A stretch of 64,000 nt of DNA from Thalia democratica (lineage: Eukaryota): positions 77,066,001 to 77,130,000 of the forward strand of contig OZ241830.1 in assembly GCA_965202585.1 (NCBI GenBank), given 5' to 3'. This document shows, one piece after another, positions 1 to 64,000 of the stretch. How positions within the stretch are numbered: position 1 is the first letter of the stretch; each line of letters starts with the position of its first letter. Under the pieces are notes generated by a model. That model made no database searches, had not been told where the DNA came from, and was given only the letters and a program-made list of their open reading frames with translations. The position numbers and the translations under genes are program-made.

Positions 1-163
1 TAAAGGCATAACTAATTAAAATTTGACAACACAAAATTTAATAACTTTTGAAGTAATCAGTGGTCACAATGGAATGTTATTTTTTAAACTTATCAAGTTA
101 AACAGTTGAGTGAGAGCAGTGAGTTTGTTTTACATTTGAAATAAATTTAAATGAAGGCATCTG

Positions 164-513
164 CAGGGTTGCTGAAAAAACCTGGAAAAACCTGAAATTT
201 GAGATAGTTTGCAAAAAACCTGAAAAATCTTAAATTTTCAACTATTTTCACATGCAAAGTAACAAAATTTCGATTGAAAATGAAAATCTATCATCAAGAC
301 AAAAATTTTTTGTTTCATTTAATATTTTTTCATTGAAAAACACAATTAAAATAGGTTTACACTTGTTTTTCAATGTTGTTATACTATTTGAGACAGTTAT
401 TTTTACCTTAAGTTTAGTTTTATGCTAAAAATGGACCAACAACTTGTCTTTTTAAAACTTAAAAAATATTCAAAAAACCTGAAATAAATTTAGAAAAACT
501 TTTGGCAACCCTG
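164..513. mobile_element. Non-autonomous DNA transposon (MITE), CAGGGTTGC-ended family
   Basis: Starts cagggttgctg and ends tggcaaccctg; subterminal aaaacctg(g)aaa motifs; flanks catctg/tatctg (5/6 direct repeat); internal similarity to 2795-3102 and 53339-53630. Confidence 0.8.
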
Positions 514-1644
514 TATCTGAATCTAAAATCCAACACAAGTAAATTTGAATTATTTGATATTAGCTTGTAGCCTATATGGAATATTATATCTAAGGTTCAT
601 TGTACTAATTTTTTTTTTCAAATTACCATACCTACTTAACTTTAAACATCAAATGAATACCATAATATTATTTTGTTTTTTATTGTTGGTCTGTAAGTTG
701 AAGTATAAAAGTTATAGTTATTTGATTCGTTGGTCAAAATGTTTTTTATAATCTGTTAAAGTTTAAAAAACAGTTATTCATTTTTTATCCAAGTTGTTTT
801 TTACACAAGTTAATTTTGAACTTTGATTAAAATGCCTAAAGCTTAAACTTTAAAATATCTTTTTTTCAAGAAAATAAATTTTGAAATATCATCAGTATTG
901 TAAAAACTCTAAGTAAACATTATACTACATGTTTACATGATTAATATAAACAAAGCAACTTGTATAAAAAATGTTAATGGACTTACTTATGGTATTACTA
1001 CTTAGATGCATTTGTTTCATAGATTTATTCATATTTTATCTGGAACTACTAGACAATGTAATTTTAATTATTTTTATACTAGGTGTATATATACGAGCTG
1101 TATAACTTATAAAAACTGTATTAATGCTAATTGTATATCTACAAATTGATTGCCTACAAATTTCTTATACTTAAAATTGAATAATTTAACTAGTTTTTAG
1201 ATTTTATAATCAATTTTTTAATGATTTTTTTTAATTAAAAATTACAGGTTGAAAATTATAAGATTAGAAGTGGAAAACTTTACTGAAATTCACGACAAAA
1301 ATTCAGCCTGTTTGGAACAACAATCTGAAAACTTGAGTTGGTAATTTTACATAAAACATTAATATGTATTTTCAAATGATTACAACTAAATATTTGATCT
1401 TTTTTTCTTTAAGGTTTATTAAAGTAATTAAAACAACATATTTTACACAACTCTTTTTTCTGATTTGGTAAATATAAAGGTAATGTTTGAAAACTCAGTT
1501 TACTAACGAACTCGAACATAAAAGTTTTATTACTTTTTATCGAATCTCTTTTGGTTTGCATCGTATGTTCAAAATTAAAAATAATAATTGAAATTGTTCA
1601 TAGTGTATATGTCTACTTTGTAAACAAAAAAAAAGGTCGCAGAA

Positions 1645-4600
1645 TGTCGCATGGACTGTTGTTGATGGTTCAGTTTTTTGCAGTCGATAATTCAAAAATA
1701 ATTGCAGGCGCACCAGAAAAAAATGAAAATTCATCAGATGAACCTCAACTAAATGATGAGGCAAACGAAGATGAAATGACGAATGAGACAAACGAAGATG
1801 AAATGACAAACGAGAAAAACGAAGTTCAGACGACGGAACCGGCTGATGATAGTGATCAGGATGAATCAGACGGAGAAGAAGGATATCTGGAAAAAGTTGG
1901 ATCAGAAAATTCAGAAGAAAATGAATTTGATGAAGAAGAAAGTGACTCGGAGAGCAGCGATGAATCGGTTGACATGTTAGTTTTATTTTGATGTTTTTGA
2001 TTTGAAAAAGTTTTAAATTTGCTTGAACTATATCATTTTAAATTATTGTTGCATATTTTGGACAAGTTGTTTTATTATTTTCTTATCCTTTTCTTATTTG
2101 TGTTGAAATGTTTTTCAGATTTGTTCAACTTATTTCTACATAAACATTAAAATTTGATAATTTAGGAAAATGCTTTGGAGTATTTTGAAAAGCCTGCAAA
2201 ACTTTATCAAAAATAAAGTTGCAACTCAAATACGCTTTGCTAAAACTACCTACTCTTTTTAATTGTTGTGTGCAAATTACTTTTTATTGTACCACAATAT
2301 TTTCAATAAAAATTTTATTATGTGAAAGTCTAAACAATAACTGCTTTTATTTAATTGTATTGCAGGAATTCCAATGAGTTATTAAACAAACAGATTTTTG
2401 CAGCACAATATTTTCCAAACATTTTCATTGTTAGTTTTTAAAATTATAAAAAACAATCATTTATGTTTTGTTTATTTGCAGGGATTTCAACGAGATGATC
2501 TCAAAGAAGAAAAACATCGGAGACGTTCTCAAAAACGTCGGGTCGAAATACGACGACGGGGAAATGAAAATCAATCAAGTCTCGCAGGAACTTTCCGACG
2601 AACATTCGGACGAAAGTTCCGGTGAAGACGACTCTGACGACGGCGGCGATGGATTTTTTACAAACGCGAACCTCGAGAAGTTTGCAAGTTAGTTTTACTG
2701 ATTTATTTTATTAAAATATTTAATTAAATTTTGTAAATATACAGTGCTCTGTTATAAAATTACAACTGAAAATTAGAAGTAACGTAGCTCTAACCAGGAT
2801 AGCCTGAAAACCTGGAATTTGAGAATAAAAAAAAACCTGGAAATTCAAACAGTTTTAACATGTTCAGTAGTAAAATTTCGATTTGACATAAAAAATCTAT
2901 ACTTTAGATAAAAATATTTGTCTTCATCTAGTTTTTTTATTAAAAATCACATATAAAGTAGCTTTACAGTATCTTTTTAATGTTTTTATACTACTTAGCA
3001 CCGTTTCTTACCTTAAACTTAACTTTAAACTAAAATTAGACCCAAAAATGTGTACTTTGAAAACCTGGAGAAAATTTAACAAAAAAACACTTTGCAACCC
3101 TGTTTAAGATAAAAGTATGATTATTTTTGGATGTTGATTATTATATGGAGCTCTGGAGAACCTGTTAAAACATTTTAGCTTAACAAAAATTAGTCGAATA
3201 TACCACAGTTGTTTTATTCCATACAAAAATATTATAACTTTTTTATATTGGCATTTTTGTTGTTTGTTCGTATAACTTTTTTGGTACAATTAATAATTTT
3301 TTTAATTAAACTTGTATTTAAAATTTATACTTGTATTGGTTAAGTAGCATTTATTTATTTGTATTATTTTATTACTTTATAACAACTTACCCACACAATA
3401 TATTACTTCATAAAGGTTTATCTTTGCTAACATTGATAAGAAATAATCTATTTGTTATTATTTTTGTTGTTATTTTGCCTTGAAAAAACAAATAAGACAG
3501 GACAAAACTTTATTTTTTTTAATAGAAAAAACAATCTCCGAGCAAGCTAGAGCTGAAAAAAATCCAAGCAAAACTAAAAAGCAACCAGCCAAAAATGTTC
3601 AGTCAAAAACCAGAAAAGCCCAATCGTCGAAAGTAGAGAAAAAACAAAAAGACGTTCCAATTAACAATGGTGATTTTTTACGCCTTTAAATTAATTGTAT
3701 TAAGCTTACACTTTAGCAACAAGCACATTCAAAAATTGTTTTTCATTTGTTTATAGCATTACTTAAAAATTTAGTTTATAATTTTTGTAATATCTCAATC
3801 TTTTTTTGAAAACAATGAAAATGATTTTTAAAGTTTTTTTTATCATAAGTTTATATTTGAATATACTATTAACTCCGTTAACATTATTTTAGTTTAGTTA
3901 CAAATATTTTTACTAAAAAAATAGCTCTAGGTAAAGTTACCGAAACAAATATTTAAACTTATATTTAAATTATTTTACCATAAAATTATATTTTTTATGC
4001 TTATAAATATTAGTTTGTTCATATATTTTAGGCAAAGTTACCAAAAAGAAAAAGAACCGTCTCGGGCAGAGAGAAAGAAAAAAGTTGTATGCACAAATGA
4101 ACCCTGATATAAAAACTAGTGAGTTATTTGTAATTTAAAAATATCTGCAAAAATAAGTCATTAGTGCACAAAAAAAATCAGAATCAAATATTATTAAGCT
4201 AGTTTGTTATAATACAAGGTTTATTCTCAAATGAATCATGAGATAAAAACTAGTAGTTTTAACAGAAAATAATTCTGATAAAAACATTACCAAGTTAACT
4301 TGATATAATAATGAAAATATATTGATCAGTTTTTTCGTTGCAACGTTAGCAGATCCTAAAAATTATTTTCTCTTAAAATTCTGGTGAGGTAACAGTCAAA
4401 GGATAAAAGTCATTTCCAAGTATAAAGTTTTATCTTAGTAAAAAATTATCTTAAATTTATTTATTAAGTTCATCCACTAAGTTAAAACGCCCTCAGTGAA
4501 AATTTTATTTCCTTGTGTTTAAAGAAAGATGTTCAAAAATGTAGAGTGAATTAGAAAAATAAGGATTTTATTCATTTCGGCATATAAATTTAAGATTCTC

Positions 4601-7600
4601 ACATTAATCAAGTTTACAATAAAATAAAGGTGAAAAAATATAGAATAGTTTTAATATTATTCCCATGTAACAAATATTACAATATAGACTTCAAATTAAG
4701 AAAGAACATAATGTGTTGTATCTACTAAATTGAAATAGTTTCAGAAAAAAATCTTTTTTTAATGAATAATTTTGTTATAAAAGGCCAAATAACTGGTCAG
4801 AAAATAATTCAGTTCTTAGTTTAACCTAATTATTTAAAATAAAGTTTACTGTCTCACATAGGTTTGCAATTCAATAAAATTTGTAAAGTTTTTTCTCATT
4901 ATGTGATGTCATTACATTTTACAACAAGTTGCGTGTACCAGGGTTGCCACTCGGTCAGGAAATCAGGAAAAGTCAGGAAAAATTAAAAAAAATGACAAAA
5001 GTCAGGAAAAAATGGGGGGTTTTGAAAAATAAGTCAGGAAAAGTCAGGAAATTTCATAAAATTAAAAAAAAAGTCAGATTTTGTCAGTTTAAACTTACAA
5101 AATTCCTTGTTTTCCAAAGCCTTCAAATGGTAAAAATTAATTAAAAGTCCTTTAAAGTCAGAAAAAATTTCCAAAATTTTCCTAGAAATTTACAAATATA
5201 TTTAATTTTATTTCCAATGCCTTTATCTGGTATAAATTAGTAAAATATCCATTACAAAACTGCAAAAATTGTCTATAAACATATTGAACAAGCAGATTTT
5301 GTAAGCTTTTTAGTATTAATGATCTGTAGCAAGGATACTTCCATAGTTAAACTGTGATATATATATAAAGTTTATCTAGCATAATTTTAGAATCAAAGTG
5401 TTTTTTGTTTAAGTAAATAATTGAGTTCTTTATAACTAAGCAGTTAATTTAGTATTTTATGTAACAAGTTAATGTGTATACTTTAACTCTTTATAATTTT
5501 TACAAAGTTGTTTAAATTTATAAAATAAGTTATAAGAGAGGTATATGCCAAGATTAAGTTTGTTTGTTTTTTTTTTGTAGAGTAACTTAAGTATTTAAAG
5601 TAAATAAGAGTATATTTATTTGTTACAAATTTTATACTAAACAATAAGAGGAGTTATTTTATAAATGAAAGTTAAAATAAATGAGTGTCCAAAGAAAAGA
5701 AATGAAGCCCACAAGTTGTGGCTTGATTTAGAGAAAAGATGCTATTCAACAAGTTTAGGGGCAGCAGATGAGAGTGATTTAAATAAAATGATGCAAATGA
5801 TTTTAACTGCCAAGAAAATGAAGCGGAATGCAGTTCAGATGAAGGAAACCATATCTTCATTAGATGAAGAGGTTGAAGTGCTAATAAAAAACAAAAATAA
5901 TAAATTTTAGTACATACATTTAAAAAAACAGTATTTGATTAAGTTCTTTATTGTTTTAATGTTTTAAGGCCATAGGGGGGGGGTCCGACTTTTTTTTTAC
6001 AAAAAATAACTTTGGCTTTTATATGAAAGCTTTAAATACAAACTACAAGCCTGTTTTTATAGATTTCAAAAATATAATTTAACTTTTGAGATATTTTATT
6101 TTTTGTAAAAAGTTTCCGATACAAACGTATGGACCGCAAATTTTTCGGGGTCAATTTTCTCGGAAATTTAAAAATTCACTAAAAACCTATCTCCTCCTTC
6201 ATTTTTTGACCTAGAGACTTCAAATTTTCAGAAAATGTTCCTTTTAATATTTTGAAGAGTCTGAACGTTGGAATTTTTGAAATTTTGAAAAATAAAAATT
6301 TTATCTACAAAAAACTAAAAAAAAGGGTAGTTTTTTGACAATAATTATTTTTTTACTCAAAATTAAAAAAAAATCCTACAATAGTTCTCTTTAAAGTTTA
6401 ATGATACACATTCTGTAAAAATTTGAGAAAGGTTACTCAAAAAATGAAGGAGGAGATAGATTTTTAGTGAAATAGTCTTTTTTCGCATTTTTAGTTTTTG
6501 CCTTCCATAAGGAACCTATTGAATGCCCTTTCTTTGATCGCTTATATCTCAAAACTTACTTTGAGTTTTTTTAAGCGGTTAAAAGTGTCTGATAGCTCAG
6601 ATTAAATTCTACAAAATAAGATCAAGTTGTAAAAATCAAAGTGGACCCCCCCTATGGCCTTAATTGTAAAAGTTCGTTATTGTTTTAAGGTTTGAATTGT
6701 GAAAGTTCCTTAATGATTCAAGGTTTTAATTGTAAAAGTTCCTTCTTTGTCGTTTGTTTATCTAGATATATTTGTGCTAGGAAATGCTAAAAAATCGTGC
6801 CTTTTTTCAGACAAGCTGTGTTTTAAGGTAATAGTACAAGTATTTTGCTGATAGAGCTGTTTATTACAAACATCAATCATACACAGATGGTTTAAGTGAT
6901 GTACTGGAAGTTGGATGATAGAATTCAGCAAAAAACTGTTGTTTTTAACCTGTATTTAAATTAGATTGAAAGCTTTATATAGTTTCAAGTGTTAGATTAT
7001 GTATTTTAGAATAAGTTTAATTTAAGAGTTTGATTAAGAAAAGTCAGGAAAATTTTGGTAAAAAGTCAGGAAATTTTTCTCAGCTTGATCAGTGGCAACC
7101 ATGGTGTACAGTTTAGTTAATATATATATACAAAATGATTCCAACAAAGACGCAAGGCTTTTAAAGTTGGTTTCATTTGAAACCGTGGAAAACGCGGTAA
7201 ACTTATTCTCTAAAGTTTGACGGTATTGAAGTTTTTAACAAAAAAACCGAGTGTAGTTAGCAGAAATATTAAATTTTCTGTTTTCATACTCTACCATTGT
7301 AGTTATAGATTTAAAATACATGATAGAGTACTCTTTATCTGTTGGTGCGCTTGTTTTCAAAGACTTAAAGATTGTAAACATGATTGCTGGCACGAAATAT
7401 TTGTCAAACTGCACCTAATAATATTCCATTATAAATATTACAGGAAATTAGTGGAGAAATATTCCAAGTGAGACTTCAAATAAGCTCAGTTTAATTTATT
7501 TAATTAAATATAATAAATATTTACTGCTGGAGAGATCAAGTGCTTGAAATTTTTTAAATTAAATGATTAATAAATATCTACAGCTACGAAGAAACCATTC

Positions 7601-7768
7601 AAGAAGGGAGGGAAGCAACCGAAGAAGCAGGAAAACAGACCAGCAGCACAACAAGTACAAGCAGAAGGAGATGTGCACGGAAGTTGGCAGGCCAGCCAGC
7701 AGTTGAAGAAGCAGCTGGCTATAAAGAAGTTCGAAGGCACCAGGATCACTTTCAGCGACAGTGATTAA
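1645..7768 (+). CDS. SRFBP1: BUD22/SRFBP1-family protein (ribosome-biogenesis-associated family); spliced, 5' end unresolved
   Basis: Phase-consistent exons ?-1975, 2482-2687, 3526-3669, 4032-4118, 7584-7768. Product has an acidic D/E tract, then KVTKKKKNRLGQRERKKLY, and ends DVHGSWQASQQLKKQLAIKKFEGTRITFSDSD*. These match the KKNRxGQR and LHPSWEAS...FQGKKITF motifs I recall for the BUD22/SRFBP1 family. The start coordinate is the first in-frame ATG of the acidic ORF and is uncertain. Confidence 0.75.
2795..3102. mobile_element. MITE, CAGGGTTGC-ended family (degenerate left end), in intron
   Basis: caggatagcc...ttgcaaccctg; internal similarity to 164-513; flanks tctaac/tttaag (4/6). Confidence 0.7.
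5665..5910 (+). pseudogene. Coding remnant inside the 6-bp-TSD transposon, possibly a transposase C-terminal coiled coil
   Basis: 81-aa charged helical ORF located inside the element; no catalytic motifs visible. The transposase assignment is inference. Confidence 0.35.
5968..6659. mobile_element. Kolobok-like MITE nested in the 4939-7103 element
   Basis: TTAA|ggccataggggg...cccccctatggcc|TTAA. A TTAA TSD with GG...CC termini fits Kolobok rather than piggyBac (CC...GG termini). Confidence 0.75.
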
Positions 7769-8971
7769 ATTTTTTATTAAGTTTGGTACTTGTAAGAATG
7801 TTTGTTGGGAAGTTTTTACTTGTTTTTAATTGTCGTACAAAAAAAAATTGTTACACTAAAAAATTTAAATCACATCAGTTAGGTGTTTGACTAAAGTTGG
7901 TATTTGTTAAAAATATTGTTAGGAAGTTTCTACTTGTTTTTATCGTACGAAAAATACTTATTACGATAAAAAGTATAAAACACATTCAGTAATAGTGATT
8001 AGAAATTTAATGATTTGACAAATATGAAAAAATATATAAATTAAGACTGTTTTTAGCAAAGTATATTTTTACACTGATAAAAAATACATTTGTTTAAATT
8101 TTAATCTAAAATTTTGTCATTTAACATTTATGCTTTAAAAATAGTTTTAACTTAAATAGAACTAAGACTTATTTGTTGGAACAAGGAAAAAAGATAATAT
8201 TGAATTTGTTTCCAATTGTGGTTTATAGAAAATTTTTTTAGAATAAATTTGATTTTTTAGTAATTGTGCTTCTAATAAAACTTTTGCACTCAAAAATAAC
8301 TCTAAATAGTATGTATTTTACACACATATCAAAGTAATAATGCTTTTATTTTGAAATATGTGGATTTTATTTTCAAAATATCCGAAAAAAATTTTTTAAA
8401 AATAATAGTTTTGTATATTGTTTTCTGAACCAATGACTCCAATTTACTTATATATTAGATTAATATATTTAATAACTAAAACATGTTAAACTTAAATCAG
8501 AGTTAAACTCAGGCCAAATTAATACTTTAGAAAACTCTGATTTGTTTGTAAATTTTTTTTGAAAAACTCAGGCTAGTATTGCATTGATGACAATAAAGTC
8601 ACTTTTTAAAATTTATAACTTGTATTTTTGCTACAAATAGTTTTTGTTCTTATTATAGCTTTTTTAGTATACATAGTTGATTAATAGTAAATTTGTTTAT
8701 TTATTCTTAAAACCTTTGCTTTTTCACAAAATCCTGCTAATGTTTTTTTAGTCTTTTAGGCTAGCTGTTTTGCTTTAAACAAATGCATGTAACAAAAAAA
8801 AAATTTAACAAAACAGGCGTTTTGAAAAGAAAATCTCAAAGTTTTATTGCATAGTAGAATGCACTATACTCGAAGTATAACTTAAGCTAAGTTTCGGATA
8901 AATTCATATCAATTGGAAATGATCTGAAATTCTAACAAAATTATGATAATGATATCACATATTATATAACT

Positions 8972-9148
8972 TCACGCCAGTTCGATCATCAGACCACAAG
9001 TTTCGGTAGACTGAGACTCAGTCTTTCGAAACTTGTGGTCTGATGATCGAATAGGCGTGATCAACCCTATTGTTAAACTTGAGCTTGTCTCACGGCAAAC
9101 GAAAGTCCAGGCTTCTGCTCTGCTGAATTTCGCCGATGTTTTTTGTTG
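8972..9148. mobile_element. 177-bp insertion with an 89-nt near-perfect hairpin and a 13-bp flanking direct repeat
   Basis: atattatataact at 8959-8971 and 9149-9161; hairpin 8972-9060; not seen at the paralogous site in unit B. Confidence 0.65.
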
Positions 9149-9224
9149 ATATTATATAACTGTTCAAAAATATAGCTTTGGTCGTTTGCCAACAAAAGTT
9201 CCTAGTGAAACAAGTTCACTGGAA

Positions 9225-9757
9225 TATAAATAAAAACAAATTATACAGTAATCTTCCTTTATTGTACCAGCATATGTTTCTGTGTGTTAACGAATCAACA
9301 CACTTCAACTGGGTTCTGTAAAAAAATAATTACTGTAATGAAAGAACAAAAGCATAGAATAAAGTACGTGTATACATGTTTTAAATTTTTACAGGTTAAT
9401 AATATGTAAAATACTTAATGTTAAATCCGACTGCTGTAAAACTAAATAATATTTGTAATTATTAAGTAAATAATATCATTAAGCACTTAATAATTACAAA
9501 TATTCTATAGTTTTATAACAGTCAGAATTAACATTAAGTGTTTTGTCTATTAATAACTATTAACCTGTAAAAATCTGTAGAAATAGTTTTATTTTAATGA
9601 AAACATGTATACACCTACTTTATTCTATGCTTTTGTTCTTTCATTACAGTAATTATTTTTTTACAGAACCCAGTTGAAGTGTGTTGATTCGTTAACACAC
9701 AGAAACATATGTTGGTACAATAAAGGAAGATTACTGTATAATTTGTTTTTATTTATA
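9225..9757. mobile_element. Foldback MITE (~160 bp near-perfect arms, weaker inner symmetry)
   Basis: tataaataaaaacaaattatacagtaatcttcc... is mirrored by ...ggaagattactgtataatttgtttttatttata; TA at both ends. Confidence 0.8.
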
Positions 9758-10798
9758 CATATTACATATAAATTATAAAAGTTATCTTGAAGTTTTGTTC
9801 ATTTATCATTTTTTTTTAAAAAGCTTTACATATATTTTAAACTTTTTATGCTTTTTAGTTTATGAGTAGTTATTGCTGTTAATTACTAAAATTTGAAGCA
9901 AGTTAGGATTATAAATTAAGTAATGTTTTTACTAAAAATCAATTAGTGCTATATACTCATTTTGATTTTTTTATATTAACAAGCACTCTCTCTCTAAATA
10001 TATCTATATCAGATGTACTCAAATATAGCTTTATAATTTAACACGTGTAACAAATCATAGCTTGAAAAGTTTGAATAATTTTATGATTGATATATAAAGC
10101 TATATTATTAAAAACTGACAAAATATTAATAGTTTATAGTTTTTTGCTTAAAATTTTAGTAAGAGCTTAAATTGAATTCTGTCAATAATTAAAGTTGGCT
10201 TAAACGAAGGAGAACTATGTAACCAGGTTAATTTTGTTACTGTTGAAATATTTTTCAAGTTCTACTCATCTAGTTTAATCAAGTGTGTGTTTTATTTACA
10301 GCTAGTATAATTAAGTTTTAGCATTTCTGTTTTGTTCAGTTTCTCGTTTGTTTTGTGGTCAACACTACATCACTATTCGGTCCTTTTATAAATAACGGGC
10401 CAGATTACCTGAAAAAATCCTTCGCGGGTCATATTTTTTTGAAAGGTTTTATTTAAAAATAAGTAAGTATGTATATAAGAGATAATATGCAATTAAACTA
10501 GTATGGTCACAAGCAGAAAATAAGCGTATTTGATAGCTCTTACTATAAAAAAGCATAAAGTTGCTGTTTTGCTTAACACATGTTTCCAGACCCCTGATTT
10601 TTACGATGGAGTGTAAAGCCTGCCTAACTATATATTTTTATATATAAACATACATAGTTTATTAGAAAAATGCAATTTTTAAAATCCAGAACATATAAAA
10701 ATTAATAAACTATTTAAAAGCCCATCAAGCGGGCTTTGTAAAAAGTGATGAAGTTTAAATAGTCCCCATCATTTTATGTATATATTTATGTTATTTTA

Positions 10799-10964
10799 CA
10801 AATAAGCTATACCATTTCTGCACCTTCAAATGGTTAAAATATCAGAAATAGTCAAGTTATATATAATATACAAGTACATATATTATATGTATATTAAATA
10901 TATTACTTGACTAATTCTGATATTTAAACTATTTTGAAGGTGCAGAAATGGTATAGCTTATTTG
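10799..10964. mobile_element. Tc1/mariner-like MITE
   Basis: TA|caaataagctataccatttctgcaccttcaaa ... tttgaaggtgcagaaatggtatagcttatttg|TA. Confidence 0.8.
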
Positions 10965-13859
10965 TAAGCTCAATTTTTTTAATAAATTTCTTTAACTTAT
11001 CAACATCAACCAAAAAAGAAGTTTACAAATTATTTATATTTTATTAGATTCAGGTATTGTAAATTAATTGTGTAAATTTTTTTTTCTAAGCATGATTTAG
11101 GGACTTTTCATCAGCAATTTAAAACAAACTTTTGTTATTAAAAGATAATTTTAGTTCACAGTATGAAGTCTATTAAATTTTTAGAAATGATGCTTGGTAG
11201 AGCTTCAATTTAATACAACCGTTTTAAACAACCTAGGTTTTTAAAACTAATATGATTATTAATTTTAAAACTATATAAGTAAACATTTGAAGTTAGACTC
11301 TGGGTGGGCTTAAAACTTGTCCATTACTGGTTCTTCAACAACAATAACAAAAAATTATTAAAATAAAAAAGCCAAGTTTCAACAAACAAATAAAGTTTTT
11401 TAATAAACACCCTATTATTGAAGAAATTTACATTTAATTACCAAAAAGTAAACTTATAATGAAATAAAAAGAAAATTATCAGCACACTTTTGTGAGCAAC
11501 TTGATAACCAAAGGTTTTTTTTTGCACCAGGTGTTAGGACTAAATAGTTTGAACACTTTACTCAATAGTATAAAAAATCTTAAAATGTTTTTGTTGCTTT
11601 CTTTTCTTTCTTATTTTTGTTTGCTTTCAAGGTCAGTTGTTTTAAGCTAAAAAGCACGTAGTAGACCAATAATTTTTTTTATTAAATTTTACTCAAGGAC
11701 TTCAGTTTGCGGACCATTAAACTAGATATAAGACAAAAACGATATATTATCCTTTAAATTTCTTTTTTTTTTGTGAAAGAAAATCAATTTATAATATAGT
11801 AACAAATTGCTTATTTCTACTATAAAAAATATAGTATCTGTTTAAAAAGAAGTTTTCAATGAGAGATTTACTAACTTTAGAAACAGCTGTAACTTACTTT
11901 TCAGTAGGCTATATACAAAATATACACCAGCCTAACTTATGCAGAAACTAGGCGCAATTTTAGATCATTTTCGTAGAAAGCAAATACTTTTTTTCTGCCT
12001 GCAACATATCTTTAACAAAACTATAAAGACATAGATATATATAAATAGATTTTCAGTTTTTGTTTTCCTCAAACTAAGATTATTCAAGTCCTCACAATTG
12101 CATTTTAAAAACCTGCTATATTTTTTTTTGATTAATAAACTTCTGATCTTGAACAGATAATAGTTAAGGAACTTCTGAAATCTTAAAATAAACTTAGTGC
12201 TGTCAGTGCTAATTTAAAATGACAATTTTTTCAGTCTAAAAACAAAATTTTTCTAAGATAAACGTTTTCAGGGTCATGAAAGTATGTCACATCACTATGT
12301 AATTTTAGAAATAAAATCATTTTAGAATACAAAACTGTGAGTTATTTAACAAACAGGTTTAAAGCTGGTATAAATCTTTCAAAACTTTAAAACTTTCTCA
12401 TAAGCTCTTTTTCAGTACGAAGATATATAAATTAATAATTATTAAAAGCTTTTAGATAACACTTTATAAGAAAAAATATAGAAAAACTAGCAACTTAAAC
12501 TGTAAAAAGACTAAAAACTGGCAGTCATTACCTTAAGTATCAATATTAAGGTCCAATTCATTAATTTTTACCATGCTATAAATAACTATACAGTGTATAG
12601 TTTAAAATTAAAGTACTATATATTAAAGCTCTAAAGGGTGCAAGACATTTGATGAATATATATATATATATATATATATTTATTTAAAACTTACGTGGGA
12701 CTAAATTAGTTTTTACATTCTTATTTTCTCTAAGTCTTTAGAGACTTGTCTATTTTGTATCATTTTTGTACTTTGCTGTTTTCATGTTTTCAAAAATTTT
12801 TAGATTACTAATTATTCAACAATAGAAACATAGTTATAATTGTTTTGTATTTTAAACAAAAAATACCAGTCTTTTTTACCAAGAAAGTTTTAAAGCTTAA
12901 AGATATTTTGATAAATCTGTGCATATGGACATTAACTGAAACTAAAAAACTTTATACCTAACACAACAAGTTCTACAGTTATAGCGTTTTGTTTCTTACC
13001 ATTCCCTTTTAACTTAAGCAGACATTTTTGTTGTTATACAAAAATTAAAGCGTTCTTTCATCGTTAATTAAATTTAAGATTTTGTAGATAACAGGTACAA
13101 AGCATTCATTTATTTTAAACATTAAAATAAAACTTAAACAGTACTAAACTGGTTATATTGATAGTCTTGCACAATTTCTGCATGTTTTATAGTTTATACT
13201 TTGTATAGCACTGATATGTACTTTTTGCACTTCTGAATTAGAATAGTAAATTGTTTTATCAAAAAAAGCTTTTAGTTATAATACACTGGTCTGGTTTACA
13301 ATGACATCAACAACTTTTTTCCTTATATTTATACAAATTTAGATTTTTTATTCTTCTTTATAGAAATTAAAGTATAATATAACATAACTTATAATAATCA
13401 TGATAATAATAAAAACAATATTACACATTTTGATATTTTGAAAATAGTATACAAAGATCTTTATTTCCAGATAATTTTATTTTGGTTTAGTTAATATACT
13501 GTTTTCCATGACTGATGAACATTTTTTCTAGATTATAATGTAAATACTGATAAGGTCTTTGACCTAAACTTAGATTACTAGTTTAAGTTTTTAAAGAATA
13601 AACGATAATAATAACAAACTAAAAAGTAAAATGAAGTCTATCATGTATTATAAAAACGCTTTGACAAGTCCCCGTCTAAAGTCTGACAAAAAAAAAACTA
13701 AAACATTTTGATTTTGTTTGTATTTATAGGATAAAAAAGAAAAACAAATTGCTTTTTAGCAACGAAGTGGATCCATATTGTTGTCATATACATTTAATAA
13801 TATAAAAGTTGTATTCAAGTTTTACTTTTTTTCTTGAATAAAAATCAGTTAAATAAAAA

Positions 13860-14311
13860 TAGGGATCGGTAGCATAGAGTCATGTAAAGTTTATTTTCTA
13901 ACAACTAACTTGTTAAAAATTTGGTCCATTAAAATTAGCGGTTTAAAAATAGTTTTTTTTTAACTTTTCAAAACAAAACGTATCGAGATACATGTGAAAA
14001 CGATAGCACTTCAGAAAACTCAAACTATGGTAATTGTGGCCGACTGAGCTTCCAATAAACAGACCGGTCTGATCGTACAGTTTTTAGTAAAACATCCTAC
14101 TTATTTAAACTTTTATAGAAAAATTATTTAACAATGACATTAATAAGAAACCATTAAACAAGCACAATTTATCACAACTAAATAAAATACATACATGTAA
14201 ACTTAAATTATATTGTTTTATACTGTGTTCTTATTTAAACAGAAAGAATAAAAATGGATAAACGTACCGTAACTTAATTGGCCCGCAGGCCGGAGTTAGC
14301 AGACCCTTAGA
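13860..14311. mobile_element. Degenerate hAT (Charlie-like) MITE; paralogue at 22568-23090
   Basis: Left end tagggatcggtagca, right end ggcccgcaggccggagttagcagaccctta. Present in both duplication units, so it predates the duplication. Confidence 0.55.
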
Positions 14312-14454
14312 CTTATGAGTTATTTCACAAATAAACATTTATAATCTATATTTATCAAAAAGTCGTTTTTAGCTCGACTGTTTAAATAAATAAAATTAGA
14401 AAAAAAACATATTTGCTTGTACTTGTATATTTGATGAATAATAAATTTCTACAG

Positions 14455-14639
14455 CTACGAAGAAACCGTTCAAGAAGGGAGGGAAGCAACCGAAGAAGCA
14501 GGAAAGCAGACCAGCAGCACAGCAAGTACAAGCAGAAGGAGATGTGCACGGAAGTTGGCAGGCGAGTCAGCAGATGAAGAAGCAGCTGGCTATAAAGAAG
14601 TTCGAAGGCACCAGGATCACTTTCAGCGACAGTGATTAA
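14455..14639 (+). CDS. SRFBP1: Duplicate terminal exon of the SRFBP1-like gene (candidate alternative last exon)
   Basis: ctacag acceptor, same phase, 185 nt and same stop as 7584-7768; 6 substitutions (4 synonymous, N>S, L>M). Confidence 0.7.
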
Positions 14640-15020
14640 ATTTTTTATTATTTTGGTATTTATAAGAATGTTTGTTGATTATTGGGAACTTTCTACTTGT
14701 TTTTAATTAGCGTTCAAAAAATACTTGTTACGATAAAAATGTAGTAAAGTTCTCAGTGATAACGATTATATTTTTATAAGATTGGTATTTGTAAGAATGT
14801 TTGTTGTTTATTGGGAAATTTTACTTGTTTTTAAATATCGTACAAAAAATACTTGTTACACTAAAAAGTATAAGTCACATTCAGCGACAGTGATTAAATT
14901 TTTATTAAGTTGGTACTTGTAAGAATGTTTGTTGTTTGTTGAGAAGTTTCTACTTGTTTTTAATTATCGTACAAAAATACTTGTTACGATAAAAATGTAG
15001 TAAAGTCTCAGTGATTGTGA
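14620..15020 (+). repeat. ~125 bp tandem repeats in the 3' UTR of the duplicated exon
   Basis: Unit (cagcgac)agtgattaaatttttattaagttggtacttgtaagaatgtttgttg... about 3 copies here and about 2 copies at 7755-8000. Confidence 0.7.
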
Positions 15021-16018
15021 TTAGAAATTCAATGAATTTGACGAATATAGAATAAATATGTATATTGAATTTTTTTTAGAAAATTATATAAGAGTTTTGG
15101 TAAAGTTAATTTTGCAATGATAAAAAAGATTTTTTGGATTGTAAATTTAAACCTAATATTTGTTTGTAATTCTTATAACATTTGTGCTTGAACCAATAGT
15201 TTAAAATTTACATTGAACTAAGCTTTATTTGTTGGAAAATGGATTGAGATGATATTTAATTTGTTTTAAATTGTGGTTTATAGAGAATTGTTTTAGAATA
15301 AATTTGTTTTTTATCAATTGTACTTCTGATAAAACGTTTGCACATATAACTCTAAATAGTACGTATTTTAAGTATTTACCAATTTAATTGTGTTTTTGTT
15401 AAAATAAAAAGTTATAAAATTATAATATCAAAACAAAGTTGATTAAAAATCTTAGTGTTGTATAACACTTTTCAAAACTATGACTCTAAATTGGTTAAAC
15501 ATATTTTACAGTATAAAATAACCAACACTTGTTAAACTATACACTGAGTTGTCATTGATTCAGACAAGATTTTAAAAAACTTTGGCTTGTTATGATTTTC
15601 AAATCTCAGGCTAGTATTGATGACAACAAAGTCATTTAAAAAATTTAAAACTTGTATTTTTTCTTCTAAATAGTTTTTTGTTGTTATTACAGCTTTTTTA
15701 GTATACATAATTGCTTGGTAGTAAAATTTAAAGTTTTCTCTTAAAGCCTTGAACTATTTCACAAACTCCTGCTAATGCTTTTTTTGGTCTTTTAGGCTAG
15801 CTGTTTTGCTAAAAACAAATGCTTATACTAAAAGTTAATTTTAAAGTTACAACAAAACAGGTATTTTGAAATAAAAATCTTAAAGTTATAATGCATAGTA
15901 GAATATGTTTTGATTTATTACACTTGAAGTATAATTTGAGCTAAGTTTTGAGAAATTCAAATCACTAAAGGCGATCTGAAGTTCTCACAAAACTATGATA
16001 GTTTGGTTTTGGTACTGG

Positions 16019-17222
16019 TTTTAACTAAAAAATTTAAACATAAGTCACTCATTTTAAAATAGTTCATAATTTCTTTTAGGTAATCATCAGAATAAACTTG
16101 CTAAAACTGATAATATTATAGTGTAAATTTAGTTATTAAACGGTAATTTTGAAATATCTAGCTAAAAATTGTCACGTCATGAAGCATAAAAGTCTGTTTA
16201 AAATGTTTAAATTAGAGTTAAACTATACTTATGAATTTGAAGTTGTTTGCTAAACAAAACTGTTTTAAACAAAACATTTAAGATAGTAGAAATTTTACCT
16301 GAAATTAAATAATAAGTAGATTACAAAAATACAACAATAAACGACAACAATAATACTAAAGAAGCTATTTATAAAGTTTTAAATTGTAAAAATCTCTCTG
16401 TTTGCAAATTTTTGGCTCGCGAGTTCTAATAAACAAAGATTTTAGAACTGAGAGATGGTAAGTGTTTCTCTCTCTAGATAGAATTTTGAACCTACTATCC
16501 AGGTAGTTCTCAGCACAAACAGGGTTGTTGAGGAGGTGCTGATGAATAGATGACTGTTCACCTTTCGGCTTAACGTCGTCATTAAAAATAAACCTGTTTA
16601 GCTTTTTCGTAATATGCTGCTCTCGCCTGACGTGGAAACGTTGAGGTGTTTGACCTACGTTTTATGACGACGTTAAGCCGAAAGGTGAACAGTCATCTAT
16701 TCATCAGCACCTCCTCAACAACCCTGTTTGTGCTGAGAACTACCTGGATAGTAGGTTCAAAATTCTATCTAGAGAGAGAAACACTTACCATCTCTCAGTT
16801 CTAAAATCTTTGTTTATTAGAACTCGTGAGCCGAAAGTTTGCAAACAGAGAGATTTTTACAATTTAAAACTTTATAAATAGCTTCTTTAGTATTATTGTT
16901 GTAGTTTTGTAATGTACTTTTATTTAATATTTTTTCAGGTAACATTTCTACTATCTTAAATGTTTTGTTTAAAACAGTTTTGTTTAGCAAACAACTTCAA
17001 ATTCATAAGTATAGTTTAACTCTAATTTAAACATTTTAAACGGACTTTTATGCTTCATGACGTGACAATTTTTAGCTAGATATTTCAAAATTACCGTTTA
17101 ATAACTAAATTTACACTATAATATTATCAGTTTTTAGCAAGTTTATTCTAATGATTACCTAAACGAGATTAATTATTAAACCTTTTAAATGAGTGACTTA
17201 TGTTTAAATTTTTTAGTTAAAA
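16019..17222. mobile_element. 1.2 kb palindrome formed by two head-to-head 3' ends of a Penelope-like element (PLE)
   Basis: Arms about 16019-16588 and 16661-17222 are near-perfect reverse complements around a ~72 bp spacer; the arms encode a PLE-type GIY-YIG C-terminus. Confidence 0.85.
16365..16661 (-). pseudogene. 5'-truncated GIY-YIG endonuclease ORF of a Penelope-like element (not in the ORF track)
   Basis: 98 open codons: NVGQTPQRFHVRREQHITKKLNRFIFNDDVKPKGEQSSIHQHLLNNPVCAENYLDSRFKILSRERNTYHLSVLKSLFIRTREPKICKQRDFYNLKLYK*. Matches the YVGQT-x-R-x-L-xx-R-xx-EH...S-x-I-xx-HL...F-x-IL pattern; no start codon. Confidence 0.85.
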
Positions 17223-19949
17223 ATATAATAATGATACTACATATATCATATAAATTATAGTAAATAATCAAAAAGTTTTGTTCAGTTATACTTTAATTTA
17301 GTAGTATAATAAAACCAAAGTAGATGTGGTTAAGCTATAAAATTCATGGTAGTAAACTTGTTTATTGACTTTAAAAAGCTCTACATATATTTCGAACCAA
17401 CTGTGCATTTTATACTAACTTATTATTAGGTACTTCAGTTAATTACTAAACATTTTCAGCAAGTAAAAGTTTGATTGAACATAATATTTTAGACTAAAGC
17501 TTATAAAAGTTTCGTAATTTAATTGCATCAGTAAAAGTAAGTTAAAGTATTTGTGTAAGTAACAATCAGTTTAAACTATGTAATAATTTTAGTTTATTTA
17601 AATAAATAAGCTTTATGTATATATTTAAATGTTTCAGATATACTAAAATATACAAAGCTATAGTTTGAAAGACTGGTAAAAAAAAGTCTTAAGTTTTTTT
17701 GCATAAAATTTAAGTAAAAGTCATAGATAGCGCTTTTAAGCCGATACTGCTAATAATAAGGTCGGATTAAAACGAAGTAGAGTTAAGTAACTATTTTATT
17801 AAAATACTTTTCAGGTTTGACTCATATAATTTACTCTAAAGTGAGTTTTACACTACTTTCTATTTTAAGTTGGTTTTAGGACTTACGGTTTTTATAAGAG
17901 GTCTGTTTGTTGAGCGGTGACTACATCACTGTCCGGTAATCTTTTATAAAAAACGGGCTAGATTAACTGAATTTTTTTTTGTGGGTCATATATTTAAAAA
18001 AAGATTTATTATACGTAACAATATAGTTATTTGTCTTAATTTAAAAAATGTTGCTCAATTTACTAAAATGTAAACAGGTTAATTAAGTAAAAATGTGCAC
18101 CGAAACCTGGTTGTAAATAGATTATTCAATTTGCACATCTTTATTTACTTAGATAAATAACTATGTATATAACAGTAAGTGTGTAACAAAATTGGTATGG
18201 TCTAAAGAAAAAAATAAGTGTATATGCTAACTCTTACTATAAAGAGCTTAAAGTTGCTTCTATATTAGCTTCTGTTTTGCTAAAAAATGTTTCCAGAACC
18301 CTTATCTTTACATCGGAGTGTGAAGCCTGCCTAACTATATATATATAATTTATTTAAATGACAATTTTAAAAATACTGGAACATTTGTTTCATAAAGACA
18401 AAAAAGATTGTCTTTAATCTTCAGCCAGTTCAAATTTAAAATAAAAAGCACTTTGGTAAACAAAGATGCAAAAGTTTTTTGTGTTTGCATCTTTCGGTTT
18501 TTCTAAAATAATGTTTAAAATATCTTTTTTTAAAAGTTGTTTAAATGAGAGGTGTACTATCTCTAGAAGCAGTTGTAATTGAATTTTTAGTCGGTTATCT
18601 ACAAACCGTTAGTCTAGTTTATGCAAAATGGCGTTATTTAATATCTATCATAGATTATTTTCGTACCAAGCAACTTATTTAATACTATAAAAATTTTCTT
18701 TTTTTGAGTTTTTGTTTTCTTCAAACTAAGACTATTCAGATTCCATACAATTGAATTTTACTAATCTGCTATAAGTTTAATTTGATTAAGAAACTCTTCA
18801 GCTTGAACAAATATTAATAAAGAAACTTATGAAATCTTAAAAAACTTAGTGCAGTTAGTATTTATTTAAAATTGACAATTTGTTTTTAGTATTATTAAAG
18901 CATTAGCTTTAAAATGTTTACTTTAATAGATACACGTTTTCAGGGTCATAAGAGTATGTTACAAAACATGTAATTTTAGAAATAAGAAAAACCTTTTGCA
19001 AAATAAATCTGTGAGTTATTAAACAAAAAATACTGTAGTAATTAGAATTTTAAAAATATACTTATGACTTCCTTATCTTGTCTACTCATTGCAACTGTGA
19101 CATTTAAGTTTTAATCAATCATATCATAGAAACAGATTTAAAGCTGGTATAAATATTTAAACTCTGAAATATTTTCATAAACTGTTTATCAGTACAAATA
19201 TGTAAAAATTAATATCTATTGATAGTTTTAGAATAACACAGTTTAAAAAAAAATACAGAAAAATTAGCAACTCAAAAAAAAGAACTAACTGACTGTTATA
19301 AACTTAAGTATCAATATTACTGTTCAATTTACTTTACTATAAGTAACTATATAGTGTACAGTTTGAAACTAAAGTAACATAAATTATAACTTTAAACGTT
19401 GGAAGACATTTGATGATGAGAAATGTTTTTTAAATTTTACGTTTGTAAGTAATTTAGCACATTTTTATCGCCTCAGAGTCTAAGGAGACTTGTTTATTTG
19501 TTATCATTTTTGTTTATCTTTGTTTCACATTGACATAAGTATTTAGATTCAACAGTAGAAACAGAATTATAAGTCTTCAGTCTTTTAAATAATAAGTTTT
19601 AGTTTTTATTTATGACGTAGTTGTAATAAAACAATTTTTAAAACATGAAATTTTCTTTTATAATAAACATGTGCATATGAAACTAAAGTAAGGTTGTTGC
19701 AGCAACAAAAAAACTAACTTTATTTAAAAACAATGTTTAAATTTTTCCAAACTGGCTAATAATTTTGCCTAATTTCAGCATGTTTTATGATTCATACTTT
19801 ATGTTGTACAGATGTGTACTTTATGCAATTATGAATTGGATAGTAACTCGCTTAACTAAGAAAAATTTAACTTAAAAGTTATAAAAATTGGTTACATATT
19901 TTTTAAGATATATAAAGTAGAGTGCTCAATATAAATGAGCTTAATTATT

Positions 19950-21440
19950 AAATATATTTTATTAAACAGTTGTCAACTTAAGCATACGCCGTCTCACCCA
20001 GAAGGGTCTTCAGAGCTTTTAAGTGACACTAAAATGATATGAAGCACACAAATATATATGATGAGATTAGGTAATGAGAAAGTAATTGATTATAAATCAA
20101 TAAGTAATTGCGTGTTGAGAAAATACAAGGAAAGTCAATTAATTAGTTGTAAAACGAAACTAAGCAAAAAATCTCTTCAAATAAAATATTACTTTCAAAC
20201 AAATTGATAGTAATAAATAAATAGATAAACCTAAGATGGTATAACAAACAAATTACGACAACAAATAAATATATATCAAAATTAAAATAAAAATATTTAG
20301 ATCTAAAGTGGGGGCATATCGGAGTTAGTTCTTTTCTTACACTTAGTGCCTTATCTCTGTCCGCTTCAGCAATGGCCATTCTTTCTAGATTGCAAATTGA
20401 ACAATTATCTGTTTTTCTGAGTACTGAGAAATTAATTTTAGATTATATTTGCCATTCTATTTCGGAGAATTCAATATTGTTTGATGTAGTAAATTTAGCC
20501 AGGGCCGTTGATTGTAATTTTTTGAGAATGCTGTGCTTGTGTTGTTTCCACCTTATTTTGAATGAATTTTCCGTAGAACCAATGTATTCTTTATCTATAA
20601 CTTTTGCTTTATTTATTTTATATTGCAAGTTCTATACGTTTTGTTATCAGCCTCTAAAATCTTCTTAATGTGTGAATTGATGATGCTTCTTGTATTGGAC
20701 TAACAGGTATACGAGATTTTAATTGTGTTCTTGTTAAAAATCTTATGAAACTTATTATTTTTGGAAAAATGTAGACGAACAAGGTCCAAGATTTTCTTAC
20801 CTATATCAGTTTTTACAGAATCGAAAAACTGAGGGTTAAAATATATAATATTTCTCAACCTTATGTTTTTCTTACTTAATACAGTTCGGATCATTTTTGT
20901 CGTAGTCTTTTAGCTTATCATTTCCGCTTGAAGTTAGTGCTTCGTTGTAATTTTTTTTCATGATCTTTAATATCTTCTTGTTACTAGAGAGGTTGATTAG
21001 TCTGTTAATAATCATTGGACTTATGCCTTTTCTTATTATTTTGTGGTGATTAGACCCATTATTTATGTATTTTACGTTTGAATTTTCCTTTTTATATGGT
21101 GAAAAAATATAACTGCTTAAATTCATGCTAAATTCTAAAAAATCCGCTTGGATTAGATTGCACTCAAAGGAATCCGTAATACTTGAATATATTTCTAACT
21201 GCTATTTTTGAACTTTCACTTTCGCACTTAAAGCTAGGCCATCGTCACGATATAAGCCAAAAGATAATAAACTACTCACGACAGACGAATCAAATAAAAT
21301 AAAAAGTCCTGTTAGGTCGCAGATAACAGTTGTATATACTTTAACAGAAAACTAAGTATTTAGATCGTAAGATGAGATAACTGTTTCGAGCAAACTTACG
21401 TTAAAAAATCTCTTTTTCTAAGGAGCTCAAAACAGCAGAA
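19950..21440 (-). mobile_element. Degenerate, 5'-truncated Penelope-like retroelement (RT + GIY-YIG)
   Basis: Frameshifted pieces: ICDLTGLFIL, GLYRDDGLA (21231-21258), PYKKENSNVKYINNGSNH, RNIIYFNPQF..TDIGK..KIFNKNTIKISYTC, KEYIGSTENSFKIRWKQH, CSICNLE..ICPH; hammerhead-like motif and AATAAA at the 3' end. Confidence 0.9.
19977..20023 (-). ncRNA. Degenerate minimal type I hammerhead ribozyme motif at the PLE 3' end
   Basis: Minus strand: cttaaaagct-CTGAAGA-ccc ttct ggg t-GAGA-c ggc g-TA-tgcttaag. CUGANGA core, stem II, GAAA>GAGA substitution, GUA cleavage triplet, and stem I aagc/gctt. Confidence 0.6.
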
Positions 21441-21556
21441 GGAAAAAAAAAATAATTTTTATGTCTGCAAGTATTGTTTGCTTTCTTTTATTACAATTTT
21501 AGACTTAGACAAGCATTAAAAATACAAAAAGGGATATTTAACAATATAGGTAATTT

Positions 21557-21593
<37 letters not shown>
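21557..21593. repeat. (TTG)n microsatellite
   Basis: About 12 perfect TTG units. Confidence 0.95.
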
Positions 21594-21595
<2 letters not shown>

Positions 21596-22130
21596 TTTTT
21601 TCACTAAGTGCATAAATCTTCAGTACTTGTCTTTATATTTTCATTTATAAAACTTGAATTTAATTATGGTAAAATTCACTTCTTTGAAAGTATTAAAAAA
21701 CTATGCAATATTTATTTATCTATTCAAATGTAAAATTCTTTTAACTGTTCAAGTATGTTTATTAGATAAAAAAGAACTGTAACACTTATAACACAAAATA
21801 CTGATAAAATGTAACGTTAAAAATTTTCAGTGTGTTACATTTTTACCTCCTTTAAAGAAGTTGTAACCTTTCATTTAAATATTCACATATTTGCTATTAG
21901 TATTGTTTATCTCTTTTTATAAGTTAATTAAAAGTTATTCATATTTATATTTTATTTCTTATGTTGTTTTTTCAGGTTTTCAAGTACACTTCAAACACAA
22001 AATTCACTTAATTTTCGTTTAGTTTTCTTTTCTTTCATTTCGTTTAGTTGATTGTTGTATTAATAAAGGTTTAAATATTTAGATTAAAAAAATAATTTGT
22101 TTTTTAGCCAGTTAGAAACTTTATAAGCAT

Positions 22131-22225
22131 GTGGTGTACGACTCGATAACCGAAAGGTTCCTTTGTACACCAGGTTCTTAGACCAAACTTTTTTAGCGCT
22201 TTTTTGTCGTTCAATAAACAATAAT
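22131..22225 (+). mobile_element. Short interspersed repeat, probably a tRNA-derived SINE fragment (also 11503-11545, 23645-23700, 36419-36500)
   Basis: Shared gactcgataaccgaaaggtt core, then ggttc/ggtc..gacc (box-B-like), T-run and AATAAA. The core resembles the anticodon/variable-arm region of tRNA-SINE heads. Confidence 0.5.
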
Positions 22226-24761
22226 ATAATACACTGATTTGCAAAGATAATAACAATTTATCTGCTTGTATCTATACAAGCAAAGAACTATCATTGCTCA
22301 TTTAAGAACTTTAAGTATAATTCAAAGTTATATTAACACTAATAATGCCAACAAACTCAAAAGTAAAACTAAGTCAATAATGTATTAAAAAACTTTGACA
22401 ACTAAAAGTTCTGAAATCCTTTGTTCGAATATGTACGATAAAAATACAAATGAATTCCATTTCACCAACGAAATGGATCATGTTGTTATATACCTTTAAA
22501 AATATTAAAAGTTAAGTGTTATTTTAATTTACTTTCAATTTTGAATGAACATTAGTTAAATTAAAAACAGGGATAGGTAGCATAAAGTATTTTTGATACA
22601 ATTTATTAATAAATACTTTTAACAGCAAACTCGTTAAAAACCATGCTTCAATAAAACTAGCAGGTATAAAATATTGGGTGTTTTTTAAATCTTAAAATAA
22701 ACATATCGATGTACCAGTGAAAAAGATAAGTTTTATAAAAACTAAACCTCTGGCAATTCAAGTCGACAGAATTTATATATTTTTTAACTACAGACCAGCC
22801 GGATTGGACACACTTTAGTAAGAAATTCTACTTATTTAAAATTTTACAAAAAAAAAAAGTTTAACAACAAAGTTACTAACAAACCATTATGTTAATACCA
22901 TTCTTTACTTACAACTAAATTTACAACTTAACTTTATATTATGTCGCTTCACATTATATTATGTTTTTATTTTAACTAAACTATAAGCAGATAACAACTT
23001 ATATGCATGATTTTCAAGTTACTCAAAAACGGCAGAGGAGGTTTGAAGCCACCCTATTTTGCCCACAGGCCAAAGTTAGCCGTCCCTTGAACTAGAGACA
23101 TGTCAAAAATAAACACATATAAACTGTATTATCTCAAAAAGTCGTTTTTAACTTGACAGTTTAAATTAGACAAACGATTTTTATATTTACTTTTTTCTTC
23201 TTCAGTTACTTTTATTTGTTTTATTATCACGTGATTAGTAGCTACTATTTCTATGTTTATTTTCTCGGCTTCCGATAAGAATAGTCCATATAAGTCAAGC
23301 ATTTTGTCAACAAATAAAAACAAATGTTACATTTCATCAAAAACCAACACATTAACAGTACTATCCGCGATAAGCTTATGTGCTTATAAGAACTTTCTAA
23401 ACACTTATGAGAAATGTTATAGAGCACACACGCTTATAACATAAGAAATTAAAAAGTTTACGACATAGAATACAATACTTTGTTTGTTAATATTTCACAA
23501 CTCATGTTATAAAAACTAATAAAATTCAAAAAATTTACGATTGCTTGTAACATGAAACGATTAATTACTTAAAAGTTTAGATATATAAAAAACTAAATAA
23601 TAGTTAGCTTTATACATAAATGGACACGACCTTAAAAGGTATCTGTGGTGTGCGACTCAATAAACCGAAAGGATTTTTGTGCACAAGGTCCTCGGGTCGA
23701 AGAAAAAAAAAACAATTCATCAAAGAACTTTATAAGACCAAACCAACTAAATAATTTCAGAATAAAGAATTTTAGTTTAACTTCAACACTGCTTTAAGAT
23801 TATTCTATTGCTTAGCAAAACTTTGAAAGTGACATCATGATATGCTTAAGATTAAATCGAGAAAAATGATATGTTATAATTACATAAATTATTATATTCA
23901 GTATAAATATCAGGTAATTTGAAAATTAAATTAGTTTAAAAAGTTTACTTGCGACGATTGAACATTTAAAGTAAAAAATAAATCAGTATTTACTTAGAAA
24001 AAAGTGAATTTGTTTGATATTTAAACAACTAAAAAGATTTTTACTTTTTGTTCCTAATGTTTATAAATTAAAAAAGACAATTTTTTAATGACACATATGA
24101 ATAAACTAATGGTGTAGTAATAGTTTTCATTCATTATAGTTTTGACTTAGAACAAATTCTCTTTATGTTTGTTTCACTGTATATACATAAACCGTAAACA
24201 ATTTATTTAATTTAAACCAATAATTTTTTGTTGATTTTTAGTTATCACTATAAGTATTTAAGGTAAAATGCATCATATTTTGCTTTAAAAAAATTTAAAA
24301 AGTACATTCATCAGTAGTTAAAAAGTAAATGCTTAAAGTAAACAACCATAATTTTTTTCAATTCGGTTAGTGTAATAGCAAGTCTAAAATTAAAATAAAA
24401 CAAGAATAGAGAAAATAAATCAAACAAACAAAAAAGTTTAGCAATTAGCATTATAGGGATATTTATAATTTTGGTATACTCTTAATTCTCTTTCGTAATA
24501 ACTTGTATTCGTATAATCATATGTGAGTAGCTGGTACTATTAATATTTGTTTGTGTGTTACTGATTTAAAAGGGAGGTTTAATTAAATAAGTGTTTGTTA
24601 GATTTTGTAAAGCATAACAGTTTTGATTTTATTTTCTATAATACTTTAAATATTCCTAATTTTAAGTTTTAGTGCAGCACCAATATAGGTAATAATACTT
24701 TTATGATCAATCTTATATAAAAACTTAACAATTAAGTAGAAGTTTTTTATATTCTCTTAGG

Positions 24762-25098
24762 CAAGGGTCGGCAAACTGCGGTTCGCGGGCCCAAAGCGAT
24801 CTATAAAGCAAAAATCAATGGCCTGGAAAGTTCTTTTCAAATGAAAAACATAACAAAGAAGCAATATGACGTTCATGGTTTCAACTTACATTCAAGCTTT
24901 TAATTTGACACATACTGTTTACCAGTGTTCTATCATTGCTTGCTTTATCGCAACACGGTTTAAAACATCAATATTGTGTACTACATCAATACTACAGTTG
25001 TAGTAAAACGACTGCGGCTCGCAGAAGACTTTCCTATATCTAGTGCGGCAAACGAGCGACTTTCAATCCTGCGAGTTATATAAGGCTGCCGACCCATT
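24762..25098. mobile_element. hAT (Charlie-like) MITE
   Basis: caagggtcggcaaactgcggttcgcgggcc ... ggctgccgacccatt; 8-bp flanks ctcttagg/ctctaaag (6/8). Confidence 0.75.
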
Positions 25099-26439
25099 CT
25101 CTAAAGCTCACTACCATTGAAAACTTACATTTGGAAACAATTCAAACAAAATTTGTGTGAAACATTAAAACGTGACAAAACGTAACAGAACAAACACAAG
25201 TTGACGCCTCGTAAATTGGTAGACTTTAATCGATTATTTTATAATTGTTATACGTTTCTAAAGCTTTCTACCATCACAAACTCGTGTCGCAAAAATGTTG
25301 AAAGTAGTTTTATTAAAAAGCTCAAGTGATATGAGATAAGTAATAAAAAAAAGTCATAAACAAATACAAATAAACAAATATTAGCCTACACAACAAGACT
25401 TAATTTCACAGCTTTGTAGACTTTAATCGTGGTTTTTAAGTGTTGTTTGTTTTAATACACAACAAAACAACATTTTCAGCTTATTTTGTATCAGACTTTA
25501 TTTTGAGTTACACGGAAACTTTTTTAATTTAGAGACTTGTAATTTTTTTTACTTGTTCAGATTATATTATTCATTAGCGATTTTTTAGTTATACTTGCTA
25601 TTTATAAAATAAAAATGTTTAATGAATTGCATATATGTATTTATTCAAAAAGAAGAACTTTAATTTTTTATTAGTTATAACTTATCTTTCATTAAGATTT
25701 TGCAAATAATAAAGCCATATAAAATACAAAGGCATTAAAATTTTGTTGAATATTATAGAATAATAACTTAAAAGGTGTTCTAATTATTTTACGAGACTTT
25801 TATTATGATTAAATAAAATTAATAATACTGGTAAACCATTCTATTCAATCTAAGCATTATAATTAAAATTGAATCTAAAACATTGTATCTAATTTATATG
25901 TAAATTAAAAGTTTTAGTTTTCCTGCTTATATTAACAAAACTTTTATGCAAAACAGTTGTCTACTTAGACGGATTTTATTTGTTGACCGAAAACATAATA
26001 AATAACAAAAAGTTTTATTAAACTTCAAAGTCCTATTAAAATACAGTATAACGGTTATAAAGCACAAATATTTTAATTTTTTTACTAGCCTAAAACTATT
26101 ACTATTGCAATTAGATAAAAAATACTGAACTTTAGAACTCACGTATGTTTTACAACGTTTTTAAATAACTATTGAATTTGTGAAACTTAGTAAAATGGAG
26201 ATTCGAATAATATTTATGATGGTAGTGCTTACTTCTTTGTTGGATGCTCATCGAAGTACTGGTAAATTTCATGATCTATTAGTTAAGGAAAATTTCAAAA
26301 CTGTACTCAATAGGGCATCTGTTGAAGACATTGAAACTACAAGTACATCTATAAAAGAACTAACAAAAGAATCTATGATAAAACCTCAAAGTAGACCTTT
26401 GGTAAACTGGCCAAATAAACCTACTGTAAACCCTACAAA

Positions 26440-29400
26440 AGCATCTACTGCAGGGACCACTCAATTTACAGAAGCATCTACTGCAGAGACTATTCAATCT
26501 ACAGAAGTATCTACTGCAGAGACAACTCAATTTATAGAAACATCTACTGCAGAGACTACTCAATCAACAGAAGCATCTACCGCAGAGACGACTCAATCTA
26601 CAGAAGCATCTACTGCAGAGACAACTCAATCTACAGAAGCATCTACTGCAGAGACTACTAAATCTATAGAAGTATCTACTGCAGAGACAACTCAACCAAC
26701 AGAAGCATCTACTGTTGAAAGGACTCAATCTACAGAAGCATCTACTGCAGAGACTACTCAACCTACAGAATCATCTACTGCAAAAACTACTCAATTTACA
26801 GAAGCATCTATTGCAGAGACTACTAAATCTACAGAACCATCTATTGTAGAGACTACTCAATTTACAGAAGCATCTACTGCAGAGACAACTCAATTTACAG
26901 AAGCATCTACTGCAGAGACGACTCAATCTACAGAAGCATCTACTGCAGAGACTACTCAACCGACAGAAGCGTCCACTGAAGAAACTACTCATTCAACAGA
27001 AGCATCTACTGCAGAGACTACTCAATTTACAGAAGCATCTACTGCAGAGACTACTCAATTTACAGAAGCATCTACTGCAGAGACTACTCAACCTACAGAA
27101 GCATCTACTGCAGAAACTACTCAATTTACAGAAGCATCTACTGCAGAAACTACTCAATTTATAGAAACATCTACTGCAGGGACCACTCAATCTACAGAAG
27201 CATCTACTGCAGAGACAACTCAATTTACAGAAGCATCCACTGCAGAGACAACTCAACCTACAGAATCATCTACTGCGGAGACTACTAAATCTACAGAAGC
27301 ATCTACTGCAGAGACTACTCAATCTACAGAAGCATCCACTGCAGAGACAACTCAATTTACAGAAGCATCTACTGCAGAGACTACTCAACCTACAGAAACA
27401 TCTACTGCAGAGACTACTCAACCTACAGAAACATCTACTGCAGAGACAACTCAATTTACAGAAGCATCCACTGCAGAGACAACTCAACCTACAGAATCAT
27501 CTACTGCGGAGACTACTAAATCTACAGAAGCATCTACTGCAGAGACTATCAATCTACAGAAGCATCCACTGCAGAGACAACTCAATTTACAGAAGCATCT
27601 ACTGCAGAGACTACTCAACCTACAGAAACATCTACTGCAGAAACTACTCAATCTACAGAAGCATCTATTGTAGAGACAACTCAATTTACAGAAGCTTCTA
27701 CTGCAGAAACCACTCAACCTACAGAAGCTTCTACTGCAGAGACTACTCAACCTACAGAAGCATCTACTACAGAGACTACTTAGTTTACAGAAGCATCTAC
27801 TACAGAGACTACTTAGTTTACAGAAGCATCTACTGCAGAAACTACTCAATTTACAGAAGCATCTACTGCAGAGACTACTAAATCTACAGAAGCATCTACT
27901 GCAGAAACTACTCAATTTATAGAAACATCTACTGCAGGGACCACTCAATCTACAGAAGCATCTACTGCAGAGACAACTCAATTTACAGAAGCATCCACTG
28001 CAGAGACAACTCAACCTACAGAATCATCTACTGCGGAGACTACTAAATCTACAGAAGCATCTACTGCAGAGACTACTCAATCTACAGAAGCATCCACTGC
28101 AGAGACAACTCAATTTACAGAAGCATCTACTGCAGAGACTACTCAACCTACAGAAACATCTACTGCAGAGACTACTCAACCTACAGAAACATCTACTGCA
28201 GAGACAACTCAATTTACAGAAGCATCCACTGCAGAGACAACTCAACCTACAGAATCATCTACTGCGGAGACTACTAAATCTACAGAAGCATCTACTGCAG
28301 AGACTACTCAATCTACAGAAGCATCCACTGCAGAGACAACTCAATTTACAGAAGCATCTACTGCAGAGACTACTCAACCTACAGAAACATCTACTGCAGA
28401 GACTACTCAACCTACAGAAACATCTACTGCAGAGACAACTCAATTTACAGAAGCATCCACTGCAGAGACAACTCAACCTACAGAATCATCTACTGCGGAG
28501 ACTACTAAATCTACAGAAGCATCTACTGCAGAGACTACTCAATCTACAGAAGCATCCACTGCAGAGACAACTCAATTTACAGAAGCATCTACTGCAGAGA
28601 CTACTCAACCTACAGAAACATCTACTGCAGAAACTACTCAATTTACAGAAGCATCTACTGCAGAGACTACTCAGTTTACAGAAGCATCTACTACAGAGAC
28701 TACTTAGTTTACAGAAGCATCTACTGCAGAAACTACTCAATTTACAGAAGCATCTACTGTAGAGACAACTCAGTTTACAGAAGCATCTACTGCAGAGACT
28801 ACTCAATTTACAGAAGCATCTACTGCAGAAAGTACTCAATTTACAGAAGCATCTACTGCAGAGACTACTCAATTTACAGAAGCATCTACTACAGAGACTA
28901 CTTAGTTTACAGAAGCATCTACTGCAGAAACTACTCAATTTACAGAAGCATCTACTGCAGAAACCACTCAATTTACAGAAGCATCTACTGCAGAGACAAC
29001 TCAATTTACAGAAGCATCTACTGCAGAAAGTACTCAATTTACAGAAGCATCTACTGCAGAGACTACTCAATTTACAGAAGCATCTACTGCAGAGACTACT
29101 CAATTTACAGAAGCATCCACTGCAGAGACTACTCAACCAACAGAAGCATCTACTGCAGAGACTACTCAGTTTACAGAAGCATCTACTGCAGAGACTACTC
29201 AGTTTACAGAAGCATCTACTGCAGAAACCACTCAATCTACAGAAGCATCTACTGCAGGTACCACTCAACCTACAGAATCATCTACTGCAGAAACCACTCA
29301 ACCTACAGAAGCTTCTACTGCAGAGACCACTCAATCTACAGAAGCATCTACTGCAGAGACTACTCAGTTTACAGAAGCTTCTACTGCAGAGACTACTCAG

Positions 29401-30900
29401 TTTACAGAAGCATCTACTGCAGAGACTACTCAGTTTACAGAAGCATCTACTGCAGAGACTACTCAGTTTACAGAAGCATCTACTGCAGAGACTACTCAGT
29501 TTACAGAAGCATCTACTGCAGAGACTACTCAGTTTACAGAAGCATCTACTGCAGAAACTACTCAGTTTACAGAAGCATCTACTGCAGAGACTACTCAGTT
29601 TACAGAAGCATCTACTGCAGAAACTACTCAATTTACAGAAGCATCTACTGCAGAGACTACTCAGTTTACAGAAGCATCTACTGCAGAGACTACTCAGTTT
29701 ACAGAAGCATCTACTGCAGAGACTACTCAGTTTACAGAAGCATCTACTGCAGAGACTACTCAGTTTACAGAAGCATCTACTGCAGAGACTACTCAGTTTA
29801 CAGAAGCATCTACTGCAGAGACTACTCAGTTTACAGAAGCATCTACTGCAGAGACAACTCAATCTACAGAAACATCTACTGCAGAAACTACTCAGTTTAC
29901 AGAAGCATCTACTGCAGAGACTACTCAATTTACAGAAGCATCTACTGCAGAGACTACTCAGTTTACAGAAGCATCTACTGCAGAGACTACTCAGTTTACA
30001 GAAGCATCTACTGCAGAGACTACTCAATTTACAGAAGCATCTACTGCAGAGACTACTCAATTTACAGAAGCATCTACTGCAGAGACTACTCAGTTTACAG
30101 AAGCATCTACTGCAGAAACTACTCAGTTTACAGAAGCATCTACTGCAGAGACTACTCAGTTTACAGAAGCATCTACTGCAGAGACGACTCAATCTACAGA
30201 AGCATCTACTGCAGAGACGACTCAATCTATAGAAGCATCTACTGCAGAGACCACTCAATCAACAGAAGCACCTATTGTAGAGACTACTCAATCAACAGAA
30301 GCATCTACTGCAGAAACTACTCAATCTACAGAAGCACCTATTGTAGAGACTACTCAATCAACAGAAGCATCTACTGCAGAGACGACTCAATCTACAGAAT
30401 TATTTACTGTAGAAACGACTCAACCTACAGAAGCATCTACTGTAGAAACGACTCAATTTACAGAAGCATCTACTGCAGAAACTACTTAATTTACAGAAGC
30501 ATCTACTGCAGAGACTACTCAATCTACAGAAGCATCTACTGCAGAGACTACTCAATCTACAGAAGCATCTACTGCAGAGACGACTCAATCTACAGAAGCA
30601 TCTACTGCAGAGACGACTCAATCTATAGAAGCATCTACTGCAGAGACCACTCAATCAACAGAAGCACCTATTGTAGAGACTACTCAATCAACAGAAGCAT
30701 TTACTGCAGAAACTACTCAATCTACAGAAGCACCTATTGTAGAGACTACTCAATCAACAGAAGCATCTACTGCAGAGACGACTCAATCTACAGAATTATT
30801 TACTGTAGAAACGACTCAATTTACAGAAGCATCTACTGCAGAAATTACTCAATTTACAGAAACATCTACTGCAGAAACTACTAAATCTACAGAAGCACCT
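26440..30900 (+). repeat. 33-bp coding minisatellite (TTQFTEASTAE), about 135 units with higher-order structure
   Basis: Unit act act caa ttt aca gaa gca tct act gca gag; the marker gcggag recurs at 27275, 27506, 28033, 28264, 28495 (231 bp period). Confidence 0.97.
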
Positions 30901-33900
30901 ATTGTAGAGACTAGTACTAGTTCTACAGAAAAACCTACTTCTGATCCCACAACTAAACCTGTAGGAGGACCTACAAGTAAGCCTACTACTAAACAACTCA
31001 CAACAACTAAACCAACTACTACGGAGGCTCCTACTTGCTGGACAAATCCTGAATTTTGCAGTGCTACGGAGTACTGTAAGAAAATTGAGTATACCGGATA
31101 CGAATGCGTCTGTCTTCCAGGGTACTCAAAGCTGGATGCTGTAAACAGTACTTGTGCAGAAGGTAATTAAAAATTTTAAGTAGTAAATAGTTTTGATGAT
31201 TTTATTCGTAAATTGTAATTATAAAAGATATCATAAGTATGTTTATCTTTTTTTTTTTTTAAACCTATTAATTAAAGAAAAAAAAAACTGATGGTCAAGT
31301 TATACATTTCTCTTACATCATTGTGCAAATTAAAGCTTATTAAAATGAGCTATGTCACTTAAAAAAGTTTTTAAAACTTTATGTTTCTAACTTAAAAAGT
31401 TAGATAGCATAGTGCTGAAGTAAACATTTAAAATCTCTGCTAGCAATTTTTTTTTTTCTGTTTTATGTATTTACTACTATGTGAGTAATTTCTGAGTTTT
31501 GTTGTACTTATAGCAGCATATTAATTTAAAAACTAAACAGCAAGTAAATTAAAAACTTTAACACTTATTTAAATGTTTTAAAACAGTTAAGTTTAAAAGT
31601 ATGTAGTATTTATCAAACTAATCACTAGTTTATAAGCACTTTTATACAGCTTTACTTCAATTTTTTGTTATTCTGTTACTCAAATAAAGTTACTACACAA
31701 CTAAATTTTTAATAAAAAATATTTTTTGTAGTGAAACAATTTGGAGGACAATTTGTGTTCGATTCCAGTACAAATGATTATGACCTAAGAACTATTTATG
31801 ACGTAATAAAAGTTTATGAAGCAAGAATAACAAAACATGACCTGGAAATAGACGTAGAGAGTTTTGTGAGTTTCAAAAAAGATTTTAACAACTTTCACAC
31901 TAGCTTTTGTATTTTTTAGCAAAATAAATTGTTGTGTATTTAATGCTGTTTTTATTCAAACCTTACTATTGAAACTTATGTTTTCAATTTTACTACCTAT
32001 TTGTTATGAGCTAAAAATTTAAGTAGTCACGTACATATGTTTGGTTTTAGTTATGTCAACAAGTCGTTTACAGTTTTATTAAAATGTGTTTGTTTATTTC
32101 CGCTTAGTTTGAACTTAAACATAGTAAATTGTAACCCAAACTGAATAAAACAACTATATTTTATTAAATAAATAAATAAATATATATAATGGTTTTAAAC
32201 ATCTTTAACAGGAATAAAGCGTGAGTTGTTCTAATATTTTGTTTTAAGTATTATTTAATATTTAAAAATTTGTATGCTGTTTAACTATGGACTTACAAGA
32301 AAATAAAAAATATTAATACTTTTCAAACCTATTTATATGGTTATATCAATACTAATAGCAATTTTGAAGGTATACTTAAAATTTTGAATTTTAGGTATGC
32401 TCAAGTTTTTTAAACTAAGTTATAAGTTTATAACATCTAATTAAAATAAAACATGATAAAAGTACTTGAATTTAAACTTTAAATTTATAATTTAAGATTC
32501 AGATCATTTTACAATACAACTTGACTTTTTACTGTGGAGTTTGTACGAATAATAAACCTTTTGTCGCTGGCTAGTTATCAATAAAATAAAAATTTGTTAT
32601 TTCAGCTTGACGAAACATATAACGACACAACTAGCTACGACCACTCTGACGTAGTGTGTACGTCACAATCAAGTCAAATTTTGTGCGATTACGTCACCGT
32701 TTTCGAAGCTGAAGTGTTTACAAAAGATGGTTTGAGCCAAACAGATGTTGAAGAAGAAGTTATAAAAGAAATTGAAACTGCAGTAAGATACAAGTTATTG
32801 TTGGTACTTGATCAAAAAATTGATATTTTTGTAAAAAGCTAGTAGTTCTTAAACATTTAAACTGTAGTTTACACTAACTAGAACATCAAAAAAAAAAAGA
32901 TTTTCTTTAAACAGTGTAATACGAGTTGTAGCATAGGAGGAATACCGCTTAACGAAGAAAAATCTATAGAAAAAGTTGGAGGTGAAGTTTTACTTGAAAA
33001 TATTTATGTTTGAATCTTTTTGTATCAGTAAACGTTCTAAATATAAATAGAAAATTAAAACCAACTACTATATCATATTTACAATAAAATTTCAGTTATT
33101 GCTGATGCTTCAAAGCTATGTGGAGACAGCTGTGATACTTCATCAACTTACTGTGACGTCATAAGCGATGGAGACTACATTTGTGTGTGTCAGAATAAAT
33201 TCGTTCCAATAGACGGAACAAAAGCTACTTGCGCAAGTTAGTTATTAAAAAACAACTAACCCGTTAATTGATTATTTTAATAATTAAAAAAATATGTACC
33301 AGTTTACTGAATTTTTTTACCTTTACAGAGAAACGATGTACAAGTAATTATGATTGAAACGATCCGTTTGGTACTTGCAATTCTGGTGCTGATAATGGGG
33401 TAGGTGTTTGCGAGTGTATGACTCTTTTCAACGGAGAAAACTGCGAAGATCGTTAGTTTTTATAATAAAAAGATAACTTTATTAAAATTTCAAAGAAAAA
33501 AACTTACACTTTATAAAACTATAAATTTATATTCTAATAAGCTTGAAAACTAAAATAAAGTTTTATCACAAGGAAAGGTGGACGAACTTTAAAGCTGTCT
33601 ATAATAAATGAGACCTTAAAGAAATGTCTTTTACTAACAATTTTTCATAAACATTCTAACTATATTATCATACAGCATTGTTATCAAGCATAATTATGTT
33701 AATATTAATTGAAGCCTGTACAAAAAAGACACAAAATTTTGTAGCAGTATTTGTTTAACATTTTAACAACTTAATCTCTATCAATAAAACTTTTTTTTTT
33801 CAAATATATTTTTTAATTTCAGCCTGGTTGTTCGTACTCGTAATAGTGGCCGGTCTCGCCGTTTTGATTGGACTCGTGGTTGCTTTGTGGAAGTTTTGTT

Positions 33901-34860
33901 GCAACAAAAACAAGAAAAATAAATACAATCAAGATCCAGAAGACATTTCGCTCGACAATTTGTCCGGGGTTTGTTTGAATTTTAAGGAACTTTACTAAAA
34001 AAAAAACTTGATTTAGAATAAGCTTTTTATATAAATAAGTCCTTTAGTTTTTTTTTCTCATGCTCAACTCCTTTAAGTTGTTTAAACTCTTTAAAGCTCA
34101 AAAAAATGTGTTTTTTGTAGTGATAATAATATAAAACAACACATCAAAATTCAAAGAATAACGAAATTAAAACATTTTACATTGTTTACTTATCAAACCT
34201 TTGTTTGAATTTCACAACAAATAAAACGTATTAGGAAGCAAAAATGTATTCAAAAAATCTGTTTTAAGTAAATAAAGCATAAAAAGATGAGTAAACACTT
34301 TTGATTGTGTATTTGCTTTTAATTTTTTTAGAAAATGTTTTCTAAAGTTTTGACAATTATTAATATATTTATTTTAAGTTGTTTTTAATTTACTGAAATA
34401 TTTTCAAATTACAAATAAGTACACTTATTGTTAATTAAAAAAGACCCTAGAGCTAATTTATTTTTAGTCCTATATACTAACAACTAATCATACTTAGTTA
34501 TAATATTTTCCAGTGATCTAAAATATGAAGAAAAGACCATTTTATAAAAAGTTTGTTAAAATTTGACTAAGTTGAAATATTAAAAACTTGACAAGACTAA
34601 ACAGTATTAAATTATATTAATTATTCATTTATTCTTTAACTTAAAAAAATCTGAATAACTGCAGATTAAAAGCAACATAACTTTTTTGCAAAAATCAGAA
34701 AACTTTTACAGGAATCTTCTCTAAACAATTACAAGTACACCAGCCCAAGAAGCTTGAACGACATCCCTGACACGGGACTTCGCGCTCAACTGCCCCCTCT
34801 AGTGGTGAACCAACAACAAAACGGCGGTTATGTTAGTTTTTAAGTTAACTTTTTTTTTTT

Positions 34861-34950
34861 GTAATAATGTCTGTGAGTGTAACAAAATTTAAATGTTTTT
34901 ATTGGGTAATTTGCAACTTAAAATTTTGTTACACTCGCAGACATTATTAC
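34861..34950. repeat. 90-bp intronic hairpin / micro-MITE
   Basis: gtaataatgtctgtgagtgtaacaaaattt ... aaattttgttacactcgcagacattattac. Confidence 0.75.
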
Positions 34951-36991
34951 AAAAACACAAAAAAAAAATTCATTTAAAGGGTGTAGTCGGTCTTTCGACA
35001 CATTAAATACAAAGACAAAAATGGGATTAATTCAATTTGCGTAAGTATATATAGATCAAAAGTATAAAGTGTTGCATTAATTTCGTTTTTTTTTTTCAGA
35101 GAAACCAAGCATACAACCGAGCTTATGACAGTTATTACAGATGATCGACCTGATATTTTCGAAACCTTTTTAAATTCAGTGTTCCATTGCATTCAATAAT
35201 AAATTTTATTGTTTTTATATAATAATGAGTCTTAAAATAATAAAATAAATCAGCTTTCAAAGCTTTTTAAGTTTTTTTTTTAAATTTTGTAACTACAAAA
35301 ATTTTAATTAGGTAATTAAATTAAGTTAAGAAGACTTTATTGATACAGTACACATTTATTTACAAAAAAAGATGTTATTTTAAAGATTTTGAAAGGTATT
35401 TATTGTTTGATTTAGTAAACATTAACATGCTTTAATCTTATAGATCAGTGCAATGCCAAAAACTTTAGACTAAATAAGTTTTTAATATTTTATAAAAGTA
35501 TTTGCAAACTATTTTTAATGTTTTTATATTTTTTTTACATTTGAGTGTATGTTTTAAGAACATATCGAAAACTTTGTTTTAACTTTATTTCTATGAGCTT
35601 TAATGCAAATGTTAATTTTAATTTTGTTTAAAAAGGAACTTGGTTTTGTTATAGTCGTAGTTGCATTTAATCAACGTACAAGAATTTTTTTAATAAAGAA
35701 AAATGTTGTTGAGCTTAAAATCACCATTTGTATTTGCTTTACATGTGAGACGTACGTAATACTATCGAATAAACTTCTCTCAAGTTATTTTTCTATGTTT
35801 GTTTAGTTTATCTACATAGTATTTTACCAGTGTTTGTTTAAAATAATAATATGAAAATTAACTTTGCAAAATTTTGTATGATTACAGTTCAATAACAAAA
35901 AAAAAACGATTGATAATCTTTTTAAAACAATGGCAGACCATTTTTTTTGTAACAAAACATAACAGTTTTATACAATATCACACAAACAGGGCAGAATTAC
36001 TAAAATAATTGATTTTTAGCACTAACAATAACTCGTTTAAAAACTGATATTCGTAACAATTTGAACTAGTTAGTAGTATTAGATTATAGCTGAGCAGTTT
36101 AAATTTTTCATAACAGTTACTGTCAGTACAAAAGTCTGTTTGTCAAATAAAATGTAGTCTTAACACTTAAATTTTTCCATCGTAACTTGTTAGTAGTAGT
36201 TATAAGCCACCAAAGCTAGCAAAAAAAATTAAAGTTTGTGTTGTTTAACCTGTAAAATTTTTACTTATAGTTATAAAATACTATAAAAATATTATAGACA
36301 CATAGTCTTATAACTATGAAAGTTATGAGCTAAGTAAACAGAATTTTAGGTGCTACATTTAACAAGTTCAAGGAAAATATTTAAGTAACAAAATTTTTGA
36401 TTAAAATAAATCTTGCATGACTCGATAACCGAAAGGTTTTTTCGCACACCTGGTCGTTGGACCAACTTTTTTGGCACTTTTTTTTCCGTTCAATAAACGA
36501 TATACAATGACATTAAAAAACTGTGAGTCTGTTGGTTTTATCAATAAATGCTTTCATTTTTGTCGAAAAAAAAGCTTCAACACCCCCAGAAAACGTTTAT
36601 CGTTGCAAGGGGTAGAATTTGAGACTGATGTTTTTTTACCTAAAACAACAAAGAACATCTTCTGAAAGTTCTTTTATACTTAAATAACTTTAAATAATTA
36701 CAAAATTAAAGCTATAATTAAATGTCAATTTCAATTGACTTAGATTTATATTAAACCAGCCGCAATTATAGATTTTTTCTGTAATCTTGTAAATCTGATT
36801 TTCAACTGTAACTTACTTTTACTTGAAATACTTTTGAATTCATCGATCAAAGTATACTACGTTTACAGTAAATGGATTAAATTTATCAATATAGTCACCT
36901 TTTATTGTTACATAAAACGAAACTAGTTGTACTACTATTTCCAAGAACAAAATATATTGAATAAGAAAGGTTTTGTAATATAAAAAAGTAA

Positions 36992-37891
36992 ATGTCTGTT
37001 GAAGCTGAAATTAAAGCATTAGTTGAGTCCTCCAAAATTGGGAAACAGCTGAAAGAAAAACTGATTGCCATTGGAAGCAAGAAGGACAATGAATTTAGTT
37101 GTTTTCAAGCTGAGATGCTTAAATTGAAGAAAGATTATAATGAAAAAAGTAGAATTATTGAAAATAACATTGATCAGATTCAAAAAGATGAATTCAGCAG
37201 TAAGAGAATAGACAATATAGAAAATAGAATTACAGAATTACAAAAAAGTTTCTCAGAATTTAAGTCTGATTTTTCTTCTAAATTTAACAAGTTTGAAGCT
37301 AAATTCTCCAAATATGCTGATGCTATGCAGAAAAGTGAACCAACAGAAATTATCACAAACATTAGTACCAAATTAAATTTAGTAGCAGAAAAAATAGATG
37401 CTGAAAATGAACAAAAACTGAAAGAAAAGAAGGCTTTAAATGTAATAATATTTAACATTCCAGAAAGTAAAAATCCAACTCATAATGCACTAGAAAGTTG
37501 CAAAAATGATCTAAAAATAATTCAACAAGTATTAGGAGAAAATAAAATGAAAAAAGAAGAATTTAAGTCACTTTATCGAGTTGGTAAAATTGCAGCTAAC
37601 AAAATCAGACCAATTATAGTCAAATTAAATAATTTGGCATCCAAACACAGACTGTTAAGACTGAAAGATTTGAAAATGTTTAATGGTGAAATTGAATCAA
37701 AAGTCTACATAAACCCTGACAGAACTCTCTTGGAAATTGAAGCTTTCAGAAAATTGAGAAAAGAAGTTAAAATAAAGCAAGCCATTGCTGATGAGAATAA
37801 ATTGGACATAAAATATGTTATAAGGAACAACAAGATAGTTGAACTGACAAAACAGCCCTTTCGTTACCGCTCCCAGGACATCTGGGATTAG
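36992..37891 (+). CDS. LINE ORF1 (coiled coil + RRM-like/CTD)
   Basis: 299 aa intact; coiled coil followed by LNVIIFNIPES...YRVGK...RPIIVKL...VYINPDRT, typical of this ORF1 class. Confidence 0.85.
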   Translation: MSVEAEIKALVESSKIGKQLKEKLIAIGSKKDNEFSCFQAEMLKLKKDYNEKSRIIENNIDQIQKDEFSSKRIDNIENRITELQKSFSEFKSDFSSKFNKFEAKFSKYADAMQKSEPTEIITNISTKLNLVAEKIDAENEQKLKEKKALNVIIFNIPESKNPTHNALESCKNDLKIIQQVLGENKMKKEEFKSLYRVGKIAANKIRPIIVKLNNLASKHRLLRLKDLKMFNGEIESKVYINPDRTLLEIEAFRKLRKEVKIKQAIADENKLDIKYVIRNNKIVELTKQPFRYRSQDIWD

Positions 37892-40789
37892 TGGAGGAAA
37901 TCGTGAGTCAACGGGTATAAACTTATTAAGTGATAGGATTAATTTTAACACTAACAAGTTTTCCTATATAAATTGTAACAACAACTATTTAAAAGTTTGT
38001 TACACTAATATAAGATCTGTTTTAAATAAATTTTATATTTTAGAGAACTATATAAATTTGAATAACATTGATTTATTTTTTTTGACTGAAACATGGTTGA
38101 CTAATAAGGTCAACGATGCCACAGTGTGTTCTTTTAACTATAACATTTACCGAAGTGATAGGTCTAGTAGGGGTGGAGGTGTTGCTATCCTTTTCAAAAA
38201 TTCGCTTAAAGTTATTAAAGTTAAAAACGATTCTATCTCTACTAGCAACATCAATTTTGAATACCTATGTGTAGATGTAATTTTTAAAAAGATGAAATTA
38301 AGATTTTGTTGTGTCTACCTTCCTCCACTGTCTGCTAGATGCGCACTGACTGTTCAAAATGTAATCAAAATGATTAAAATGGTTTTTCCAAAAGAGTGTT
38401 CTTTTTATGTTCTTGGTGATTTTAATATGCCAAATATAGATTGGAGGATTCCTAGCACAGATTTCAATAAACCCCATGAGTGTTTTCTTAATTTTTGTAC
38501 AGACAATTTTTTAACCGAAGTAATTGAAAATCCAACCCATAAGAATGGTAACATTCTTGATCTCATAATTTGCAATCATTTTGGTCTAGATAGAATCATA
38601 TCACACTCAACTAATTTTCCATTAACAAACACCTGTGACCATAACTTGCTTTCACTAAAAATTAAAATTGAAAATAAAATAGTACCTATTGCTAAAGAAG
38701 TCTCATATGACTATAAAAAAGCAGATTTTGAAAGCATCAATGATTTCCTGTCAAAAATTAATTGGACCTCTTTATTTAAAAATTCAGAAAATCTCCAGCA
38801 TTTCTACGATCAATTCATCAGCTCAATCCAAATCTCAATCAAACGTTTTGTTCCAATTTTTTCTAAAAATAACAAAAGTAAAAAATATCCATCTCATATT
38901 AAAAAGTTATTAAAAGAAAAAGCGAATCTATACAAAAAAAAAAGACAAATAAATCACTTTTGATAAAATACAAAAACAAGTCTAAAGAATATCAATTAGC
39001 TGTTAAAAAATACAACTTTGAATATGAAAACAAATTCTGCAAAAACCCAAATTTAAAAAAGTTTTATAGCTACGTGAAATTTAAACTTAAGTTAAATAAT
39101 TCCATACATCTCTTATATGATAATGATAAAAACAAAACAGTAACCTCAGATTTTGAAATAGCAACACTTTTTAACATAAATTTTCAAAAAGTTTTTAAAA
39201 AAGACGAGAGTTACTAGTCTTTTAAGCTACCCCAAAAGAATTGTAGTAAGATGCAAAATTTTTTCATAACCTATGAAGACATTATAAGTTCAATTAACCA
39301 TTTAAAAGATAAAATCATAAGAACGCCAGAAAACATTCCACCCTATTATATCAAGCATGTTATCCAATCAATAATATTTCCACTTTCATTAATATTTAAT
39401 TGCTCTCTAGAACTATCTGATGTTCCTAAACAATGGAAAACATCTTTTATTATTCCTGTGCACAAGATAGGTAATATACACGATGCATTAAATTACAGAC
39501 CAATATCTCTAACAAGTGGCTTTTCAAGAATTTATGAACATATTGTATCTGTAAAAATTCTCAATCACCTCTTTGATAACAAATTATTAACTAACAAACA
39601 GTTTGGTTTTGTTCCAAACCGCTCATCAACCATTCAACTGTTAACATGCTTACATTCTTGGTTAGTTCCTTATCTCAAAAATGAATTTACTAAAGTAGTT
39701 TATACGGATATTCAAAAAGCCTTTGATTCAGTATCACACAAAAGATTATTAAAAATTTTAAATCAGTATGGGCTACATGAAAGCTTAATTGATTGGTTTG
39801 ATAACTTTTTAAATAATAGATCACAAAGAGTACTCATCAATAATACGCTTTCTGACTCTTTAACAATCTACAGTGGAGTACGACAAGGTGGTGTAGTTGG
39901 TCCCCTTCTCTTTTTAATTTATATTAATGATATTTGTTCAAACATTGATATTAAAAGTGAGTTAAGCTTATTTGCAGATGATGCCAAAATCTTTAGTCAG
40001 TCAAATACTTCATTACAACTATCTTTAGATAATATTTACATATGGTTAAAAACAAGAAAACTAAACTTAAATCCTAGCAAATGTAAAATTCTAACCATTA
40101 ACAAAAAAGAATCTTCTCCAACTGACCTCTTAATCAATAACATCAAGTTACCAGAAATTAAAGTTTTTAAAGATTTAGGAATTTATATTTCCAAAGATTT
40201 GAAATGGAATGAACATATCAACTATTTATATAAGATTGCAAAAACTACATGTTATCAAATATTGAAAAGTTTTAAAACTAATTCTGCTTCAATTCTGACA
40301 AAACTATTTAAAACATACGTTCGCCCTAAACTTGAGTTTAGTACCCAAATTTGGTCACCCCATTTAAAAAAGGATATTAACAAAATTGAATTTGTGCAAA
40401 GGAGTTTTACCCGTCATATTTGTAATCGTTGCAACATATCTTACACGTCATATAATGATAGAATGATTAAATTTGGATTGAAATCACTGGAATATAGAAG
40501 ATGGGAATTTGATTTATTAATTCTTTACAAAATTATCAATGGCAAATATAAAAGTTTTTTTAACCAGTTTTTTAATTTTTCCCAAAATAAATATCAACTA
40601 AGAGGAAATAATTTGAAAATAAAATGTAAACATGATTTTCAAAACAGTCAGTGGCAAGGCGCATTTTTTCACAGAGCAAAAGCTATGTGGAACAGACTAC
40701 CTCAGGATATAGTATCTTGTGAGAGGGTAGAAGGTTTAAAGCTAAAAAGATTTGACTTAAATACGATAAATACCAGTAAAATTAACTAA
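37848..40789 (+). pseudogene. LINE ORF2: apurinic endonuclease + reverse transcriptase, with two lesions
   Basis: YTNIRS..LTETWL, YRSDR..GGGV, LGDFN, ILDL (APE); YRPISLTS, QFGF, DIQKAFDSV, SGVRQG..GPLLFLIYIND, LFADD, YVRPKLE (RT). Frameshift in the A-run near 38933-38943 and TAG at 39215. Confidence 0.92.
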
Positions 40790-41255
40790 TTTTCCACTGT
40801 AACAAAAGGAAAAATATTCGTTTCCCTACGCCTCCCCCCTACAAACTATTAGTTTACTTATATATTTTGTAGTTATGAATATTGTTTTATAAGCCATGAT
40901 TTTAGACAAACTTCTTTACTGTGTGTACTAAGTAATATATAAATTTGAATTTTTTGAACTGAATTTTCAATTTAGTTCATTTGTTTATCATATTGTGTTT
41001 AACTTTGTGTTTCCATTTAAATTATGTTTGTATATATATATATATATGTATAATTTATCTTAAAGTTTTGAATATAAGTTTATTTTCTTTTTCTCTTTTT
41101 GTGTGTCCTGTTTAAGTGGCTCAGGTTTTGATGCCTGAGTCCAACATTGCACAATAAACAATATAATAATAATAATAAACTAAAAACATTTGTTATTTCC
41201 TTACTTAATTTGTTATGACATATTTTTTAAGAACTTCATTCTAAACACTTAATTA

Positions 41256-41986
41256 CTTGGTCAACTTCGCAAAGTAAAGTTCGTCCGTCGTATAGTATGT
41301 TTGATTAACAAATTATTATGTTGTTTAAAAAAAACTGACTTGCTTATGGCTGTAAAAGTTACTAAGAGAAAATAATAAGATATTTTGAAGTAACTTTATT
41401 TTTGGTCTACTAAACTAAAATACTATTTTGGTAATTTTACATATATTAAAGTTTTAGAAGTAACTTCAAGTAAAGTTTAATACTTTGTATTACTTTGCTC
41501 TTAAAAAGGTTCTATTAATAAAAATTAGAGACTAGTTTTATTGTTTCATTTTAATTTTATGTACACTTTTCAATATACATCATTACAATGTTAATCATTA
41601 AAAACACCTAATTTATAAAATACACGTTATATTAATGCGACTTTTATTATTTTCCCATTGTTAAATTTTATTGTTCCACTTTTCAATATACTTATTTTTT
41701 AGGTTTTATTTTTGTACAAACTCGAATTCCTCGTTATTTTATAACGAATTAAAATAAATTTATAGAGTATATTATATATAATATTTATTATAACAGAAAG
41801 TTGTGCACATTTAATTTTAATATTGAAATGTAAGTTGAAGATTAGCAAAGTTGTATCGAACAGTTGCAATTGTAACTTGACCAAGGTGTAAAAACTACCA
41901 AGACTGGGAAATTTTCAAAGCAACCCTGAAAACAAAATCAATCATACTTTAGGAAGGACGAACTTTACTTTGCAAAATTGAACTAG
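41256..41986. mobile_element. TA-flanked MITE with ~30-bp TIRs
   Basis: TA|cttggtcaacttcgcaaagtaaagttcgtcc ... ggacgaactttactttgcaaaattgaactag|TA. Confidence 0.55.
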
Positions 41987-42670
41987 TACTTTAAGTGTTT
42001 GGAAAAAGATTGTTGAAAAAATATGTCATAACAAGTTAATTACTGAAGTAAAATTATTATTCAATTAGTTCTCGGAAATAGTAGTACAACTAGTTTCGTT
42101 TTATGTAACAATAAAATGTGGTCAAAATAATAAATTTAATCTATTTACTGTAAACATAGTTTACTTTGGTCAATGAATTTAAAACATTTGAAGTAAAAGT
42201 AAGCTACAGTTGAAACAGGTTTAAGTTTTTGTATATAGGCATTGTCTGGTTTTTTTAAGGCGTAATTCTAATTAAAAATAAGTTTCAATGTTTGTCAAGT
42301 ACTCACGATTAAAACTGTTTTGACACTAAAACCACTTTTACACAAAATTCAATTACAATTATCATCGGTATTTTAATCTTTTTGTCATAAATACTGCAGT
42401 AATTTAAAACTATTAAATATCTGTTGTTATACTAAAAGTTTAGTTTAAGCAGTTATTCATTTACTTTTACTTTATTTACTTATGTATATAATTAAGAAAC
42501 ATAATCTAAGTAGCAGTTTAAAAGTAAAAAGCTTTATCTCTATTAGTAGTTTAAGTTTTACAGTTTATACTAACAGGCTAAAATGAAAGAATTGAAGTTT
42601 ATCTATTTTTTTGACAGATTTTTTTTTTAATTCAAAGTTTTTTTAAAAGTAAAACATTGTAAGTTCTGCT

Positions 42671-44413
42671 ATTGTATCATTTATTATACGGTCTAGTACA
42701 CTACAGACTGGAACTATGTTTGTTTACTTTTTTTTAAAGCACTAAGAACATCTTTAAATTGATGAAATGTAGATCAATAGAAATTAGCATCACATTTTAA
42801 AATATATTAAGTTTAGAAGTTGTAACTTAGTATCAATTTTTAATCTACTTCTAAGAAAAAAATAAAAATATTTGTCAGTTATTAACTTTATACACACATG
42901 CTGGTCAACAAACCATTTCAGGCTGGTTTAATTTTATTTGAAAACATTTGTACGATAAAATTCACATGTGAGTAAAACTAAGCGGTTAATAGAGTAAGTT
43001 CAAACGAATAAATCTGATTAAAACAGGTAGTCAGCCGGCAAAGAAACGCGCGGGAAAACTTCGCGCGAGCAACTTTCAAAGTTCGCGCTCGCAAATAAAC
43101 GGTAACCAGTAGTCGCCCCTGTTGACCAACTTGTGGTGCTTATTATATTCATATGTGTTTAGTCCAGCCGGATCGTAAATCCAGTAGACGTACGGAAGTG
43201 CTGACGGGGTGTCGTAGAGCTCAAGGACTTCTATTTCGACCTCTTGACCGTCGCCAACGCGCTTCCAACTGCCCGAAGAAGAATCGAACGTGATGCCCAG
43301 TTTTAATGGGAACTCCTCCACGATGCCTAGAGCGTCCTCCAACTCCCTGTAAACGTGTATTTTGAGTGGTAACTTTGCACGAGCTGTTAAACGTACCAGA
43401 AAGCTCTTAGTTTTTATTTTTTGAATAAAACGCTTTTCAACAAATGATAGAAAAAATATACTAGCTAACAGAGTTGATACTGTAAAAGTAAACTTTATTA
43501 AAAAAAAACAGTATGCGTTGCACAATTGCCGGTAAACAAAACAGTTTACATGTTTTTCTCTTGACAAGCTGATGCACATATTTTAGGTTTTGTTAAACTT
43601 TCACTAACTGTCTGCCTTCCTCCGTGTAAACCCTGGGGACGTACTGGATGAGGTCTCCCTCGTACGTTTCCAGGCAGTACTGCCTAGCATCATCCAAATT
43701 CATATTTTGATTAACAAACCAATGTTGATATTCTGCAAAACGAGGATAAACTTTGACGGTCAATCCGCTCGGATTTTATTTAAAAACGTTAACAAGTTTG
43801 TGAATATATTTTTTTTGTACTTTTGATTTTTCAGCACAGTTAAGACTTTTGACAATTTTAAACATACCTTTGACGCCGGAGTCCAAATTTGCAACTGAAA
43901 AATATTTTTGTTCAATTAAAGTAAAATAGTTAAAGAACCTGTACACATAGTAAAAAGTAAAAAATGAGCGTTTGAACTTTAATATTTCTGAAATGATTGC
44001 AGTTAGAACGTTGGCATCATAGTTGAAAGAAAAATTTAACTCTACAGTTTTTTAACCCCAATTAGTAAATATTAACTATCTAAACTAAAATTTTAAAATC
44101 AGATAATTTTTCTTTGTAGATCAGATTTATATTTCGGTCGAAAGAAACCACATATATATGATATTTTTACTGAACAAAAAAAAGCATAACAAGTTTATTT
44201 TCAACATAAGAAAAGTATAAAAATAGTAAACATTATAAAATATACTGAAACATAAAAGTTACTTAAAAAAAACAGTTGGCAAGACTTACAATGGAATTTC
44301 ATATTAAAGCAGCTGTTAAGGACATCATCCCAGCAACACCCCACGCGAATGCATTCGGCTCTGGTTATAAGTTCGATTTAATAAAACAGTCAAGTTTTTG
44401 TTGTGTGTGTGAG
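42671..44413 (-). pseudogene. 5'-truncated duplicate of the trefoil/C-type lectin gene (same orientation as 61189-62944)
   Basis: About 97% identical by eye, introns included. Exons 44360-44290, 43894-43868, 43732-43609, 43346-43076 keep open frames and splice sites; the signal-peptide exons are missing. Confidence 0.85.
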
Positions 44414-44458
44414 TCAGTTTTTTTTTAATAACGTAATAATTTGTTTATCAAAAATACT

Positions 44459-45562
44459 ATAATCATTTGTACTGGAATCGAACACAAATTGTCCTCCAAA
44501 TTGTTTCACTTCAAAAAATAGTTTTTATTAAAAATTTAGTTGTGTAGTAATTTTATTTGAGTAACAGAATAACAAAAAATTGAAGTAAAGCTGTATAAAA
44601 GTGCTTATAAACTAGTGATTAGTTTGATAAATACTACATACTTTTAAACTTAACTGCTTTAAAACATTTAAATAAGTATTAAAGTTTTTAATTTACTTGC
44701 TGTTTAGTTTTTAAATTAATATGCTGCTATAAGTACAACAAAACTCAGAAATTACTCACATAGTAGTAAATACATAAAACAGAAAAAAAAAAATTGCTAG
44801 CAGAGATTTTAAATGTTTACTTCAGCACTATGCTATCTAACTTTTTATATTATAAAAACTTTTTTAAGTGACATAGCTCATTTTAATAAGCTTTAATTTG
44901 CACAATGATGTAAGAGAAATGTATAACTTGACCATCAGTTTTTTTTTTCTTTAATTAATAGGTTTAAAAAAAAAAAAAAAAGATAACCATACTTATGATA
45001 TCTTTTATATTTACAATTTACGAATAAAACCATCAAAACTATTTACTACTTAAAATTTGTAATTACCTTCTGCACAAGTACTGTTTACAGCATCCAGCTT
45101 TGAGTACCCTGGAAGACAGACGCATTCGTATCCGGTATACTCAATTTTCTTACAGTACTCCGTAGCACTGCAAAATTCAGGATTTGTCCAGCAAGTAGGA
45201 GCCTCCGTAGTAGTTGGTTTAGTTGTTGTGAGTTGTTTAGTAGTAGGCTTACTTGTAGGTCCTCCTACAGGTTTAGTTGTGGGATCAGCAATAGGTTTTT
45301 CTGTAGAACTAGTACTAGTCTCTACAATAGGTGCTTCTGTAGATTGAGCAGTTTCTGCAGTAGATGCTTCCGTAAATTGAGTTGTATCTGCAGTAGATGT
45401 TTCTGTAAATTGAGTCGTTTCAACAATAGGTGCTTCGTAAGGTTGAGTAGTCTCTGCAGTAGATTCTTCTGTAAATTTAGTTGTGTCTGCAGTAGATGCT
45501 TCTGTAGGTTGAGTAGTCTCTGCAGCAGATGCTTCTGCAGATTGAGTTGTGTTTATAATCAT
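44459..45562 (-). pseudogene. Inverted partial duplicate of the mucin gene (PTS tail + EGF1 + intron 1 + first 50 nt of exon 2)
   Basis: Reverse complement of about 30700-31781; the EGF is identical to the parent; donor retained at 45066; in-frame ATG at 45562 comes from flanking DNA. Confidence 0.9.
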
Positions 45563-45735
45563 TAAAAAACTTGATCAGTTAACATCTTAGATTCAAAACT
45601 GTGTACATACAAATACTACAGACTAATAATTGTGTGAGTCAGAATCTATTTTTACAGAAGTAGATTGTATAAGTACTTACATATTAATAATATGTAAAAA
45701 ATATTGCAATATTAACACATAAATAATATTGAATC

Positions 45736-46369
45736 TTATATGAAAGCTTAAAGTACAAACTACAAGCCAGTTTTTATAGAATTAAAAAATATTATTTAAC
45801 TTTTGAGATATTCTAAATTTTATAAAAAGTTTCCAATACAAACGTATAAATTGCAAGTTTTTCTAGGTCAATTTTCTTGGAATACTAAAACATCACTAAA
45901 AACCTATTTTCTCCTTCATTTTTTGAGATAGAGACCTCAAATTTTCAGGAAACGTTCCTTTTATAATTCAATAGACTTTGAATGTTGGAATTTTAGAAAT
46001 ATTAAAAAATAAAAATTTTAGTTAAAACAAACAAAAAATATACGTGGTTTTTTTTAATAAAATAAAAGTTTTTAACAAAAAAAAATTCCTGTACTCAATC
46101 TTTTTAAAATTTTATAATACTCTTTCTGTAAAAATTTGAATAAGATTGCTTATAAAATGAAGGAGGAGATAGATTTATAGTGAAATGGTCTTTTTTGCAG
46201 TTTTAGTTTGCGCCTTTCATTAGGAACCTATTGAGGTCACCGACTTTGACTGCTCATATCTCAAAAAATACTTTGAAATTTTTCAAACGGTTAAAAGTTT
46301 CTGATAGCTCGGATAAAACTTTATAGAATAAGACCAACTTGTAAAATCAAGGTGGACCCCCCTATGCCC
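45736..46369. mobile_element. Kolobok-like MITE lacking its left end (same family as 5968-6659)
   Basis: Collinear with 6019-6659; ends ggtggacccccctatgccc|TTAA. Confidence 0.75.
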
Positions 46370-46446
46370 TTAAGCTTATTGTGTAAGTTAAGAATATTTC
46401 ATATTCTATTAATAATTCATAAAAGTTCAAAAACAATAGTATTGAG

Positions 46447-46779
46447 TAGGGGTGGGAAATGTGTGACCTGTAGACCAGAATCTGCCAGCAAACAGAACTC
46501 TGTGGCTGTGAAGTATTTTTTCAGCTTTGCAGAAAACAAATAAAATTAAGCTCTTACTAGCAATAACTATACAATGTATTTTTAATTTATTTTTAGTACT
46601 CAGTTGTTTTTAATGAACCAGTGATTTAAACAATTAGTTTCAAATCTTTTTTTTTCTTTGTGGTTGTAAAAATATTCAAAACTACATAGCCCACTAAAAC
46701 TTCTTTTTAAAAAGTCTAGCCAAAGAGAGAATTTTTCAAGCAAATTTGGCCTACCAACTAAAGAAGTTTTCCATCCCTA
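46447..46779. mobile_element. hAT-like MITE
   Basis: taggggtgggaaa ... ttttccatcccta; flanks gtattgag/gtataaaa (5/8). Confidence 0.6.
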
Positions 46780-48951
46780 GTATAAAAGTACATAAAGTGT
46801 TTGTCAACTTAGACAAGAATGTAGTATTTGTGCAAACTTATCAACTATAAAAACAATGATTAGATTTATTTGACAAAACGAAACCAACTTGTTTTCATAG
46901 GAAGTAGAACACATCTGGTTGTATTCTTGCTGCTCAGCATAAGTGTGTGTTGAGCTGACAGGCTTCAATTCCAGGCTGACTTCTGTTGATTGTGGCTCCT
47001 CTGCTTGTAAAACATCCATTTGTTCTTCACCTTCTTATTTATATTAAACTTATTAGATAAGTTTACTAACTATTCTTAAATTGCATTAGTAAAACATTTA
47101 CTATATACCTTAGTACTTGTATATGTTAGTTTTTTTAAAACCACAACGATCAAATTAAAAAAAAACCCATTTTTATACATATTTCTGTACAGTGAATATT
47201 GTCAAACTTTGTTATTAAAACCAAGTGCATACAGTTTTTAATACGATATTTCTAAGTGTACTTCTAATATATAAACACCTTAAATTATCAAAAATGTGTA
47301 TTTGCTTTATTAGGAAGAATCTAAAAAAAAATGCAAAAAAAAGGTATGCCGGCCAAAAAACTAGTTTAAACCCCAAAAATCACATATTTTTCACATTAAA
47401 CAGTAATGAAATCACTTGTACATGTCCTAGACTTATAATTTATAAATGAAAGTTTATACTTATTGATATAGATTTAAAGACATATTAACTGCTTTTGATG
47501 TATTATGACAATAAATATACAAACTTTGTCTGTAAAATAATGATTTGTGGAATATTGAAAAGCATAGCTGGTCAGTGATTTTAATTAGAAAAAATATTGA
47601 AATACATAAATTTTTGGCTATACTTACTTACCTTCAAAAGTTTAGGTGATGTGGTGTGCATGTCAACGGGATAGTTCATAGCTTTAAATGTTTAAAAAAC
47701 CCTTAAAAAACTATTCAATTAGCATTAGAAGAAATTAATGAGATATAAAAAAGTTATGATTTATTATAGTTAATTTTGTATGGCATTAAACATTAAATTA
47801 ATGATTGCAAAATAAAGACTTTACAAAAAAATAAAAAACATTGCAAAATAAAACAAAAATTGTATCATTTTGTATTAACACTTAACATTGTTGCAAATGA
47901 CTGATACTTTTAGAAGTTTTTGTATAAAAACACAAGTTATAGTTGTGTGAGTGAGAATCTATTATAAAAAGAATTAAATTGTTTAGTATACTTGAACTTT
48001 GTTTCAAAAATACTCTACAGAGTATTTTGTAACATATGGACTCTGTGGCTATAATTAATAGTTATTTTTCAAACTCATTCATGAATATTTTGACAAGTGT
48101 GTCTTTATTTAGCATTCACTCACTATGCACAATATGGTTTTTTTATTTTCTACCTGCTTCAAAAAGTTGTTACATCAATGACTACAAAAACTGTATAGTT
48201 TTGGCAAATGTGGCAAAACAATTGAAATTAAATAATAACCAAAATGATTTTGCAAAAGTTAAATTTAATGCTATTACCTGATGAGATAAAGGCTTTTTGC
48301 TAAATATAATCAATGTCGTACAAATTGTTAAGTAATAAGCTTATTTTAAACAAAAAAAGAAACAATTTTGTAAAATTAAGAGTTAAACGCTTAATTTATA
48401 TGTCTTTATAAAGTTGTCAATGTAGTTTATATGAGCTTAATGAATTACTGTAGCTTAAATATTAAACAATGTGTCAACCAGTTATCGCCAATGTAGTAAA
48501 AAAGGTAGAAACTACGAAAAACTTTGAAAAGAATGAATAATAAGAATTAAATTAAAACAGTTTATTTTTTACAAAATAAAAAGTTTAAGGTTTAACATTA
48601 TGTAAAATAAAAAGCATTTTATGTTCGAAAAAGCTAAAAACCACCCTGCCATGCTAAGATAGTGTTTCAATTTGTAGTTTTTATGAATTCTCTAAAGTCT
48701 TACATTTTAATGTGACATCACAATAAAATAGTACTTTGCAAAATATTTTTTTCAATGAATATTCTTTTGAGAAAAGCACTTGTAGTAAAAACACCTTAGA
48801 TGCTGTAGGTGTAAAGTAACTCTAAAACTTTCTTTTTCTTTTTTATACTGTTTATGTGAGCTTTGTAGAACACTTAAGCAAACTGTATTTGATTGTCAAT
48901 ATTTTTGAAAACAAAACTTGATGACTGTTGCTCATTTTATCTTTTAAAACT

Positions 48952-49650
48952 CTTATATTTCTTCATTGTGTGAGTAAGTTTAAGAAAGCATTTGACCTAG
49001 TTTGGCATTCAACAGTCTTGAAATTTATGTTGATAACCTATACTATTTTTCTCATGCAATACTTTGAAAAAATTCATTATTCAATCTTCTAGTTCATCAC
49101 AGAATCACATATCTTTATTCATAAAAATTGTGATAATACTTACAAGTATGGCGTGTTCAGACAAGATCAATTGGCTTGAATGCACTTACTTGATGCAAAA
49201 AAAATCATCAAGAGGCTTTAAAAACTTGCATCTCAGTCTTTGAAATCTTTGAGACATCAATATAAAGTGAAACAAGTAGAGAAAAATTCAAAAGAATTCT
49301 TATACTTCTATATTGTGTGAGTAATTTTAAGAAGGCATTTGACCTAGTTTGGCAACCAACAGTCTTGAAATTTATGTTGATAACCTATACTATTTTTTTC
49401 ATGCAAAACCTTTGAAAAGATCTTTATTTTATCTTCTAATTCATCACAGAATGCATGTATTTTTATTCATAAAAATTGTGACAAGTTTTTATACTACAAG
49501 CATGACATGTTCAGACAAGATCAATTGGCTTGAATGCACTTACATGATGCAAAAAAAAAATCATCAAGAGGCTTTAAAAACTTGCATCTTAGTCTTTGAA
49601 ACATCATTGTAAAGTGAACTGAGTAGAGAAAAATTCAAAAGAATTCTTAT
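48952..49650 (+). repeat. ~350 bp tandem duplication of a decayed LINE RT fragment
   Basis: Two copies, about 85% similar by eye; first copy reads KFKKAFDLVWHS, resembling RT motif DFxKAFDxVxH. Confidence 0.6.
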
Positions 49651-52248
49651 GAAAAATCTTTTGAACCTCTGTAAAATTTATAAACTTCTAGGTTTTTTCA
49701 AAGGTCTAAGTTGTAACTTTTGCTTTCTCCTACATCTTAAGATTAGGCAATGGATCACACATTTTTGGATTCTGATTGGATGATGAGTACCTACTACTGC
49801 AGCTGTTGAGGTTAGTTTGTTTAATAGTTTATTAGATTGTTTTAATTTGTGCAAAACTTAGTATTTTTGCTAGGGTTACCAGTAATACTAGTTGAATATT
49901 CAGTAACAAAGTTAAGGTTTTTTGGATATTTACAATAAATCTTGATATTTGTCTTTAAGTTTTAGAATTTCTATTTATTAATTGTTAAGTCCTTTGTTAC
50001 TATCAAATTTTTTGAGTTCTCATGCTTAAATAACATGTTAATTAAGTTTTGCACAAATTCAGACTAGTTCTTTCTATTCATAGAGTTGATACCATAAACA
50101 TATATTTGTTTTGTTGGGCTTCATTCTCCTAAGATTACTACCTTAAATTAGGAGAAAACTTAAATAATACTCAAAAATAAATAAAATCACTTAAAAGTAG
50201 CAACATTTGTGCTAAACTTTATAAGCTTGTATAAAGAAGTTTTGTATTCATGAATGAAGCCCAAAGAGACAGCAAGCTAATCTAAGTGTAGAAGTTTATT
50301 TACAACATAAAAATTAAGTTCTGATTGTATTAATGTAGTTCATAAATTTATAAATTAATGATTTGTAATAAGAGTTACTTAAAGTGTGCATAAAAGATAA
50401 GTAGGAAGAGTAATTATAAAACAAAATTGTTATTAGTTCCAAAACTGTTTTAGTTGTTATAAAGTTTTATTTGTTTACTCATTTTTTTACAAAAGAAAAC
50501 AGTTAAACCATATCAGGATTAGGTTTGCTAGTAAACAAAATGTTCCAAAACTTTAAATTTACACTCATATATTTACAAAGCACTTCACAGCAAGCAAAAT
50601 TTAAAGGTTGTTAGTGTATATTTGTATGAGGTTTATTCTCACCTTTGTTTAATTTTTCTCTTCTTCTATCACTAACTTCTTTCATCTATCAATAATTTCT
50701 TTTGTTCATATTTTTGCACTAATAAGCATTTATCAACAACTTGCTGTATTGTGTTTTATGTATATGACAAATGTAAAGACTCAATTTTGGTAATAGTATA
50801 GATATACAGCCATAAAGATTTCAAATGATCCAATTATTTGACCTACTTTTAAATGAGCTACAGGCTAATAAACATATGTTATTGACACAAAGTAGTATGG
50901 TTTAACTGTTTTAGTTTGTAACAATGTATTGAAATGATAAGTTCAAATTTAATTTGTATGAACACTTTAAGAAACACACAATAAGTTGTCTGAGATCAGT
51001 GATTAAACAAAGCAATTAAGTAAGTCTATTAGTGAATATTTAAAGTAAATTAAAGTATACTAGTTAATAAGTAGTGATGGTAGTAACCTTTGTATTTATT
51101 AGATAGCTAAATAATTACTTTATAATGAGACCAATTTAACTATCATGGATAAACTTTAGCTTAACAAGTTACATGACAAGTAAAGTGATATCCTTTAGTA
51201 GGAACAGTATAAAACTGAAGTTAAACAAGAATATAAACAATTTTAAAGTTTTATTTGACAAAAATATAGTTACTACTAGAATTAAAGTAATTTTAACTGT
51301 TTAGATGAATCTCAAGTGGTTTTTTATTTTTGATTAATTTAAGTTTTATACTGTTTTTAAAAGGTTATCTAAGTAAAATAAATTTACATAAGCAAGTTAA
51401 CTGACTATTGTTTGAGCATACATAAGAAAACAGTTCAATCATATAAATAGATTTGTCAATGTACACATTTAAAAAGTCTGTAGTTTCTTTCTTTTAATAT
51501 TTGCTTTATTTTCTGTCATTAAAAAGTACACCTACCTATGAGGTTGATGAACTGTTTTCCATGTATATGTAAAACATTAGGTACTTAACCAGGATGATGT
51601 AGTATCTGTACTCGTTTGTTTTTGGGTTTTAACCCTAACTTAAACATGTAATTTTAACAAAATAAAGGCATCTATAAGGTACGCATTCTAAGTATTACGC
51701 ACTAGTTATTTAATAACACTTCTCTGTTATAAGTAAAGATTTTCTTTAAGTACTACGCACCCGCATAAGGTACGAACTAAATTTTTAATAACACATTATT
51801 TGCATTAATTAAATAGCTTTTCTAAAATAAGGTACGCACTAAATTTTTCAGGCCCCCACCCATATTTTCAAAAATGGGGATTCCCCCAAACCGAAAATGT
51901 GATGAGATTTTTTTGATGGATATCATTAAAACTTATTTTTTAAGGCATTTCGCCGGCTCCGCCGGCGAAAAATTTTTCACATTTTTTCTTTTCTCTTTCA
52001 CTTCACGGCCTTTTTTCTTGAAGGCCACCTTTTTCTGTCAAATGGACCGTGAGTAGCGTAACTGTCAAACAAATATGCGTTGTATTTGTACGGTCTTTAT
52101 CTGTTATCTTTTACTAACCTTGAGCTTATATGATCTAACTCATTGATGTGAAACCATTAAAGGCCTGACGGTAATATCAGTTATAGTTTATTAATTATTG
52201 ACTGAGTGGTTTTGTATTAATGAGTTTGAAAAGTAAGTTTTAGGTAGC

Positions 52249-52353
52249 GGACAAGAATTAAAAAAAAACAAAGGGCTACGGCCGGTCGATGACACGGTGC
52301 TTCGCACCTGTCATCTCTCCGGCCTGCCCTTAGTTTTTTTTTAATTCTTGTCC
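52249..52353. other. 105-nt GC-rich imperfect hairpin; right arm and flank repeated at 52477-52560
   Basis: ggacaagaattaaaaaaaaac-aaagggc..ggccgg..gatgac..ggtgc-TTC-gcacc..gtcatc..ccggcc..gccctt..-gtttttttttaattcttgtcc. Confidence 0.8.
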
Positions 52354-53338
52354 TTTAGGCCCGGTTACTATGCTGGTCGGCACCTAATTAGTTTTTTGTT
52401 TGATGTACGAGTAGTTACGCACGTTCTTATAGTATGTTATTTTTCGCTTAACATATAGTTTTATATAGATGTAAGTGGCCTGACCTTAGTTTTTTTTAAT
52501 TCTTGTCCTTGGCTACTACGCTGGTCGGCACCTTTATTAGCTATGACTTGGATGTACAAGTAAATGTGCTCGTACTTCTAAGTGCAACTAAATTGATTTA
52601 TCTAGAAGTTAAGTTATAAGATATGAAAAACTAACTTGACAGCTGTAATTTACTCATGGGCAATTTGTTTTGATTTTATGGTACTTCTACATAAACTATT
52701 TTCTTCTTAATTTGTCCACATATGATTAGAGATTTTTACAAATCATTTGCGTTTATTATACCTTTTCTGCTTTTTTCCACATTAAATCCGTGAATTTTGT
52801 TAAATTTCATTTATTTCAAGTTTTTATTATTGTTGCGTCATAATGAGATAGTCTCTTTTTTTTAATAACTTATTATGTTTTTGCTTCTTATGTAAAATAC
52901 ATGCAAGTTATATTTATAAATTTATTTTAAAGCAAACTTTCTAATAATGGAAGAATATCATCAATTGTATCAAGCTTTACTAGTTTTTTTTATGTTTTAG
53001 TCTGTTGTAGTTGCCTTGTTTGTTATTTATTGGTTGTTAATGCTTGCAGGGACCACTTACATATGCATAATAAGTAATGGATAATATGTTTTTTTAATAA
53101 AATTCTTGTATCTAAGCATATATGGTAAGCAACTAGTAACATTTAATTGCCTGGTCTCGTTTGATTTAGTTCAAACGAGAGAAACATTGTTTCGTTATTA
53201 AAGTTTAAAATATTGAATTGATTATTCTCCTTATTATTTAGTCAAAAACTTTCATTGTGATCTATAAAGTAAAAAGTACACAATACTTCAATGATACTAA
53301 TAACTACTTTTTATGTTTATTGTAAAATTTAGATCATT

Positions 53339-53630
53339 CAGGGTTGCCAAAAAACCTAGAACTTGTGAAATTTTGAAAAAACCTTGAACTTTAAACAACT
53401 TTTACATGTTAAGTAGTAGAATCTTGGTTTGACGCGAATAATCTATCAAATGTATAAATACTTTTTGTCATCATATTTTTTTTATTTAAAAATACATTTA
53501 AAGTAGCTTCATAGTAATGTTGTTATGCTGTTTAACACAGTTTTTTTTACCTTAAACTTAACTTTTAACTAAATATAGAACAATGAACGTGTAATTTGAA
53601 AAACCTAGAAGAAACCCAGGGGCAACCCTG
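53339..53630. mobile_element. MITE, CAGGGTTGCC-ended family
   Basis: cagggttgcc ... ggcaaccctg; flanks atcatt/atcata (5/6). Confidence 0.8.
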
Positions 53631-55129
53631 ATCATAAATCTTGTTTTTATCAATTTCGATATCAAACAATCATTTTGTTTGTTTTCCTACTATTTTATTT
53701 TGATAGAGCAGTGTTTCTTACTTAAACAGTTTTATTCATGTAATACTAAACTTAAATTAAACAAATATTCAAACTACAACCAACTCTTATGATTTTATCA
53801 TTAATTATCATCTTGTTGCGCTAGTTTATACTGTTGTATTTATTGCATTGAAAAATATTTATTTCACTCGAAATTCAATGAGATTAAAAGTAAAGTTACC
53901 ATTTTTTAAGTATATGTATTTTTGAGTTGAATCCAAAAATCCGTAAATTTTTTTAAACTAGATATGTGACAACCCTGTATATATTTACACTATAAAACTG
54001 TCTCAACCTCAACTTAAAATGGCGAATTGATAAACTGGTTACCAGCTTTAAATAATATTTTTAAACCGAACAGAGTTACACCAATTAAGTAACTGTTTTA
54101 TTTTTGAGGTCTTGTTTATAATTTTTTAAGAATAGTTTTTGAAGTAGCAAAGTCTTTGTATACAAGAATGAAAATATCTTTAAATTTGAATGTTTGTAAT
54201 GCGTGAACATTTAATTTAAAGATTTTGTATTTTCTTACTGATTTAATCTATGTAAACACAAGGGTACCATTGTCTCAAAACTGTAGATTACGCTTGGGCT
54301 TTATGTAGCCCAACTAACTCGTTTCTACTATTTCTTTAGTTAGTTTACTAATATTATTCTCATTTTTTATTGAACTTTTAAGTCGTTTTAAAAGGTTAAT
54401 TTTGGTAGAATTTTTCAAGGTAAGTAGTGTATATTTATCTATATATTTAAAAGATTAAACTGTTTCCTCTAAGTAATAATTACAGTTCAAATATACATCC
54501 CACTTAGAGGCTTTAAAAGTTTAAAGTTTTTGTTTAAAGTTGTTTTTCAGCTGTATTTTATGTTGTGCAATTTAAACCAAACTTTTGGTCTACAAGGTTG
54601 TGTAAACCATACATAATGTTTGCTAATGTCTTATCTAAGCACAAACTTGCTGTTTAGTAATTTAAAAGAATTTAATTCCCTAGTTCGTATTTTTTAAAGC
54701 GCATCTACTTAATATAAGTATTTTCTTGCTAAGCCATAACACTGTTCTTATTTCAAATAACAAAGGCATTTTACTTACGTAAAATGAATAATACAGGTAC
54801 GCTTGGGCCTTATGTTATATACGTAAAAATGTGTGATATTTGTTTCTCAAGTATTGTATTACCAATAATAAATACTTAAGACCTTAATCTTTAAATTTAG
54901 ATCATCAGTTTGGTTTTAATTGTCTAGTTAAGCACTTAATAATTTGCTAATTATCACTAGTTCACCCTTTTATTAACTTATATTTCTACATTAATTTTGT
55001 TTATTTTATACTTATCACTTTGTTGATCAGTATTTCTTAAGTAAACAATTAAGTATGCATCCAGTTTTAATCAATACCTTACTGGGCTTAAAATAAATTT
55101 ATACTAAAATTACTTTCAATTCTTTTTAC

Positions 55130-56150
55130 TTGATCTTTATCATCTTGTTGCGCTGTTTAATGTGGTTATTTCCAATTTTATGTCCAATTTTATTTCCAAT
55201 TATTAAAATAAACGGTCCTAAACAAAAAAATCAATTAAAATATAATGAGTCTGAAATAAATACTGGCAAAGTTATAAAACTAAGCCAATCAAGTAACCAT
55301 TTCAATTTCGAGGTCGTATTTTTTTAGCTGTTTTAAGTGTCATTTGATTCTATAAGATTGCATAAATAATGGTCTTATTTTCTGTCAACTAATTTGCAAA
55401 TTTCCTTAGTTTAACATGTTTTAAAGCTCGTCTACGTGGTTTAAACTTTTTTGAACATTTATTTTTTTCAAATCTGTATATAAAGAAAGGTTAGAAAACG
55501 GTGAAGTGGATTTATTTAGCCTTATATTAATTAGTTTTAATTTATTTATGGGTCAATCTAAGTCTTACCAAACAAAAACGGATCATGTTTTAGTTAATGT
55601 TTTATTGTTATTACTGTAGAATTACTTGAAAGTTTGTTTAAAAATAAATGGTTTTTCATGAGTTTGTTCTAAAGTTGGTTTATAAGTCTAATTCGTTATT
55701 ATATTCTAAATTTATTTTTTCTTGATTTAGTTCTACTTCGATAAATTTTGGTTTAAAAAAGAGTTTTGTGTTATAAAGTTTGTTTTACTCATGGTTTAGA
55801 TGTATTTTTAGTTTAGTAATACCTCATTGTTTTGTTGATGTTACTGTAAAATAACTTAACAATTTAAATACCAAGGTTTACTTAAAAAATTTTCCACGGG
55901 TTCTCTTTAGTTAATAATGTTCGTAAATAGTTTTAGTTCTTTTAAGTGCAAGTATATAAGCATTTTCTTTTAAGCCAAAATAATTTTCAATCAAGTTCAA
56001 TAATAAACGTCTTAGTTTGTCCACATAAAATAGTTTGCATTTTTTAAGCAACGAAATATCTTTTTTTATCCATTAAGGTCAGGTGTTTTAGTTGAAATTT
56101 ATTTAGTCTTATCACACACTATTATTACGTCATCATATAGCCTCATTAAG
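55130..56150 (-). pseudogene. Heavily decayed non-LTR retrotransposon RT remnant (possibly L1/Tx1-like)
   Basis: Stop-riddled minus-strand fragments in RT order (TPDLNG; QKSLNHVDEL; LGPFIL..NNHIK). The similarity is weak. Confidence 0.3.
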
Positions 56151-56669
56151 TATGGTATTTTTCTCTAAATTTTAATAACATATGCTTTAAAATGTCAAGA
56201 TGTATTGATGAAGAGCTTCTTTTAATGTTTTATCATTCACGTTCTAGTTCTTTTCTTAGTTATTGCATTGTTATTCGTATGTTAATTATTACACTTGTTT
56301 TTGTTTATTATTAATGATCTGTAGAACTACTTGGTTGGTTTGATTTTGGATGCAATTAAACATTAGATTATTAGAAATCTATGCGTGTGTTTATACTTAA
56401 TTTAAGTGAAGCAGTTGTTTACGGATTCAATACTGTTTTCCTTTAATTTCACTTCATAACTACAAATAATCCTGCTTTGAACTACCTTATCTACTTAGAC
56501 TATTTACTCTACATCTAATTTTACTAAAAAAGTCTGTTTATTACCAATATAAAATTCAATTGAATCTTTAAATCTAGTTTTTAAATGTCTGCATCATACT
56601 TCTTTAAACGAATTCCTTACCTTACAAAGTATTCACTAAAGATTTTAGTTTTAAATGAACCAACTTTTA

Positions 56670-58787
56670 GTCTTTTTTGTACCAGTCTATTATATTGAAT
56701 ACTCTTTTAAGTTTTATTTTATAATTTCTGAGCTTTTTAGGTTTTCAATCTCGTTAAATATTTAAATCATATTTGTGACAAATCAGTTAGTTATTTGTTG
56801 TTCTGTTTGAAGATTTTTCTTCTTAATTTAATTTCTAATACAACTAATTACTGCCATCATTTAATTAGCAAATCTTAAAAGTACAAAAGTAACATACAAA
56901 GATCATATTTATACTGTGGTTTTTAGTATTATAAGATGGATATTTAATACAAATTATGTATATTTGTATTAAATAATCCATATATTATACTCTAAGTCAA
57001 GTTCAACAAATTTATGAAACTAATTCAGAGTGACATTCTTGTTTTATGTTGTTGCCATGGTTTTCTTGAACTAATCTTGTTTGTTCGTTGTATCGTCAGC
57101 TGTTAAAATTCCATGTCTAAAACATTGTTAATTTGTCATTATTAAAAACACTTTGAATTAGTTTTTTGTCTAAAATAAAACAAAGCAACTTCAAATATAC
57201 CATTTAAGGACTTTTATAGCTTTTTTACTTAGTTTTTACTTTTCTAAAGCTAAGTCGTATTACTGTCATCAGCTGAAATTGCTTTATTTTTTGCTTTATT
57301 TGAACCTTATTATTTAAGAAAAGTTGTATTTATTTCCAGTACTTATTAAAGTTGTATTTATTATTAATAATCGTAGAATATTGTGAATAAATGTAAAATT
57401 AATTTAAAGCCATTTAGTTTCTATAACTGTAGTTGTACTACACCTGATGAGCGTGTAACTCAACAGTTTGTATTTTTATTGATTTTATTTACCTATTCAT
57501 AATCATATTAAATTTTCTTGGTTTATACAAGGTTAAGAGTCATTTTTGAGTATTAAACTATAATTTCATATATTTAAGTAAACTATAACTTTAGCTGTTA
57601 GAAAGCGTTTCAAAATTATGAATCACCGTTAAAAAACATTTTTAAATCAATATATTGACTTAAGATAGAAGTTTATAAATGATTACAATATTCTTTAAGA
57701 GTTTGTTTAATAGACTGACCTTCTATTCAATTTATCTTAATTCTTATTTTAATCGGTTGATATTTATTCAGTTTAAAAGTAAGTAGTAAGGGTTAATTCA
57801 TGTTTATTTTCTATGTTTAAACTTTTATGGTTTGTAGTCTAAAGTTTAAATAAGACATCATGTTGTAATGTTCGTAAATTATTAAACTGTCCATGTTATT
57901 AGTTATTTTAATTCAAATTTTTCCTTTAAACTTTACCAAAGTCTTTTACATGTTCTTACTCTTTGAAATGACGTAACAATCAAAATATCTGATTTGAAAT
58001 TTTCTTATTTTCATTTGTAATGTTAAAACATTATCAGTCCTTTTTTTTTTTTTTCCAATAAACTGTTTTGATTCTATCTTTAAAATGAGTAAACATTTTA
58101 GTAAACATTTTAAATGTGCAGTTAGTTTTGTTCTTACCTTTGTTTTATTTTTATTTGCATTCATTATTATTGGGTTATTACAGGTTTTATTGTATGGTTT
58201 TGAAAACTTTAAGTCTTGTGTTAACAATATATCAATTGTTGTCGAAGATACGTTGTACATTAAGCTTGAGTTAATTTTTTGTACATCTTAAAGCCATTTT
58301 TAATCTTTTTTGTACCAGTCCATGATTTTAATTACTCTTAAGTTTGAATTTAAATTCTGAAATTAATTAATATTCTGAGTTTTATTCTTAGTTTTCAACC
58401 TCATTAAATATTGAGGTCATACCTGTGATAAATCAGTATTTAGTTTGTTGTGCTTTCTAAAGATTTTTGTTTTTAAATTGTTTTCTAAGTTTTCAATATA
58501 TTTAATTACTACCATCATATAATGAGCAAATGTTAAAAGTACAAAAGTAACATACAAAGTTTCATATTTATACTGTGGTTTTTAGTATTATAAGATGGAT
58601 ATTTACTACAAATTATGTATATTTGTATTAAATAATCCATATATTATACTCTAAATCAAGTTCAACAAATTTATGGAACTAATTCAGAGTGACATTCTTG
58701 TTTTATGTTGTTGCCATGGTTTTCTTGAACTAATCTTGTTTGTTCGTTGTATCGTCGCCTGTTAAAATTCCATGTCTAAAACATTAT
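56670..58787. repeat. Direct repeat pair 56670-57127 / 58300-58787
   Basis: 3' ~250 bp nearly identical (aaaagtacaaaagtaacatacaaag...ccatgtctaaaacatt); 5' ~200 bp only loosely similar. Confidence 0.8.
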
Positions 58788-58984
58788 TTTTTGTGTTATT
58801 TAGTTGTTGCATTGGTTTTTTGCCCTAAAGTATACCAAGTTTAAATACACTATTTAAGGGAGTTTTTAACCGTTCAGATTTCAGTTTACTTTGTGTTTGC
58901 TAAAAAGTTTAATTTCATCAGCTAAGTAATTTTTTAAAGTCAGTATAAACGTTGTATTTGTATTAGATTCATTAGAATTGCTAA

Positions 58985-60732
58985 AAGCACATTTTTTTGA
59001 TGCAAAATATACTAATCATTATAAATATAAAGTTTAACTTAGACCTCAAGTTAGACAAACTATGAGAAGCTCAACAATCAAACACCACGAAAAAATATAC
59101 TTGAAATTTAATTGAAATTTAATTTAAATTACAAACGAGGTTCATTAAAATTGCTTTATGCAAATTTTTGCGATAAAAACATACTAATCATTACAAATAT
59201 AAAGTTTAATTAAGACCTCAAGTTAAACGAAATATGAGATTCTCCATAATCGAGTATCACGAAATATACTTGAAATTCAAATTAAATTACAAACGAGATT
59301 CATTAAAACTACTTTAACCGCATTTTTTTTAATAAAAATATACTATTCATTAAAAATATAAAGTTTAATTTAGACCTCAAGTTAAACGAATTACGAGAAG
59401 CTGAAACAGTCAAACATCACAAAATATATACTTGAAATTTAAATTAAATTACAAACGAGGTTCATTCAAATTGTTTTAAGCACAATTTCTTGATAGAAAT
59501 ATACTATTCATTAAAAATATAAAGTTTAATTTAGACCTCAAGTTAAACGAATTACGAGAAGCTGAAACAGTCAAACATCACAAAATATATACTTGAAATT
59601 TAAATTAAATTACAAACGAGGTTCATTCAAATTGTTTTAAGCACAATTTCTTGATAGAAATATACTATTCATTAAAAATATAAAGTTTAATTTAGACCTC
59701 AAATTAAACGAATTACGAGAAGCTGAAACAGTCAAACATCACAAAATATATACTTGAAATTTAAATTAAATTACAAACGAGATTAATCCAAATTGCTTCA
59801 AGCACATTTTTTAATAAAAATATGCTAATCATTATAAATATAAAGTTTAATTTTGACCTCAAGTTAAACAATTTACGAGATACCACATAATCAAGTATCA
59901 CAAAATATACTTGAAATTTAAATTAAATCTCAAACGAGATTCATTAAAATTGTTTTAAGCACAGTTTCTTGATACAAATAGAGTAATTATTATAAATATA
60001 AAGATTAATTTTGACCTCAAGTTAAACAATTTACGAAATACCCCATAATCAAGTGTCACAAAAAAAACTTGAAATTTAAATTAAATTACAAACGAGGTTC
60101 ATTCAAATTGTTTTAAGCACAATTTCTTGATAGAAATATACTAATCATTATAAGTTTAAAGTTTAATTTAGACCTCAAATTAAACGAATTACGAGAAGCT
60201 GAAACAGTCAAACATCACAAAATATATACATGAAATTTAAATTAAATTACAAACGAGGTTCATTCAAATTGTTTTAAGCACAATTTCTTGATAGAAATAT
60301 ACTAATCATTATAAGTTTAAAGTTTAATTTAGACCTCAAATTAAACGAATTACGAGAAGCTGAAACAGTCAAACATCACAAAATATATACTTGAAATTTA
60401 AATTAAATTACAAACGAGGTTCATTCAAATTGTTTTAAGCACAGTTTCTTGATAGAAATATACTAATCATTATAAGTTTACAGTTTAATTTAGACCTCAA
60501 ATTAAACGAATTACGAGAAGCTGAAACAGTCAAACATCACAAAATATATACTTGAAATTTAAATTAAATCTCAAACGAGATTCATTAAAATTGTTTTAAG
60601 CACAGTTTCTTGATACAAATATAGTAATTATTATAAATATAAAGTTTAATTTAGACCTCAAATTAAACGAATTACGAGAAGCTGAAACAGTCAAACATCA
60701 CAAAATATATACTTGAAATTTAAATTAAATTA
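58985..60732. repeat. Satellite array, ~161 bp unit x 11
   Basis: gacctcaa anchor at 59040, 59212, 59371, 59532, 59693, 59853, 60011, 60169, 60330, 60491, 60652. Confidence 0.95.
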
Positions 60733-61593
60733 AACCAGGATACAGTCAATGTCATGTCTAGGACAAAGGCCAGACAAAAGTGCATGAAATAAACTTTAAG
60801 CGTTTTGTGGACAGCTTATAAGCGGGAGATTGTTAAATTTCGGACAGTCGTATAACTTTAAATACTGACTTGCTATTTTGCTAAATTAAGCTTGGTTTTA
60901 AATAAACAACCCCAAGGTAGTGTTTAGCTAAAATCTTTTTTCTCGAGTAAAATGTAAAAGTTAAATGTAGGTAACAAAATTCCCAAAGTAAAATACATCG
61001 CCCCTTTAGTCAACTGTTTGGGTATTTTCGGCTGTTAGGAGGCAATAAGTTGCGAAAAGTAAACAGTTAATTGACTGGAAAAGTGGTAGTAGTTTTCAAA
61101 ATTGTGCAAAGGGAGCGATTCTAAAAACGAGTTTGAAAAAATATGCTTAAAACAAGATTTGGATACAGGAATTTGATTGGTTCATATGATTGTATCATTT
61201 ATTATACGGTCTAGTACACTACAGACTGGAACTATGTTTGTTTACTTTTTTTTAAAGCACTAAGAACATCTTTAACTTGATGAAATGTAGATCAATAGAA
61301 ATTAGCATAACATTTTAAATAATATTAAGTTTAAAAGTTGTAACTTAGTATCAATTTTAAATCTACTTCTAAGAAAAAAATAAAAATAATTGTCAGTTAT
61401 TAACTTTATACACACATGCTGGTCAACAAACCATTCCAGGCTGGTTTAATTTTATTTGAAAACATTTGTACGATAAAATTCACATGTGAGTAAAACTAAG
61501 CGGTTAATAGAGTAAGTTCAAACGAATAAATCTGATTAAAACAGGTAGTCAGCCGGCAAAGAAACGCGCGGGAAAACTTCGCCCGAGAAACTT

Positions 61594-63786
61594 TCAAAGT
61601 TCGCGCTCGCAAATAAACGGTAACCAGTAGTCGCCCCTGTTGACCAACTTGTGGTGCTTATTATATTCATATGTGTTTAGTCCAGCCGGATCGTAAATCC
61701 AGTAGACGTACGGAAGTGCTGACGGGGTGTCGTAGAGCTCAAGGACTTCTATTTCGACCTCTTGACCGTCGCCAACGCGCTTCCAACTGCCCGAAGAAGA
61801 ATCGAACGTGATGCCCAGTTTTAATGGGAACTCCTCCACGATGCCTAGAGCGTCCTCCAACTCCCTGTAAACGTGTATTTTGAGTGGTAACTTGGCACGA
61901 GCTGTTAAACGTACCAGAAAGCTCTTAGTTTTTATTTTTTGAATAAAATGCTTTTCAACAAATGATAGAAAAAATATACTGGCTAAATTCAAACAGAGTT
62001 GATACTGTAAAAGTAAACTTTATTAAAAAAAAAACAGTATGCGTTGCACAATTGCCGGTAAACAAAACAGTTTACATGTTTTTCTCTTGACAAGCTGATG
62101 CACATATTTTAGGTTTTGTTAAACTTTCACTAACTGTCTGCCTTCCTCCGTGTAAACCCTGGGGACGTACTGGATGACGTCTCCCTGGTACGTTTCCAGG
62201 CAGTACTGCCTAGCATCATCCAAATTCATATTTTGATTAACAAACCAATGTTGATATTCTGCAAAACGAGGATAAACTTTGACGGTCAATCCGCTCGGAT
62301 TTTATTTAAAAACGTTAACAAGTTTGTGAATATATTTTTTTTTTGTACTTTTGATTTTTCAGCACAGTTAAGACTTTTGACAATTTTAAACATACCTTTG
62401 ACGCCGGAGTCCAAATTTGCAACTGAAAAATATTTTTGTTCAATTAAAGTAAAATAATTAAAGAACCTGTACACATAGTAAAAAGTAAAAAATGAGCGTT
62501 TGAACTTTAATATTTCTGAAATGATTGCAGTTAGAACGTTGGCATCATAGTTGAAAGAAAAATTTAACTCTACAGTTTTTTAACCCTAATTAGTAAATAT
62601 TAAGTATCTAAACTAAATTTAAAAAAAGAGATAATTTTTTTTGTAGATCATATTTATATTTCGGTCGAAAGAAACCACATATATATGATATTTTTACTAA
62701 ATAAAAAATAAAACATAACAAGTTTATTTTCAACATAAGAAAAGTATAAACATAGTAAACATTATAAAATATACTGAAACATAAAAGTTACTTTAAAAAA
62801 AACAGTTGGCAAGACTTACAATGGAATTTCATATTAAAGCAGCTGTTAAGGACATCATCCCAGCAACACCCCACGCGAATGCATTCGGCTCTGGTTATAA
62901 GTTCGATTTAATAAAACAGTCAAGTTTTTGTTGTGTGTGTGAGTGAGTAAAAATTTTTTTTTAATTTGTGGTATATTCTTGGCGACTTTGAAAGACAACT
63001 AATAATAAATAAATAAATTCTGTTTATACATTTAATAAAGTTACTGTATTGTTGTTATTTAATAGAACTTAAAATTTTTTGTTTAAATAATTTTTTTGCA
63101 GTTAAATAAAATAAACATATTGATTTCATTTACAATTATATGTTTGGGTATTAAAAGCACCTTACACATTAATACATAAATCTTTTTCTTTTATGATATA
63201 CTTTTTTTTTTTCGCAAACACAGCATAGCTGTTCATATTTACGGGCATTTGTTTAGAAGTTAGAAGCATCTCCAAACATCAAAACTTTTGTATACAAAAC
63301 AATATAATTAAATAAACATTTATATTACTTAAACTGTTTTTTGTTCCGAAAAAAGGATTTTTTTTTGGGACAGTTTGGTATTTACTTCCTTTAGTATGTA
63401 AGCATGATTATCTACATTTTGTTTAATAACTCACTTCGGTTAATTAAAAACAAACGTTATTTTAAAGACAAACATACTGCGGCGTACGCACTTGGTCACC
63501 TTGATCGTGAAAAAGTCAAAACTTTAAAACTAACTTTTTTTTCCGTGTCATAGTTGCATTTTTCGTTCGCGTCACACGAGGTCGTAAAAGACGATTCACC
63601 GGCATTTTCTGTTTGGAATGTTAAAATTAAGTTGAAAACATCAAAAGTTCAACATCGAAACTTCAAAACCCAAAGAACCGACTCACTTAAAGCGTTCAAG
63701 GGTGAAGCGGTCGCGGCGAACTCCAAGCTGAGGCAGTCGGCTTGGACAATCAGCAAGATGGCGGCGACACAAAAAGTCCCTTTCAT
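61594..63786 (-). CDS. Secreted protein with a trefoil (P-type)-like segment and a C-terminal atypical C-type lectin domain
   Basis: Exons 63786-63687 (signal peptide MKGTFCVAAILLIVQADC), 63608-63535, 63499-63478, probably 63388-63329, then 62890-62820 (AECIRVGCCWDDVLNSCF), 62422-62396, 62258-62135 (MNLDDARQYC..GD), 61864-61594 (LGITFD..GSWKRVGDG..FICEREL*). The junction into the trefoil exon is not resolved. Confidence 0.75.
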
Positions 63787-63934
63787 GGTTCATTGAATTC
63801 TTAAAACAACTTAAATTTAAAACTGAAAATACGAGCAGACACTGAAAAAAAATTGTCAAAGGTTAAAACTTTGGTTTGATATGATTCTAAAATAACGGTC
63901 ATGCTTTGTCTCGATTGTAAAGTGTTTTAAACAG

Positions 63935-64000
63935 CAGTAAAGTTTAAGTTTTTATAACAGTTACTGTCAGTACAAAAGTCTGTTTGTTCAAATAAAATGT
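63935..64000 (+). repeat. Interspersed repeat fragment shared with about 36093-36160 (runs off the window end)
   Basis: ataacagttactgtcagtacaaaagtctgtttg(t)caaataaaatgt occurs at both sites. Confidence 0.7.

Follow-up and report, generated by a model that had tools for sequence, protein, structure and literature searches.

Chimeric gene structures arising through tandem duplication are described from Drosophila (Rogers, Shao & Thornton 2017, PMC5460883; Yang et al. 2008, PMC2211543), and exon-shuffling hotspots termed 'tinkering loci' are described from Drosophila affinis (Weisman 2025, bioRxiv 10.1101/2025.10.28.685065). The locus described here belongs to this known kind of event, a chimeric structure from tandem duplication and rearrangement. 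Shared with the Drosophila chimeras (PMC5460883; PMC2211543) are a young segmental duplication that sets pieces of two unrelated genes in the same orientation, breakpoints marked by repeats, and the possibility of a composite open frame. Different are the secondary microhomology deletion within an already existing array and the nature of the 5' partner, here a promoter-less internal fragment; the Drosophila cases rest on RNA-seq, whereas the present fusion is known from DNA sequence alone. Shared with the tinkering loci of D. affinis (bioRxiv 10.1101/2025.10.28.685065) are a small region that gathers, duplicates and rearranges gene fragments, and the circumstance that most composites are not working genes. 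Different are the source of the fragments (neighbouring or paralogous loci), the evidence for the composite (here DNA only) and the organism, here a marine animal whose genome is very rich in A + T.

The window, that is the whole stretch of 64,000 nucleotides that was analysed, corresponds to C6:77066001-77130000 of an 802-Mb genome. Its G + C content is about 26%, as in very AT-rich eukaryotic DNA. A head-to-tail array of about 4.2 units, each of about 22,248 bp, extends from window position 42671 to approximately 132563 (110 kb of flank fetched; coordinates above 64000 carry the window numbering on beyond the window end). Five lectin-like pieces (L0-L4) are located by genome search at C6:77108671, 77127189, 77149437, 77171685 and 77193933, and three mucin pieces (M1-M3) in addition to that of the first unit (M0) at 77132671, 77154919 and 77177167, with the period of 22,248 bp common to both sets. 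Identity between units is 99.45-100% in alignments. A single mismatch per 22,248 bp separates U1 from U2, and U3 is also nearly identical; the first unit diverges from the next by about 2% as far as approximately 54 kb and not at all beyond. Constant period, head-to-tail order and high identity characterize the region as a tandem segmental-duplication array. Read contigs of the L1-L3 type are about three times deeper than flanking contigs at 42402-42603.

On the plus strand a full unit is composed of a lectin-like piece (L), a segment S (2.9 kb), dispersed repeat E (0.9 kb), a mucin piece (M) and about 15.6 kb of flank. Read on the minus strand, the same unit comprises a 1.1-kb promoter-less mucin fragment, repeat E, about 2.9 kb of further sequence and a complete six-exon gene. 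Mucin and lectin-like pieces are 3.7 kb apart in all units except the first. Coordinates are given in Table 1.

Table 1. Window coordinates of the composite in the first array unit, its relatives and the associated repeat.
Feature	Position	Strand	Remark
Parent membrane mucin, exon 1: signal peptide, 135.8 repeats of 33 bp, EGF	26195..31161	+	
Repeat E, full copy, inverted relative to the array-unit copies	41291..42175	.	92.1% over 890 bp
L0: 5'-truncated copy of the trefoil-like/CTLD-like secreted-protein gene (last four exons and 3' UTR)	42671..44414	-	left end of the array
Last CTLD-like exon and stop; coding part identical in all five copies	43076..43346	-	
First CTLD-like exon; only two coding differences from L1-L3	43609..43732	-	
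Linker exon, 27 nt, phase-1 acceptor and phase-1 donor	43868..43894	-	
Exon X: native 71-nt exon 3, second half of the trefoil-like Cys-rich part	44360..44290	-	tblastn of P0006
Remnant of repeat E, last 47 bp (50 with AGT)	44415..44461	.	same E-to-mucin junction at 66674-66720; 90% match to 41291-41340
Copied 5' part of the mucin intron after the EGF exon	44462..45066	-	aligned to 31162-31781
M0: copied 3' end of the giant PTS exon, ancestral GT donor kept	45067..45559	-	
Proposed ATG, in flanking non-mucin sequence	45560..45562	-	common to all four mucin-piece copies
L1: next array copy, six-exon gene complete	61189..63786	-	

In the first unit, 42671-44414 is a direct copy of 61189-62944 (97.5% identity, as also to three more copies past the window end; 97.2% for the longer match of 42671-44429 to 61189-62965) and 44459-45559 is an inverted copy of the mucin at 31781-30670 (about 94%; 93.9%). 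Both pieces code on the minus strand, and segments of two different parental genes stand contiguous on one strand, as in a young fusion gene; self-BLAST and alignments agree here with a preliminary description of the locus, which had reported pieces of two unrelated genes in the same orientation. The lectin parent named there (61.2-62.9 kb) is a true copy, and is only one of four further copies in the array. The supposed filler of about 45 bp is not filler; it consists of the last 47-50 bp of repeat E, which are found in other units. In the window copy, the L end at 44414 passes directly into the last 47 bp of E and from there into M. In the other units the identical L end runs on into S, and the 47 bp belong to an unbroken, full-length E, which adjoins M. 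Several genome copies of E terminate at one same base. The sequence AGT is common to both breakpoints (3 bp of microhomology), the deletion junction falls between 44414 and 44415, and the absent interval is 62945-66673 (3,729 bp). L and S are colinear in every other unit and likewise in a paralogous locus (C6:22.2 Mb, 90% identity); because of this colinearity in the paralogue, L without S is the derived state. The spacing from L0 to L1, 18,518 bp, is within 1 bp that of a period shortened by the 3,729 bp of the deletion.

A single 3,729-bp microhomology deletion within unit one of a pre-existing array made the juxtaposition. The array by then had the mucin piece in place, with a complete lectin-like gene downstream of it. 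Most of E, the promoter region, the signal-peptide exon with the start codon, and exon 2 were lost in the deletion. About 0.7 kb now separates the mucin EGF exon from the four surviving lectin-like exons downstream of it. Of the recent exon shuffling proposed earlier, the young juxtaposition with a compatible splice path is retained, and the two copy-and-paste events joined by filler are abandoned.

The lectin-like parent is a member of a small gene family: HMMER, run exhaustively with the last exon as query, finds no more than 8 representative clusters in 1.84 billion proteins, and P0005 and P0006, of those 8, are spliced metatranscriptome products. Two more exons are located in S by tblastn with P0005 and P0006. 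Exon 1 of L1 (63786-63687) has an ATG at 63786, and its product is a hydrophobic signal peptide. The Cys-rich part, with a GCCW motif, is encoded jointly by exon 2 (63608-63535) and the 71-nt exon (62890-62820). The canonical gene has six exons and encodes a small secreted protein with a signal peptide, a trefoil-like Cys-rich part, a linker and one CTLD-fold domain. Contig L030 (JGI 3300018897) is identical to five exons of a paralogue at C2:23.0 Mb (100%) and matches its last exon and 3' UTR at 98.4%; since L030 matches this paralogue, the canonical six-exon structure, including the 71-nt exon, is fixed. Among the array copies, L1-L3 have eight A at the end of exon 2 (63535-63542 in L1), against seven in four paralogues, which is a +1 frameshift; their coding sequence (667 nt) stops early. 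As the frameshift sits in a homopolymer, it may stem from an error of assembly. In L4 a nonsense codon occupies the corresponding position.

Compared with known CTLD proteins, the domain is alike in structure and in two motifs, WF...ARQYC at the N-terminal and FICE at the C-terminal end. Modelling of paralogue P0014, residues 92-228, gives pLDDT 72.5 and pTM 0.68, and the top 50 Foldseek matches of this model in PDB are all CTLDs (TM 0.55-0.67); the modelled protein is a paralogue 40% and 65% identical to two exons of the window, not the window protein itself. The neighbours given by a language model, too, are Lectin_C. A model of whole P0006 (11-row alignment, pLDDT 32) was discarded. The domain differs from known CTLD proteins in sequence: Pfam Lectin_C (PF00059) has no match at E ≤ 1 for exon 4, P0001, P0005 or P0006; a PDB profile search of the family gives 0 matches; the domain has only two Cys, short of the two conserved disulphides; and no EPN/QPD or WND is visible in the long-loop region of the translated exons, which were read for Ca2+ and carbohydrate motifs. 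The trefoil match (PF00088) of P0006 residues 40-61 has E = 0.28 and 11.5 bits, below the gathering cut-off of 21. The domain is thus classed as a divergent CTLD-fold domain. The earlier designation as a duplicated C-type lectin is borne out by model and Foldseek at the level of the fold and not by Pfam Lectin_C, and the protein is not a multi-CTLD lectin.

Mucins of the MUC3/12/13/17 type are membrane-tethered and carry EGF modules. The parent mucin resembles them in its signal peptide, long PTS array, EGF-like module, further EGF-like module (33059-33238), and TM helix with tail (33759-33995). It differs in that no SEA domain is detected and in that its PTS exon is interrupted in this assembly by a frameshift (1-bp deletion near 27548) and by five in-frame stops (27781, 27814, 28705, 28903, 30487); the earlier remark that the parent mucin is broken is correct for the assembly. 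M0 contains about seven repeats of 33 bp, including an M0-specific extra repeat at approximately 45422-45454, a unique Thr/Pro-rich stretch and an EGF-like module. The six Cys of this module are present; its EGF-type Pfam matches (E 0.004-0.25) are all below cut-off. The EGF exon of M0 is 100% identical to that of the parent. The splice donor after it is retained in M0 and in the parent and is lost in M1-M3 (GAAG/GT to GAAATT).

The splice path of the preliminary description is exact at every position. The ATG at 45562, the phase-1 donor AAG/GTAATT after 45067 and the phase-1 acceptor before 43894 lie where they had been placed (stop at 43078-43076), the four-exon model is open over 918 nt (305 codons), and the predicted N-terminus (MIINTTQSAE...) is without a hydrophobic stretch; the absence of a visible signal peptide had been noted there. 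Exon X, with intact AG and GT sites, is silently skipped in that model. Spliced after the EGF exon, exon X causes a frameshift and a stop inside itself; the product is 186 aa, and three junctions follow downstream of the stop. The 305-codon frame is open solely when this native exon is left out. L030, the spliced metatranscriptome contig that matches the C2 paralogue, contains the homologous 71-nt exon. Exon X is not the last exon of a preceding CTLD, an assignment considered here at first and dropped. An in-frame stop stands five codons upstream of the proposed ATG, and because of the in-frame stops there no upstream exon can supply a signal peptide. Upstream exons and a promoter were sought in the flank (45563-61188), where the only candidate is a multi-copy exon-like ORF at 47034-46807; this ORF cannot join in frame, since stops precede the ATG. 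As a counterpoint to a reading of the locus as a relic, M0 alone among the mucin pieces of the array has retained the GT donor, and donor and acceptor agree in phase.

No clear sign of purifying selection is apparent in the substitutions. Between L0 and L1, 2 of 493 exon positions and 26 of 1247 non-exon positions differ (Fisher p = 0.01); between M0 and the parent mucin, 2 of 279 exon and 11 of 602 intron positions differ (p = 0.25). The identity of the EGF against an intron divergence of a few percent, stressed earlier, is real; the exon/intron contrast in the mucin piece is not significant. Both L0 exon changes (43661 E/Q, 43652 L/V) are non-synonymous, and so are the two private exon changes of L4. 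Letters that mark the L0 copy are, on the coding strand, C at 43652 (G in every other copy) and G at 43661 (shared with L4), with further ones in the 3' UTR at 43065 and 43070; on the mucin side, A at 45336 marks M0. The lower divergence of the lectin-like exons could reflect constraint, though both exon changes alter the amino acid; G + C-rich exons beside low-complexity introns, or gene conversion, could also account for the contrast.

The juxtaposition is present in the assembly. It has the look of an incidental outcome of a duplication zone in decay, not of a working new gene. The fusion lies in the first, internally deleted unit of the array and is most likely, with good confidence, a non-functional mosaic of gene relics, a possible non-productive transcript included. 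The structural features weigh against a functional protein-coding gene. If the locus is transcribed, exon definition should include exon X, which would lead to a frameshift, a premature stop and probably nonsense-mediated decay; an in-frame product of 305 aa would need exon X to be skipped and would lack a signal peptide. EGF and CTLD-fold modules are normally extracellular and disulphide-bonded. The missing signal peptide counts against a working protein because the domains of both parents are of this disulphide-bonded, extracellular kind. Sister copies are all broken as assembled (parent mucin, L1-L3, L4, M1-M3), and an open composite frame is the default expectation for duplicates that are only about 2% diverged.

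Transcription without a protein product is unlikely. Read-through or repeat-driven RNA would contain exon X and its premature stop, and would be degraded or persist at most as a lncRNA. Consistent with such RNA are the inherited splice sites and poly(A) signal, all intact, and the observation (PMC5460883) that chimeric structures from tandem duplication often alter expression.

A newborn, expressed chimeric gene, with a start upstream of 45562, exon X skipped and a PTS-EGF-CTLD protein as the product, seems quite improbable. It would explain the open frame of 305 codons with canonical GT/AG sites and phase 1 on both sides, the donor kept by M0 alone and the lower divergence in the lectin-like exons; the copy brings with it a poly(A) signal and a 3' UTR, and a very high-copy repeat 160 bp upstream could in principle provide a promoter. 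It would also require the skipping of a native exon with intact sites, and would yield a protein without a signal peptide whose upstream extension is blocked by stops. Moreover, the ATG and open PTS frame are found likewise in the clearly decaying M1-M3, every coding change is non-synonymous, and no protein or transcript contig in the searches matches. The PTS-EGF exon, the last lectin-like exon and P0006, used as queries, recover no chimeric or array-type protein, and exact-pattern scans of metagenome and metatranscriptome contigs give no match for the end of the EGF exon with any base but G after it (any spliced product) or for the linker-to-CTLD exon junction; each of these is a weak test, and records near-identical to this genome may be missing from the collections scanned. 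Very doubtful is a version in which the deletion allele itself is the newborn gene, with repeat-derived transcription and exon X skipped, and acts through a PTS-EGF-CTLD protein that lacks a classical signal peptide or through a regulatory chimeric RNA. Were the newborn-gene reading true, the 90-kb array would parallel, in a marine animal, the 'tinkering loci' of Drosophila with their repeated recombination of gene fragments.

The read evidence consists of DNA-like Logan contig runs (X1-X15) aligned to 41200-46200, where the contigs are short and dominated by paralogous copies. There is only a slim chance that the junction at 44414/44415 is an assembly artefact, or a deletion confined to the assembled haplotype or to a single read. 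Among the longest contig pieces listed, a selection that leaves 9,537 others aside, none bridges 44412-44461; several L0-specific letters are missing from the X1 and X2 contigs; and U1-U3, with 1 mismatch in 22,248 bp, are suspiciously alike. Among the read joints listed none is informative; these have sides of 20-27 nt in low-complexity sequence. Absence of the junction from the contigs means little because Logan contigs drop minor variants. An assembler mis-join at a mere 3 bp of homology would be atypical, and the array boundary on the left, at 42671, is spanned with 95-96% identity by contigs from X3 (a different sample) and from X4 (a marine metagenome). Letters of the L0 type are present in X3 (e.g. 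43466, 42918, 42871, 42816, 42791) and, at 43929, in X1.

Two independent insertions, of a lectin fragment and of a mucin fragment, joined by templated filler are extremely improbable: local templated insertions are known to occur and the filler matches nearby 41291-41340, but the filler-to-mucin junction is repeated in three other units in continuity with full E, the L0-to-L1 spacing fits the shortened period to within 1 bp, and the paralogue makes L without S derived. Capture by a Helitron or Pack-type element was set aside, the parents being local and every junction being explained by array and deletion.

As it stands, the locus documents a fast-evolving, pseudogene-rich duplication zone, and carries the warning that an open composite frame in duplicates diverged by 2% is no evidence of a gene. 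If expressed, it would be a case of very young exon shuffling in which both parents, the intermediate state (in the other units) and the exact breakpoint are still visible, and a clean natural example of module fusion by duplication plus deletion.

The lectin-like genes make up a small, taxonomically narrow family, missed by Pfam, whose secreted proteins are of a trefoil-like/CTLD-fold type. Its paralogue at C2:23.0 Mb is expressed in ocean metatranscriptomes.

The tandem array extends from its first, internally deleted unit (unit 0) past the end of the window. Units 1 and 2 differ by one base; unit 0 is ~2% diverged as far as ~54 kb and identical beyond, a pattern indicating that amplification or conversion took place very recently, or possibly that the assembly (G000) is over-duplicated. 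In every unit a tandem repeat with a 161-bp unit lies close to the lectin piece on its left. A second, inverted repeat flanks both sides of the 3' part of the lectin-like gene together with part of S, the 2.9 kb segment adjoining the lectin piece in full units. Relative to the flank, the gene lies in the orientation opposite to that in its 90%-identical paralogous locus at C6:22.2 Mb (same contig, OZ241830.1), and this reversal suggests an inversion.

Features of the window, the array and the paralogous lectin-like locus
Feature	Coordinates	Strand	Characteristics
Membrane-tethered mucin gene	26195-33995	+
Non-LTR retrotransposon	36992-40789	+	three large ORFs
Tandem array	42671 to ~132563 (past window end) = G000:C6:77108671-77198563		~4.2 units of 22,248 bp
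Extremely abundant repeat	45709-46200
Exon-like open ORF	46807-47034	-	76 codons, G+C-rich
Tandem repeat	58985-60732		161-bp unit, ~10 copies, higher-order 476 bp
Inverted repeat	60765-61188 and 64550-64983 (second arm past window end)		434 bp, arms 92%
C2 paralogue of lectin-like gene (L029)	G000:C2:23042000-23044900

The exon-like ORF is present in all array units, at C6:22.2 Mb and in C1292. More than 12 further copies lie at C6:67.5-67.9 Mb, several at an exact spacing of 33,579 bp. Looks like another gene family amplified in tandem.

Secreted proteins combining a trefoil-like part with a CTLD fold (L029, L030, L031, L032) form a small family; each has ~220-230 aa. Undetected by Pfam; only ~8 representative clusters among 1.84 billion proteins. 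A Tara-type ocean metatranscriptome contig (L030) matches the C2 paralogue at 98-100% identity, by which Thalia democratica is among the species sampled in ocean metatranscriptomes.

The abundant repeat has a summed contig depth of at least 10^5 in all three organism runs. Contains an inverted repeat; an 80% copy lies at 6004-6483. It is situated only ~160 bp upstream of the ATG (45562, minus strand) that the preliminary description had proposed as the start of a mucin-EGF/lectin composite frame. The retrotransposon carries an endonuclease (Exo_endo_phos) domain in ORF 2 and a reverse transcriptase (RVT_1) domain in ORF 3.

The mucin gene contains, in order, a signal-peptide segment, a 33-bp (11-aa) unit repeated 135.8 times, an EGF domain, a further exon, a second EGF domain and a TM helix. 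Its PTS exon has five in-frame stops and a 1-bp deletion. Three of the five stops occur in copies of one repeat variant that are identical, which shows that amplification included the unit bearing the stop.
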